A program made the translations under genes and the position numbers. 56,921 nucleotides of DNA from assembly GCA_024763505.1 (NCBI GenBank), contig JANTFI010000004.1:1-56921 (forward strand), in the 5' to 3' direction. Each line of letters opens with the position of its first letter. The first letter of the stretch is position 1. Below, piece by piece: positions 1 through 56,921 of the stretch. The notes under the pieces were generated by a model. It ran no database searches and had not been told where the DNA came from. It saw only the letters and a program-made list of their open reading frames with translations. The stretch comes from Gammaproteobacteria bacterium. GTDB taxonomy: Bacteria; Pseudomonadota; Gammaproteobacteria; GCA-001735895.

Positions 1-2
1 CC

Positions 3-1409
3 AGCGGAGCCTGGTGGGAACTGGCACTGCCGGCCGTGGGAATCGCTCTTTTTGTGCTGGCTCGTATCGGATCACGTCACAATGACGAAATGCATGAAAA
101 AGTCATCAAGCTGGCGGATGAAATCTTTCATGGCCGGCTTGAATATCGTATTACCGGTATCCCCGAGAACAGTCGGTACACCGAAATCGCGTGGAAACTC
201 AACGAAGCACTAGACCAGATTGAAACCTTTATGCGTGAAGTCGAAAATGTCTTTCAGGCGACTTCGCGCAATGCGTTTTACCGCACCTGCCTTTCTCAGG
301 GTTTAAATGGCGGATTTGCCCGGGGCTTGCAGCAGTTTGACAAATCAGTTGGACTAAGCGAACAGGGATTCTGGCAAGGTCGCATCGATGAACTCTATTT
401 TCAACTGGGCATTTTGAAAACCGAAAACCTGCTCAATAATCTGTCGCGCAGCCAGCGCGACTTGAATACCATTTCGGATGAAATGCTCAAAATCGAATCG
501 ATCTCCAGCACCACGGCAGACAATGCCACCAGCAGTCTGGGCAATGTGCGGTCGTTGATCAACGACCTGACTTTGCTGGTCGAGCAATCTACGCGCATGC
601 GCGACAGTTCTCAAAATCTGTCCCAAAACAGCACACTGATTTCTGAAATGGTCACGACCATTTCCAATGTGGCAGACCAGACCAATCTGCTGGCACTCAA
701 TGCTGCAATCGAAGCCGCCCGGGCGGGCGAGCATGGACGCGGCTTTGCGGTGGTCGCCGATGAAGTCAAGAATCTCGCCTCCACAACCAAGAAAGCCGCC
801 GCAGAAATCAATGACATCATGCAAAAGTTTGTCGATTCGACTGAAGTCATGGTACAGGATGCAGTCGATATGGCCGACCGAACAGAGAAATCAAAAACGA
901 CCATCGGGGAATTCCAGAGCAATTTTGAACAAACCGCCCATGACTCACAGCAAGCTCATAACAAGGTGAGCTATGTACAAGTCATATGCCAGACAGCCCT
1001 GACCAAGATCGATCATCTGATCTATATGCAGCGAGCCTACCATGCTGCCGAATCCAAAAAACCGGACGAAAAGCAGATGCAAGCGATTCAGGTCGATGCC
1101 CATCACTGCCGCTTTGGCAAATGGTATGACAGCGGCGATGGCCATGAAATATATCGCCATTTACCCAGTTACAAAGCGATCAAGCAACCGCATCACAGCG
1201 TTCACACGCATGTCCATCGAGTGCTCGAAATCCTGCATCAGGACTGGCAGCGCAACCCGCAATTACATGACGCCATGCTGGCGGAATTTCGCTCGGCCGA
1301 ACAATCCAGCGGAGAATTGACAATATTGGTCGAAAAACTGGCCGATGAAAAAATGAGTATCGAAGGCTATGCCGAAGAGGGCGCGGAAACCGAAATCGAA
1401 ATGTTTTAA
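3..1409 (+). CDS. Methyl-accepting chemotaxis protein with C-terminal CZB (chemoreceptor zinc-binding) domain; 5' partial
   Basis: MCP hairpin motif [37 protein letters not shown]; CZB-type KIDH...HHCRFGKWY...HHSVH. The frame is open back to base 3 ([20 protein letters not shown], a TM helix), so the true start lies upstream of the window. Confidence 0.9.
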
Positions 1410-1425
1410 CTTACTCGGCTCAATA

Positions 1426-1467
1426 CAGGCAAAAAAAATCCCCGGCCAGCGGGGATTTTTTGGCCTG
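1426..1467. terminator. Bidirectional rho-independent terminator
   Basis: CAGGCAAAAAAAATCCCCG-gccag-CGGGGATTTTTTGGCCTG: GC stem with A/T tracts on both sides, between convergent MCP and mrp. Confidence 0.85.
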
Positions 1468-1480
1468 AGAAGAAAGATCC

Positions 1481-2569
1481 TCAGTTATTTTGAATCACAA
1501 TGCTCGGGAAGGCCGCAGAGTGGTCCTTCGCCTTGGTCGCCAGCTTGGCCGCGGTCTTGCGCGCGATTTCGCGATAGATCTCGCTGACCTTGCTATCCGG
1601 CATCGCTGCCACGGTCGGGTTACCGCTGTCGGCCTGTTCACGAATCTTGATATCCAGCGGTAAAGCGCCGAGGAAATCGACATCGTAATCCTTCGCCATG
1701 GTCTGACCGCCGCCTTCACCGAAGATGTGCTCGGCATGACCGCATTCGCTACAGATATGGATCGACATATTTTCGACCACACCCAGTACCGGTACCTCGA
1801 CCTTTTCGAACATCTTCAAGCCCTTGCGTGCATCCAGCAACGCGATGTCTTGCGGAGTGGTGACGATGACCGCGCCGGAAACCGGAATCTTTTGCGCCAG
1901 CGTCAGTTGGGTGTCACCGGTGCCCGGCGGTAGATCGATGACCATGTAGTCGACATCTTTCCAGTTGGTGTCATTGAGCAATTGCTCCAGCGCCTGGGTC
2001 ACCATCGGGCCGCGCCAGATCATCGGGGTGTCTTCTTCCACCAGGTAGCCGATCGACATGGATTGAATGCCGTGGCCGACCATTGGCTCCAGACTCTTGC
2101 CATCGACCGATTCGGGCTGACCGGAACAACCCAGCATGCGTGGCATACTCGGGCCATAGATATCCGCATCGAGGATACCGACGGTTGCGCCTTCGGCTTG
2201 CAGCGCCAGCGCCAGATTGACTGCAGTGGTCGATTTACCGACCCCGCCCTTACCGGACGCAACGGCGATAATATTCTTGATGCCTTCCTGCGGTTTCAGG
2301 TTTTGCTGCACCGCGTGGGAAACAATCTTGCTGGAAATCTTGACTTCGACCGATTCGACGCCATCCAGCGCACTGACCGCCTCAATAATCTGCTTTTTCA
2401 GCGTATCGAAATAACCCGCTGCCGGATAACCCAGCACGATGTTGATGCTGACCTTGCCGCCATCCACATCAATCGATTTGATCGATTTGGTAACCGCTAA
2501 ATCTCTTTCGGTATTGACATCGATAATGCCGCCAATGGCATCCTGGACTGCTTCTTTGGTAATAGACAT
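1481..2569 (-). CDS. mrp: Fe-S cluster carrier ATPase Mrp/ApbC
   Basis: Deviant Walker A VASGKGGVGKSTT, MIWRGPMV, IDLPPGTGD, C-terminal CSECGH; divergent from metG as in many gammaproteobacteria. Confidence 0.95.
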   Translation of the reverse strand: MSITKEAVQDAIGGIIDVNTERDLAVTKSIKSIDVDGGKVSINIVLGYPAAGYFDTLKKQIIEAVSALDGVESVEVKISSKIVSHAVQQNLKPQEGIKNIIAVASGKGGVGKSTTAVNLALALQAEGATVGILDADIYGPSMPRMLGCSGQPESVDGKSLEPMVGHGIQSMSIGYLVEEDTPMIWRGPMVTQALEQLLNDTNWKDVDYMVIDLPPGTGDTQLTLAQKIPVSGAVIVTTPQDIALLDARKGLKMFEKVEVPVLGVVENMSIHICSECGHAEHIFGEGGGQTMAKDYDVDFLGALPLDIKIREQADSGNPTVAAMPDSKVSEIYREIARKTAAKLATKAKDHSAAFPSIVIQNN

Positions 2570-2733
2570 AAAAAAGACCTTTTACGGATTATTTATTCAA
2601 ACGTTACATTTTACATTAGCCAAAGCTAATATTTAACCTTTAATTGAACGGGTATAGAGCCAGCGGTAAGTCAACGCTATACAGACGCCGACAGGACACA
2701 TAAAATAGCGCGTTTTACCCGCGATATCATTTC

Positions 2734-4767
2734 ATGAGCCCGAGTTCTTCACAACGCAAAATTGTTGTCACCAGCGCGCTACCCTATGCCAACGGGCCGA
2801 TTCATATCGGCCACATGGTCGAGTACACCCAGACCGACATATGGGTGCGCTTCCAGAAAATGCAAGGCCATGAATGTATCTATGTCTGCGCCGACGATGC
2901 CCACGGCACACCGATCATGCTCAGCGCGCAGGCTGCCGGCATCACGCCGCAGCAATTGATCGACCGGGTCAAGCAGGAACACGAGCAGGATTTCGCTGAT
3001 TTCGGTGTCGGTTTCGATAATTTCTACAGTACCCATTCTGAAGAAAACAAATACTTCGCGACGACCATTTACCAGCGGTTGCGCGACGGCGGTCATATCG
3101 CCACCCGCACCATTTCGCAAAGCTACGACCCGAAGGCGGAAATGTTTCTGCCCGACCGCTTCATCAAGGGCACTTGCCCGAACTGTGGCGCAGAAGATCA
3201 ATACGGCGACAATTGCGAAGTCTGCGGTGCCACCTACGACCCGACCGAGCTGAAAAATCCGCGCTCGGTGGTGACGGGTGAAACACCGATCGAAAAGGAT
3301 TCGGAACAGTATTTCTTCAAGCTCGGCGATTTTTCCGACATGCTCAAAGAGTGGACCCGCGCCGGCCACATCCAGAAAGAAATTGCCAACAAGATGGATG
3401 AATGGCTGGAAGATGGCTTGCGCGACTGGGATATTTCACGCAACGCACCCTACTGGGGTTTCGAAATTCCCGATGCGCCGGGCAAATATTTCTATGTGTG
3501 GATGGATGCGCCAATCGGTTATCTGGCCAGCTTCAAGAACTGGTGCGACAGGACCGGCCATGATTTCGATGAATACTGGAAGCCGGATTCCAAAGCCGAG
3601 CTGTATCACTTCATCGGCAAGGATATCGCGCGTTTTCACACCCTGTTCTTCCCGGCCATGCTGTACGGTGCCGGATTCCGTATGCCGACTGCGGTGTACT
3701 GTCACGGTTTTCTCACTGTCGATGGACAAAAAATGTCGAAATCGCGCGGAACGAACATCAAGGCGCGCACTTATCTCGATCACCTGAACCCGGAATATCT
3801 ACGCTATTATTTCGCCGCCAAACTCGGTTCCGGCATCGAAGATATCGATCTTAATCTGCACGATTTCATGTCGCGGGTGAATTCTGATCTGGTCGGCAAG
3901 GTGGTCAATATCGCCAGCCGCTGTGCCGGTTTTATCGTCAAGAAATTTGACGGCAAACTGAGCGACAGCGTTGCTGACAATAGCCTCAATGAAAAATTTC
4001 TGACCGCTGCCAAAACCATCGCCAAAGATTACGAAGACCGGGAATTCGCCAAAGCAATGCGCGAAATCATGGCGCTGGCCGATCTTGCCAATCAATACAT
4101 CGATGAACAGGAACCCTGGGTACGCATCAAGGATGAAGCGCAACAGCAAAACGTGCAGGACACCTGCAGCATCGGCATCAACTGTTTTCGCCAGTTGATC
4201 ATCCTGCTCAAGCCGGTGTTACCAAAACTGGCGGCGCAGGCCGAAACATTTCTGAATGTCGAGCCCTTGCGATGGGCCGACCTCGACAATCATTTGCTCG
4301 GGCATACCATCAATAAATTCAAGCCGCTGATGACGCGCATCGAACAGGACAAGATCGATGCCATCATCGAAGCCAGCAAGGAAGTGGCCGAACATAAACC
4401 GCAAGCGTCGCCTGCCGACAGCAATATCGAACCCATCGCCGATGAAATCAGTATCGATGATTTCGCCAAACTCGATCTACGCGTGGCACGCATCGTCGAA
4501 GCCAAAGCGGTAAAAAAAGCCGACAAACTGCTGCAACTGACGCTCGACATCGGTTGCGAGCAGCGCAATGTTTTCGCCGGCATCAAAGCGGCCTACGACC
4601 CGCAGGATTTGCAGGGAAAATTGACGGTGATGGTGGCTAACCTGGCGCCGCGCAAGATGCGTTTCGGTGTATCCGAAGGCATGGTGCTGGCGGCCGGACC
4701 AGGCGGTAAGGAAATCTATATTCTTTCGCCGGACGACGGCGCAAAACCAGGCATGCGTATCAAGTAA
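2734..4767 (+). CDS. metG: Methionine--tRNA ligase
   Basis: [15 protein letters not shown] (HIGH), zinc knuckle CPNC...CEVC, KMSKS, C-terminal tRNA-binding OB domain ([11 protein letters not shown]...[10 protein letters not shown]). Confidence 0.98.
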
Positions 4768-4787
4768 ACCAAAAACGGGACAGAGCC

Positions 4788-5063
4788 ATGAAAACCATAC
4801 TGGAACCGTATCTCGATCAGGAAATCGGCATCAACATCGACCGCCCGTTGCGTATTGATTCGGCCACGCTGAAGAAAGTATGCGACGACTGTTTTGCTGT
4901 GATGGATGAAAACAAGGGATACACCCATTACTTTCCCTACAGCAGTATTGTGCAAGTCATGGAACACTCGCAGGGCATCGATGTGGGTGGACTGTTCGAG
5001 CACAAGAAGCACTTCGTGCTGGTGATCAAGGTCGGACATATTCCGGAATTTACGCCAGTTTAA
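4788..5063 (+). CDS. Small hypothetical protein (91 aa)
   Basis: ATG preceded by purine-rich GGGACAGAG, 20 nt after the metG stop; beta-rich, protein-like composition; fills the gap between two genes. Confidence 0.7.
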   Translation: MKTILEPYLDQEIGINIDRPLRIDSATLKKVCDDCFAVMDENKGYTHYFPYSSIVQVMEHSQGIDVGGLFEHKKHFVLVIKVGHIPEFTPV

Positions 5064-5097
5064 CCGGACAGAGGTTCCTCGCTATTCCCGCCAACTC

Positions 5098-5820
5098 ATG
5101 AGCGATTCCTTCCGGCGCATCTTTCTGCTCAGCCATATGCGCGCCTACAGCAGCCTGTTCGGCCATATACTCGGCTCGCATCCCGATATCAATGGCTACT
5201 ATGAAATGCACCTTGGGTATCGGACTACGGCAGATCTGGCGCGACAACTGGCCCAGTATCGCGAGCAGGACCTGCTCAAACCCGACAGCCAGTTTCTGTT
5301 CGACAAGATTTTACACAATCAATATCCGCTCAATCTCGAACTGGCAGAATTACAGGATGCGATCATTCTGGTTTCGTTACGTCATCCGCAAGCCAGTATT
5401 CAAAGCATCGTTACACTATTTGCTCAAAAGCCCGGCGACCATGCCTACGCCACTCCGGTCGGCGCAACCGATTATTACTGCCAGCGGTTGAATCATCTAG
5501 CGGAATTCTGCCAGCAACATGCCCGGCGGTATTATTATTTCGATGCAGGAAATCTGGTTGAACAACCACAACCAACGCTGGACAGGATCAGCCAGTGGTT
5601 ACAACTGGCCATAACGCTCAAAACAGATTATCAAACCTTTGCCCGCACCGGACAGGCACGCGCCGGAGATTCCTCGGAAGCAATTCATCGCGGCCAGATC
5701 ATTTCCTCGAAACAACCGGCTGCTGAGCGGCAACTGGACGATACAGTGCACCAACAGGCGGACGAGCAATATCAGGCTGCGCGAACAGTCATCCGGCAAC
5801 ATGCCATAGACGCAATCTGA
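5098..5820 (+). CDS. Sulfotransferase-fold (P-loop) protein
   Basis: N-terminal IFLLSHMRAYSSLFGHILGSHPDINGYYE resembles the 5'-PSB R-S-G-S/T...HP..E region; SLRHPQASIQS resembles the 3'-PB motif. Confidence 0.65.
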   Translation: MSDSFRRIFLLSHMRAYSSLFGHILGSHPDINGYYEMHLGYRTTADLARQLAQYREQDLLKPDSQFLFDKILHNQYPLNLELAELQDAIILVSLRHPQASIQSIVTLFAQKPGDHAYATPVGATDYYCQRLNHLAEFCQQHARRYYYFDAGNLVEQPQPTLDRISQWLQLAITLKTDYQTFARTGQARAGDSSEAIHRGQIISSKQPAAERQLDDTVHQQADEQYQAARTVIRQHAIDAI

Positions 5821-5830
5821 AAGACGAACT

Positions 5831-5867
5831 CTGACAGACCTATTCTGACAGACCTATTCTGATAGAC
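5831..5867. repeat. Tandem repeat, 14-bp unit CTGACAGACCTATT (about 2.6 copies)
   Basis: ctgacagacctatt-ctgacagacctatt-ctgatagac read directly, in the gap between convergent genes. Confidence 0.9.
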
Positions 5868-5891
5868 GCTCTCTTACAACCGCGCTCTGGC

Positions 5892-7712
5892 TCAATTTCT
5901 GAAAGCACCAACCACCTGGTCCCAGGTTTCACGCTGTTGCGAGTAACCCTGCAATGCGCGACATAGCGCTTGCTTGCGCTGGCGGCGATGTTCGACATCT
6001 TCAATCAGTTGCCAGGCCACCGATTGTTCACCAAAATTGAAATCGATGTTTTCAATAAAGCGGCGGAATGCACCCACTATGGCATGTTTATCCGGTAGTC
6101 GATTCCACCAGTAAGCATCATCCTCGAAATAACCGGACAGCTTGCGATTTTGTCGCTCCACCGCTTGACGTTTTTCAGTGTAAATTTGCAATAATTCCTG
6201 CTCGATCTGATCCAGTGTTGACTGGATTTCCGAGGTGGAAAAATTCTTTCCATCCTCGCTTCCGGCGGCCAGTCTTTCTGCGCTGAAAAGCATCAAGTCA
6301 CCGAAAAACTGGCGCTCGAATTCATCCGATAAATCAATACGTTGTTTTTCAAAAAATACACCGGGGCGAAAGTCATCTTCGAGTTTTTCGGATTGTGTAC
6401 GCTGATGCAACATCGGCATATTGGCTGAGGCAAACTGTGGGCCGATCTCGGCCTGAATCAAACGGCCAGCGGTCGGACCAGACATCCGCAAGCGCAAATC
6501 ACCGAAAGGAATCACATATTTCAAGCCCTCAAAATTCGCCACATAGTTGCCCGGGTAGATAGTGCGCGCCGGCTGCAATCGATCGAAAGCAACGTCAAAA
6601 CGAAAGGTTGTTTTTCGGGTTAAATGTTCCCCAAAGAAAAAATTATTTAACCGCTCCGACAAATGTCTCAAACAGTCTGTCATATCATGTCTTCCAGCAA
6701 GCGGGCAGCAATATTCGACAGCATCCCCGGGGGGTTCGAAGCCAAACATTCTGGACAAGTCATGATACGCCGCATCGCCAATCGGCTGTGCCGGCAGCGT
6801 ATGAAAACAACAATCTTCATCGGGCTGCTGCTTGCTCAATCGGTGTAGAAAATGAAGCAAATCCTCGATGAAATTCTGCGCCATTACCGAGGGTGAAACC
6901 GGTGGATCTCCAACCAGTTTTCCGGTCAACAGACGAACCGGCAGCTGGCGAAAAATCCGGTCGATATAATAAAAATAATTGATTGCCGAAACCGGGCTAC
7001 CCTGCAAGCGGTTTTGCTGAAACAATTGATCACTGTCAACCAGAAAATACAGTGTGTTATCCGGATCGCCGGTCATCTTCAGCATCTTGAGATAACTCAG
7101 GTTGCGGTTCGCTGCCTGCCCCTTGCGGTAAAAACGCTCGCGCGGCTGATCGCTCAGAATCGAAGACAGATTTTCACGCCACTCCGGTTCGATCTGTTGC
7201 ATTAACTCATATTGTTCAGCCTGACCCAGATGTGTCACCGACAAGCCTTTTTCAGTAAAGCGCCTTGCAATCTCGATATCCTGTTGAATATTTTCCGGAT
7301 CTTGACTGTCTTCTGCTACCACCACCCGGATCTTTCCGAACACACCTTGACGTTTGCCGCCGTAAGAAAAAAGGGTACAGAGTTGATAAATACTTTGCAG
7401 ACAACTTTGCAAATGCTCGGGACGGTCAGCAATCGGAATGCTGAGGATAAAATCATTGCGACGGTCTTGGCTCTGCTGCGCAATCAAGGCTTCCTGCTCC
7501 CGGAACAGGCTTTGATAAACATCGATATCGGCATCGTCCCCATCCTTTTCCCAGATCAAAGCCTCCAGAGCCGGGTAAACGGCATCATACAGCGCGATCA
7601 CATTCCGGTCACAACTCGCCTGCTGAAACTGTCGGGACCATTCTTCCACTGCTCCGATACGCCCCCGGTATTCGTCAAGGAATCGATCCAGCTGCGAGGT
7701 TTTCCAACTCAT
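5892..7712 (-). CDS. Hypothetical protein with GT-A (glycosyltransferase family 2-like) fold
   Basis: FILSIPIADRPEHL (beta1), VVVAEDS, KGQAANRN and LYFLVDSDQ (DxD) in GT-A order; start overlaps the stop of the upstream ThDP gene by 4 nt (ATGA). Confidence 0.65.
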   Translation of the reverse strand: MSWKTSQLDRFLDEYRGRIGAVEEWSRQFQQASCDRNVIALYDAVYPALEALIWEKDGDDADIDVYQSLFREQEALIAQQSQDRRNDFILSIPIADRPEHLQSCLQSIYQLCTLFSYGGKRQGVFGKIRVVVAEDSQDPENIQQDIEIARRFTEKGLSVTHLGQAEQYELMQQIEPEWRENLSSILSDQPRERFYRKGQAANRNLSYLKMLKMTGDPDNTLYFLVDSDQLFQQNRLQGSPVSAINYFYYIDRIFRQLPVRLLTGKLVGDPPVSPSVMAQNFIEDLLHFLHRLSKQQPDEDCCFHTLPAQPIGDAAYHDLSRMFGFEPPGDAVEYCCPLAGRHDMTDCLRHLSERLNNFFFGEHLTRKTTFRFDVAFDRLQPARTIYPGNYVANFEGLKYVIPFGDLRLRMSGPTAGRLIQAEIGPQFASANMPMLHQRTQSEKLEDDFRPGVFFEKQRIDLSDEFERQFFGDLMLFSAERLAAGSEDGKNFSTSEIQSTLDQIEQELLQIYTEKRQAVERQNRKLSGYFEDDAYWWNRLPDKHAIVGAFRRFIENIDFNFGEQSVAWQLIEDVEHRRQRKQALCRALQGYSQQRETWDQVVGAFRN

Positions 7713-9382
7713 GAACGGTTGGAGGAATAATTCGGGTAGGCATCCTGATCGATGACGATTTCAATCAGATTGATATCGTGATGAAAATCCAGCGTATCAA
7801 ATACCGCTTTGCATTGTTCTTCGGCATCGATTCTGACATGCGTGATGCCGAAGGATTTTGCCAGCGCGGCATAGTCCGGGTTTTGAAAATCGCAATCGAT
7901 AAAACGCTGGTCATACAATTGATGCTGGTTTTTTCGAATCAGCCCCATGCTGTCATTATTAAACAATACCAAATTGAGCGGTCGCCGGTAATTGACTGCA
8001 GTCATGATTTCCATGCAACACATCTGGAAGCCTCCATCACCGATCAGGGCGAAAATCGGTTGATCGGTTTTGTAACTCGCCCCGATCGCTGCCGGAATCG
8101 CATGCCCCAGTGAAGATGCCCCGGTGTTGGGAAAAAATCGATCCCGGGTCGACACCCGGTAAAAATTTTGAGCGAAAATGATGTTGTCATCGAACAGCAG
8201 AATGCCTTCGTCAAAGTGTTTTTCCAGCCGGGCATAAAAGGCTTTCACCACATCAAACTGATGATTGAATACCGCCGAACCATCCTGATCTGCCTGCCGC
8301 TGCAATTGCTGCCGGAAGGCAGGAATATCTTCACAGTCTTTGGCTTCCAGCGGTTCCTCATCGAGCGCAGCATTCATTTGTGTCAAAAAGGTATCAATGT
8401 CCGAATGTATCGCGACATCGGCGCGATAGACCTTCTCCAGTTGATGCGAATTCTGGTCAACCTGAATGATCTTCCGGCGGGTGAGTAAATCCTTGTTCCA
8501 CACATAACTGGTTCTTTCATTAAACCCGGCACCCAGCATGATCAGCAAATCGGCCTGTTGCTGGATATAATGCAGCGCATGCCCCGAAGAAGTCACGCCG
8601 AGACTACCGAGGGAAAGCGAAGAATGTTCGTCTATGGCCCCTTTCGCTTTCATGCTGCTGGTGACCGGAATATTAAGCCGTTCACTGAATTGCGCAAGTG
8701 ATGCCTGTGCGCCGGATTGCAGGCATCCGAAACCGGCCACGATCACTGGTTTTTCCGCCTGCCGGATCAACGCAAGGCTTTGCCCGATCGCATCATCCGC
8801 AACCCGTAGCGGAAACCCCTGACGCTGACAAACCACCTGGTCGAGTACGGTTTCATCGACCATTTCCTTTTGTACATTATACGGAATGCTCAACACCACC
8901 GGCCCGGCAATATCGGCCAGCAAGTGCTTGCTCGCCTGATTCAGTACATTACCGATATAATCGGTGCGCTCTATCATCTTGTAATAATTGGTAACGCCGG
9001 AAAACAGCGCAGGTAGATTGACACTACCGCTTTCGCCGGAGCTTTCCTGCAAACCGCCCTTGCCGAAAATATGGGTTGGCGCTTCACCGGTGATGGCAAT
9101 CACCGGTTGCTTGTCGGCGTAGGCATTGGCAATGCCTGTGACCAGATTGGTAGCACCCGGGCCGGCAGTGGCGATGCAGGCACCAATACCCCCGCTGACC
9201 CGCGCATAGCCTCCAGCCATAAATGCCGCGCCCTGCTCATGTTTGGCCAGCACAGTGCGAATGTCCGAATCATACAAATCATCATAGACCGGCAGAATAT
9301 GCGCGCCCGGCATGCCGAAAATGGTATCGATGCCCAGACACTGCAGATAACGCACAATAAGTTCACTGACCTGTATTTTCAT
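7709..9382 (-). CDS. Thiamine diphosphate-dependent enzyme (acetolactate synthase-like superfamily)
   Basis: IFGMPGAHIL, KHEQGAAFMAGGYARVSG, TAGPGATN, and ThDP motif GDGGFQM...FNNDSMG. Likely start MKIQVSEL at 9382; the ORF track start at 9469 is a TTG extension. Confidence 0.9.
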   Translation of the reverse strand: MKIQVSELIVRYLQCLGIDTIFGMPGAHILPVYDDLYDSDIRTVLAKHEQGAAFMAGGYARVSGGIGACIATAGPGATNLVTGIANAYADKQPVIAITGEAPTHIFGKGGLQESSGESGSVNLPALFSGVTNYYKMIERTDYIGNVLNQASKHLLADIAGPVVLSIPYNVQKEMVDETVLDQVVCQRQGFPLRVADDAIGQSLALIRQAEKPVIVAGFGCLQSGAQASLAQFSERLNIPVTSSMKAKGAIDEHSSLSLGSLGVTSSGHALHYIQQQADLLIMLGAGFNERTSYVWNKDLLTRRKIIQVDQNSHQLEKVYRADVAIHSDIDTFLTQMNAALDEEPLEAKDCEDIPAFRQQLQRQADQDGSAVFNHQFDVVKAFYARLEKHFDEGILLFDDNIIFAQNFYRVSTRDRFFPNTGASSLGHAIPAAIGASYKTDQPIFALIGDGGFQMCCMEIMTAVNYRRPLNLVLFNNDSMGLIRKNQHQLYDQRFIDCDFQNPDYAALAKSFGITHVRIDAEEQCKAVFDTLDFHHDINLIEIVIDQDAYPNYSSNRS

Positions 9383-9629
9383 AGCGCTGACCGGGTGCGG
9401 AATCTGAACCGCGCAAGGAAGGTGGGGCAAAGGATATATTCTGGCGCTAGCGATTGAAACATTTTTCACCCCGGGACGGATTCAAAACCATTATGCCGTC
9501 ATAAACAAATCACCCGAGGGGTTTGACTCTGCCCCGGATCAGATGCAAACTGGTGCCAGCTGTAACTACATACCCGCAAGCCAGCCCGGGCAGTACTGGT
9601 GAATTCACTCCAACCAGGAGGAGCATCAC

Positions 9630-11633
9630 ATGGAAACCGTTACACTGTTTGAATGGGCCGTCGGCGCTGTTTTTGTTGGCTTCAATGCCTACCGCCGATA
9701 CAACAACCCCACCTCCAACCGCGCTACCACCACATTCCAGAATTTCATCACCTACTTTATCTTCTATCTGCTCAGCATGTTAACGCTGTATGTTTTTTTC
9801 GGCGCGCTGTTCGACAGTTCCCCCGAAACCATCGGCGCCCTGTACGGCCTGATGACCGGGCAAGTGAATGCAACTCTGCCGAGCCAGTTGTCGAGCCTCA
9901 GCGCTCCGATGCTGTCAGCGCTGTTTCTGACCACCCTGCTGCCCTCGCTACCGTGGCTGTCCAGACTAGACACCGCCTTGCTCAACAAATTCTGGGAGCG
10001 CGGCCATATCCCGACCCATGTCAACAAGATGGCCGCTGCCATGCGCCGCGCACCGTTTAATTTTTCACCGGGGCAACTTGCCCGGCTGCAAAAAAAGGCA
10101 ACCGCACTGGATATCGATTTCGATCAACTGGCGCTGAATCAGGGCGTCAATCTTGATTACCGCTGGGCGCGCATCAATGCCCTGCTCGACAGCATTGTCG
10201 ACTGGAAAGAAGAAGACTCGGTACGGCTGACCCGATTTTTGCGAGAACATGAATCGACTTTCATTCAATTGCAGGAGCGCCTGGAGGAAATAAACCGGGA
10301 TTTCAAAGAACTCAAGGCCGCCACGGCCGAGCCGCATATTCTGCAAAAATTGCAGCATTATCTGGATAAATCCATCTACGACCTGTTCCGTGACACCACC
10401 GTTTTTGTCGCCAAGGCCAGTTGCATGGCCGAGCTGTCGGAAAGCGGCCGTAACTCGATGATTTCACAACTCGGATTCGAGGGTGGTTCGCATGGCCGGG
10501 AACGCTTGTCTTCGAGTCAGGTAGCCGGAGCCCTGCTGGCCATTCTGCTCACGTTTCTGGCCGTCTCGGTAGTACAGGAGTTGTCCAAGCCGGTTGAATT
10601 CCGTCGCTTTGGCAGCGTCGGTTTCATGACTTTTCTGATGTTTTTCACCTACGGTGCTGCCCTGCTGATTGCGCTCGAACTCAAGTGCAAAGCGGGCATG
10701 GGCTACAATGAACTCACCCGCCGAAGGTCATGGGCGGCTTATATCATCGTTGGCCTCATCACCGCTGCCAGCTGGCTGGTCGTCACCGTCAGTTACCGCT
10801 ACATCCTCAATATGCTGTCGGGCATGGATAGCCTCAGCAATCTCGAATCGGTGTACACCAGCATCGGCTGGAGTTATCCCTATGCACTGCAATCGCTGGC
10901 ACTGGCGGTGTCGATTTCATGGATTCTGGATTTCCACCAGAGCCGCGAATTAACCGGACAACTGCCCTACCGGCAACGAGTGTTCGATGTCATGTTTGCG
11001 GCATCGGCGCTGGCCATCGCGTCCTTGCTTGCCTATTACTGGATGGAAGGCATCGGCTGGTTCGAAGGGCTCGGTACCAAGGACCCGCAGTACCGCGGTC
11101 GTATGTCGCTGGGCTGGACGGTACTAAAAGGTGCCGCAGTGGGTGGCGTAATCGGCTGGCTGGTACCGACCTGGTTCAATCTCAATCGCATGAAGGCGCC
11201 TGACCAGATCGCCGGGCGTTTGATCTACATGAATCGTCAGGGACTATCGAGAGAAATCCGCAATCTTGCTCCGAACGAACTGATCAGCGCAGTCGCCGCG
11301 GTCGGCGCATCAATGGCCAGTATCGATGGAGAAGTATCGCGTTCGGAAAAGGATGTCTATCAGATTATCTGCAGCCATCTGGCCGGACTTTCCAGCTCCG
11401 ATGTTGATATCGATGCCGCCGACAAGGAATTCGAGCGTTGTATCGATTTGCTCAAAACCGATGAGCTGGATCTGCAGGAAAGACTGCACCGGCTGAAAGA
11501 TTTACCGCTGTTGTCATCCCTGATGCCATACATCGCTTCTTCCATCGCTTTTGCCGATGGCATCTACATGAAGCAGGAACGCCTGATGGTGGAGCAGATT
11601 CAGAGTCAGACGCGGTTGCCTCAACTGGCCTGA
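9630..11633 (+). CDS. Polytopic membrane protein with C-terminal TerB-like domain
   Basis: Strong RBS AGGAGG; two clusters of hydrophobic helices; C-terminal AAVGASMASIDGEVSRSEKD...IAFADGIYMKQERLMVEQI matches the TerB A.ADG...E duplicated pattern. Confidence 0.75.
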   Translation: METVTLFEWAVGAVFVGFNAYRRYNNPTSNRATTTFQNFITYFIFYLLSMLTLYVFFGALFDSSPETIGALYGLMTGQVNATLPSQLSSLSAPMLSALFLTTLLPSLPWLSRLDTALLNKFWERGHIPTHVNKMAAAMRRAPFNFSPGQLARLQKKATALDIDFDQLALNQGVNLDYRWARINALLDSIVDWKEEDSVRLTRFLREHESTFIQLQERLEEINRDFKELKAATAEPHILQKLQHYLDKSIYDLFRDTTVFVAKASCMAELSESGRNSMISQLGFEGGSHGRERLSSSQVAGALLAILLTFLAVSVVQELSKPVEFRRFGSVGFMTFLMFFTYGAALLIALELKCKAGMGYNELTRRRSWAAYIIVGLITAASWLVVTVSYRYILNMLSGMDSLSNLESVYTSIGWSYPYALQSLALAVSISWILDFHQSRELTGQLPYRQRVFDVMFAASALAIASLLAYYWMEGIGWFEGLGTKDPQYRGRMSLGWTVLKGAAVGGVIGWLVPTWFNLNRMKAPDQIAGRLIYMNRQGLSREIRNLAPNELISAVAAVGASMASIDGEVSRSEKDVYQIICSHLAGLSSSDVDIDAADKEFERCIDLLKTDELDLQERLHRLKDLPLLSSLMPYIASSIAFADGIYMKQERLMVEQIQSQTRLPQLA

Positions 11634-11642
11634 CAGGACGAC

Positions 11643-11674
11643 TTTGACGGCATCCTGCCCGGGAAGCCGTCAAA
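11643..11674. terminator. Hairpin between convergent genes (likely terminator)
   Basis: TTTGACGGC-N14-GCCGTCAAA perfect 9-bp stem immediately after both stop codons. Confidence 0.7.
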
Positions 11675-11683
11675 TCAGAGATA

Positions 11684-12139
11684 TTAATGCTGGAATATCG
11701 GTAAAGCCGCTTTCTGTTCGTCAGTCAGAATTTCTCCGAGTCTGGCTTTAAAGCTTTCACGCTGCGTTTGCCTGGCGCTTTTGAATTCTTGCATCAATTG
11801 TTGATCGGCTTGCTGGCGTTGTTCCATCATTGCGGTTCTCATACCCTTCTTCGCGGCGTGTTGCTCGGCTTTTAACTGAGTCAACTGCTGGCGTTGCTCG
11901 GCGGTCAGGTCGGGAATACGATCAAACATGGCTTCTGCGCGACCCATTTTACGGTGACCGTGTTTCATTCCGTGACCCGGCCCCATGCCCATGCCCGCTC
12001 CCGGGCCATCCATACCGTACTGCTGCTTGCAAGAATGCTTGCCAGCATACCCCATACCGGGTCCGGCAATCGCGACGGCAGCGCCAGTGGTTGCAAAAAG
12101 AGTGGTAGCAATGATCAATGATTTTGAAAAGGTATTCAT
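11684..12139 (-). CDS. Spy/CpxP-family periplasmic chaperone (LTXXQ motifs)
   Basis: Signal peptide, Gly/Met/His-rich linker, PDLTAEQRQQL and ILTDEQKAAL motifs; divergent from an OmpR/EnvZ-type pair as in cpxP-cpxRA. Confidence 0.85.
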   Translation of the reverse strand: MNTFSKSLIIATTLFATTGAAVAIAGPGMGYAGKHSCKQQYGMDGPGAGMGMGPGHGMKHGHRKMGRAEAMFDRIPDLTAEQRQQLTQLKAEQHAAKKGMRTAMMEQRQQADQQLMQEFKSARQTQRESFKARLGEILTDEQKAALPIFQH

Positions 12140-12228
12140 GTCAGTCTCCTGATTTGAGGTTAAATTCGGACTGCCTGTTGCAGTAAGCTAACTATAAACT
12201 GCCGCAGCATAGAGTTGGGTCAAGCCAG

Positions 12229-12254
12229 ATAAAGCTTTGCAAAGAAATGCAAAG
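12229..12254 (+). promoter_or_regulatory. Putative CpxR-type tandem binding boxes
   Basis: ATAAAG-N4-GCAAAG-N4-GCAAAG at exact 10-bp period; includes GCAAA-N5-GCAAA, close to the CpxR GTAAA-N5-GTAAA consensus. Confidence 0.6.
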
Positions 12255-12304
12255 GTCAGAATCGAGCGGTTGCGCTTTGAGATTTTTCGCCCAGAATAAT
12301 CGCC

Positions 12305-12997
12305 ATGAATGAAACACCCCACCTATTGCTGGTCGACGATGACACGGCGCTAAGCGATTTACTCGCCGAATATCTCGGCAGCGAGGGATTTCGTGTATCG
12401 ATGGTGCATGATGGCCACAGCGCAATCGAACAGGTAAAACAAAAAAACGACTGGGATGCGATTATTCTCGATGTCATGATGCCGGGCATGAATGGCTTCG
12501 ACGTATTAAAAGCCCTGCGTCCGCAAAATAAGACACCGGTACTGATGCTGACTGCGAGGGGTGAAGATACCGACACCGTGCTTGGTCTTGAACTCGGCGC
12601 TGATGACTATGTCGCCAAACCGGTCAGCCCGCGTGTGCTGGTGGCACGGTTGCGAGCCCTGTTACGGCGCGGACAAAGCGAGAAACCTGACCGCATACGG
12701 GTCGGTGATATCGAGCTGGATGAACAGGCGCGCCAGCTCTCGGTGGATGGCAAGCCGGTCAAACTCACCGGAGCGGAGTTCAACCTGCTGGCACTGTTAT
12801 TGAAACAGGCCGGTCATATCGTCAGCCGCGAAACTCTGGCCGCCGACGGGCTCGGCCGCGCCCTCACTGCCTACGACCGCCGAATCGAAACTCACATGGC
12901 ACAGATTCGGCGCAAGCTGGGCAACTTCGCAGATGGCTCGGCGCGCATCCAGACCGTGCGCGGAGCCGGCTATCAATATGTAGTCAAACAGCCATGA
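12305..12997 (+). CDS. OmpR-family response regulator (CpxR-like)
   Basis: LLLVDDD, IILDVMMPGMNGFDVL, LMLTARG, GADDYVAKP, winged-helix IQTVRGAGY. Confidence 0.95.
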   Translation: MNETPHLLLVDDDTALSDLLAEYLGSEGFRVSMVHDGHSAIEQVKQKNDWDAIILDVMMPGMNGFDVLKALRPQNKTPVLMLTARGEDTDTVLGLELGADDYVAKPVSPRVLVARLRALLRRGQSEKPDRIRVGDIELDEQARQLSVDGKPVKLTGAEFNLLALLLKQAGHIVSRETLAADGLGRALTAYDRRIETHMAQIRRKLGNFADGSARIQTVRGAGYQYVVKQP

Positions 12998-14316
12998 CCT
13001 TGTTCTGGCGCATCTTTCTGTCATTCTGGCTCACGGCTGTGCTGCTTGCCGGCAGTTTTTTTGTGCTGGGGCGACTCTCCAGCAGCGAAATCATCGAGCG
13101 CCAGCTCGCCGCATTGCAGGCGCAGGCCGAGTTGGTTGCCGGGTTGTGGAATAGCGATGGCGGCCAACCCGCCGTCAGACTTTGGCTGGCAAGGCAGCAA
13201 GGCCCGCAAAAAGCGCGACTGTTAACTCAGAGCGGGCGTAGTCCGTTCGGTAGACGAATGGAGGGAAAGATGAAACACCGCCCCCCGCATAAAGCGCCCG
13301 TTCACCCCGGCGTCTATACTCTGCCCGATGGTCGCATCCAGCTAGCCGCACAACTCCCGGATATCCAGCCAGCGCTTTTTCTGGTTCGCCATCTCACAGC
13401 ACAGCAGATACATCGCTTGCCATTGCCACTGATGTTGACGCTGGCCATTCTCATCATCGCGCTGATGAGTTATCTATTGGCCACGATGCTGATCAAACGC
13501 TTGCGCCGTCTGCAAGAAACCGTGCAAGTGATCCGTGACGGTGACCTGTCTGCTCGGGTGGAGCTGGACGGACAGGATGAAGTCAGTTCACTGGCCAGAG
13601 ATTTCAATCGCATGGCCGAGCGCATCAGTGAAATGATGACCAGCCAGCGCCAATTGGTGAGTGATGTATCCCACGAATTGCGCTCGCCATTGGCGCGTCT
13701 GCGTATCGCACTGGAACTGGCCGAGCGCGCCGACGACCCTGGCCTGATGTTACAAAAAATCGGCAAGGAAGCCGACGAACTGGAACATATGGTCAGCAGT
13801 CTGTTGTCGCTGGCTCGCCTCCAGTCAGGCCTTGCGTCGTTAGAAAGAAAGCCGCAAGCGCTGTGTCCTTTATTGAAGAATATCATTGATGATGCCAACT
13901 TCGAGGGCGAGGCCAGCCAACGGCATGTGATTTTGGCCGGCTGCGACGATATTGAAGCCGATATCGATGCGGTGCTGATGCGCTCGGCGATCGAGAATGT
14001 TATCCGCAACGCCTTGCGTTACACTCCAGAAGGCGGAACCGTGCTGGTCAAGATGGAAGTTTCGGACGGCCTGATCAGCATCAGCATCGAAGATCAGGGA
14101 CCGGGCGTCCCGGAAAAGGATCTCGAACGCCTTTTCGAACCGTTTTCACGGGTCGGCGAGGCGCGAGATCGTCAATCCGGTGGTTATGGGCTCGGACTAT
14201 CAATCACAGGCAAGGCTTTGCAAGCACATGGCGGGAATGCTACCGCCGAAAACCTGCCTGCCGGCGGGCTACGGGTCAACCTCTCGCTGCCGCTATTCAG
14301 GCAACCCTTGTCCTGA
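12994..14316 (+). CDS. Sensor histidine kinase (CpxA-like, HAMP-HisKA-HATPase)
   Basis: Two TM helices, HAMP, H-box DVSHELRSPLARL, ENVIRNA, DQGPG, GYGLGLSI; ATGA overlap with the regulator. Confidence 0.95.
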   Translation: MTLFWRIFLSFWLTAVLLAGSFFVLGRLSSSEIIERQLAALQAQAELVAGLWNSDGGQPAVRLWLARQQGPQKARLLTQSGRSPFGRRMEGKMKHRPPHKAPVHPGVYTLPDGRIQLAAQLPDIQPALFLVRHLTAQQIHRLPLPLMLTLAILIIALMSYLLATMLIKRLRRLQETVQVIRDGDLSARVELDGQDEVSSLARDFNRMAERISEMMTSQRQLVSDVSHELRSPLARLRIALELAERADDPGLMLQKIGKEADELEHMVSSLLSLARLQSGLASLERKPQALCPLLKNIIDDANFEGEASQRHVILAGCDDIEADIDAVLMRSAIENVIRNALRYTPEGGTVLVKMEVSDGLISISIEDQGPGVPEKDLERLFEPFSRVGEARDRQSGGYGLGLSITGKALQAHGGNATAENLPAGGLRVNLSLPLFRQPLS

Positions 14317-15592
14317 TCACTCGCCCGGTCATTTTCTGCAGCAGAAATTCAACCAATACAGCAACTGTAACAAAACCGACCAACACCGTGACCACATTTC
14401 CCTTGTGCTGACTCGCATAATAAAGGGCCAGAGCCATTGCCACCAGTGAGAAAAGAGCTGCCAGCGCGATCAGGAACCGGGACCCACCGGTCTGCCTCGA
14501 CAACCTGAAATGACCGATATGGGTCACCGCATGGATAAAAAGAATCGAAATCGAACCGATCGCGGCGACCTCGGACAGATCAAACAGCAGGGAAAAAACA
14601 ATCACCAGTAGGCCACTGATCACCAGCCCTTCCCGGCTGTTGCCAATTGGCTTGCCAAACACTGCAGGTAATTCGCCATCCTTTGCTAACTGATAGGTGA
14701 CGTTGGTCACTGCATACAAATTGGCATTGATCGAGGAAGCCGTCGACACCAGAGCTGCAATCGCCACCACGGTAAAACCGAACTGGCCAAACACTGGCAA
14801 AGCAGCTTCGGCTAATGCGTAATCCTTCGCTTCAATCACCCGGTCTGTTGGCAGGTTTCCAAAAACCGCGATGGCAACCCCGACATACAGCAGCATCACA
14901 AACAAGATCGAAGCGATCATTGCACGGGGCAGGGTTTTGGCCGGATCCGGCATGTCTTCGGCCGTATTGGTAATCACGCGAAAGCCTTCATAGGCAAAAA
15001 AGGTAATCGCCAGGCTGAAGAAGACATCCTGCATCGGCGGGTAGTGCGACGGAGAGAGCAGCTCCGGTTTGGCGTAAAAAATTCCGGCCACGGCAAACCC
15101 GGTCAATACCAGAAACTTGATCGCCACGGTCAGACGTTCCCACAGGGCCACATCTTTGGCACCGCGCAGGTTGATCAACACAAAAAACACCACGATGCCG
15201 ACAGCGAAGACATGATGCCACCACACTGCGCTACCCGCCGGCAAAAAGGTGGCGGCATAATTGCCGAACGCCTTGGCGATCAAACTGAGTGAAACCAGGG
15301 CTGCAAAAAACAGCATGATACTCATCGAGCCGGTGAAATAGCCGACACCATAAGATTGGGTCAGGTATTCGACAATACCACCGGCCGAAGGATAGCGCGC
15401 TCCGAGTTTGCCCAGCGAATAACCGCTGAACAGCGCAATAACACCGCCGATAATGAATGACAGATAAACCGCACTACCGGAGATCGAGCTGGCTTCTCCG
15501 AGCAAGGCGAAGATGCCGGCGCCAACCATCGCACCTATACCCATGGACACTGCTGACCAGAAACCGATCGGCCTGGCCTGTGACTGCATCAT
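14297..15592 (-). CDS. APC-family amino acid permease (YbaT/ApcT-like)
   Basis: IGFWSAVSMGIGAMVGAGIFALLG, YPSAGG, FFAYEGF; about 12 TM helices; stop overlaps the kinase 3' end by 20 nt. Confidence 0.9.
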   Translation of the reverse strand: MMQSQARPIGFWSAVSMGIGAMVGAGIFALLGEASSISGSAVYLSFIIGGVIALFSGYSLGKLGARYPSAGGIVEYLTQSYGVGYFTGSMSIMLFFAALVSLSLIAKAFGNYAATFLPAGSAVWWHHVFAVGIVVFFVLINLRGAKDVALWERLTVAIKFLVLTGFAVAGIFYAKPELLSPSHYPPMQDVFFSLAITFFAYEGFRVITNTAEDMPDPAKTLPRAMIASILFVMLLYVGVAIAVFGNLPTDRVIEAKDYALAEAALPVFGQFGFTVVAIAALVSTASSINANLYAVTNVTYQLAKDGELPAVFGKPIGNSREGLVISGLLVIVFSLLFDLSEVAAIGSISILFIHAVTHIGHFRLSRQTGGSRFLIALAALFSLVAMALALYYASQHKGNVVTVLVGFVTVAVLVEFLLQKMTGRVIRTRVA

Positions 15593-15657
15593 AATCTTTT
15601 CTCGTAGATCAAATAGCTGACGGACGGGTACCCAACCCGCCAGTCAGCAGGTACCGG

Positions 15658-16503
15658 CTATTCGGGAATACGCACCACGACAACATCACTGCTGGCATTG
15701 CCGACCAGGCTGCGCGCGGTCGACCCGAGCAGACGCGCCAAGCCGTGACGACCGTGCGAACCAGCTACGATGAGATCAACATTCTGCGCCTCGGCATACG
15801 ACAACACGGCATATTTGGGTGAGCCCCAGATCACTTCGTGCTGCACATTTTCCAGATCGATTTCCTTCGCGATTTTGGCCAGTCGCTCCTGAGCATTGTC
15901 GAAAAGGATTTGATCCGTATCTAGATATTCATAAGTCGGTGCCATCAGAAAATCGGTATCCACCGGATAGGCGACCGATTCCACCGCATGAATCAGCGAC
16001 AACCGGGCTTTATAGATTTTCGCCAGTTCGACCGCACGTTTGAGTGCCACCGCAGAATGTTCGGAAAAATCGGTAGCCAGCAAGATATGTTGATAGGGCA
16101 CGAGCACGAATTCACCATCGCCACTACCGACTTCTTCCTGCTGCGGCGAACGCAACCAGCTCCAGGCATCGCTCAATTCTTCCTTGTTGAAATAGCGCAT
16201 ATCGATCGAAGAAAAGGCATCGCCCAGCACCGTCATCCATTTTTGCCAGCGGTTTTCGCCGACGATGGCAACACGTGCAATGTCATCTTCGTTTTTCATG
16301 CCGAACTTGAAATCATCCCATGCCGCTTGCCTGTCCCAGCCGTGGAAATCTTCCAGTTCCAGCAGCAGTGACACCGGCTCTTCGGATGAATCGATAAACT
16401 CATTCAGTTTGGGTAAAAATTGCTGATAATCTGCATCGGTCAATTTACCGCTGGCTTTCACCGCCATGATGTGGTCGACATCGACCGGTAGGATCTGGAA
16501 CAT
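15658..16503 (-). CDS. SpoIIAA-like (STAS/SEC14) - universal stress protein fusion
   Basis: N-half SGKLTDADY...FHGWDRQAAWDD...RVAIVG..W is SpoIIAA-like; C-half YQHILLATDFS...LIVAGSHGRHG...LGSTA is USP. Confidence 0.85.
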   Translation of the reverse strand: MFQILPVDVDHIMAVKASGKLTDADYQQFLPKLNEFIDSSEEPVSLLLELEDFHGWDRQAAWDDFKFGMKNEDDIARVAIVGENRWQKWMTVLGDAFSSIDMRYFNKEELSDAWSWLRSPQQEEVGSGDGEFVLVPYQHILLATDFSEHSAVALKRAVELAKIYKARLSLIHAVESVAYPVDTDFLMAPTYEYLDTDQILFDNAQERLAKIAKEIDLENVQHEVIWGSPKYAVLSYAEAQNVDLIVAGSHGRHGLARLLGSTARSLVGNASSDVVVVRIPE

Positions 16504-16505
16504 GA

Positions 16506-18395
16506 TTATTGACTCCTGACTTGATTGATAATTTGTTTCACTTCATCGCCATCGATGACTTCTTTTTCATTCAGACGTGCGGCCAGTGCATTCAGCACAT
16601 CGCGCTGCGAAGTAATAATTTCGGTGGCGCGGCGGTGGCCTTCCTCGACCAGTTCGCGCACTTCGGCATCGATCAATTTGGCCGTTGCTTCGCTGAAATT
16701 GCGATCTTCCTGCACTTGTCCACCCAGATACTGTAACTGCTGACGCCGTCCCCAGGTCAAGGGTCCGAGTTTTTTACTCATGCCCAGTTGGGTCACCATT
16801 GCATTGGCAATTTCGGTGGCGCGTTCGAGGTCATTCGAGGCACCGCTGGAAATATCACCGAACACGACTTCCTCGGCCACCCGGCCGCCCAGCAGAATTG
16901 CCAGTTGATCGCGAAATTCATTCTCGGTGGTCAGAAATTTTTCTTCCACCGGCAATTGCATGGTGTAACCGAGCGCCGCCACCCCGCGAGGAATAATCGA
17001 AACCTTGTGCACCGGCTCGGCAGTGGGCACGGTTTCTGCCACCAGCGTGTGACCGGATTCGTGAAATGCCACGCGATTTTTTTCTTCCTTGCTAAGCACG
17101 CGGTGACGTTTTTCCGGCCCGGCGATGACACGATCGATGGCGCGCTCAAAATCGCTCATGGTGATGATCTGGTGGTTTTCGCGCACTGCACGAATCGCCG
17201 CTTCGTTGGCGATGTTTTCCAGATCGGCGCCGACGAAGCCCGGCGTTCTGGCCGCAACGACTTCGAGATCGACATCATCGGCCAGTGTCATCTTGCGTGT
17301 ATGCAGTTTGAGAATTGCTTTACGCGCTTGTAAATCGGGTTTGTCGACCACGATTTGCCGGTCGAATCGACCCGCACGCAACAACGCCTTGTCGAGAATC
17401 TCGGGGCGGTTGGTCGCCGCCATCACCACCACGCCGGTAGAGCTGTCGAAGCCATCCATTTCAGTCAGTAACTGGTTCAGCGTTTGTTCGCTTTCATCAT
17501 GCCCGCCCATCGCCGGACCGGCACTACGCGCGCGACCGATGGCGTCGAGTTCATCAATAAAAATAATACACGGCGCTTTGGCACGCGCCTGTTCGAACAT
17601 TTCACGCACCCGTGCGGCACCCACGCCGACAAACATTTCGATGAATTCCGAGCCACTGATATTGAAGAAAGGTACGCGCGCTTCACCGGCCACCGCGCGT
17701 GCCAGCAGGGTCTTGCCGGTGCCGGGCGGGCCGACCAGCAACACACCTTTGGGCATGCGCCCACCGAGTTGCTGAATGCGCGACGGGTCGAGCAGAAAGT
17801 CGACGCTTTCCTTCAGTTCAAGCTTGGCTTCTTCGGCACCGGCGACATCATCGAAGGTCACCGGCGGCAGTGAATCGGGGTGGATATGCACCTTGCCGCC
17901 GAGATTCAAAAAGCCCTGGCTCATGCCGCCCATGCGCTTGGCCATGTAACTCCACAATAAAAACAGCAGGCCGAACGGCAATACCCAGTTGGTGAGAAAA
18001 TTACCCAGCCAATTGCTGTCGTGGCGCACCTTGTATTTCACGCCATTCTTTTCCAGATACTTGGCCAAATCGGTATCGGCCAGCGGTATCGTGATGAAAC
18101 GCTTCGGCTTGCCAGCGGCATCTTGAGCATTCAGGGTACCGGAGATGTATTTTTCAGTGACGATCGCTTGCTTGATTTCTTTCTTATCGACATGCTGCAG
18201 AAATTCACTGTAGGGAATCTCTTCATTTTTGGTTTGGGTGTAGCCTTGCCAGAAATAAAACGACAGCCACATGATGATCAGGTAGAGGAAAAAATTGAAA
18301 TCGAAGCGCTGCCATATCCTGGACCCGCTACCACCGCTTTTGTTGATTTCAAGATCGGGTTTATCGTCGTTGATCGAAAATTTGTTCTCTGCCAT
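16506..18395 (-). CDS. ftsH: ATP-dependent zinc metalloprotease FtsH (probably a secondary paralogue)
   Basis: VTFDDVAG, Walker A GPPGTGKT, Walker [34 protein letters not shown], zinc motif [15 protein letters not shown]. Confidence 0.95.
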
Positions 18396-18461
18396 TTTAT
18401 TTGCCTTGTATTAATTGCCTTGTTGCCCTGGCCCGCAGGCGCATGATTGGTGTTTGATAAA

Positions 18462-18483
18462 CAGGCCGAAGCATAAAGGCCTG
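18462..18483 (-). terminator. Possible terminator hairpin after the second APC permease
   Basis: CAGGCC-N10-GGCCTG, followed by TTTATC on the minus strand. Confidence 0.4.
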
Positions 18484-18571
18484 CATCCGCTCAGGCAGTC
18501 ACCTGTATGACGGTTCGTCAATATTATCCGGTTCGAGATCAACATCACGCTCGTACTACCGGCATTGCCAA

Positions 18572-19906
18572 TCACTCGGGTTGCTGGCGCTCATGTTCGG
18601 CACGCTCCAGTCGTTTATCCATAAATTTCGACAGATTCATGTCTCCGCTGCGTAAGTTTCGATAAAACACATTAAATAGTACCACGGTCAGAATAACCAG
18701 CGCGCTGGATACCAGTGATTGAGGGCTGTGTACGGCGTTATAACCCACCAGCACCAGCACCGCTGCAACACATAATAAGGTGCCGAAACCGGCGATCCAG
18801 CGGTTGGCCCCGGTTTCGGCATGCAATTTGAAATTGGCAAAATTCACCAGTGCAAACACTATCAGAAAACCGAAACTGCCGGCCACCGAGATATTATCCA
18901 GATTGAATGCCAACGAAAAGATGATGGCCAGCAAGCCGATGATCACCATGCCTTCGTAACCATTGTGGATACGCTTTTCAAAACTTTCCGGCATTTCGCC
19001 CAGCCGTGCAATCAGGTAACTGGTACGGCCACCGCCATACAGTGTGGCGTTGATCGCCGAAGCGGTCGACAGCAGCGCGGCAATCCCGATAAAGATAAAC
19101 CCGGCCTGACCAAAAAACGGTTCAGCCGCTTTCGCCAGCACATAATCCTTGGCACTCTGGGCTTCGGCCAGGGTCAGATTACCGACTGCCACGATAGCAA
19201 TGCCGATATACAGCAATATGACAAAAAGGACGGCGGAGTAATACGCCAATGGCAGGTTACGCTTCGGATTTTCGATATCGCCGGCGGTATTGGCGATCAA
19301 TTCGAATCCCTCGTAGGCGAGAAAGATCATCAGACCACCGGCGGCGATGGAAGGCATCGACTCCCAATGCTGCGGTGACATGTGCTGCCAGTCCACTGTC
19401 AGAATCCCCACTCCGGCAAACACCGCCAGAATCCCCAGTTTGATGAACACCATGATATCTTCGGCTTTGCCGGTCAGCAGCGCGCCAAGCAAATTAATAA
19501 CGGTAAACAGCACGATCACCGCTACTGACAGGGCGCTGTGCAACCACGCCACATCGCCACCGGTAATCAATGCCGCACCATAACTGCCAAAGGCATAGGC
19601 ATATAGCGCCAGCATAATGACATAGCTGATCAGCATCAGCGTATTAACCAGTGAAGCAAACAGGCCATTGCCATAGGCCTGTACGATAAATTCAATGGTG
19701 CCACCCTCGCTGGGGTAGCGCAGCGATAGTTTCACATATGAATAAGCCGTCACCAGCGCGATAAAACCGGCAAATGCAAATGCCACCGGTGCCGCGCCTT
19801 TAGCCAGTGAAATAGTCAGGCCAAGCACGGCAAAAATGCCGCCACCAACCATGCCGCCAACGCCAATGCTGAAGGCTTCGAGAAAGCCGATTTTTTTGTT
19901 ATTCAT
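18572..19906 (-). CDS. APC-family amino acid permease (second paralogue)
   Basis: IGFLEAFSIGVGGMVGGGIFAVLG, YPSEGG, FLAYEGFELI. Likely start MNNKKIG at 19906; the ORF track extends to 19954. Confidence 0.9.
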   Translation of the reverse strand: MNNKKIGFLEAFSIGVGGMVGGGIFAVLGLTISLAKGAAPVAFAFAGFIALVTAYSYVKLSLRYPSEGGTIEFIVQAYGNGLFASLVNTLMLISYVIMLALYAYAFGSYGAALITGGDVAWLHSALSVAVIVLFTVINLLGALLTGKAEDIMVFIKLGILAVFAGVGILTVDWQHMSPQHWESMPSIAAGGLMIFLAYEGFELIANTAGDIENPKRNLPLAYYSAVLFVILLYIGIAIVAVGNLTLAEAQSAKDYVLAKAAEPFFGQAGFIFIGIAALLSTASAINATLYGGGRTSYLIARLGEMPESFEKRIHNGYEGMVIIGLLAIIFSLAFNLDNISVAGSFGFLIVFALVNFANFKLHAETGANRWIAGFGTLLCVAAVLVLVGYNAVHSPQSLVSSALVILTVVLFNVFYRNLRSGDMNLSKFMDKRLERAEHERQQPE

Positions 19907-20060
19907 ACCTAGGTATTTTTGGTGACGGAAAGAAAGAATCCATGATAAAGCCAAACCGGAGACAGTAAAATGATATTGATCAAACCATGCCTGATACAGC
20001 CGGTTGATTTAACTGACTCTGCAAAAAAGTACCAGTGTCAGGCCGGTTGTGAAAACCGCT

Positions 20061-21788
20061 TCAACGGCCAGAAGATTCGATCAGCCGCTGCGTCATGTGC
20101 AGGCGTATTTCAGCCTGCTCGGTGATGCTGTGAAACAGGTGATGCGGGCCGGTGGCGGCCGCCAGCAAGTCATCCAGATCATCACGGATTTCGGCGTAGA
20201 ATTCGAGCAGTCGCGTATCGAAACGGTGCAGCGCATGCGATAGTGGATCCTTGCGCTGGCGCGCGCGAATGGTGCCAATGCCATCCTGATAGACATCACC
20301 GAGACAGATATGCACCGCGTTGAACAGCGTAGCCCAGCCATTGAACCACAGCATCAGATCGATATCGAATCGTTCGCCGGTATCCTCACCGGATAACACC
20401 TGTTGCAACAGCGCGTACTCCTTGACTGTTTCACCCTCATCGAGCAGCGAGGCGCGGCCATAGCCATCGATGGTAGAACTGGTCAACAGTACAGGCGCGT
20501 CAGGGTAGCGTTTCAGTACAAAACTGGCATCCTTCAGAATCTTGCCCGCCTGACCGGTTTGCGGATTGACCTTGAGCCGGGCAGACGGCGCGGTCGACAA
20601 AACCTGTACCTGATGGCCACGCGAACCCAACTCACTGACCAGTCGTGCAAACACACCTTTTTGCAACACGTCCATCGAAAAATTCAGCCCGGTCTGCTTG
20701 TGCAGCAAGGCCAGTTGAACCTGCCCGGCATGGCGCGGCGCGGTTTCGACGATATTAGCGATCTTGGCTACCGGTATGCGTTCCTTCAACCGGCCATGCT
20801 TGGCCACATACACTTCCTGATGGAATTCATCGAAGCTGATTTGCAGCAACACCCGCGCCGCCGGCCAATGCCCCGGGCGACCCTGAATCGCCGCCGCCAT
20901 GTTGCCGATGACTTGCTCGGTGGTGGCCGCGTCATCGGCGAAATCGCCATTGAGCAAGATCGCGAAGGTCGTGACATGGCGCATCGCACGGATGCCATCA
21001 TAAAAAGCATCGAGGTGTTTGGTCAGATCACCACCGGTGAACAGCACATTGTCCGTCAGGGCATCGACAGTCTGGTAGATTTTCTGCGGATCGGGATCGA
21101 CCGGCTTGAGCGGCCGCCAGATAAACATGCAATGGCGACAGGTTTGCGGGCAACCCATCGCCGGAATAATGCCGAGTTTGGCGAAACGCCGGTTGCGATC
21201 CGCGCCGGGGTCGGGCAATTCATCCACCAGTGCCAGGCGTTGTAAATCCGGCTCGCTGAGCATATCGCCATAGCGGTCGCGCTCGTCACGCGCCAGACCG
21301 GCGAATTCCACCTTTTGCGATTGCACAAACAGACCGAAAGATTGCCACAACGACAGCAGCCGATCACGCAGCGTACCGACACTGCCATCGCAGGCTTGCA
21401 GCAAGCGGAAAAACTGTGCCTGTTGCTGCGGGCCTGCAACCGGAAATTGGAGCCAGTGGCGGGCATAGCCTTCGATGAAGTCGGCTGGCGAATCGGCCTC
21501 GACCAGCAGCTTCATCAGAAATAGTCGATCCGGGTTTTCAAAGCTGGCGAGTACATCGGCGCGGTACTGTGCTGGCACATGGTGGCGCAGCCAGTGCCAG
21601 CCATACAGGTAGGTCATCAGAAAGCTCAAATCGGCAGCATCGGCCTGAGCAGACAGCATTTTGAACATGCCGCCGGAAGTCAGTCGATTGATTTCGGATT
21701 TAAACCGCTGGCGTAATGTCGGCAGGTAAATCTTCAGCAGTTGCTGCTGTTCAATATCTTCGACGATGGTTTGCGGGCTGGCACTCAT
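20061..21788 (-). CDS. Radical SAM superfamily protein with long N-terminal extension, function unknown
   Basis: GCPQTCRHC (CX3CX2C followed by an aromatic) near residue 213, VLFTGGD (GG motif), LQISFDEFH. Confidence 0.8.
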   Translation of the reverse strand: MSASPQTIVEDIEQQQLLKIYLPTLRQRFKSEINRLTSGGMFKMLSAQADAADLSFLMTYLYGWHWLRHHVPAQYRADVLASFENPDRLFLMKLLVEADSPADFIEGYARHWLQFPVAGPQQQAQFFRLLQACDGSVGTLRDRLLSLWQSFGLFVQSQKVEFAGLARDERDRYGDMLSEPDLQRLALVDELPDPGADRNRRFAKLGIIPAMGCPQTCRHCMFIWRPLKPVDPDPQKIYQTVDALTDNVLFTGGDLTKHLDAFYDGIRAMRHVTTFAILLNGDFADDAATTEQVIGNMAAAIQGRPGHWPAARVLLQISFDEFHQEVYVAKHGRLKERIPVAKIANIVETAPRHAGQVQLALLHKQTGLNFSMDVLQKGVFARLVSELGSRGHQVQVLSTAPSARLKVNPQTGQAGKILKDASFVLKRYPDAPVLLTSSTIDGYGRASLLDEGETVKEYALLQQVLSGEDTGERFDIDLMLWFNGWATLFNAVHICLGDVYQDGIGTIRARQRKDPLSHALHRFDTRLLEFYAEIRDDLDDLLAAATGPHHLFHSITEQAEIRLHMTQRLIESSGR

Positions 21789-21850
21789 CGGCGCATTATA
21801 AGCCGACTCGATGCCAGAGTCTCCCCACTGTTTTCAAGGAACAAACCAGG

Positions 21851-22573
21851 CTAAACGGATGACGATGAATTTTTGGCTCTGATTTGATCCCAGTCCAGAT
21901 TATTGCAGGCTTCACAGGGTTGCTTGAGTATCTTCAACCAGACCAGTAATGCATGCACCTGACAACCCATGCACAAACCCAGTACGCATTCCAGCCACAT
22001 GAAACCGATGCACACCCAGACCAGGGTAAGCGGAATCACAGGCGGTATAAAGTTTTCCGTGGTAGGCAACAGTTCGCTGCCCGCCAGCGAATTGACCCAG
22101 CCGGCAAACACTTCCGGGTTGAAAAATACCAGGCAGACCGAAATCAGGCTGGCGCCAATTGCCCAGGCAAAGCGCTTGGGCAGCAGCGGTTTCCACACCG
22201 GCGGATGAGCCGACGCCAGCAAACTACTGAGCAGGATAGTCGGCGAAAGACGCGATGCATATACGCTCATACCAATCAGCATTTCAAACAGTGCATACAA
22301 CAGAATATAGGTTTGCAGGCTGTAATCGTAGGTTCGGCGAGTCGCTTCCACGCTATAGATAATGCGGTCTTCCCAGTCGGTTTCGTAGGTATCCACCGCC
22401 GTATTGACGATCACATCCCAGTTCGGGCCATACACGGCATCGTACAGCGTCAGGCCCAGAAACAGAGGAATCGTCAGCAGCATACCGGCGCGGATTCTGA
22501 CTGCGACATCATTGAGATATACCGGCTGTTCATGTACATCGCGGAACCATAAATGACGGAAAATCTTGATCAT
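21851..22573 (-). CDS. DUF4395-family membrane protein
   Basis: VRIRAG, PKRFAWAIG and WLECVLGLCMGC are characteristic DUF4395 segments. Confidence 0.75.
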   Translation of the reverse strand: MIKIFRHLWFRDVHEQPVYLNDVAVRIRAGMLLTIPLFLGLTLYDAVYGPNWDVIVNTAVDTYETDWEDRIIYSVEATRRTYDYSLQTYILLYALFEMLIGMSVYASRLSPTILLSSLLASAHPPVWKPLLPKRFAWAIGASLISVCLVFFNPEVFAGWVNSLAGSELLPTTENFIPPVIPLTLVWVCIGFMWLECVLGLCMGCQVHALLVWLKILKQPCEACNNLDWDQIRAKNSSSSV

Positions 22574-22807
22574 ATCGTTTGTCCTCTGAGGTTATCGGTG
22601 CGTTGTCACCGGCTTTGATCCGGTTTTTATCTTTTTTCACTATGACAGCACCCGTAGTGAATTTATTCAACTTAATTTATGAGCAGTTCTATAAACGGTC
22701 TTTTTCCGCCTTTGCCGCGTCAGTTGCGTGCTCAAGTCCTCATGTATCCGTGTATACGCTGCGGTTCTGTGCGTGATACTACCTGGCAATCTGGAAAATC
22801 CAGATTT

Positions 22808-24121
22808 TTAGAGGGGCCTTACACCGATCTCAACCTCGGCTTTCAGCCCCTGCCATCGGGACACTGAAAACGACAGGCGACCACCATAGCCCTGTACGAT
22901 GTCGGCACAAATACCCAAACCCAGTCCATGTCCGGATCGACTTTCGTCAAGTCGGAATCCTTTTTCGGTAATGCGTTCAAGCTGCGCGCTATCCACGCCA
23001 TCGCCATCATCTTCGACCGTCAGCAAAAACCGTCCCTGCTGCCCGGATACACTGATCCGCACCCGGCTGTGCGCAAATTTGCAGGCATTGTCGAGCAGAT
23101 TGCCGATCAGTTCGAACATATCGTCCCGGTCCAGATTGAACGCCGGCAAGTCTTGTGGCAATTGCAGCGAGATTTCGATATCCGGGTAAATCTTTTCCAG
23201 CACCTTTGCCAGCATCGGTATCTCCTGCGTAGCATCGAAAGCGCCGCCCACGGCCGGGCTGGCTGAAATTTTCGCACGACGCAATTCGCGTTCAACAATC
23301 TGGCGAATCTCTTGCAGAGATTGACGGGGCACCTGCGGGTCACCGCCCTGATCGAGAAACAGGGAAAGAATCTGCAACGGCCGCTTGATTTCATGCGCCA
23401 GGTTGCCAATGGCATTGCGGGTGCGTGTAATACGCTGCTTCATTTGCTGCACCAGCAATTCGATTTCCTGTGCCAGTGGCAGAATTTCTTGCGGAACCGG
23501 CATACCTGCATGACTACTTTCGCCCTGGCGGATGGATTGCAACTGTTCGCGCAAGCGATCAAAAACTCGAAAGCTGTGATCGAGAATTTTTTGTTGCACC
23601 AGCATGAAAACGAGGGTCAGACCCACAATCAGCAATACCGCGATCAGGGCGAAGCGCAGCAGCAGGACATCGACCGGAGAAATATCTTCGGCAATCCAGA
23701 TTTCGATTCTGTCCCCTTTTTTGTCAATAGCCTGTTGCCACACCAGCCAGTTCTGCCCGCCAAGGCCAACCATCTGGTAGCTGCGCTCTGCCGTTTCCAC
23801 GTTAAGATCTTGCGGTGTCAGTGGATAATCGAACAACGAACGGGATCGCAGGATTTGCTGCGGTGTTTTGATCCGGTAATAATGTCCCGAACGCACCCGG
23901 CTATAAACCGTAGAGATATGGGTGGGGTCCACTTGCCAGCGCCCCTGTTTTTTTTCCAGCAAGGTAATCAGGCTGTCGGCATCGTGCTGCAAACGGGTCA
24001 GTAATTGCTCATTGACCAGTTTCTGCATGAAGATATAAAGTGTCAGCAATACCACCAACATCAGCAAAAGCATTTGCAAAAACAGGCTTTTTCGCAACCG
24101 CTTTTTCAGGGAAAACATCAC
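22808..24121 (-). CDS. Sensor histidine kinase (QseC/PhoQ/BqsS-like)
   Basis: Two TM helices, LAHEIKRPL H-box, GNLLDNACKFA, DDGDG, GHGLGLGI. Confidence 0.92.
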   Translation of the reverse strand: MMFSLKKRLRKSLFLQMLLLMLVVLLTLYIFMQKLVNEQLLTRLQHDADSLITLLEKKQGRWQVDPTHISTVYSRVRSGHYYRIKTPQQILRSRSLFDYPLTPQDLNVETAERSYQMVGLGGQNWLVWQQAIDKKGDRIEIWIAEDISPVDVLLLRFALIAVLLIVGLTLVFMLVQQKILDHSFRVFDRLREQLQSIRQGESSHAGMPVPQEILPLAQEIELLVQQMKQRITRTRNAIGNLAHEIKRPLQILSLFLDQGGDPQVPRQSLQEIRQIVERELRRAKISASPAVGGAFDATQEIPMLAKVLEKIYPDIEISLQLPQDLPAFNLDRDDMFELIGNLLDNACKFAHSRVRISVSGQQGRFLLTVEDDGDGVDSAQLERITEKGFRLDESRSGHGLGLGICADIVQGYGGRLSFSVSRWQGLKAEVEIGVRPL

Positions 24122-24132
24122 TCGCCCCCCTT

Positions 24133-24795
24133 TTATTGCTGACCGAGGCGATAACCCTGCCCGCGCAGGGTTTTGATAAACCCCTTGCCAAACAGTTGAC
24201 GCAGGCGGTTGATATAAACCTCGATCACGTTGCTGTCGCGGAGCTGCTCTTCTTCATACACATGTTCGCTCAGTCGGGTCTTGGAAAGGACCTTGCCCGG
24301 GTTAAGCATCAGGTAGCGCAGCAGCCGGAATTCAATGGCGGTCAATTGGATCGGTTCGCCGCCGTTGCGGCTGGCAGTTTGCCGGTCCAGATCCAGTTCT
24401 ACATCCTGATATTGCAGACGATGGTCCAGTTGACCGAATCTCCTACGCAGTACGGCTTGCAGCCGCGCCAGCAATTCTTCGACATGAAATGGTTTGCCCA
24501 GATAATCATCCGCCCCGGCCTTGAGGCCATCGACACGGTCTTGCCAGGAGTCGCGCGCGGTCAAAATCAATACCGGGGTTTCCAGCGCTTGTGCGCGTAG
24601 TGATTGCAGCACTTGCAGGCCGGATTTCTGCGGCAGGCCGAGGTCGAGAATAATGCCGTCGAAGTCTTCTTCCTGCGCCAGAAATTCACCATCGATGCCA
24701 TTGTCGGCCCACTCCACCACATAGCCCGCCTTCTTCAGCGCAGGTCGCAGCGATTCAATCAGCCGCGCGTCGTCTTCAACCAGTAGCAGTTTCAA
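24133..24795 (-). CDS. OmpR-family response regulator (QseB/PmrA/BqsR-like)
   Basis: LLLVEDD, ILDLGLP, LILTARD, GADDYLGKPF, NVIEVYINRLR, TLRGQGY. Confidence 0.95.
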   Translation of the reverse strand: MKLLLVEDDARLIESLRPALKKAGYVVEWADNGIDGEFLAQEEDFDGIILDLGLPQKSGLQVLQSLRAQALETPVLILTARDSWQDRVDGLKAGADDYLGKPFHVEELLARLQAVLRRRFGQLDHRLQYQDVELDLDRQTASRNGGEPIQLTAIEFRLLRYLMLNPGKVLSKTRLSEHVYEEEQLRDSNVIEVYINRLRQLFGKGFIKTLRGQGYRLGQQ

Positions 24796-25097
24796 TGATC
24801 GACCTCTTTACTGATGCGATGACCATCTGCGGCGTCGATCTTGCGCTCGATGACTTGCCCGTTGGATTGCATAATCTGCAGTTCGTAAATAATGCGCCGG
24901 CCTTCGGTTTCGACCTCCAGATCCAGCAAGCGCTGGTCTGACAGTAAAGGGTTCAGTTGCAGGATTTTTTCCAGCGACAGGATCTGTCCGCGATTGACCA
25001 ATTGCAGAATACGCTGGCTGTCCAGCTCATCGGATGCCAGCGCCGCTGCGCTAACCGTCCCTGCGACCAACGCCGGGAATAACCACGCTATCTTCAT
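24792..25097 (-). CDS. PepSY-domain periplasmic protein
   Basis: Signal peptide MKIAWLFPALVAGTVSAAALA, then ILSLEKIL...LLDLEVE...IYELQIM..NGQVIERKIDAADG (PepSY). Start chosen at 25097. Confidence 0.8.
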   Translation of the reverse strand: MKIAWLFPALVAGTVSAAALASDELDSQRILQLVNRGQILSLEKILQLNPLLSDQRLLDLEVETEGRRIIYELQIMQSNGQVIERKIDAADGHRISKEVDH

Positions 25098-25686
25098 CGA
25101 ACCAACCCCGCTGTGCGCCGCGATGGCAACTGTCACATTGACTGAGAGAACCTACCTTATCATTCCCCTGGATAAATCTCGAAGGAATCTCGCGGTGTTT
25201 ATGGCGAAAATAGGGTAGTTCGGTGATCCGCATGGGCGCCTGCTGATCAAGGTTTCTGATCATGCGACGATACTGGCCTTCACGCGGCGCGGATGCCTGT
25301 TGCAAATAGCGGCTCAGCTCGGCGCGAGTTTGATCATCCAGTTCGGCATTTTCACCGAAATGGTCTTCCAGCCCTTTCATGATCTTGTCCCAGCTTTGCG
25401 GCGGCAGCAGACCGGCAGGATACGCCATGTGACAACTGCCACATTCTTCCACATAGGCTTGCTGCACCGCGCTCATTGGCCGGGTTTCCGCCTCTTGCCG
25501 CCGGTATTCATTCCGTTCATGCTCATACCGCTCAGATTCATTCCGCTCTTGTTCGTACGATTCCTGCTCCATCTCGCGTCCGGACCAGCCGGAAGCCAGC
25601 ACGGTTCGTGTGATGCCGATCAGGCTCAGCCCGAGCACGCAGCCCAGCAGGATTGCGCCGATTTTCATTTTGTTTGCTTCTTTCAT
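25051..25686 (-). CDS. Diheme cytochrome c (DHC family)
   Basis: EECGSCHMAYP..LLP..SW..IM..L.DHFGENA, ITELPYFRHKH and CDSCH are DHC signatures; N-terminal signal peptide. The true start may be MKIGAIL at 25668. Confidence 0.9.
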   Translation of the reverse strand: MKEANKMKIGAILLGCVLGLSLIGITRTVLASGWSGREMEQESYEQERNESERYEHERNEYRRQEAETRPMSAVQQAYVEECGSCHMAYPAGLLPPQSWDKIMKGLEDHFGENAELDDQTRAELSRYLQQASAPREGQYRRMIRNLDQQAPMRITELPYFRHKHREIPSRFIQGNDKVGSLSQCDSCHRGAQRGWFDEDSVVIPGVGRRDG

Positions 25687-25707
25687 AATTTGACCTTTTT
25701 CAGTTAA

Positions 25708-26097
25708 CTATTGGCTCGAGAGCCAGCTTAAAATATCCACTTTTTCCTGTGCCGTGCATTCACGGCCCCAGGTCCACTTGCAATTTCGGCGAAACCACTT
25801 TTCGGTTTTGCGTTGCGATGTAAAACGTGCCGGATTTTTTGACAGCGCCATTGGCTTGATCGGCTTGCGCGTTTTTGCATGCTGCCCGGCTTCAAGCGGA
25901 GACGCACCGTGACAGCTGCTGCAACTTCGCACACCATGTTTGCTGAACCACAGCAATTTACCCTGCTGCGGGTCAGCCGCCGCGGCGCCCTGGCTTTGCC
26001 AACCCTTTATTTGTTTGGCAGCACTGCTCTGTGCATGCGCGGGAAGCCAGACGTTTACCACCAGCATGCCGCACAGCAATACCAGACCCGGCTTCAT
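25708..26097 (-). CDS. SHP-type monoheme cytochrome c (DUF1924)
   Basis: Signal peptide; RSCSSCHG; TRKPIKPMA; KWFRRNCKWTWGRECTAQEK typical of sphaeroides heme protein homologues. Confidence 0.85.
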   Translation of the reverse strand: MKPGLVLLCGMLVVNVWLPAHAQSSAAKQIKGWQSQGAAAADPQQGKLLWFSKHGVRSCSSCHGASPLEAGQHAKTRKPIKPMALSKNPARFTSQRKTEKWFRRNCKWTWGRECTAQEKVDILSWLSSQ

Positions 26098-26699
26098 GAT
26101 TTGCTCCCGTCGGCATCGACTGCTTCACTATGGTATTTTTTATAACCGGTCAGCATTGCACGAGGCAGGTTATCTCCTTCCAGCAGGCTGCTGAAAAACA
26201 CCCCGGCGACATGCAGCAACACCAGCAGCAGTGTGAAGTTGGCGAAGAATTCATGGATTTCTTCCAGCCAGTTGGCATCCAGCGTGGCGAACCAGGTCGC
26301 CGCCAGCGGCCCCTGACCCTCGGTGGCGATAATGCTCATGCCGGTCAGCGAGATGGCAATCAGGCTCAACAACAGTGCAATTACCATTGCCCCTGCAGCC
26401 GGGTTGTGCCCAAGATAATGTGGCACGTCGAATTGGCGCATCCGCTTGAGGTAATCGATCACGCTGGAAGGAGAACTCACAAAGCCGGCAAAGCGCGCAT
26501 ACCGGGGGCCAATAAATCCCCAGATCAGACGAAATCCGACCAGCCCGGCCACCGTGTAACCGGCGATCACATGCAGATCCAACCATTCATCTTCGGTGAA
26601 ATACGCGAGAAAAAAGAACCCCACCAGCGACCAGTGAAAAATTCTCACCAGTGGGTCCCATACCTTGACCGAGTCCCGGCCGGTTGCTTGTGTTGACAT
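26094..26699 (-). CDS. Cytochrome b/b6-domain membrane protein
   Basis: VWDPLVRIFHWSL, HVIAGY, FRLIWG, GHNPAAG, HEFFAN, LHVAGV, NLPRAMLTG. Confidence 0.9.
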   Translation of the reverse strand: MSTQATGRDSVKVWDPLVRIFHWSLVGFFFLAYFTEDEWLDLHVIAGYTVAGLVGFRLIWGFIGPRYARFAGFVSSPSSVIDYLKRMRQFDVPHYLGHNPAAGAMVIALLLSLIAISLTGMSIIATEGQGPLAATWFATLDANWLEEIHEFFANFTLLLVLLHVAGVFFSSLLEGDNLPRAMLTGYKKYHSEAVDADGSKS

Positions 26700-26745
26700 G
26701 GTTTACACCCTCTATTCAAAGATGGGCGCAGCATAAATACTCTGC

Positions 26746-26762
26746 CTTAAATGAAACTTAAA
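26746..26762. promoter_or_regulatory. Putative PmrA/QseB-type direct-repeat box
   Basis: CTTAAA-tgaaa-CTTAAA (11-bp period), 47-63 nt upstream of the cytochrome b start. Confidence 0.55.
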
Positions 26763-26799
26763 ATTGAATCGGCAGAAGAATCTGTCATACACTCGCTCC

Positions 26800-28467
26800 A
26801 TGCCGGCCGAGTTACCCGAAAGCTATTACCTCGATAATGTTTTGATCCTGTTCAGGCATATCGAGACGGTTTATGGCGATATTCTGGACCCGACGCAAAG
26901 CCGATTCCTGCAAGACTTTGCGGGCTTGCCGGCAGCCAGCCAGCGGCTGGTTATCCGGCTGCTGAATCGCAGTGGCGAAAGGTTCCGGTGCGGAAAACTC
27001 GAATACCCGGAAATCGGCCCGATCGCCGCGGCGCTACCTGCGCTGGAGCAGGCCGGTTTTATCGAAATACCAACCCGGCCTGCGCTCGCCGAGGTCATCC
27101 CGCTGTTCACCCGTGCCGAGTTGCTCAAGCATCATCCGCAACGCAAAAAGCTGCAGTCCCTCAAGCGACCAGCCTTGAATGATCAATTGATTCACGATGA
27201 CGATGAAACTTACGTCCGGCAATTATTTGCACAGGAACAGTTCATTCGAGTGCTACAGCAGGAAACCTACCAGATCTTCCAGATGATGTTCTTCGGCAAC
27301 CGCAATCAATCTATGACCGATTTCGTATTACGCGATCTGGGTCTGCAGCAATACGAACCCTACTGCATCGATGCGAGCAGTCGTCCGTATACCAGCCAAC
27401 AAGAAGTTCAGCAGCATTGGCAGTTGTATCAAATTCAGCAACAACTCGAACACACGGAAGCCGCAGACCTCAATGGCTGGCTCGATTTGTTCGCGACCAT
27501 CCCGCAGCACTTGCCCCGGCATTCCCCGCTATTTGGCAAGAGCGAACGACTCCGACTGGTCATTGCCCGACAGATCGAACGCATCGGTGAACTGGATCTG
27601 GCGCTGAATCTGTATTCGCAATGCCGGTTGCCACCCGCTCGTGAGCGCAAGGCACGGATTTACCAGCGCCAGCGTCGGTTTTCTACCTCGCTGTCGATTT
27701 GCAGGGACATCCTCGACCAGCCACTGGAGGAATCCGAAACTCAATTTGCGATCGAATTTTCGGCGCGTCTGGCCAGGCGGCACAATCTGCCCCCTTTTCC
27801 GGAACATAAAATTTCGCCGACAAAGAAACCGCAAACCATTGAACTGACATTGCCGAAATCCGACCAGGTCGAGCAGGCAGTGGTTGAACATTACCAGCGG
27901 CAACCGGGTACTCATGCCTGTTACTATCTGGAAAACAGTCTGTTCAAAGGTATGCTTGGATTATTGCTCTGGGATGTCATTTTCGCGCCTGTACCGGGCG
28001 CTTTTTATCATCCGTTTCAATATCGCCCCAGCGACTTTTACGATTTTGATTTTATCGCCAAACGAAAGTCTCTGGTTGATCAAGTGTTTGCTCAGATTCA
28101 CGACATTGTCGACATCTGGCAAATCGTACAGGTAAGATGGCAGCAAAAGGCTGGAAGGATGAATCCGCTGGTAAACTGGAATGCCCTGACCCTCGACATC
28201 ATCGAACAAGCCTTGCAGCGCATCGACACGGCTCACTGGCTGGTGATCTTTCAGCGCATGCTGCGCGACTTGCGCAACCATTGTTCGGGCTTTCCGGATG
28301 TATTGCAGTTGCCGGCCGCAGGCGGTTATCAATTGCTGGAAGTCAAAGGTCCCGGCGATCGGCTGCAAAAAAACCAGCAGCGCTGGATGCAGTTTTTCGC
28401 CGCGCATGACATTCCGCATGGCGTGGTCAAGGTGTGCTGGCAAGCAGAAGATGGCAGCAAAACATGA
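26800..28467 (+). CDS. VRR-NUC domain nuclease (bacterial FAN1-like)
   Basis: N-terminal YYLDN, central TPR-like region, C-terminal GFPDVL...LLEVKGPGDRLQKNQQRW. Start taken at ATG 26800; the track uses TTG 26764. Confidence 0.9.
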   Translation: MPAELPESYYLDNVLILFRHIETVYGDILDPTQSRFLQDFAGLPAASQRLVIRLLNRSGERFRCGKLEYPEIGPIAAALPALEQAGFIEIPTRPALAEVIPLFTRAELLKHHPQRKKLQSLKRPALNDQLIHDDDETYVRQLFAQEQFIRVLQQETYQIFQMMFFGNRNQSMTDFVLRDLGLQQYEPYCIDASSRPYTSQQEVQQHWQLYQIQQQLEHTEAADLNGWLDLFATIPQHLPRHSPLFGKSERLRLVIARQIERIGELDLALNLYSQCRLPPARERKARIYQRQRRFSTSLSICRDILDQPLEESETQFAIEFSARLARRHNLPPFPEHKISPTKKPQTIELTLPKSDQVEQAVVEHYQRQPGTHACYYLENSLFKGMLGLLLWDVIFAPVPGAFYHPFQYRPSDFYDFDFIAKRKSLVDQVFAQIHDIVDIWQIVQVRWQQKAGRMNPLVNWNALTLDIIEQALQRIDTAHWLVIFQRMLRDLRNHCSGFPDVLQLPAAGGYQLLEVKGPGDRLQKNQQRWMQFFAAHDIPHGVVKVCWQAEDGSKT

Positions 28468-30845
28468 GCGAGTCTAGCAACAACGAGCCTGACAAAAACA
28501 AGCCGGGCCAAGAACCCGTTCGCATCGGCATTCGCGAACTGGTCGAGTTCTGTTGCCGCCGCGGCGATCTCGGCTATGACGGTGGCCCTTCTCCTTCTGC
28601 GCAGGAAGGCATACGTTGGCACCAGAAAATCCAGCGCCGCTATCGAAAGCAAGCCAAAGCCGAGGTTCGACTGCAACAGATTTTCCTGCGCGACGCTGGC
28701 AGCATCGAACTGGGCGGTCGCATCGACCTGTTGTTCGACCAGCAAAACCCGCCACGGCTGGAAGAAATCAAAACTGTCACCAGTCTGCTCAACCGTGCCC
28801 AAGAGCACAGCGAAGCCCTGCACTGGGCGCAACTCAAATGCTACGCCGCCTGTTATGTCATCGAACAGAATCTGGAGCAGGTCGTGATCAGCCTGAATTT
28901 GGTCGAATCGTCGAGCGGACAGGAATTCCGCCAGCACCAAACCCTGTCCGCACCGGCGCTACAGGCATTTCTCGAGCCACTGCTCGATCGCTACCTTGAC
29001 TGGCATCGGCAAGTGGAAAGTCGCCGCCAGCAAATGATCGCCAGTGCCTCGAAGTTGGCTTTTCCTCACCCGTTTTTTCGGCCACAACAACGAGAATTTG
29101 CGGCGCGGGTTTATCGCAATATTCAGCGCGAAGGACAGCTGTTGGTCGAAGCGCCGACCGGTAGCGGAAAAACCATCAGTACCCTGTTTCCGGCGATCAA
29201 GGGGCTGGGTGAGCAATTGACGGCACAGATCATTTTTCTGTCAGCCAAGACTTCCGGCCAGCAGCAAGCCATCAACGCCATCGAATTGATGATCGGACAA
29301 GGGCTGGAGGTTCGCTATCTGGTACTGCAGGCCAAGGCTAAATCCTGCGTCTGCAACGATCAGGCGAATGCCCTCGATGACGATGGAAACTGCCTGCGTA
29401 CAATCGGTTTTTATGATCGCCTTGATCCCGCACGCGCTGCCTTGTTGCAACGAAACCGGCTTGATCCGGAAACCATCCAACAGGTGGCCAAAACCTACCG
29501 GCTTTGCCCGTTTGAATTATCGCTGCAGATGCTGCCGTGGGTAGATATCATCATTGCCGATCTGAACTATGTGTTTGATCCTCTGGTACAGCTGAGTTAT
29601 TTTAAAACCGATGGTCGAAGCAAATGTCTGCTGATCGATGAAGTGCACAACCTGGTCGATCGCGCGCGCTCCATGTATTCGGCCAGCCTGTCTCGCCGGC
29701 AACTCAAACAGGCGATCGAATCCAGCCAGCATACAGGCATCCGAACCACACTACAGCGATTCCAGCGCACCTTCGATCGCCAGATCAGCGCCCTGCCGCA
29801 GGATGAATTTATCCAGCCTGAAAAAGGTGCCAGTATGGGTCGATCGGTATGGCATTGTATCGAAAAACTGCAGGTCGATCTTTCCGCCAACGCGACGATC
29901 AGCCCGCCAGTGCTGGAAATCATCAAGGCTTTGTTTCGCTACCACAGCATCGATCAACTGTACGGCCCGCATCATCGAACCCTCGCTACCCGGCCATTGA
30001 AAAGCCGTCAGTGGCAACTGCGATGCCTGAATGCGTTTGAGTATCTCGCCACCGCGTACCGCTTGTTCAAGCATGTTTGTGGATTCTCAGCCACATTGGC
30101 ACCTTTGATGCATTACCGGCAGGCGCTGGGCTTTGATCGGGACGCCAAAGCATTTCGTCTGGCCAGCGGATTTCCAGAGTCACATCAGGGGGTGATGGTT
30201 GGCGGATATATCGATACACGCTACCGCCAGCGCGCCGATTCGATCGACGCCATCTGCCAGAGTCTGTATCAGTGTTACCTTGCAAAACCGGGTAACTATC
30301 TGGCATTTTTTTCATCCTATCAATTTATGCAGCAAGTGTATGAGCGATTCCAGCAGGACTATGGCACTATTTCTTCCATTATCCAGCCCAGAGAGGCCAG
30401 CGATGGCGAACGGCAGCAATTTCTGGATCACTTTTTTTCGCAGCAGCAGATCATCGGCTTTGCCATCCTTGGCGGCGTTTTTGCTGAAGGTATCGACTAT
30501 CATGGAGACAGCCTGATTGGCGCGATCATTGTCGGCGTCGGGCTACCGCAACCGGACACCCTGCAAAAGCTGATTGAGCAGGATTTTAATCATCTTGGGC
30601 TAAATGGTTTCGACCATGCTTTCCGCTTTCCCGGCATGACCCGGGTTCTGCAAAGCGCCGGACGTGTCATTCGCAGCGAGACCGACCGGGGAGTCATCAT
30701 CCTGCTCGAGCAACGCTTCACTCAGCGCGCTTACCTCGATTTGTTTCCAGCACACTGGCAACCCCGGATGTGTCAGAATCCAGCTACGCTGGAGGCCGCC
30801 TTACAGCAATTCTGGGGCTGTCATTCCGGTCCAGCGAAGGCTTGA
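28464..30845 (+). CDS. DinG/XPD-family Fe-S DNA helicase with N-terminal PD-(D/E)XK nuclease domain
   Basis: GRIDLL...EEIKT...WAQLKCYA nuclease; EAPTGSGKT, four Cys (CVC..C..CPFE), IDEVHNL, FAEGIDY, QSAGRVIR; ATGA coupling to VRR-NUC at 28464-28467. Confidence 0.9.
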   Translation: MSESSNNEPDKNKPGQEPVRIGIRELVEFCCRRGDLGYDGGPSPSAQEGIRWHQKIQRRYRKQAKAEVRLQQIFLRDAGSIELGGRIDLLFDQQNPPRLEEIKTVTSLLNRAQEHSEALHWAQLKCYAACYVIEQNLEQVVISLNLVESSSGQEFRQHQTLSAPALQAFLEPLLDRYLDWHRQVESRRQQMIASASKLAFPHPFFRPQQREFAARVYRNIQREGQLLVEAPTGSGKTISTLFPAIKGLGEQLTAQIIFLSAKTSGQQQAINAIELMIGQGLEVRYLVLQAKAKSCVCNDQANALDDDGNCLRTIGFYDRLDPARAALLQRNRLDPETIQQVAKTYRLCPFELSLQMLPWVDIIIADLNYVFDPLVQLSYFKTDGRSKCLLIDEVHNLVDRARSMYSASLSRRQLKQAIESSQHTGIRTTLQRFQRTFDRQISALPQDEFIQPEKGASMGRSVWHCIEKLQVDLSANATISPPVLEIIKALFRYHSIDQLYGPHHRTLATRPLKSRQWQLRCLNAFEYLATAYRLFKHVCGFSATLAPLMHYRQALGFDRDAKAFRLASGFPESHQGVMVGGYIDTRYRQRADSIDAICQSLYQCYLAKPGNYLAFFSSYQFMQQVYERFQQDYGTISSIIQPREASDGERQQFLDHFFSQQQIIGFAILGGVFAEGIDYHGDSLIGAIIVGVGLPQPDTLQKLIEQDFNHLGLNGFDHAFRFPGMTRVLQSAGRVIRSETDRGVIILLEQRFTQRAYLDLFPAHWQPRMCQNPATLEAALQQFWGCHSGPAKA

Positions 30846-31116
30846 TCCGACTTACCCGCAGCGCTCGTATAAATTTCGGCCGCGACTGCAGAATACGTCG
30901 CTCATCCTGTCGTGCATGCCGAGCTGTCAATATATTCATCTGATATGCCTGTCAGATTGGCAATCGAAGAGCCTCTTCTGGCACGTGCTCGCACAAAGGT
31001 TTTGGCCGGCACGAGACAAGCATATCGACCCGGCAGTGGGTTGCGTCTATCACTTCGCATACATGAATAGGCGGTTTGCTTCCAACAACGCTGATTAGTC
31101 ACAAAAGCGAGACTCA

Positions 31117-31129
31117 TGCATACTATGCA
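31117..31129. promoter_or_regulatory. Palindrome fitting the LysR T-N11-A rule upstream of SulP
   Basis: TGCATA-C-TATGCA perfect dyad, 113-125 nt before the SulP ATG. Confidence 0.4.
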
Positions 31130-31241
31130 GTTGTGGTCTGCCTGGAGCAGGCCAAGAAATTCTGTGATTCAGGCTGTGGCAGTGGCATGCACCGTCACCG
31201 TAACAGCGTATCACCCGCAACATGGTAGAGCGATCAAAGTA

Positions 31242-33383
31242 ATGAAGTGGTTAAAGATTTTATTCCCCTTTTTGAGATGGTTTCCGATGTCGCGCGACAC
31301 GCTACGCGCCGATATCACCGCCGGTGTCACGGTGGCATTGATTCTGGTGCCGCAAAGCATGGCGTATGCCTCGCTGGCCGGATTGCCGGTCGTGTACGGG
31401 CTGTACGCTTCGTTTCTGCCGGTCATTGTCGCTTCGCTGTGGGGCTCATCCAACCAGTTGCACACCGGGCCGGTGGCCATGCTGTCGCTGATGTCAGCCG
31501 CCGCGGTCATGTCCTACGCCACGCCGGGGACGGATGAATTTATCCAGATTTCGCTGATGCTGGCATTGATGGTCGGTATCCTGCGGCTGTTTCTCGGTAT
31601 CTTCAAGCTCGGGGTAATCGTCAACCTGTTATCGAGCCCTGTCATCATCGGCTTTACCAATGCGGCCGCGCTGATCATCGGCCTGTCGCAACTGAGCAAG
31701 ATCATCGGCGTACCTTTTCCCCGTTCCGACTCATATCTTTTCGACCTGACCGGGGTCATCTTGCAGATTCCGGAAGTCCGCTGGACTACGCTGCTGATGG
31801 CTGTTTTCGCCTGGCTGCTGATTTCCAATATCCCCCGCCTGACCAAAAAGATACCCGGCGTGCTGGCAGCGGTCGTGATCACTACATTGATCAGCGCCTG
31901 GTTCGGATTCGAACACAAAACCACGGTTTCGACCGACCAGATCAAGGACCCTGCCATCCTGCAAGCCATACAAACCTATACCCGGACGCATGATCGCATC
32001 ATGGAATTGACCGAGATTGCCAACAGCAAGACCCGCAAAGCGGAAGAGCAGTTGAAACGGGGCGGCATCGACCACATCAAAACTGCCGGACAACTGCGCG
32101 CGCAGGCCGCCGTTGCCAACTATGAGCTTGAACATTTGAAAAAACAGAACAATGCGCGTCGCATCGAATTAAACGCAATGACACTGACCGGCACAGTCAA
32201 CAGCCAGGGACAATTCGAATTACATGGCAAAGGCCAGCCATTGCCGGAAGCGGGTAGCGACGGAAGAACCTGGCGTTTCGACGGCATCCACAATGGTCAG
32301 ATCAGCTTTTCCGCCGGTGGCGCCGTGGTCGGCGACATCCCCAAAGGCTTGCCGAGTTTCCAAATGCCTGAAATCAAGCTCGACCTGGTGCTGGCATTAC
32401 TGCCATCCGCACTGGTGATGGCGCTGATCGGGTTCATGGAAGCCACATCCATCTCCAAGGCGATTGCCACCACCACCGGTGAACGGGTCGATACCAGCAA
32501 GGAGTTGGTCGGTCAGGGGCTGGCCAATATCGTCGGCAGCATGTTTGGTTCCTATACCGTCAGCGGTTCGTTTTCCCGATCTGCGGTGGCTGCGAAAACC
32601 GGAGCCCGAACCGGCCTGTTTGCCATCATCAGCGCACTGGCTGTGGTGCTGGTATTATTATTTTTCACCACCTACCTGCATCACCTGCCACAGGCGGTGC
32701 TGGCAGTAATCGTGATGATGGCCGTGTTCAGCCTGATCCGCGTCAAGCCACTGATCCAAGCATGGAAGATAGACCGGACCGGCGCAATTATCGGCATGAC
32801 GACGTTTTTCGCCACCCTGATTATGGCGCCGGCGATTGCCAACGGTATCCTGCTCGGCGTTGCATTGACGGTTTTGCAATGCCTGGTGACCAGCATGAAA
32901 CCGCGCACTGACATCATCAGTCGCAAAGCCGACGGCTCGCTCGGTGGCGTGCGTGCGCACAAACTCAAGCCGATGAGTGAAAATTTCGTGCCAGTGCGTT
33001 TCGATGGCGCTCTCAACTTTATGAATGTCGCCTATTTTGAAGACATGATCCTCGACGCCCATGCCTCTTTCCCCAATGCCACCACCATTCTGGTGGTCGG
33101 CAGCGGCATCAACGACATCGATGCCTCGGGCGAAGAAAAAATCCGCGAAGTCGCCAAACGACTGCGCGAGGTCGGTGTCAGTCTGGCCTTCAGCAGCCTC
33201 AAGCATCAAGTCATGAGCGTGCTGCAAGCCAGCGGACTGGTGAAGGAACTGGGCCGATATGCGTTTTATCCGGACAAGGCCACCGCGCTCAAGTTATTGA
33301 CCGATGCCGACACCTCGGACTACGACTGGGAAAAGCACGAAGCCGATAACCCACCGACAGAAACCGCCCGGTCACCGGGCTGA
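31242..33383 (+). CDS. SulP/SLC26 anion transporter with STAS domain and a large loop insertion
   Basis: DITAGVTVALILVPQSMAYASLAGLPVVYGLY, GFTNAAA, SGSFSRSA, STAS (RFDGALNF...IDASG). Likely start MKWLK at 31242. Confidence 0.93.
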   Translation: MKWLKILFPFLRWFPMSRDTLRADITAGVTVALILVPQSMAYASLAGLPVVYGLYASFLPVIVASLWGSSNQLHTGPVAMLSLMSAAAVMSYATPGTDEFIQISLMLALMVGILRLFLGIFKLGVIVNLLSSPVIIGFTNAAALIIGLSQLSKIIGVPFPRSDSYLFDLTGVILQIPEVRWTTLLMAVFAWLLISNIPRLTKKIPGVLAAVVITTLISAWFGFEHKTTVSTDQIKDPAILQAIQTYTRTHDRIMELTEIANSKTRKAEEQLKRGGIDHIKTAGQLRAQAAVANYELEHLKKQNNARRIELNAMTLTGTVNSQGQFELHGKGQPLPEAGSDGRTWRFDGIHNGQISFSAGGAVVGDIPKGLPSFQMPEIKLDLVLALLPSALVMALIGFMEATSISKAIATTTGERVDTSKELVGQGLANIVGSMFGSYTVSGSFSRSAVAAKTGARTGLFAIISALAVVLVLLFFTTYLHHLPQAVLAVIVMMAVFSLIRVKPLIQAWKIDRTGAIIGMTTFFATLIMAPAIANGILLGVALTVLQCLVTSMKPRTDIISRKADGSLGGVRAHKLKPMSENFVPVRFDGALNFMNVAYFEDMILDAHASFPNATTILVVGSGINDIDASGEEKIREVAKRLREVGVSLAFSSLKHQVMSVLQASGLVKELGRYAFYPDKATALKLLTDADTSDYDWEKHEADNPPTETARSPG

Positions 33384-33418
33384 TCCATCGCCTGCCGGGG
33401 TAGCGCCGAGGCCAGACC

Positions 33419-33868
33419 ATGAAGATAAGCGCCGACTCAGTCGAGGAATATCTCGCCAGACTGCCTCAATCGCGGCAGGCGGCTTTCAACCGCTTGCGCA
33501 ACACCATACTGACTCATCTGCCCGAAGGATTCGAAGAAACCCTGGGCAATGGCATGATCGGCTATGTCGTACCCCATTCTATTTACCCGCCAGGCTATCA
33601 CTGTGATCCGACGTCACCGCTTCCTTTTACCAGTATCGCATCTCAGAAAAATTTCATCGCGCTGTATCACATGGGATTATATGCCGACCCGGCGTTGCTG
33701 AACTGGTTTGTCCGGGCCTGGCCAAATCAGGCCAGGCGGAAACTGGATATGGGGAAAAGCTGTGTACGATTCAAATATCTGGACGATATTCCTTTTGACT
33801 TGATCGCCGATTTGATGTCCCGATTGACACCACAGGATGTGACCGCCCTGTATTCACAGAGAAGTTAA
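33419..33868 (+). CDS. DUF1801 (YdhG-like) protein
   Basis: SVEEYL..LP..RQ, GMIGYVVPHSIYPPGYHC, IASQKNFIALYH, LDMGKSCVRFK. Confidence 0.85.
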   Translation: MKISADSVEEYLARLPQSRQAAFNRLRNTILTHLPEGFEETLGNGMIGYVVPHSIYPPGYHCDPTSPLPFTSIASQKNFIALYHMGLYADPALLNWFVRAWPNQARRKLDMGKSCVRFKYLDDIPFDLIADLMSRLTPQDVTALYSQRS

Positions 33869-33887
33869 TTTTTCCTTATACCCGAGA

Positions 33888-36800
33888 TTATTCCAGCAGG
33901 AAGCCAATCGCATCGATCGAGAATTTTCTGACCTGACTCGGAGGCAGCGCATAAAAATTTTGCCAGGCCTGCTCCCGCTGTTCGTCATAATGGCCATCAT
34001 GCCGGTTTAGCCACGCAATCTTGACGGCATGACCAATGATTACATCGAGCACGATATCTCCGCTGATCTCCAGCTGCGGGTTTTCCCTGAAAACCCTGAT
34101 CAGGGTCTGCAGCATCTCGATATTCAATTGCCGGTAAGCCGGTGAATCGATCTGGTTCAACTCGGCTTCAACCAGCATCGCGAAGGCCGGCTCGCCGGCG
34201 GTCATGTCATGCGTGATATCGTGGCTGATGCGGCTACCGAGACTGTATTTGTCGCCGATAATCAAGCCGTTGCAGCGGCTAAGGATTTGATAGATTTCAT
34301 GGTAATCCGACTCGGACAGGCGCACCAATCCACCGCTGTGCTGTCGCCATTCGGTCCAGTCTCGCCGCTGGCCTGCCTCTTCATGGGCAAACTCGCCGTC
34401 ATCCAAAAGACCGTGTTGAAGCGTCGGACTCAAGCCGGCAGCCTGCAGGTGCTCCTGCTGTTGAATGATGCCGGATTGCTCATTCAGTGTTTGCAGCAAA
34501 TGCTGCAGCAAATCGAATATTCTACTGGGCGCAAAGGTCAGTATTCGCTCGTAGGCAGCTCCGCTGTTGAGCGATTCATCACGGGCTGTGCTGGCCACCA
34601 GCAATTGTACAAAGTGGCGAACACGCAGGGTCAGCATATCCTGAAACAGGGCCGGCCGGGATTTCAGCAAATGGCCCAGGTGCAGCATCACTTCTTGCGT
34701 CAAAATACTTTCAGCCGCTGTCTTGCCGCTAAATGTACGAATGCGTTCAATGATGCGTTCACTGCTTAATGGATGGGATATCACCGCCTGTTCGCTGTAG
34801 GCACGACCGACAGAGAGGCGCTTGCGGCGGATGATAATTTCCAGCAGCGTATCTTCTATACGGCTGTCGCACAGGTTCATCAAGTCAGCCATGCGCCGGA
34901 CCAGCGACCAGTGATGATGAACGCAGGCAACATCATACAATTGCCTGCAAAGTTGCATCAAAGAGTTTTCACCCTGGCCGATATCGACCCGGGCATCTGG
35001 TCCCATCTGTTTGATCAATATTCTCAGAATCTCGGCCTGCAGTAATCGATTACCGGTTTTTGCAAACTGCTCGATCAGCGTCGATTGTTCTGATTCGTAC
35101 AACCGTTGCAGGTCGGCTGGTTGCAAGCTGTCGCTGTCGAGTCCGGCAATAGCCGCCTGCCCAACCCGGGCCGGCTGCAAGGCATCCGGAAAACGGTAAT
35201 CATGCAGATAGGTAATTCGCTCCAGACAGGCCGTCGTCAGCAACGAGTCGAGTCGTCCGGTAATTACGTCAACACCGTCACATTGACCCCGGGTCAGGTC
35301 ACTGAGCAGTTGCATCAAGGGATCTTCGAGGTCGTCATTGAGCATATCGGCACGAACCAGAAAGCTGACCAGTGGTTGGCCCGGCTGATCCCAGTTTTCA
35401 GCGATAAAACGCACCGACGAGCGAAACTGTTCCACCAGCAAATGATTATCATGGCTCAGATAAAATTCGCCCGGATTGAAATAATAGGGCAGAAAGATCA
35501 TGCGCTGGCCGGTAATTTCAAACAGACGTGAAGTGGTCAGGGTACGCATTACCAGCGCCGGGCGTCCGCTTAAACCGAGCGCCTGGTTTTTTCCGAGATA
35601 GGTATGCACCTGCGCCAATTCAGCTGCATGAAACACCTGTACGGGCGAGATTTGCGCCAATGTCTCAGTGCTGATACCACGATTGAGCAGATTTTGTCTG
35701 ACCGCTTCATTCTCTGCAAATATGGGTACCAACAGGCTGGTAGAACGATGGTGGCCTGGCCGCTGACGCCGATGCAGAGGGTCGATTTCAGCAGGATGAA
35801 GGGTACCATCCTCGATCATATCCGCGAGTATGAACAGACTTTGCGCCCAGGTCAGCGGCAGATTTTCATTGGCTTCCCTTGACTGGCTGCCGGGTTGATT
35901 TTTCTCAGCCTCAATCCGCTCGACGGGTACACGATACAACTCGGGCAGTAACTCCAGTCCCGCTTGTTCGACGAACAGGGGCTGCAGTTTTTCGCGCCAT
36001 TGTGCCGCCTCGCTATTGCGCCCGGTCATCAGACCGTCGAGCATCAGATAACAAAAAAACAAAGGCCACTCCGACTCGATATCCCTGAATTTCTGCAGTT
36101 CACTGGGCTCATAATGCAGCCGGGATTCATCTTCCAGTGCACTTTGATGGCCATCCAGCAAAAAACGTTTACAACCATAGCGCCCTTGTAGTGTTTGCAG
36201 AATTTTGTCGCGGGTTTCCTTGATCAACTCCTTATCTTCGATCGCATAAGCGGGAAAACCGATAATACTGAGAAGCGCGGCATCGGTTTCCTTGGAATTC
36301 GACTCTCTCGGTAGCAAGCCCTGCAAGGTAAAGCGGGATCGGGCGATGTCACTTGGCACGACATGAATGATACCGGTGGAGGATGGCACATTACCAAACA
36401 GGTTGAAGCCCGCCAGGGACTCCAGCGCAGCCTTGGCCATACCGACTGAACTGGCATTGATCTCAGGAATGCCGCGGTTGGTTTTATTGCCACGCTCCCA
36501 GATACCGTAATCCGGCGTGCAATAGGTTCGGCTGATATAATGCACCAGATTCTGGATGAAATTGACTTCATCGGCGCTGTAGATCAGGCTGATGCCGGAA
36601 GCGATCATTTGCACCAGTTGCAACAGGTATAGCGAAACCGCATCGAGCTGCAAGTGCCCCCACTCACTGTCTCCGACTACCGCCTGACCGGTACGGGTGC
36701 CGAACTTGGCGTGAATCGAATCTTTTGGATCCAGGCTGTACTTAAAGGCTTCCACCCGGTCAGCCTGCTGCATCATGGCCTTTAACAGGCCTCGCATCAG

Positions 36801-37064
36801 GCGAACGACCGATTTTTCCAGTTGATAACTGTGTTGATGTTGCGGAATATGACGATGATAGGCTCGTGACAGACCCCATACCGCCAGAATGCAATACACA
36901 TTATCCCTGATCCAGGCATCGGTGTAATCTCCGTGTATATTGATTGCGGTGCTGGCCGGCAACAAGCCGGTGATCGGATCCTGCTTTTCGATGATCAGGC
37001 GCTGGATACGGAAGTAATGATGTTCTAGCTGGTCGAGCGTTTGGTCAGGCACAGAGTCATGCAA
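33888..37064 (-). CDS. GH15-like protein homologous to phosphorylase kinase alpha/beta subunits
   Basis: TGLLPAST, AWIRDNVY, WGHLQLDA, PDYGIWERGNK, DAALLSIIGFPAYA, YGCKRFLLDG, EWPLFF, PLTWAQSL, plus about 600 aa of C-terminal PhK-like region. Confidence 0.88.
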   Translation of the reverse strand: MHDSVPDQTLDQLEHHYFRIQRLIIEKQDPITGLLPASTAINIHGDYTDAWIRDNVYCILAVWGLSRAYHRHIPQHQHSYQLEKSVVRLMRGLLKAMMQQADRVEAFKYSLDPKDSIHAKFGTRTGQAVVGDSEWGHLQLDAVSLYLLQLVQMIASGISLIYSADEVNFIQNLVHYISRTYCTPDYGIWERGNKTNRGIPEINASSVGMAKAALESLAGFNLFGNVPSSTGIIHVVPSDIARSRFTLQGLLPRESNSKETDAALLSIIGFPAYAIEDKELIKETRDKILQTLQGRYGCKRFLLDGHQSALEDESRLHYEPSELQKFRDIESEWPLFFCYLMLDGLMTGRNSEAAQWREKLQPLFVEQAGLELLPELYRVPVERIEAEKNQPGSQSREANENLPLTWAQSLFILADMIEDGTLHPAEIDPLHRRQRPGHHRSTSLLVPIFAENEAVRQNLLNRGISTETLAQISPVQVFHAAELAQVHTYLGKNQALGLSGRPALVMRTLTTSRLFEITGQRMIFLPYYFNPGEFYLSHDNHLLVEQFRSSVRFIAENWDQPGQPLVSFLVRADMLNDDLEDPLMQLLSDLTRGQCDGVDVITGRLDSLLTTACLERITYLHDYRFPDALQPARVGQAAIAGLDSDSLQPADLQRLYESEQSTLIEQFAKTGNRLLQAEILRILIKQMGPDARVDIGQGENSLMQLCRQLYDVACVHHHWSLVRRMADLMNLCDSRIEDTLLEIIIRRKRLSVGRAYSEQAVISHPLSSERIIERIRTFSGKTAAESILTQEVMLHLGHLLKSRPALFQDMLTLRVRHFVQLLVASTARDESLNSGAAYERILTFAPSRIFDLLQHLLQTLNEQSGIIQQQEHLQAAGLSPTLQHGLLDDGEFAHEEAGQRRDWTEWRQHSGGLVRLSESDYHEIYQILSRCNGLIIGDKYSLGSRISHDITHDMTAGEPAFAMLVEAELNQIDSPAYRQLNIEMLQTLIRVFRENPQLEISGDIVLDVIIGHAVKIAWLNRHDGHYDEQREQAWQNFYALPPSQVRKFSIDAIGFLLE

Positions 37065-37106
37065 CGAGTTGAATTCGGGGGTTCATTTTAATTCAGCGAT
37101 GTTTTG

Positions 37107-37131
37107 GACGATAGTTTTTTACACTATCGTC
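37107..37131. promoter_or_regulatory. Perfect inverted repeat in the divergent GH15/glk promoter region
   Basis: GACGATAGT-tttttac-ACTATCGTC (9-7-9). Confidence 0.6.
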
Positions 37132-37255
37132 AGGGAAAATACTGCTTTGCTAGCAATTGTTGTGAGAGCCAGTCAGTTGAACGAGCCAGAATCCAGGCAA
37201 CTGATTCCTGAATCCGCGGCTTCTGGTACACTGTCCAATACCTGAATATCGAGGA

Positions 37256-38239
37256 ATGTCGTTGAAAAAGCACTGGAATCTGGTCGCTGATATTGGTGGC
37301 ACCAATGCGCGCTTTGCGGTGGATGATGACAGCAGCCCCGGGCTCGAGCACATCCAACTGTTCTCGGTTTCGCAGCATCCCTCGTTTCTGGATGCCCTCA
37401 AACACTTTTTACAGCGAGTCGCAGCTCAGGATCAATGGCTGCCCCTGCCGGATCAAGCCTGTTTTGCCGTGGCCGGTCCGGTCGATCAGTCAGAATATCG
37501 ATTTACCAATTCAAACTGGCACTTCAGCAAACGTGCACTACAGATTGAATTGCCTGGAAGCCAGATCGAAGTAATCAATGATTTCACTGCCATCGCGATG
37601 ACCATACCGACCCTGCATCACGAACACTGGTTGCAGATAGGCGGCGGCGAAGCGCAAGTGAATGCACCGATCAGTCTGCTGGGGCCAGGGACAGGATTGG
37701 GTGTTAGTACACTGCTGCCCTGCGCTGAGCGCTGGAAAGTCATCGATGGGGAAGGCGGCCACATCGATTTCGCTCCGGTTAATGCCGTGCAAATCGAGCT
37801 GCTGAAGATATTGTCGCAACAATTTGAACGCGTATCTGTGGAACGACTGTTATCGGGCGCCGGCATTGAAAACATTTATCTAGCCCTGAGCCAGATGCGT
37901 GGACAGCCGGCAGATTTGCATGGCGCGCCGGCAATTACCGATGCGGCAGTGCATCACAGAGATACACTGGCGTGCGAAAGCCTGCAGATATTTTGTGACA
38001 TCCTCGGCGCAACTGCTGGCAATCTTGCGTTGATGGTCGGTGCTCGAGGGGGCGTATATATCGCCGGCGGTATCGTACCGCGTTTTCTCGATTTCGTGTC
38101 CGCCAGCGGGATCCGCGACCGCTTCGAAGCCAAGGGACGATTTCGTCAATATTTATCATCCATCCCGCTGCGTGTCATGCTGAACGAGCAACCCGGCCTG
38201 CATGGTGCCGCACAGTGGTTACGGCAAGCTTCCAGCTGA
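37256..38239 (+). CDS. glk: Glucokinase
   Basis: LVADIGGTNARFA, FTNSNW, INDFTA, GPGTGLG, EGGHIDFAP, VSVERLLSG.G, GGVYIAGGI, RFEAKGRF. Confidence 0.95.
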   Translation: MSLKKHWNLVADIGGTNARFAVDDDSSPGLEHIQLFSVSQHPSFLDALKHFLQRVAAQDQWLPLPDQACFAVAGPVDQSEYRFTNSNWHFSKRALQIELPGSQIEVINDFTAIAMTIPTLHHEHWLQIGGGEAQVNAPISLLGPGTGLGVSTLLPCAERWKVIDGEGGHIDFAPVNAVQIELLKILSQQFERVSVERLLSGAGIENIYLALSQMRGQPADLHGAPAITDAAVHHRDTLACESLQIFCDILGATAGNLALMVGARGGVYIAGGIVPRFLDFVSASGIRDRFEAKGRFRQYLSSIPLRVMLNEQPGLHGAAQWLRQASS

Positions 38240-38305
38240 ATCTGACCGGCCGGTTCTGTATTTACCGTGAAGAATTGGTTTGTCACAACCGGGGGCAGAA
38301 GGGCC

Positions 38306-38334
38306 GGCACGGTTTACAGTGAAAAGCCCGTGCC
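38306..38334. terminator. Hairpin between convergent glk and carbamoylase
   Basis: GGCACGG-N15-CCGTGCC with additional internal TTT/AAA pairing. Confidence 0.5.
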
Positions 38335-38352
38335 AGCGGTGGTTTCTCGAGA

Positions 38353-39285
38353 TCAAGCTTCCGTCGATAGCTTTGGCTGGCAAATTAACTGGTAGTCCTG
38401 AGGCTCCCGGTGTAGTGAAAAATTGAAGATATTTTCCCGAATTTCACGGCATCGATCGAGGTCGCAATCCTCGATAATCAACTCGTCTTCCAGAGTGTCA
38501 CACTGAACCATGATTTCTCCGGTGGGTGCGATGATGCAGCTCTGCCCAATCAACTCACAGCCCTCTTCAATACCGGCTTTGGCGACTCCGACCACCCAGG
38601 TACCATTTTGATAAGCACCCGCCTGCATCACCAGATGGTTGTGAAAGTTTTGCAAGTGATCATGCGCCGGGGCCAGCGGATAATGCAACGGTGTATTGTA
38701 GCCGAGCAGAATCATTTCGACTCCCTGCAAGCCCATAACTCGATAGGTTTCAGGCCAGCGTCGATCATTGCACAGGCACATGCCCAGTTTTCCGTCCAAT
38801 GCATCGAACACGGGAAAGCCCAAATTTCCGCGTTCGAAATAACGCTTTTCTAGGTGCTGGAAAGGTCGCCAGGGCTCGTTTTCCTGATGACCGGGCAAAT
38901 GAATTTTACGGTATTTCCCGATAATCTTGCCTTGCCGGTTTACCAGAATCGATGTGTTGTAATAATGACTCACACCTTGTTCAATAATGCGTTCGGCAAA
39001 ACCCAGATAAAACCCGATGCCCAGTCTGGCAGCTGTTTCAAACAGAGGCCGGGTCTCGGGTCCTGGCATTTCGGTTTCAAAAAAATAATCTATCTGTTGC
39101 TGTTGCTCGAAATACCAGCGAGGGAAAAAAGTAGTCAACGCGAGTTCCGGAAACACCACCAGCTGAGCGCCACTGGCATGGGCCTCCCGCATCAATTCGA
39201 GCATTCTTGCAACGCTTGATTGACGGGTTTCGTTTCGCCCTATCGGTCCGAGTTGTGCGGCGGCCGTACGAATAACACGACTCAT
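38353..39285 (-). CDS. N-carbamoyl-D-amino acid amidohydrolase (D-carbamoylase; nitrilase superfamily)
   Basis: VFPELALTTFFPRW, YRKIHLPGH, PFQHLEKRYF, CNDRRWPE, GYNTP; closely matches the Agrobacterium DCase pattern with the Glu-Lys-Cys triad. Confidence 0.92.
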   Translation of the reverse strand: MSRVIRTAAAQLGPIGRNETRQSSVARMLELMREAHASGAQLVVFPELALTTFFPRWYFEQQQQIDYFFETEMPGPETRPLFETAARLGIGFYLGFAERIIEQGVSHYYNTSILVNRQGKIIGKYRKIHLPGHQENEPWRPFQHLEKRYFERGNLGFPVFDALDGKLGMCLCNDRRWPETYRVMGLQGVEMILLGYNTPLHYPLAPAHDHLQNFHNHLVMQAGAYQNGTWVVGVAKAGIEEGCELIGQSCIIAPTGEIMVQCDTLEDELIIEDCDLDRCREIRENIFNFSLHREPQDYQLICQPKLSTEA

Positions 39286-40542
39286 TCAGTCTGGCTCCTG
39301 AGTTGCACAGTGCAACAAGGTTTGCAACAGCACGTTGGCACCGGCAGCGATTTGATGGGTTGCCGTAAATTCATGAATGTTATGGCTGATACCGCCCTGG
39401 CTGGGCACAAAGATCATCGAAGTCGGGCAATTCGGTGCAAACATCTGGGCATCATGGCCAGCGCCAGACGGCATTTTCAGGCAACTCAGGCCCAGCCGTG
39501 CAGCGGTTGAATCAACCAGCTCGATCATGGCCGGGTCAAAGTGAACCGGCTGGAACCGGGCCAGTGAGCGTTGACTGATCTCGACCTGTTCCGCAGTTGC
39601 TATCTCATCGATAAAGCGACCCAGTCTTTTCTCCGCCAACTGCAACCGTTGCTCGTCCATATTTCGAAGATCAACCGTCAGGCGAGCTTCTCGCGCAATG
39701 ACATTAACCAGATTCGGAATCATTTCCACTTGCCCGACTGTCGCGACCTGACCCTGCCCCATGTCCCGGGCAAGCCGGCGTGCTTCGACGACGATTTGGG
39801 CGGCGACGTATCCGGCATCATGGCGCAGCTCCATCGGCGTGGTACCGGCGTGATTGGATATACCCCGGATGCTGTACTCGGTCCAGGAAATACCCTGAAC
39901 GCCGGTAACTGCGCCAATCTGGATATCACGCTGTTCCAGTACCGGCCCCTGTTCAATGTGCAACTCGATATAGCGGCGGGCATAGAATTGCCCGACGGGT
40001 TGTTCGCCGGCATAGCCGATGCGCTCCAGCTCCTGGCCAACCGTTTTACCGTCGATTCCCCTGACCGCCAACATCTGGTCAAGATCCAGCGCTCCCTGAT
40101 GAACCCCACTTCCCATCATGTCCGGTGCGAAACGGGCGCCTTCTTCATTGGTGAAATATCCGACCGCGAGCGGGTGAATGGTTTCGATACCAGCCTCATT
40201 CAGCGTCTCGATCACTTCCAGCCCGGCCAGCACGCCCAGATTGCCATCATAAGGACCACCGGTGGCCACCGTATCAATATGCGAGCCCGTCATGACCGGG
40301 GGCGAGTCTGTTTTTCCTTTACGTAAACCTGTCACGTTGCCGATACGATCAATGCTGACGGTAAGGCCAAGTTGCTTCATCCAGTGACAAACGAGGTCTC
40401 TTGCTTTTCGATCTTCATCGCTCAAGGCCAACCGGCAAACTCCCCCTCCCTCCAGCGCACCGATGCGCGCCAGCTGGTGAATCCGGTTATTCAGTCGCTC
40501 GCTGTTGATTCGCAAATCAGCCCATGGACGTTCAGCCTGCAT
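39286..40542 (-). CDS. M20-family Zn amidohydrolase (L-carbamoylase / beta-ureidopropionase / allantoate amidohydrolase group)
   Basis: GSHIDTV..GG.YDGNLGV, FTNEEGARF, ELHIEQGPVLE, NHAGTTPM, SGAGHDAQ, GISHN. Likely start MQAERP at 40542. Confidence 0.92.
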   Translation of the reverse strand: MQAERPWADLRINSERLNNRIHQLARIGALEGGGVCRLALSDEDRKARDLVCHWMKQLGLTVSIDRIGNVTGLRKGKTDSPPVMTGSHIDTVATGGPYDGNLGVLAGLEVIETLNEAGIETIHPLAVGYFTNEEGARFAPDMMGSGVHQGALDLDQMLAVRGIDGKTVGQELERIGYAGEQPVGQFYARRYIELHIEQGPVLEQRDIQIGAVTGVQGISWTEYSIRGISNHAGTTPMELRHDAGYVAAQIVVEARRLARDMGQGQVATVGQVEMIPNLVNVIAREARLTVDLRNMDEQRLQLAEKRLGRFIDEIATAEQVEISQRSLARFQPVHFDPAMIELVDSTAARLGLSCLKMPSGAGHDAQMFAPNCPTSMIFVPSQGGISHNIHEFTATHQIAAGANVLLQTLLHCATQEPD

Positions 40543-41761
40543 GTAACACCTCTTGTGCAGACCGGCCAACAATGCGCCGATACATTTGAGGATCAGTGGC
40601 CCCTTCCGTGCCATAAACAATGACCCGGCTATGCCGATCCAGCCCGAGTTTATTGCGCGCGTCCTGATCTTTCATCACTGCGATCAAACCGACCAGACCG
40701 GCTACTGCTGATTCACCAGCGACAATGGCCGGATCACCAAAACGTCGATCGGCCAGTAATTGCATACAATCCCTGACCGAATCATCTGCCAGCGTGAGAG
40801 CGGCTTGCGCTCCTGTTTTCAGGACTTCCCAGGCCAGAGATGATATTTCGCCACAGGCCAGGCCGGCCATTATGGTTGGATGATCGCCTTCTGCAATTTC
40901 GGGCCGGCCGGCGCTCAGGCTCAGGAAACAACAGGCTGCATGGGTCGGCTCGGCCAGCACTGTCACCGGGCGTTGTTGCCCGGTTTCAAACCAGAAACGC
41001 GCCAGCACTGCAGCCGCCATGCCACCCACACCGGCCTGTAGAAACTGATGCGTGGGCAAGGGCCGGTCTGTTAGTTGTTCGATCGCTTCATCTGCCATCA
41101 GGGTATAGCCATGCATCACGTCCAGCGTAATCTCGGCAGCTGTGCCATCGGTGGTATCCTGAATGATATACCAGTCAGGCGCTTCGGCTCTTTGGTAGGC
41201 CTGACGTACCGAATCATCATAATTGCCCGCCACCCGGGTGACACTGGCGCCCAGATCGAGAATCGCCTGCTCGCGCTGCTTTGAAACATGCTGGTGAATA
41301 TAAATGACACAGTGGCAGCCACAACGTTGTGCGCCCCAGGCAACCGAACGCCCATGATTACCATCGGTTGCCGCTGTAACCGTCAGGTGCCCGACATAGT
41401 CGGCATATTTTCCCTGTAAAAGATCACCCGGGTCAGCATTGAAGTGATGGCGTTGCAAAATTATTTTTTGCAGTAGTCGGGTGACTGCATATGCGCCACC
41501 CAGTGGCTTGAAACTGCCCAGGCCGAAACGCTCGCTTTCATCTTTGTAATACAACTTTTCAATACCCAGTGCTGAGGCAAGACCATCGAGAGATCGCAGA
41601 GGTGAAGGCTGATAACCCGGCCAGCGGGAAATGATACTGCGCGCACGGTCAAAGCTTTCCCGTGGGAAATATCGGGAGACGGCCGCCGCATAATCAGCCG
41701 GCCCCGAAACAGCGGTATTCATCGTCAGCTCGAAAGGATATGTCGGAATAACGGGTTGCAT
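40532..41761 (-). CDS. dpaL: Diaminopropionate ammonia-lyase (PLP)
   Basis: YQPSPL, KDESERFGLGSFKPLGG, ATDGNHGRSVAWGA, GNYDDSV, IQDT, QAGVGGMA, TIMAGLACG, AGESAVAG, TEGATD. Confidence 0.9.
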   Translation of the reverse strand: MQPVIPTYPFELTMNTAVSGPADYAAAVSRYFPRESFDRARSIISRWPGYQPSPLRSLDGLASALGIEKLYYKDESERFGLGSFKPLGGAYAVTRLLQKIILQRHHFNADPGDLLQGKYADYVGHLTVTAATDGNHGRSVAWGAQRCGCHCVIYIHQHVSKQREQAILDLGASVTRVAGNYDDSVRQAYQRAEAPDWYIIQDTTDGTAAEITLDVMHGYTLMADEAIEQLTDRPLPTHQFLQAGVGGMAAAVLARFWFETGQQRPVTVLAEPTHAACCFLSLSAGRPEIAEGDHPTIMAGLACGEISSLAWEVLKTGAQAALTLADDSVRDCMQLLADRRFGDPAIVAGESAVAGLVGLIAVMKDQDARNKLGLDRHSRVIVYGTEGATDPQMYRRIVGRSAQEVLHAG

Positions 41762-41791
41762 TAAAAAGCTAAAATCTTAAAACTAAAAACT

Positions 41792-41829
41792 AAAAAAGGC
41801 CGGGGGTCGACTGAAAACCGATCCCCGGC
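41792..41829 (-). terminator. Intra-operon terminator/stabilising hairpin after dctP
   Basis: Minus strand GCCGGGGATCGG-ttttca-GTCGACCCCCGGCC followed by TTTTTT. Confidence 0.75.
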
Positions 41830-41836
41830 AAAGTTA

Positions 41837-42880
41837 CTACATGGAGGATTCTTCAATTGATTTTTGCATGGCTTTCAGCATATCAACGCCTTCATCACCA
41901 AATTTTTCGCGAATCAGCTTTTTGACCGCCGGTTGCGAGATGGCTGCAAACTTTTTCATTTCCGCAGGGGAAAGGCTGTTGACCTTCATTTTTTTAGAGA
42001 GGTAGGGCAAGCCGCGATCAGACGCCTCGATAATCCGCGAAATACCTCGTCCGGCAACGACAGCTGCCTCGGCTGCATAATTCACGACATATTTTTCCTG
42101 ATCGGTCAGGCTATTGTAGAAATCCATATTCATGAACCAGACATAGGGGGTAATGATATGCTTGGTCAGGGTCAGGTATTTCTGTACCTCGTCGAATTTT
42201 GCAAAGGCGATAATCGGTATCGGATTCATCTGACCGTCAGCCACCCCGGTTTGAAGCGCGGTATAGACTTCCGGCCAGGGCAATGGAGTGGGTTTGGCAC
42301 CCAACGAACTGATGATGGCTTCATGCGTAGGCAAGGTCATGGTCCGGATGCGCAAACCTTCCATATCGGCCAGCGAACGAATCGGTTTTTTTGAATCGGT
42401 AATGGCAAAAAAGCCTCCACTGTCGAGCAGCCCGAGCACTTTGAGACCGGTTTTTTCTTCCATATCCGCAACCAGCTTTTTACCAAAACTGCTGTCTTTA
42501 TCCATGACCTTGTGCACGACTGAAATATTGGGGAAGGCGAATGGCAGATCGAATACGCCCACCAGCGGGTAATGCTGGGCCACACCACCGGAGGAAGAAA
42601 TATTCGACTGAATCACGCCGGTCCGGGTTTGTTCGATGACCTCGTTATCCTTGCCGAGTTGGCCATCGGAAAATATTTGTACCTTGACAGAGCCATTGGT
42701 ACCGGCTTCCACCAGTGATTTGAACACCGAGGTCATGGCACCGGAATTATTATTGAACGGGTCACCTGGATTCAGATGGGAAATCTTGATGACTTTTTCC
42801 GCATGAGCCGGCAAAAAGCCAAGCCCTATCGCCAACGCGGTAGCGACCAGAGTGGATTTCATAAAGGTCTGTTTTTTCAT
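41837..42880 (-). CDS. dctP: TRAP transporter substrate-binding protein
   Basis: Signal peptide; KVQIFSDGQLG, GLRIRTM (conserved Arg), YTALQTGVADGQMNP, EVQKYLTLTKH. Confidence 0.93.
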   Translation of the reverse strand: MKKQTFMKSTLVATALAIGLGFLPAHAEKVIKISHLNPGDPFNNNSGAMTSVFKSLVEAGTNGSVKVQIFSDGQLGKDNEVIEQTRTGVIQSNISSSGGVAQHYPLVGVFDLPFAFPNISVVHKVMDKDSSFGKKLVADMEEKTGLKVLGLLDSGGFFAITDSKKPIRSLADMEGLRIRTMTLPTHEAIISSLGAKPTPLPWPEVYTALQTGVADGQMNPIPIIAFAKFDEVQKYLTLTKHIITPYVWFMNMDFYNSLTDQEKYVVNYAAEAAVVAGRGISRIIEASDRGLPYLSKKMKVNSLSPAEMKKFAAISQPAVKKLIREKFGDEGVDMLKAMQKSIEESSM

Positions 42881-42947
42881 GATAGTTTCCTTCGGGTAGA
42901 GTTAAATGAACGTTGCTGGAGTCTGAACATCTCGATTTTCCGGGTTC

Positions 42948-44228
42948 CTACAGCCCCAGCATATGTGGAACCCATAAAGTTAAATCGGCCCAGAACGCAA
43001 TAACGACCAACACCAGTACTTCGACAACCAGAAAGGGCCAAAGCGACTTGGTAATAGCTTCGACACTTTCACCGGTGACAGATGCCAGTACAAACAGGCA
43101 GGCACCGACCGGAGGAGTCATCAACGAAATATTCAATGCCAGCACGATCATGATGCCGGCATGTACCGGGTTCATCCCGATCGACAGGGTCAGCGGTGCC
43201 AGTACAGGGGCTAGAATGATTAAAGCTGCGTTGATATCCATGAACAGTCCGATACCCAGCAGTAACATCAGGATCATGCCGATTATGGCAACAGGATTTT
43301 CCGACACGGATAAAAACCCGGCAGCAATTGCCTGCGGAATCTGTTCGAAAGTCATCCACCAGCCGAGAATCGACGCCGACGCGATAATCAGGAATACCAC
43401 GCCGGTGATCAGGGCCGTACGGGCGAGCATTTCGTACAAATCGCGCCAGCTCAGGCTTCGATAAATGACGCCCCCCAGAAACAAGGCATAAGCGACTGCG
43501 ATCGAGGCAGCTTCGGTCGGTGTCGTGATGCCGCCAAGGATGAAACCGAGAATCAACACCGGCATGACCAGAGCCAGAATACTAGCGCGAAAAGAGTGAA
43601 AAATGCGGCGCAGACTCGGACGCTGATCCGATTTCGGCAGATTCCAGCGCCGACCGAAGGCAGCGATGACTGCCATACAGGCCAGACAAATCAACAGCCC
43701 GGGCAAGATGCCAGCGGCGAACAGGCCGGCAATCGATACGCCCATCAGAGAACCATAAACGACCATCAGGGAAGAAGGAGGTATGGTCGGACCGATAATC
43801 GACCCGGCAGCCGTGACCGCGCATGCAAAAGGCCGGGTGTAACCCTTTTTTACCATCGCCGGCACCAGCGTGTTACCAAACGCTGCGGCATCGGCAGTAG
43901 CGGCACCACTCAGCCCTGCAAACAGCACCGATGCAATCATATTCGAATGCGCCATGCCGCCGCGTAAATAGCCCACCAGCGCATCGGCAAACCCGACCAG
44001 CTTATGGGTAATACCGGATCGATTCATGATTTCGCCGGCGAGAATAAAAAACGGCATAGCCAGAAACGGAAACAAATCAAGACCGGCGAAGAATCGTTTC
44101 GGCGCCATCGACAGAAATTGCTCGCCGCCCATTTGCATCATGCCGATGACACCGGCAATGCCCAGCACATAACCGACCGGGACGCCAATCAGCATCAATA
44201 TGAAAAAGGCCAGGGCTACCGTAATCAC
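42948..44228 (-). CDS. dctM: TRAP transporter large permease
   Basis: LAMPFFILAGEIM, GLSGAATADAA, IGPTIPPS, LFAAGILPG, GITTPTEAA, LMTPPVG. Confidence 0.95.
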   Translation of the reverse strand: MITVALAFFILMLIGVPVGYVLGIAGVIGMMQMGGEQFLSMAPKRFFAGLDLFPFLAMPFFILAGEIMNRSGITHKLVGFADALVGYLRGGMAHSNMIASVLFAGLSGAATADAAAFGNTLVPAMVKKGYTRPFACAVTAAGSIIGPTIPPSSLMVVYGSLMGVSIAGLFAAGILPGLLICLACMAVIAAFGRRWNLPKSDQRPSLRRIFHSFRASILALVMPVLILGFILGGITTPTEAASIAVAYALFLGGVIYRSLSWRDLYEMLARTALITGVVFLIIASASILGWWMTFEQIPQAIAAGFLSVSENPVAIIGMILMLLLGIGLFMDINAALIILAPVLAPLTLSIGMNPVHAGIMIVLALNISLMTPPVGACLFVLASVTGESVEAITKSLWPFLVVEVLVLVVIAFWADLTLWVPHMLGL

Positions 44229-44764
44229 AGATCGACCTTGCTTTGATCGGGTTCGGGCAGGAGCGCGGCCTGATCACGCACCGCAACCAGTGCGATCTGG
44301 ATTGCCGCGAGCAGGCTGGCAACCGGAACCGCGGAAAAAGGGATTGATTTTGGAAGATCATAGATCATCGTCAGTCGCCGAGCGCCGTCCTGGGTAAAGC
44401 TGATTCCGTAATAAAACAGGAAGAGAAAAAAGGCAAAACCGAGTACATCGATCACACCCATTAACAGATGGCGTGGCAAACCGCGGGTGCGATCAAACAA
44501 AAACAAAACGCCAATATGCGATCGTTTCGAAATGCCGACGGATATGGCCAACAGCGCCATCCAGATCATCAGGTAACGCGCAGCTTCTTCGGTAAAGGTC
44601 AGAGGCAGATCGATAAAATAACGCACCACAATCCCTAACCAGACATCGAGCACCAGCAGGATCAGCAACAGAATAACGATTACCTCCGTCAGCACAGCGA
44701 GTTGCTGGCTTAAGGTCGCGGCTCGACCGGAAATACGCTGGAATCTGGTTTCAGCCTTGTTCAT
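44225..44764 (-). CDS. dctQ: TRAP transporter small permease
   Basis: VVRYFI, TEEAARYLMIW, HIGV; four TM helices. Likely start MNKAE at 44764, because the track start at 44815 lies inside the operator palindrome. Confidence 0.88.
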   Translation of the reverse strand: MNKAETRFQRISGRAATLSQQLAVLTEVIVILLLILLVLDVWLGIVVRYFIDLPLTFTEEAARYLMIWMALLAISVGISKRSHIGVLFLFDRTRGLPRHLLMGVIDVLGFAFFLFLFYYGISFTQDGARRLTMIYDLPKSIPFSAVPVASLLAAIQIALVAVRDQAALLPEPDQSKVDL

Positions 44765-44804
44765 GTTCAGAAAGTAGATTGCCGTAATAATACAATCCTG
44801 CAAC

Positions 44805-44839
44805 AATTGTTTCAAAATATCAAATTTTATGAAACAATT
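44805..44839. promoter_or_regulatory. Putative RpiR/MurR operator
   Basis: AATTGTTTCA-N15-TGAAACAATT perfect 10-bp arms in the AT-rich divergent promoter. Confidence 0.65.
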
Positions 44840-44909
44840 ATTTTAACGAGCGAATTTGGTGCATCTTGCGTTATGCTGGTGCTGAATGAATCGATAACGG
44901 TAAGGCTAA

Positions 44910-45761
44910 GTGAACGGCAAACCAACCAACACAATCAGCAGAATTCGCGAACATTACGCCCAATTACCACCGAGTGAGCGAAAACTGGCTGATTTACTAC
45001 TGGACTTTCCTGGCGATATTGCGAGCTATTCCGCGACCGAACTGGCTCGGCTTGCCGGGGTATCCAAAGCGGCAACCACCCGTTTCTTTCAACGCCTGGG
45101 TTATCAAAACTTCGAGCAAGCCCGTCGTCAGGCGAGGGAGCAACAAGTCTGGGGATCGCCGCTCTATATGATGTCGCAGCAACCAGAGCGGCAACTTGAA
45201 GACTCGAGTCTGATCCGGCACATGGAGCTAGAAATTCAAAATCTGGCTCAAACTTTTGAACGTCTCGACGTGGCTTATCTTGAGACGATTGCGACCCGAC
45301 TGGTTGCTGCAGAAAAAATCTGGTTGCTCGGATTCCGCCACAGCCACTTTCTGGCAGATTATGCGCGCTGGCAAATTCTGCAGGTACGCGAAGAGGTTCA
45401 CCTGTTGGTTGCAGAAGCATCCACACTGGCCGAACAGATCGTGGATATCTCTGAAAATGATGTGGTCATAGCGGTTGGTTTTCGTCGACGCACCCGACGT
45501 TTCCTGCAATCCATGAAATCCTTGCATGCGCGCAACATCAGAATTCTGTACCTGACCGAACCGAATGTTGGTGCCAGTATCAATTATGCGAGTTGGGTGT
45601 TGACCGCTGAAGTATCAGGCGTCGGCATCTTCGACAGTTATCCGGCCGCCTGCTCTCTCATTCATCTTTTGAGCACCAGCATGTTCAGACATCGAGAAAA
45701 AAATAGCCGCGAGCGTTTTAAACTGATCGAAGAGTTGCACGAAGAGATGGATGACTTCTAG
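44910..45761 (+). CDS. MurR/RpiR-family transcriptional regulator (HTH + SIS)
   Basis: LPPSERKLAD, SATELARLAGVSKAATTRFFQRLGY HTH; C-terminal SIS domain; GTG start. Confidence 0.92.
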   Translation: MNGKPTNTISRIREHYAQLPPSERKLADLLLDFPGDIASYSATELARLAGVSKAATTRFFQRLGYQNFEQARRQAREQQVWGSPLYMMSQQPERQLEDSSLIRHMELEIQNLAQTFERLDVAYLETIATRLVAAEKIWLLGFRHSHFLADYARWQILQVREEVHLLVAEASTLAEQIVDISENDVVIAVGFRRRTRRFLQSMKSLHARNIRILYLTEPNVGASINYASWVLTAEVSGVGIFDSYPAACSLIHLLSTSMFRHREKNSRERFKLIEELHEEMDDF

Positions 45762-45955
45762 CCGATGGCTGCACCGGAGAAAAGTGCATCCGCCCGAACG
45801 CAAGGCTGTTTTTTCGTTGCGATCAGGAACCGGCAGGTATGGTCAGGATCCTGTACAGAACAGGTGCGAAGCGAAATATAACTTCCCGGATTGATGATTT
45901 ATACTTGGCCGGTCAGAATTTTCCAGCCATGCCGATCCAGAGGATTTTCATTATC

Positions 45956-45971
45956 CGGCATGATTTTTGCT
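45956..45971 (+). promoter_or_regulatory. Putative sigma54 (-24/-12) promoter
   Basis: CGGCATGATTTTTGCT: GG-N10-GC with TTGCT, 47 nt upstream of the GAF gene ATG. Confidence 0.6.
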
Positions 45972-46017
45972 TTGCACATCCACAGGTTGTTCTGTTTTAG
46001 TGTTAATGGAGAAATAA

Positions 46018-46944
46018 ATGAAACCATTCATTCGTGTTATTGAAGTCTGGGTGCCCGATGCCGCCGGCCAAAACCTTGTGTTCGAAGATGGCCTGTACGG
46101 TACCCTCGACACCTTTGCAGCCGCAAGCAAACGTGTCACTTTTGCTCCGGGCGAAGGTCTGCCCGGCCGAGCCTGGGCCACAGGTAACCCGGTGGTCCTG
46201 CATCAATTCACGCATGAAAATTTTCGCCGCACCGAGGCGGCTCACCAAGTGGGGTTAACTTCTGCGGTGGCCATACCAATATTTTCAGGTCCCAAGCTGC
46301 TGGCTGTACTTGTTTTTCTATGCGGTGATATCGATCAACCTTCCGGAGCAATCGAAGTCTGGCAAGATGATGGCTTGAGTGGACTATCGATGATCGACGG
46401 TTACTACGGTGATCTGGAGCGGTTCGAGTGGCTTTCAAAACGAATTAAATTTCCACGCGGCCGCGGTTTACCCGGTCAGGTATGGGAAACATTATCTCCC
46501 AGGATTGCGGATATGAGGGATTCCAACTCATTTCTGCGCACCGAGGCAGCCAAACAGGAAAACATCAATACGGTCATCGCATTACCGGTCAACGCGAATG
46601 ATAATCGGGACGATATCGGTTCAGTCGTCACCTTCCTGTCTTCCCGATCAACGCCGATTGCCCGCCGATTTGAAATCTGGAAGGCGGACGAGGCAAGTGG
46701 CTACCTGATATTCAATGGAGCAATTACACAGGATCAGGAGCAGATTGATAGCGTTGACGAGACGATCCGCATCGCTCGTGGATATGGAGCGATTGGTCAA
46801 AGCTGGGAAAAATGCATACCAACAATTGGTTCGGGAAATGTGCACGCCTTCAACGCTAAAGCAAATGACAAATATGAATCAATGCTGGCCATCCCGGTCT
46901 TGCACCAACAGCAAATGGAGTATGTGGTCGTTTTATACATTTAA
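46018..46944 (+). CDS. Tandem GAF-domain protein without an output domain
   Basis: Repeated motifs F.PGEGLPGRAW / FPRGRGLPGQVW / IARGYGAIGQSW; AVAIPI..VLVF; RBS GGAG. Confidence 0.82.
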   Translation: MKPFIRVIEVWVPDAAGQNLVFEDGLYGTLDTFAAASKRVTFAPGEGLPGRAWATGNPVVLHQFTHENFRRTEAAHQVGLTSAVAIPIFSGPKLLAVLVFLCGDIDQPSGAIEVWQDDGLSGLSMIDGYYGDLERFEWLSKRIKFPRGRGLPGQVWETLSPRIADMRDSNSFLRTEAAKQENINTVIALPVNANDNRDDIGSVVTFLSSRSTPIARRFEIWKADEASGYLIFNGAITQDQEQIDSVDETIRIARGYGAIGQSWEKCIPTIGSGNVHAFNAKANDKYESMLAIPVLHQQQMEYVVVLYI

Positions 46945-47240
46945 CCAACGGCGGGTACCACTTGATAATGACCACACCAATCAGGGAACCTGCTATCCGC
47001 TGCAACACGTACAAACGCCATTGTTATAGGCAATGGTTTGCTACCAAAACCTCCAATCCTGCAAGCCTGCTTGATGCTATTTCGGATAATGCTAATGCTC
47101 ATCACCTTTGCTCGGCTGGCGGTATTCTGAATAGATCAGGATCAGCATCAAAACAGCTTTTATAAAACAGAGGGTAATGGCCTGTTATTGGAGGGAGATT
47201 CTTTTACCTCGTCAATCAAAATCTGGATCCAGACTCCTAT

Positions 47241-48119
47241 CTATGCTCCGGCTACGCAGCCCTCAAATACATCTTTTTCTGATTGAATGGCCTCAGCCAT
47301 ATGCTGCCGAAAGGCCAGCACCCGGGCGGTGCGTTTCATATCCGGGTGTAACAATAACCAAAGCCCGAGATCATGCGCCGGGTCCGGATCGCAATAACGC
47401 TCCAGCTTCGGGTCGGCATCCCCCATAAAACAGGGCAGAAAAGAAATGCCCAGACCATTGCGGATGGCTGACAGTGTCAGCAGCGTGTCATCACTGTAAA
47501 AATGATGCTGTTGATCCTCACAGGCATGCCGCGTCCAGGATTTGTGAAAGCCACAGCAATTCACCCCGATCCACTTTGGTGGACGATTTTGCTCACGCAT
47601 CTGCCGCAAGTATTCGCGACTGCCATAGATGGTTGACGCCACTGTCACCAGTCGTTTACCGACCAGCGTATCGGTAGGCGTATTGGTCAAGCGCAGTGCC
47701 ACATCGGCTTCGCGTTGAGACAGGCTGGAATCCAGATTGGAAACCTCGATATGCAATTCGATGTCGGGGTAAGCCTGGCTGAAACGGGAAAATATCGGCA
47801 TCAGTACCGTCGAAGCCATATTATTGATCGCCGTGACCCTGAGCGGTCCGACCAGTTGAGCATCTTCACCGAGTACCGCCGAATCCACATGCAGCACCTC
47901 CGTCTCCATACGGCGTGCCGATTGCAGCAGGTTTTCACCCGCCAGCGTCAATTCATAACCAGCCGTTTTTCGATCGAACAGGCGCGCGCCCAGTGTTTCT
48001 TCCAGCTTGCGCAGACGCCGTGAGACGGTCGAATGCTGCACTTCAAGTTGCCGCGCTGCCCCACTGATCGAGCCGACCCGCGCGACAGCGAGAAATATTC
48101 TCAGATCGTCCCAGTTCAT
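47241..48119 (-). CDS. LysR-family transcriptional regulator
   Basis: MNWDDLRIFLAVARVGSISGAARQL.V.HSTVSRRLRKLE..LGARLFDR; READVALR. Start at 48119. Confidence 0.95.
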   Translation of the reverse strand: MNWDDLRIFLAVARVGSISGAARQLEVQHSTVSRRLRKLEETLGARLFDRKTAGYELTLAGENLLQSARRMETEVLHVDSAVLGEDAQLVGPLRVTAINNMASTVLMPIFSRFSQAYPDIELHIEVSNLDSSLSQREADVALRLTNTPTDTLVGKRLVTVASTIYGSREYLRQMREQNRPPKWIGVNCCGFHKSWTRHACEDQQHHFYSDDTLLTLSAIRNGLGISFLPCFMGDADPKLERYCDPDPAHDLGLWLLLHPDMKRTARVLAFRQHMAEAIQSEKDVFEGCVAGA

Positions 48120-48132
48120 CTCTCCCCCGGCC

Positions 48133-48148
48133 TGTGCATTTTTGCACA
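48133..48148. promoter_or_regulatory. Palindrome in the LysR divergent promoter
   Basis: TGTGCA-TTTT-TGCACA, 14 nt upstream of the LysR start. Confidence 0.55.
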
Positions 48149-48235
48149 TTATGTTTGTTTTTTTTGCGAATTGTAAGCCGGAGTGATCGGCCTAGACTGA
48201 ATGGCACCGTAAACAACCACCAACAGGAAAGTGCC

Positions 48236-49114
48236 ATGACCAAAAATCCACAGCCCATTACTACCGAGTTCGACTCAATGCAGTACAAGAAAACCACCTT
48301 GCAGCAATGGAACCAGGCGGCACCGGCCTGGCATCGCTGGTCGCCGCTGTTGTCCCGATGGCTGGGACCGGCCACCGAAACCATGCTGGATATGGCCGGA
48401 GTGGAGTCCGGTCATCGAGTTCTTGATGTTGCCGCCGGTGCAGGTGAGCAAAGCCTTGCTGCAGCCAGACGCGTCGGTGCAGGCGGCCATGTACTGGCCA
48501 CCGATCTTTCGGCAGAAATCCTGCACTATGCAGAACAGTCCGCAAATCTGGCCGGACTGGACAATATCAAAACCCGCGAGATCGATGGTGAACAATTGGC
48601 CGAACTGGACGAACCCGAATTTGACGCCGTAATTTCGCGTGTGGGTCTGATCTATTTTCCAGACCAGATTAAAGCTATGGACGGAATGAAACAGCAATTA
48701 AAAAAAGGGGGCAAAGTTGCAGCGATGGTGTATTCCACTGCCGAAAAGAATCCATTCTTTTCACTGCCGGTTTCCATTATTCGCAGACGCGCCAATTTAC
48801 CTGCGCCGCTACCCGGTCAACCGGGTCCATTCAGCCTCGGCAGTAGAGAAAAATTACAGCAGCTTTTTTCCGATGCCGGGTTGAGCAATATCTCCGTCGA
48901 AGCCATTAACGCACCGGTCCGGGTTAGATCAGCGGCTGAATGCCTTCAGTTCGAGCAGGAATCGTTCGGTGCCTTGCACCAGATGCTCAGTAGCCTGAGC
49001 GACCCCGAAAAGGATGAAGCCTGGCAGGAAATCGAAACCTCGCTGAGCCAGTTTGAAAGCAACGGGCAATTCGAAGGGCCTTGCGAAATGCTGGTTGCCG
49101 TCGGCCAGAAATAA
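48236..49114 (+). CDS. Class I SAM-dependent methyltransferase (UbiE-like)
   Basis: RVLDVAAGAGE, VLATDLS, FDAVISRVGLIYFPD, PGPFSL. Likely start MTKNP at 48236 after AGGAAAG. Confidence 0.9.
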   Translation: MTKNPQPITTEFDSMQYKKTTLQQWNQAAPAWHRWSPLLSRWLGPATETMLDMAGVESGHRVLDVAAGAGEQSLAAARRVGAGGHVLATDLSAEILHYAEQSANLAGLDNIKTREIDGEQLAELDEPEFDAVISRVGLIYFPDQIKAMDGMKQQLKKGGKVAAMVYSTAEKNPFFSLPVSIIRRRANLPAPLPGQPGPFSLGSREKLQQLFSDAGLSNISVEAINAPVRVRSAAECLQFEQESFGALHQMLSSLSDPEKDEAWQEIETSLSQFESNGQFEGPCEMLVAVGQK

Positions 49115-49141
49115 TCATTACGTCATCAAGAGGATATCGCC

Positions 49142-50092
49142 ATGACCAAACTTGCCATCGTACAAACCGCTCCGGTATTTCTGGACAAGGTCAGCACCAT
49201 TGACCTTGCGGTAACCAAAATCGAAGAAGCCGCGCGCGAGGGCGCCGAACTGGTCGTCTTTACCGAAGCCTTTATCCCCGGCTACCCGGCCTGGGTGTGG
49301 CGGCTGCGCCCGGGTGGCGACTGGGACTTGTCCGAAGCCTTGCACCAACGCTTGCTCGACAATGCGGTGAACCTCGACAGCAACGATCTTGACCCGTTAT
49401 ATCAAGCCGCAAAAAAACACGGCGTCACGGTCGTCTGCGGCATCGAAGAAAGAGACCACCGGCTCAGCAGGGCGACACTGTATAACAGCGTCATCGTGAT
49501 TGGCGCCGATGGAAAGCTGTTGAATCATCATCGCAAATTGATGCCCACCAATCCCGAGCGCATGGTCTGGGGCTTCGGCGATGCCAGCGGGATGAACGTA
49601 GTCGAAACACCGGCCGGCCGCATTGGCACCTTACTCTGCTGGGAGAATTTTATGCCACTGGCTCGATACACCCTGTACGCGCAAGGTGTCGAGATTTATG
49701 TCGCCCCGACCTACGACAGTGGCGACAACTGGATTGGCAGCCTGCAGCATATCGCACGCGAAGGCTGCTGCTGGGTGGTGGGATGCGGCAACCTGATGCA
49801 GGGTCATGACATACCGGATGACCTGCCTGGCAGAGATCAACTGTATCCGGATCAGGACGAGTGGATCAACCCCGGTGATTCGGTCGTCATCGCGCCCGGC
49901 GGTGAGATCGTCGCCGGACCGATGCGACAGCAACCGGGCATTTTGTATCACGACATCGATCCGGCAAAAGTCGGCATCGCCCGAAGGGCCTTCGATGTAG
50001 CCGGACATTATTCACGACCCGATATTTTTCAACTGCATGTCAATACCCAGCCACAATCTTCCGTGCACTTTGACGGTCAAGAGCAAAAATAA
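49142..50092 (+). CDS. Nitrilase (branch 1 carbon-nitrogen hydrolase)
   Basis: VVFTEAFIPGYP (Glu), HRKLMPTNPER.VWGFGD (Lys), LLCWENFMPLAR (Cys), FDVAGHYSRPDIF. Confidence 0.92.
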   Translation: MTKLAIVQTAPVFLDKVSTIDLAVTKIEEAAREGAELVVFTEAFIPGYPAWVWRLRPGGDWDLSEALHQRLLDNAVNLDSNDLDPLYQAAKKHGVTVVCGIEERDHRLSRATLYNSVIVIGADGKLLNHHRKLMPTNPERMVWGFGDASGMNVVETPAGRIGTLLCWENFMPLARYTLYAQGVEIYVAPTYDSGDNWIGSLQHIAREGCCWVVGCGNLMQGHDIPDDLPGRDQLYPDQDEWINPGDSVVIAPGGEIVAGPMRQQPGILYHDIDPAKVGIARRAFDVAGHYSRPDIFQLHVNTQPQSSVHFDGQEQK

Positions 50093-50108
50093 ACCCGAGG
50101 ATAAAATC

Positions 50109-50564
50109 ATGAATACGACAACCACCTATCAAGCCAGCTGCTTTTGCGGAGCAGTACAACTCCAGCTGCAAGGAGAACCCGAAGCCATGGCCTATTGCCA
50201 TTGCGACTCCTGTCGGCGCTGGTCAGCCGGACAGATTAACGCCTTTACCTTGTGGAAACCGGAGGCGGTCACCATCATCACCGGGCAGGATCACATGGCC
50301 CACTACAGCGGTAACCCGGGTTCTTCCCATGACCATGAAGTCAGCAAGCGGACCTGGTGCAAACAATGTGGCGGCCATATCTTCACCGAACATCCCGACA
50401 TGGGGGTCACTGATGTTCCGGCCTCGGTGATTGCCGGCCTCACATTCCAGCCCGGATTTCATGTGCACTATCAGGAAACCGTCAGTCCGGTTCGCGATGG
50501 CTTGCCGAAATTCCGCGACCTGCCTGCGCCCGCAGGCGGCAGTGGTCTGGAGATGGCGGAGTAG
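50109..50564 (+). CDS. GFA/CENP-V family Zn protein
   Basis: ASCFCGAV, YCHCDSCRR, WCKQCG, HVHYQE. Start MNTTT at 50109 after GAGG. Confidence 0.9.
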   Translation: MNTTTTYQASCFCGAVQLQLQGEPEAMAYCHCDSCRRWSAGQINAFTLWKPEAVTIITGQDHMAHYSGNPGSSHDHEVSKRTWCKQCGGHIFTEHPDMGVTDVPASVIAGLTFQPGFHVHYQETVSPVRDGLPKFRDLPAPAGGSGLEMAE

Positions 50565-50571
50565 CCTTGCG

Positions 50572-51543
50572 ATGAAAAGACGGTCAACTGTTCAGACGCT
50601 GTTATGGCTGGCGACCTTGCTGGCGATCGTGCTGGTTTTCACGCCGGGTCACGCAGCCAGCGGCAAGCCCTGCTCTTTTCAGCCGCTGTCCGAAACCGTG
50701 TATGTCATTCGGGGGTCCGACCCGGTCGAATGCCCGGCCAGCCAGCTGCGACACCCGGCCACCAATCCGGTCGCCATCATCGGGCCGCAAGGCGTGGTGC
50801 TGGTCGACCCCGGCAGCAGTGAAGAGGTCGGCCAACTGGTTCTCGAGCGGTTGCGGGAAATCACCGATCAACCGGTGGTCGCCGTTATCAATACCCACAT
50901 CCACGGCTTGTACTGGCTGGCCAATCACGCCATCCATCAAGCCTTCCCAAAGGCCCCGATCTATGCCCACCCGCGGATGATCGAGCGACTGGAAAGCGGC
51001 GAAGACCAGCAATGGATCGAGGTCTTTGCACCGGCCGAAGGCGCGACAAAGACCAAAATCAAACGCCCCGACCAGGCGCTTGATGGCACTTCGGTCATCA
51101 ACCTCAATGGCGTGGCGCTGAAAATCCGTCGCCTGCCCCATGCTCATACCGATCACGACCTGACGGTTGAAATCATCGAGGACAGGATTCTGGTTCTCGG
51201 AGGCCTCGTGGTCGAGCCCGAAGTCCCGTCGCAGGGGGTGCCGCAAGATGCCGACTTCAAGGGTCAGATCGCAGCCACCCGACAGGCGCTCGATCTCGAC
51301 ATGCGCCTCTATATTCCCGGACAGGGTTTGCCCGCGGATCGATCGCTGGTGCAAACAAGCCTGACATTTCTGCAGGCGCTGTATCAGGGCGTGGAGCAAT
51401 ATTACCCGCAAGGGCTGACCGACTATGAAATGACCGCGAGACTGAAACAGGATCTGGCAGCTTTTGCTCGCTGGTATGATTTCGAGCATCTCGGCAAAGT
51501 GATCGCGCAAATCTATCTTCAGGTCGAGCAGGATCAATTTTGA
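50572..51543 (+). CDS. Secreted MBL-fold protein (SoxH-like) with degenerate metal site
   Basis: Signal peptide; GVVLVDPGSS, VINTHIHGLYWLAN (canonical HxHxDH), HAHTDHDL, YIPGQG. Start MKRRS at 50572. Confidence 0.8.
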   Translation: MKRRSTVQTLLWLATLLAIVLVFTPGHAASGKPCSFQPLSETVYVIRGSDPVECPASQLRHPATNPVAIIGPQGVVLVDPGSSEEVGQLVLERLREITDQPVVAVINTHIHGLYWLANHAIHQAFPKAPIYAHPRMIERLESGEDQQWIEVFAPAEGATKTKIKRPDQALDGTSVINLNGVALKIRRLPHAHTDHDLTVEIIEDRILVLGGLVVEPEVPSQGVPQDADFKGQIAATRQALDLDMRLYIPGQGLPADRSLVQTSLTFLQALYQGVEQYYPQGLTDYEMTARLKQDLAAFARWYDFEHLGKVIAQIYLQVEQDQF

Positions 51544-51613
51544 CCCGGCCCGGCGCCTGACGAGACTGCCATTTTCTGATACCCTCTGGCGACTTTTCTG
51601 ACACCGAAATTCC

Positions 51614-52738
51614 ATGCCGAGTCCCGACCCGTTACGCCTGCTGCGCAGCATTCGCATCTTACTGTATATCCTGATTGTGGTGCTGGCGGTCAGCTTTTTG
51701 CTGCCCAACCTGCAAATCATGTGGGCGACGATGAATGCCGAACCACGGATGGTCAGCGCGCGCGGGGAGCTTTCCCAAACGGAAAAAACCAACATCGAAA
51801 TCTTTCGCCAGGCCAGTCCATCGGTGGTATTCATCACCACGCTGAGCGACAGTATCAACCTGTGGACACGCGACATCACGCGCATGCCGCAAGGCACCGG
51901 TTCCGGTTTCGTGTGGGACCAGAACGGTCATATCGTGACCAATTATCATGTAGTGAAAAATGCCTCGGAAGTGCATGTCAGGCTGGATGACCAGCGCAGC
52001 TTCCGCGCCGTGCTGGTCGGCGCCAGTCCGCAGCATGATCTGGCCGTGCTGCGCCTGCCGATGCCGCAAAAGCTGCCGCCACCGCTGCCGATAGGCTCCA
52101 GCCACGACCTGCAGGTCGGTCAGGCGATGTATGCCATCGGCAACCCGTTCGGACTCGATCACACCCTGACCACCGGCGTAATTTCGGCCCTCAATCGCAG
52201 CATCGGCACCGAAGAAGGTGGCACCATCAATGACTTGATTCAAACCGACGCAGCCATCAATCCCGGCAATTCGGGCGGCCCGTTACTCGACAGTGCCGGA
52301 CGGCTGGCCGGCATCAATACCGCGATTTTCAGTCCTTCCGGCACCTATGCCGGCATCGGTTTCGCCGTGCCGGTCGATACTGTCAACCGGGTGGTTCCGC
52401 AATTGATCGCCCGCGGACAATACCAGCGTCCCGCGCTGGGCATCAGCGTGGATGAACGCATCAGCCGGCTGATTCAGCAACAGCTCGGGATCGAAGGTGT
52501 GCCGATTCTGTCGATTGAACCCGGTTCGGCCGCGGCCGCTGCCGGTTTACGCGCGGCACAGATCATGCGCAATGACGGCATCGTTCCCGGAGACATCATC
52601 CAGCAGATCGGCTCCTACCCGGTCAGCGACACCGAGTCGCTGCTCGATGCGCTGGATAACTATCGCATCGGCGACAAGGTCGATATCCGCTTTTCCCGGG
52701 ACGGCCAGCAGCTTCAGACCACACTGGTGCTGCAATAG
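51614..52738 (+). CDS. HtrA/DegP-family serine protease with one PDZ domain
   Basis: GTGSGFVW, VTNYHVV (His), DLAVL (Asp), IQTDAAINPGNSGGPL (Ser), PDZ GDII; N-terminal TM anchor. Confidence 0.95.
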   Translation: MPSPDPLRLLRSIRILLYILIVVLAVSFLLPNLQIMWATMNAEPRMVSARGELSQTEKTNIEIFRQASPSVVFITTLSDSINLWTRDITRMPQGTGSGFVWDQNGHIVTNYHVVKNASEVHVRLDDQRSFRAVLVGASPQHDLAVLRLPMPQKLPPPLPIGSSHDLQVGQAMYAIGNPFGLDHTLTTGVISALNRSIGTEEGGTINDLIQTDAAINPGNSGGPLLDSAGRLAGINTAIFSPSGTYAGIGFAVPVDTVNRVVPQLIARGQYQRPALGISVDERISRLIQQQLGIEGVPILSIEPGSAAAAAGLRAAQIMRNDGIVPGDIIQQIGSYPVSDTESLLDALDNYRIGDKVDIRFSRDGQQLQTTLVLQ

Positions 52739-52877
52739 CTCTGCTCCGGTTACGGCTTGCCTGAACAATCGCTTGTCGTCTTTTGTTTGGATCCTGCCCT
52801 TGAATAAAGTCGCCGGTTTGCCGCAGTGGCACTTTTAAAATAGAATCAGCGCTACCGACACAGCGACAGGAAACCCG

Positions 52878-53609
52878 ATGGAACGAGACCACGATGAACA
52901 CCCGCGTCGACAGTTTTTGATTCAGGCGCTAGCGGCCGGGCTGTATTCCACCTTACCTGCCGAACAGGCGCAGGCCGCGTGGAGCCTGTTTGGTGAAAAG
53001 CCGAAGAAAATGCCTGCCAGCCGTTCTATCTATCGTCTCACCGGCTCGGCCTGGATCAATGGCAAAAAAGCCAACCCGCAATCCATCATCCGCCCAGGCG
53101 ATACCGTCGAAACCGGAAAATCCAGCGAAATGATTTTCGTCGTCAACACCCATTCGATGATTATACGCAGTGAAACCCGGCTCGAAATCGAGCGCGAAGA
53201 CGATGACGATAATTTCATTTTAAGCGGCTTGCGCCTGCTGGCTGGCAAGCTGCTTTCGGTCTCGCGCAACACTCCGATCCGGGTCTCTACGCTGACCGCC
53301 ACCATTGGCATCCGCGGCACCGGCTGGTATGCCGAGGCCGACCCCGAGCAAACCTATTTCTGCACCTGTTACGGCACCACCCGTATCAGCGCCAATCAGG
53401 ATCCACTCAGTGAAGAAATCGTCAATGCCAAACACCATGACCGGCCGCTGTATATTCTGAACCAGGGCAATGAAGGTGAACTGATCCGCGAAGCACCGTT
53501 TATCAATCACACCGATCAGGAATTGATGCTGATCGAAGCGCTGGCCGGGCGCGAGCCACCGTTTGTATTTTCCAAGGATGATTATTCCGGCCCGCGGCGC
53601 GATTACTGA
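52878..53609 (+). CDS. Tat-exported FecR-like beta-domain protein
   Basis: PRRQFL twin-arginine signal ending AQA; DTVETG, TLTATIGIRGT FecR-type motifs. Confidence 0.7.
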   Translation: MERDHDEHPRRQFLIQALAAGLYSTLPAEQAQAAWSLFGEKPKKMPASRSIYRLTGSAWINGKKANPQSIIRPGDTVETGKSSEMIFVVNTHSMIIRSETRLEIEREDDDDNFILSGLRLLAGKLLSVSRNTPIRVSTLTATIGIRGTGWYAEADPEQTYFCTCYGTTRISANQDPLSEEIVNAKHHDRPLYILNQGNEGELIREAPFINHTDQELMLIEALAGREPPFVFSKDDYSGPRRDY

Positions 53610-53615
53610 TGCGAC

Positions 53616-54635
53616 TCATAGTGCGACACTGACCCGCTCGATCAGCCAGTACATCGCAATCCCGCCCACCACATAAACCGCGCCCAGTTGCAAACCCTGC
53701 GCGCTGCGTGACGACAAGCGCTGCGACAACAACCGGTAGAGCAGGCTGACCGTCAACACGAAAAGTAATTGCCCGACTTCGATGCCGATATTGAAAAACA
53801 GCAACGCGCTGACCAGTTGATCCTGCGGCAATCCGATCTCGGCCAGCGCACCGGCAAAGCCAAGGCCGTGTACCAGCCCGAACAGAAATACCACCAGCCA
53901 AGGATAGCGAGCGGATAGTCCTTGCTCGGGCTGATCAAACAGGTAGCGCCGAGCGATTTCGCTGGCCAGAAACACAATGCTGAGTGCGATAAAGGCTTCC
54001 ACCGGAGCCTGCTGTACATGAATCAACCCCAGCGACGCCAGTGCCAGCGTGATACTGTGGGCGACGGTGAAAGCGGTGATGGTTTTCAGCAAACGCCAGA
54101 AACCATCGACATACAGCAACAGCAAAAACACAAACAGAATATGATCGATGCCAAGCAGAATATGCTCGACGCCCAGCAGCAGATAATCACCGGCCACTTC
54201 CTGCCACGAGCTTTGCCCACTGACTCGATAGCGAGTCTGACCGGCGCTGATGAACTTCGAGATCACCCGACCATCGCCATAGCGGATTTGCAGCAGTGCG
54301 CTGTCCAGCCCTTCGGCCAACGCATCCAGCCGGATATCGCGCCCAGCCAGCGGTGTTTGGCAGTGCAACTGCCAGCGCTGGATCAAACGGTTGTCCGAGC
54401 CTTGTTGTGTCAACTCGCAGTCTTCGGGAAACGCCGGCACGGGAAGCCCCTGCCCGAGCAGCCGGGCCGGTAATTTCCACGACACATCGAAGTCCTGGCT
54501 GAAGTTCTGGCTGAAGTTCTGGCTATCACCTTGCTGCTGCAAAAACAGAAACCCGGTGCGCAATTCATGTGCCGACAGGCTAGTACTGGACAACAGACAC
54601 AGCCAGCAGGCCAGCCATCGCAGACTCCACTTCAT
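53616..54635 (-). CDS. HupE/UreJ-family (HupE_UreJ_2) membrane protein with periplasmic N-domain
   Basis: Signal peptide ending SA-HELR; LGVEHILLGIDHILF, ITAFTVAHSITL, VEAFIALSI, FGLVHGLGFAGAL, LLFFNIGIEVGQ. Start MKWSL at 54635. Confidence 0.88.
   Translation of the reverse strand: MKWSLRWLACWLCLLSSTSLSAHELRTGFLFLQQQGDSQNFSQNFSQDFDVSWKLPARLLGQGLPVPAFPEDCELTQQGSDNRLIQRWQLHCQTPLAGRDIRLDALAEGLDSALLQIRYGDGRVISKFISAGQTRYRVSGQSSWQEVAGDYLLLGVEHILLGIDHILFVFLLLLYVDGFWRLLKTITAFTVAHSITLALASLGLIHVQQAPVEAFIALSIVFLASEIARRYLFDQPEQGLSARYPWLVVFLFGLVHGLGFAGALAEIGLPQDQLVSALLFFNIGIEVGQLLFVLTVSLLYRLLSQRLSSRSAQGLQLGAVYVVGGIAMYWLIERVSVAL
54489..54524 (-). repeat. In-frame 12-bp tandem repeat (SQNF-SQNF-SQDF)
   Basis: Plus strand gaagtcctggct-gaagttctggct-gaagttctggct. 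Confidence 0.85.
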
Positions 54636-54672
54636 GCCTGCACCCGCTGGCAAAGTTCGGGTTGTGACAGCA

Positions 54673-55461
54673 TCAACGCTGCACCTCGACCTGATAGCGT
54701 TGGCGTAGCTGTCGCACATAGCGGTCGAGCAAAAAGGCTTGCTGCAAACGGTCGCGCAGCGGTTCCAGCTCAACCGAACCGGCAGCCTGTTTTTGCTCGA
54801 TCAAGACCAGATGCCAACCCTTGTCGGAAGCCAGTGGGCCTTGCCACTGCCCGGTCGGCAGGCGTTGCAACGCAGTTACGAAATCATCGCCATAGCGTTG
54901 CTGCAAGGATTTCTGAGTAGCATGCACCCGCCTTGGTTGGCTCGAAGCGGGTAAATCCAGCGCCTGTGGGTTTTGCTGCAGCCGACTCAGCCAGGCGATG
55001 GCTTGCTCGCGCGCGGCGGCATCGGCCGGCTCGAACACCACTTGCTCGAAGCGATAGCTGGCCGGTAATTGGTAATCTTCTTGGTTTTCCCGCAGGAAGC
55101 GCTGCAGGTCGGTATCATCCGGACGGTCACCCTCATTCAGACCGGCCGCCAGAAATTTCATCTTGTCGGCGAGATGGCGACGAATGATCGAGTCGCCCTC
55201 GAGCATGCCGAGGCGAATGGCTTCGCGTGACAGTAATTCTTCTTCGATACGTTGCTCGAGTAATGCCTGCCGATCACGCGCATCCGGTGGACGCTGCTGT
55301 GTTTTGCGAAATTCATTCTCCAGCACCTCGATATCGCTGCGCTTGATCACGATGCGCCGCTCACTATCGTCGCTACCAAACACGTCCAGTAAGACAAAAA
55401 TGATGGCACCGAGCAGCATGAAATGTAGCAGCGGGTCGCGCCCGATTTTCGACCATTGCAT
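54673..55461 (-). CDS. PpiC-type peptidyl-prolyl isomerase-like protein (Rotamase_2 group)
   Basis: RDPLLHF.LLGA.IF, EELL.REA..LG....D.IIRRHL..KM.FL, GQWQGPLASDKGWHLV. Start MQWSK at 55461. Confidence 0.82.
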   Translation of the reverse strand: MQWSKIGRDPLLHFMLLGAIIFVLLDVFGSDDSERRIVIKRSDIEVLENEFRKTQQRPPDARDRQALLEQRIEEELLSREAIRLGMLEGDSIIRRHLADKMKFLAAGLNEGDRPDDTDLQRFLRENQEDYQLPASYRFEQVVFEPADAAAREQAIAWLSRLQQNPQALDLPASSQPRRVHATQKSLQQRYGDDFVTALQRLPTGQWQGPLASDKGWHLVLIEQKQAAGSVELEPLRDRLQQAFLLDRYVRQLRQRYQVEVQR

Positions 55462-55642
55462 AGTTGGATGTCCTGGAAAATCTGTGCCTTTGAGCGATTG
55501 CAAAAGCCTGCTGAAGCAGACTGCATGGTTCGCGTGGTGTAGTTGACAGCTCGCCCCGTTGTCAGTAGCTTCTCATCTTGACGCGGGGCAATCAACTGCT
55601 GCACGCTCCATGCGCACACAATAAAAAAGGGGGCAGGGAATC

Positions 55643-56921
55643 ATGAAGGAAAAACAAAACCTACGCACCAACCGGATTGATAGCGGCAAAACCGGTCAGC
55701 ACCGGGTCGGACGACTGGCCGATATTCGCAAGCCAGCCGGTTTACTGTTGTTTTTTGCACTCTCCCTGAGCAGCTTTATCAGTTCCGCACCGATTGTTGC
55801 CGACCACCATGTATGCAATGTCGGCGGCATCAATACCTGCGTCAGCGCGCTGATTGCTCCGATCACCTCTGCCGATCAACCGCCGAATAATGTATTGACG
55901 CTGGATTTCGGATCCACCCCCGCCACGACCCCGATCACGCAAACCCTGACGCTGGGCTTTACCAATAATGCAGGCTTTACCTCGGTACTGTCGGCGATCG
56001 ATGTTGCCGGTACCGATGCGGCGGAGTTCACCCAGGTCGGCGGCACTTGCACCTTAGGCTTGTCGATGCCCAAGGGGTCGACTTGCACCGTCGATATCGA
56101 ATTCACTCCGGCCAGTGTCGGCAGCAAGAGCGCGACGCTGCTGGCCTCGACCGATGACATGACACGTACCACCAATCTCGTTGCCAGCGCCACACTGCCA
56201 CCACCGGAAATTACCAGCGCACTGGTCGATAGTGGCACCATCGGCATCGCTTTCAGCTATCAGATCACCGCTGATTATTCGCCCACTTCCTTTTCCGCCA
56301 GCAACCTGCCACCGGGTCTGGCGCTCGATGCCAATGGCTTGATCAGTGGCATGCCGACCCAGGATGGCAGCTTTGCAGTCAGCATAAGTACCAGCAATGC
56401 CAGCGGTAGTGACAGCGAAACGCTGCTCATTACCATCGCGCCTGACACCCCTGCCATCAACAGCGCCAGCTCGGCCAGCGGCAGCACAGGCCAGGCGTTC
56501 AATTATCAAATTTCCGCAAGCAATAACCCGACCACATTCGGCGCTGAAAATCTGCCGGACGGTCTGACGATCGACACCAGCAGCGGACTGATTTCCGGCA
56601 TTCCGACCACGGCGGGTAGTTACAGCACGACCTCGATTTCGGCCAGTAATCAGAGTGGCACTGCCAGCCAGATGCTGGTCATTGAAATCACTCCGGTGTT
56701 GCCAGACGCCGCTGATCGCAGCCTCAGCGTGGCCGTCAACGGCGAAACCACGATTGACCTGAGCGGCTCGGTGTCCGGGCCGTTTGTCAGTAGCATCCAG
56801 GTCGACATCCCGCCCGAGCATGGTCGGGTTAGCATCGATGGCTTGTTACTCACCTATATTCCGGATCAGGATTATTTCGGCAGCGATTATTTTCTCTGGG
56901 TCGCGATCAATAACGATGGCA
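55643..56921 (+). CDS. Secreted/surface Ig-repeat protein (choice-of-anchor-D-like, 2x He_PIG, cadherin-like Big_9); 3' partial and absent from the ORF track
   Basis: Manual translation from ATG 55643 (RBS AGGG) is open to the window end: MKEKQNL...LLLFFALSLSSFISSA signal; GTDAAEF..GGTC...STCTVDIEFTP; SYQITA...NLPPGLALDANGLISGMPT; NLPDGLTIDTSSGLISGIPT; PEHGRVSIDG..LTYIPDQDYFGSD.F. Confidence 0.9.
   Translation, partial: MKEKQNLRTNRIDSGKTGQHRVGRLADIRKPAGLLLFFALSLSSFISSAPIVADHHVCNVGGINTCVSALIAPITSADQPPNNVLTLDFGSTPATTPITQTLTLGFTNNAGFTSVLSAIDVAGTDAAEFTQVGGTCTLGLSMPKGSTCTVDIEFTPASVGSKSATLLASTDDMTRTTNLVASATLPPPEITSALVDSGTIGIAFSYQITADYSPTSFSASNLPPGLALDANGLISGMPTQDGSFAVSISTSNASGSDSETLLITIAPDTPAINSASSASGSTGQAFNYQISASNNPTTFGAENLPDGLTIDTSSGLISGIPTTAGSYSTTSISASNQSGTASQMLVIEITPVLPDAADRSLSVAVNGETTIDLSGSVSGPFVSSIQVDIPPEHGRVSIDGLLLTYIPDQDYFGSDYFLWVAINNDG

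Follow-up and report, generated by a model that had tools for sequence, protein, structure and literature searches.

What does a ThDP-dependent enzyme of the acetolactate synthase superfamily do when its gene overlaps that of a large glycosyltransferase-like (GT-like) protein? The question arises from a window of 56,921 nt (the whole stretch of DNA analysed), in which we studied the interval 5892-9382; both genes of the pair lie on its minus strand. The features are as follows:

7709..9382, minus strand: ThDP-dependent enzyme of the AHAS/decarboxylase superfamily, 557 aa (Pfam, orthologue alignment)
5892..7712, minus strand: soluble GT2-like (GT-A fold) protein, 606 aa (motifs, AF2 model, Foldseek)
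7709..7712, minus strand: ATGA stop/start overlap of the ThDP gene and the GT-like gene (direct sequence reading)
5098..5820, plus strand: PAPS-sulfotransferase-fold protein, 240 aa, convergent with the GT-like gene and third member of the module (PF13469, AF2, Foldseek)
5821..5891, no strand: convergent intergenic region of 71 bp between the sulfotransferase-like and GT-like genes, holding most of a 14-bp tandem repeat

The first-pass annotation had described a two-gene biosynthetic unit. This description did not survive, as a gene of sulfotransferase fold (5098..5820) emerged as a third partner. We propose that the locus is a conserved chromosomal module of three biosynthetic enzymes in Beta- and Gammaproteobacteria that oxidise sulfur or iron, engaged in the pathway outlined below and not in branched-chain amino-acid synthesis, a reading to which we give a probability of about 0.5.

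The open reading frames called for the pair are 7709..9469 and 5892..7712, both on the minus strand. For the ThDP protein, the ATG at 9382 (MKIQVSELIV) is the most likely start, in preference to the upstream GTG; from this ATG it has 557 aa, and its orthologues have 555-558 aa. The ATGA by which the ThDP gene had been said to overlap the 606-aa gene can be read directly at 7709-7712. The exact overlap is peculiar to this window, relatives mostly having 4-16 bp between the two genes, so that the close ThDP-GT spacing is conserved and the overlap itself is not. Beyond the pair, a tandem repeat (5808..5868, period 14, 4.4 copies by TRF) begins, from its coordinates, within the 3′ end of the sulfotransferase-like ORF. 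The interval 5821..5891 holds no terminator-like site, the region-wide count of such sites equals the shuffle mean, and the promoter and terminator scan gave a result no better than shuffles. Since the sulfotransferase gene lies on the opposite strand, it is not co-transcribed with the ThDP-GT pair.

The ThDP enzyme carries three domains (PF02776, PF00205 and PF02775 in Pfam), in common with the AHAS catalytic subunit (IlvB/IlvI; TIGR00118; E. coli AHAS I, PDB 6LPI). Also shared with AHAS are the catalytic Glu in HEQGA, the Gln of ..(F/L)QE, the GDG..NN Mg-ThDP motif and the Arg at the last position of RFDDR, a segment which reads GFNER here with its Arg retained. Elsewhere the two diverge: the GTDAFQE of AHAS is replaced by FGKGGLQESSG with an insertion, the Trp/Gln specificity position is an Asn (GLIRKNQ), and DVGQHQMW is replaced by DDNIIFAQN. 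The absence of this last AHAS segment had been noticed in the first pass, and LFDDNIIFAQNF is indeed present in the enzyme. TIGR00118 is its best NCBIfam match, at 354.4 bits against a cut-off of 538.35, which leaves it short of the equivalog level, and it falls below the curated cut-off in all 25 NCBIfam matches listed (AHAS, ALS, Gcl, POX and Xsc models).

Orthologues of the ThDP enzyme are 65-84% identical. In a set of 101 sequences drawn from both clades, conservation reaches at least 98% at 179 of the 557 positions, and the conserved motifs include HEQGA, FGKGGLQESSG, GFNERTS, DDNIxFAQN, GDGGF..NN and GLIRKNQ. The ThDP/Mg motif IGDGGFQM...FNN and KHEQGA, with the catalytic Glu, are 98-100% conserved in this set; the orthogroup thus described retains the catalytic Glu, the Gln of ..LQE, GDG..NN and the Arg aligned with the last one of RFDDR. 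Judged from these alignments, the enzyme is a separate, tightly conserved orthogroup within the AHAS superfamily. Its best solved relative is BbmA (8X3X), which scores 278 bits where E. coli AHAS I scores 227. BbmA (PDB 8X3X/8XOD), itself a ThDP enzyme, has the FGKG(A/G)LQES motif and the overall length in common with it, and the ..GDW.. of BbmA aligns to the invariant ..NER.. of our family (HMMER alignment). A literature search turned up no paper on the function of BbmA, and therefore no function can be transferred from it.

Neither an ACT-type small-subunit gene (ilvN/ilvH) nor ilvC was found among the neighbours by Pfam scans or by neighbour clustering over ~170 loci, in agreement with the earlier remark that no ilvH or ilvC lies nearby. 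Where AHAS has an adjoining regulatory small-subunit gene, this ThDP gene is coupled to a GT-like gene. The absence of a nearby small subunit and the failure to qualify as a standard AHAS equivalog both support the first-pass view that the enzyme serves something other than ordinary branched-chain synthesis.

The 606-aa protein of the window matched no Pfam or NCBIfam model, and an exact look-up returned no identical record. All the motifs quoted for it earlier are present, namely SIPIADR (90-96), VVVAEDS (130-136), KGQAANRN (197-204) and DSD (226-228), as are the Cys-rich segments CCFH (301-304) and YCCPL (334-338). Residues P93, D96, D135, S136, K197, G198, N204, D226 and D228 are invariant or nearly so in 63 close and 46 diverse homologues, and the GT-type motifs are therefore not a product of chance. 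Among the 46 diverse members, D135, N204, D226, D228, G268 and D284, and further D318, H363, R366, R383, Q468 and D472, are invariant; the family consensus is ADDS around the upstream Asp and FIDSDQEF around the DxD. Twelve of these 46 match PF00535 weakly (best E 9.3e-4, the gathering score not being reached).

The AF2 model of the 606-aa protein is confident (pLDDT 86, pTM 0.87) and shows helical domains at both ends, the C-terminal one being long, and a Cys/His-rich insert. Its best Foldseek matches in the PDB, most of them GT-A enzymes, are weak (best E 6.5e-4, TM ~0.3); those named are hyaluronan synthase (6.5e-4), PcManGT, GnT-II, LH3, AvpGT and chitin synthase. The model also matches large clostridial toxin GT domains and NleB with low probability. 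A PDB-sequence profile search with the family gave keratin coiled-coil matches only, which we rejected as spurious.

The order of motifs is identical to that of GT2 GT-A enzymes (PF00535; Chlorella virus hyaluronan synthase 7SP8/9YQ5, PcManGT 6YV7): ..IP(V/I)ADRP at beta1, (A)(D/E)DS, KG(Q/A)(A/S)xxRN, DSD (the DxD), and VGDPP, which sits where GT2 enzymes have their G(D/E)DR base motif. These enzymes are also the best structural matches, though at a TM-score of only ~0.3. Unlike them, the 606-aa protein has no transmembrane segments and stays below the PF00535 gathering score, and it bears additional elements: ~85 aa of N-terminal helices, a Cys/His-rich insert (C301, H304, H317, C336, H342) and ~130 aa of C-terminal helices, the long helical tail seen in the first pass. 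The GT-A likeness then proposed is thus supported by the invariant motifs, by the predominance of GT-A enzymes among the Foldseek matches and by the weak PF00535 signal, and the protein is best read as a soluble, highly divergent GT2-like (GT-A) putative glycosyltransferase.

The 240-aa protein matches PF13469 (Sulfotransfer_3) with 43.1 bits, the cut-off being 27. With its AF2 model (pLDDT 88), all 47 of 47 Foldseek matches at E<=1e-3 are sulfotransferase-family structures, including TPST, CurM ST, HS 3-OST and NDST; the top match is a tyrosylprotein sulfotransferase, and more TPST entries rank among the best. The fold is shared with PAPS sulfotransferases (PF13469; TPST, CurM ST, heparan sulfate 3-OST). 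By eye and not by computed alignment, the N-terminal strand-loop-helix MRAYSSL resembles their PRSGTTL 5′-PSB loop, and a ..P....S segment their 3′-PB motif. On this by-eye assignment, R15 and S19 in MRAYSSL, and S103, are invariant in the family, and the putative 3′-PB Arg (R96) is substituted in some orthologues. The protein differs from PAPS sulfotransferases in being short and in this Arg not being invariant. A PDB-sequence profile search with the 240-aa family gave no matches. The best reading of sequence and model is that of a putative PAPS-type sulfotransferase, third partner of the module. Its gene is found at most 3.5 kb downstream of the GT gene, always convergent, in 56 of 61 related loci, and in this clade its linkage to the GT gene is more constant than that of the ThDP gene (51/73).

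How far does the module extend? The 606-aa family is present in at least 316 GTDB species genomes, and the best 80 of these are, with few exceptions, Beta- and Gammaproteobacteria that oxidise sulfur or iron, from Thiobacillus, Sulfuricella, Hydrogenophilales, Gallionellaceae, Chromatiales, Thiohalobacter or Sedimenticolaceae. Listed carriers are concentrated in Thiobacillus, Sulfuricella, Thiothrix, Thiodiazotropha/Sedimenticolaceae and Chromatiales, that is, in environmentally important bacteria. The complete trio was found in 6/6 of the first contexts examined. Our tally of close loci comprises 84 loci, with denominators of 73 for an upstream ThDP gene and 61 for a downstream sulfotransferase gene; the ThDP gene is directly upstream of the GT gene in 51 of the 73 and missing from the locus in 22, mostly in Thiobacillus/Hydrogenophilales. 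From the latter it follows that the GT and the sulfotransferase may act alone, or that the ThDP enzyme may be encoded elsewhere.

The adjacency of ThDP and GT genes recurs in nearly all distant loci (GT identity 34-43%), so the linkage of the pair outside the window, put forward as a check in the first pass, holds even at 34% GT identity. In this distant clade the ThDP gene is present in 71 of 82 loci (tblastn) and the third gene is replaced; altogether, the adjacency is kept in more than 120 loci of two clades. ThDP→GT is the old core of the module. The third enzyme differs by clade, being the sulfotransferase, a 176-aa P-loop protein with a methyltransferase, or a CapK-like adenylating enzyme, and the most distant GT homologue adjoins a UDP-galactopyranose mutase and a CapK/PaaK-like enzyme. 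As a relative of the sulfotransferase, the 176-aa protein was not retained: hhalign found no significant match to the 240-aa family (probability 0.14), Pfam found Sulfotransfer_3 in just 2 of 24 members (E ~0.009), and its PDB matches (gp41) were spurious. For these reasons we call it only possibly sulfotransferase-like.

Clustering of the neighbours in ~170 loci left the three module genes as the only recurrent ones, and the module lies alone in variable housekeeping contexts, outside glycan clusters. MetG/ApbC (synteny in only 3 loci) and the sucrose genes with TauE (beside the pair only in Sulfuricella loci) were rejected as partners, and antisense artefacts of the simple ORF caller in high-GC Thiobacillus loci (e.g. 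neighbour cluster 3) were disregarded.

The reading we prefer is that of a small pathway in the cytoplasm whose product is a tailored glycoside, which in this clade would be sulfated. The ThDP enzyme would decarboxylate pyruvate or another 2-oxo acid and ligate the activated aldehyde to a carbonyl acceptor, giving an alpha-hydroxy-keto unit (acyloin or acetohydroxy-acid-like). The GT2-like enzyme would join this product, or a derivative of it, to the sugar of an NDP-sugar by means of a DxD-bound metal, and the sulfotransferase would act last, O-sulfating the glycoside with PAPS. In other lineages the ThDP-GT core is retained and the tailoring step swapped, for the P-loop protein and methyltransferase or for the CapK-like adenylating enzyme. 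That the ThDP product is the GT acceptor we infer purely from gene adjacency, and an acyloin glycoside, as put forward in the first pass, would be one possible product. Compatible-solute glycoside pathways (GpgS/GpgP, MpgS/MpgP) likewise employ a GT-A enzyme, with a dedicated HAD phosphatase; this pairing is not seen here, a HAD hydrolase being divergently upstream in only 8 of ~88 close loci.

APS is the precursor of PAPS and a central intermediate in bacteria that oxidise sulfite via AprBA/Sat. In about 7-14 distant loci, aprB-aprA are found upstream of the ThDP-GT pair at a distance of a few kb; aprBA is confirmed in some distant-clade loci only. A bolder version of our proposal, about which we are rather doubtful, is that the product is an unprecedented sulfated glycoside specific to APS-pathway sulfur oxidisers, its aglycone, of a new type, coming from the ThDP enzyme and the 606-aa protein being the first of a new family of soluble GT2-like enzymes. 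If true, the dissimilatory APS/PAPS pool would be linked to an organic metabolite of its own, such as a sulfur-linked solute, carrier or signal, and a dedicated sulfated glycoside would both add a new class of metabolite to the physiology of sulfur oxidisers and serve as a useful marker in genomes.

All three proteins come from well-known superfamilies; the 606-aa family and the module are new. No characterised member of the three families or of the module was found, and the literature on this gene combination in sulfur oxidisers yielded nothing relevant. Neither Pfam nor NCBIfam has a model for the 606-aa family in this clade, and the family reaches hundreds of species. Together with the ThDP orthogroup, this family would bring new chemistry to two enzyme classes of biocatalysis. 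Should the pathway be an ordinary tailoring one, the gain would mainly be a better annotation for the several hundred entries now named 'acetolactate synthase' or 'hypothetical protein'.

The first-pass annotation had pointed to enzymes of the YerE type, which have in common with the module an AHAS-like ThDP enzyme and a link to sugar chemistry. The ThDP enzyme would then add a pyruvate-derived C2 unit to an NDP-4-keto-sugar, and the GT would place the branched sugar on a macromolecule such as an envelope glycan, where it would be sulfated. The chemistry is established (PMC9306805), an AHAS-like ThDP enzyme does adjoin a GT in our window, and the UDP-galactopyranose mutase near the most distant homologue is consistent with it. 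It is the gene context that sets the two apart: a YerE-type system would be expected within an NDP-deoxy/keto-sugar cluster, whereas here such supply genes are unlinked. Indeed, genes for NDP-sugar dehydratases, reductases and nucleotidyltransferases do not recur among the neighbours in ~170 loci, the module stands away from glycan clusters, no membrane, flippase or polymerase genes are linked to it, and the GT is soluble. The context thus lends the idea no support, and we consider it unlikely.

Another explanation has the GT-like and sulfotransferase-like proteins acting on a macromolecule, be it a protein that is glycosylated and sulfated on tyrosine or sugar, or a polysaccharide, with only a loose connection to the ThDP enzyme. 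The tyrosylprotein sulfotransferases heading the Foldseek list of the 240-aa model, the low-probability contacts of the GT model with toxin GT domains and NleB, and the 22 close loci with GT and sulfotransferase but no ThDP gene all point this way. However, no conserved small ORF or candidate substrate gene lies beside the module, the 4-16 bp ThDP→GT spacing is maintained across deep divergence, and clade-variable tailoring enzymes are typical of small-molecule pathways. Macromolecule modification is in our judgement improbable.

The ThDP enzyme could also be an extra acetolactate synthase isozyme, catabolic or anabolic, whose adjacency to the 606-aa gene is functionally meaningless. AHAS models are its best NCBIfam matches and the catalytic Glu, the Gln and the RFDDR-type Arg are kept, but it scores under every AHAS cut-off among the matches listed (354 vs 538 bits), the AHAS motifs are replaced by the family-specific FGKGGLQESSG, DDNIxFAQN and GLIRKNQ, no small subunit, ilvC or alsD is nearby, and the adjacency persists in more than 120 loci of two clades, all of which makes an isozyme very unlikely. 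Least probable of all is that the 606-aa protein has a degenerate GT-A fold devoid of transferase activity and serves to regulate or scaffold the ThDP enzyme: its large N- and C-terminal helical domains, the tight gene coupling and the lack of a Pfam match would suit such a role, but the nucleotide/metal motifs (D135, N204, D226xD228, GDPP) are invariant across 23-49% identity, which is not expected of a degenerate fold, and the protein persists in the 22 close loci where no ThDP gene adjoins it.

Returning to the proposed three-enzyme module, no copy of the GT gene was found in the plasmid collection. Metatranscriptome contigs, which may include DNA, cover both genes of the pair in Sulfuricella relatives, one 7.3-kb contig spanning the two, and the window's own sequence was found solely in hydrothermal-vent DNA runs.

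The ThDP gene and the gene of the 606-aa GT-like protein form a deeply conserved pair, set among variable housekeeping genes, and the third enzyme associated with it differs by lineage: a sulfotransferase, a P-loop protein together with a methyltransferase, or an adenylating enzyme. In the window, the module comprises the following ORFs, as called:

7709..9469, minus strand: ThDP ORF in its longest form; the translation is a three-domain ThDP enzyme
5892..7712, minus strand: GT-like ORF; 606-aa translation
5098..5820, plus strand, convergent: sulfotransferase-like ORF, 240 aa; PF13469 (Sulfotransfer_3), 43 bits, cut-off 27

The ThDP stop overlaps the GT-like start in an ATGA at 7709-7712, as the first-pass annotation had described, and every motif that it quoted for the 606-aa protein is found in the translation. 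Its placement of the ThDP start at 9382 is supported as well: the orthologues are 555-558 aa long and their alignment begins at MKIQVSELIV, so that this ATG, and not the upstream GTG, is the real start. The window sequence was found only in hydrothermal-vent metagenome runs, and no copy of the GT gene was present in the plasmid collection searched.

The ThDP enzyme carries PF02776, PF00205 and PF02775, and its scores for the 25 NCBIfam matches listed all fall short of the curated cut-offs, the top one (TIGR00118) giving 354 bits where 538 are required. Could it be a plain AHAS isozyme? Compared with AHAS I of E. coli and the yeast AHAS, it retains the catalytic Glu, GDG..NN and the Gln in (F/L)QE; an Arg is also aligned with the final Arg of RFDDR, the residue that binds the acceptor carboxylate in AHAS. 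However, the Trp/Gln specificity position of AHAS is an Asn, and the AHAS segment DVGQHQMW is indeed absent. The closest solved relative is BbmA (8X3X; 278 bits, versus 227 for AHAS I), which has FGKGxLQES like the ThDP enzyme but lacks the NER Arg; a literature search for the function of BbmA returned no report. Conservation in the orthogroup exceeds that in the GT family: an alignment of 101 sequences, taken from the two clades, has 179 of 557 positions conserved to 98% or more, among them the family-specific motifs FGKGGLQESSG, GFNERTS, DDNIxFAQN and GLIRKNQ. We read the protein as a carboligase or decarboxylase that uses 2-oxo acids and has one defined, non-AHAS function. In line with the first-pass annotation, Pfam scanning of the window neighbours gave neither an ACT-type small subunit nor ilvC. 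The view that the pair does not serve branched-chain amino-acid synthesis is supported.

The 606-aa protein has no match in Pfam or NCBIfam, and its approximately 800 homologues at ≥50% identity, which group at 50% identity into 276 clusters with a uniform architecture of about 600 aa, are all named hypothetical proteins. An AlphaFold model computed with 63 homologues (pLDDT 86, pTM 0.87) shows the following parts:

residues 6-78: N-terminal helices
residues 87-300: alpha/beta core, followed by more mixed segments
residues 300-345: Cys/His-rich stretch, of lower confidence
residues 462-605: long C-terminal helices

The best Foldseek matches of this model in the PDB are mostly GT-A glycosyltransferases, headed by the Chlorella virus hyaluronan synthase (E 6.5e-4) and including PcManGT, GnT-II, LH3, AvpGT and chitin synthases, with low global TM-scores of about 0.3. 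The consensus of 46 family members, down to 23% identity, reads VIPVADRP ... VxIADDS ... HKGASxxRN ... FIDSDQEF ... VVGDPPVSP, which, compared by eye, is the GT2 motif order, and D135, N204, D226 and D228 are invariant across all 46. PF00535 is matched weakly by 12 of these members (best E 9.3e-4), and by the Pfam threshold the 606-aa protein lies outside that family. A non-catalytic, GT-like partner of the ThDP enzyme would be an unlikely rival reading, and the invariance of these residues speaks against it. We conclude that the fold of the protein and its nucleotide/metal site match those of a GT2-like enzyme, and the GT-A proposal of the first-pass annotation is supported. In the lower-confidence loop region at about 296-347, C301, H304, H317, C336 and H342 are conserved, and C347 is invariant among close homologues; this Cys/His set may bind a structural metal ion (Zn).

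The model of the 240-aa protein, built with 53 homologues (pLDDT 88), matched sulfotransferase-family structures in 47 of 47 Foldseek matches at E≤1e-3, among them TPST1/2, the CurM sulfotransferase domain, heparan-sulfate 3-OSTs, NDST and cytosolic SULTs. Orthologues of the 240-aa protein share 45-57% identity, and Thiothrix nivea, Achromatium, Thiobacillus and Thiodiazotropha are among their named sources. The N-terminal LLSHMRAYSSL is invariant and by eye resembles a 5'-PSB loop of the PRSGTTL type. The Arg expected in the 3'-PB of sulfotransferases varies among the orthologues, and for this reason we rate the use of PAPS as likely, short of proof. A 14-bp tandem repeat (5808-5868, consensus AGACGTATTCTGAC, 4.4 copies, 82% matches) spans the end of this ORF and enters the 71-bp convergent gap ahead of the GT-like gene, where no terminator-like site was found.

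The linkage of these genes extends well beyond the window. Of the first five loci compared from other sources, one came from a JGI metagenome, one each from Sulfuricella denitrificans and Ca. Thiodiazotropha, and two from MAGs. All five have the ThDP gene directly upstream of the GT gene and, on the opposite strand within 3 kb, a homologue of the 240-aa gene. When one genome was scanned for each GTDB species, at least 316 had a GT relative, the best 80 of which belong to Thiobacillus, Sulfuricella, Hydrogenophilales, Gallionellaceae, Chromatiales, Thiohalobacter, Sedimenticolaceae and unclassified Beta- and Gammaproteobacteria. One record labelled Rhizobium has a locus layout resembling that of Thiobacillus and may therefore be mis-binned. 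Among close loci with enough flank, 51 of 73 have the ThDP gene upstream, mostly 4-16 bp away, and 56 of 61 have the sulfotransferase-like gene downstream, convergent without exception. The 22 close loci where the ThDP gene is absent are mostly labelled Thiobacillus or Hydrogenophilales. All-against-all clustering of the neighbouring ORFs gave no fourth recurrent gene, apart from a HAD hydrolase (8 gammaproteobacterial loci) and LexA (8 Thiobacillus loci). In Thiothrix fructosivorans (L088:11750-14831), an AAA_15/AAA_21 ATPase gene and a 170-aa gene are inserted between ThDP and GT, and the GT gene has lost about 86 first codons (499 aa); the module may thus be disrupted there.

Metagenome contigs were also searched with GT members that are 30-39% identical to the window protein (the distant clade, clade B). 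By tblastn, 71 of the 82 distant loci analysed have a ThDP gene, 51-65% identical to the window enzyme, and the other 11 have next to no upstream flank. No PF13469-type gene occurs in the 82. Instead, 40 encode a 176-aa protein (alignment A6; e.g. L126:6145-6681), in most cases directly downstream of GT on the same strand, and 27 have a convergent Methyltransf_24 gene after it. Its motifs NTGRCGSTTF and VHLxRDKQxTIxSF resemble sulfotransferase PAPS loops, and it looks like a putative minimal sulfotransferase P-loop protein; profile searches with this family gave no significant support for that identity. In 18 (ORF clustering) to 24 (tblastn) distant loci, GT is followed on the same strand, in most of them directly, by the gene of a CapK/PaaK-like enzyme of the adenylate-forming kind, about 436 aa long. 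In some clade-B loci (L091-L170, e.g. L166:993-7931), the region upstream of the pair carries, in this order, aprB, aprA and the genes of a CxxCxxCC protein, a metallophosphoesterase and a CBS protein (the last on the opposite strand), each recurring in about 7 to 18 loci; the recurrent aprB-aprA neighbourhood confirms that these hosts are APS-pathway sulfur oxidisers.

A conserved pair with a lineage-variable third enzyme is a pattern typical of short, self-contained small-molecule pathways. Among the compared loci, no gene for transport, polymerisation or NDP-sugar supply is linked to the module. Taken together, the conserved pair, the changing tailoring enzyme, the lack of supply genes and the variable surroundings lead us to propose such a pathway, rather than the rival modification of a macromolecule. 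In the chemistry that we infer, the ThDP enzyme would form an alpha-hydroxy-keto unit, the GT2-like enzyme would couple it with a sugar and, in the window's clade, the sulfotransferase would use PAPS to give a sulfated product. The second step, in which the ThDP product would be the GT acceptor, is weakened by those loci that lack a ThDP gene of their own, where GT and sulfotransferase stand alone. A link of the module to the APS/PAPS pool is suggested by its restriction to sulfur oxidisers with the APS pathway and by the aprBA genes that occasionally lie near it. The YerE-type branched-sugar route, put forward in the first-pass annotation, is without contextual support. The two-gene unit proposed there stands as a pair conserved elsewhere, and its interpretation is partly supported but was incomplete, since it had overlooked both the sulfotransferase-like third gene and the narrow taxonomic range. 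The module is a new, uncharacterised variant assembled from known enzyme kinds. At 28% identity, the most distant GT homologue lacks a ThDP gene; it is followed by a PaaK/CapK-like enzyme and has a UDP-galactopyranose mutase nearby, an anecdotal but independent support for sugar-nucleotide chemistry.

For the locus of Sulfuricella sp. T08, the two genes are covered at low depth by metatranscriptome contigs (about 90% identity) from sediment and groundwater; a single contig of 7.3 kb runs across ThDP and GT, and another, of 662 nt, crosses their junction. This is compatible with co-transcription, the evidence being weak because the contigs may include DNA. Among the Sulfuricella loci (L002, L008 and L079), the module of L002 lies upstream of katG and beside genes for a TauE-family exporter, a sucrose-phosphate synthase/phosphatase and an amylosucrase-like protein; katG is represented far above the module in the metatranscriptome contigs.

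Apart from the 240-aa ORF, the neighbours of the module in the window (MCP, ApbC/Mrp, MetG, a TerB-domain protein, a two-component system and permeases) are housekeeping or unrelated genes. The TerB-domain protein (9630-11633, plus strand, 667 aa), divergent from the ThDP gene and with a C-terminal TerB domain as sole Pfam match, is conserved only in the closest relative, L001 (86% identity), and is therefore probably outside the module. Farther away, a 1058-aa protein (33888-37064, minus strand) has both a GH15 glucoamylase-like domain and KPBB_C, the C-terminal domain of phosphorylase-kinase alpha/beta, and its gene adjoins a glucokinase gene (37256-38239, plus strand). At 20061-22573 (minus strand), a 575-aa protein with a weak radical-SAM match (27 bits against a 29.5-bit cut-off) adjoins a DUF4395 protein. 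At 26764-30845 (plus strand), the gene of a FAN1-like protein (FAN1 HTH and VRR-NUC nuclease, 567 aa) overlaps that of a DinG/XPD-type helicase (803 aa), possibly a DNA-repair gene pair.
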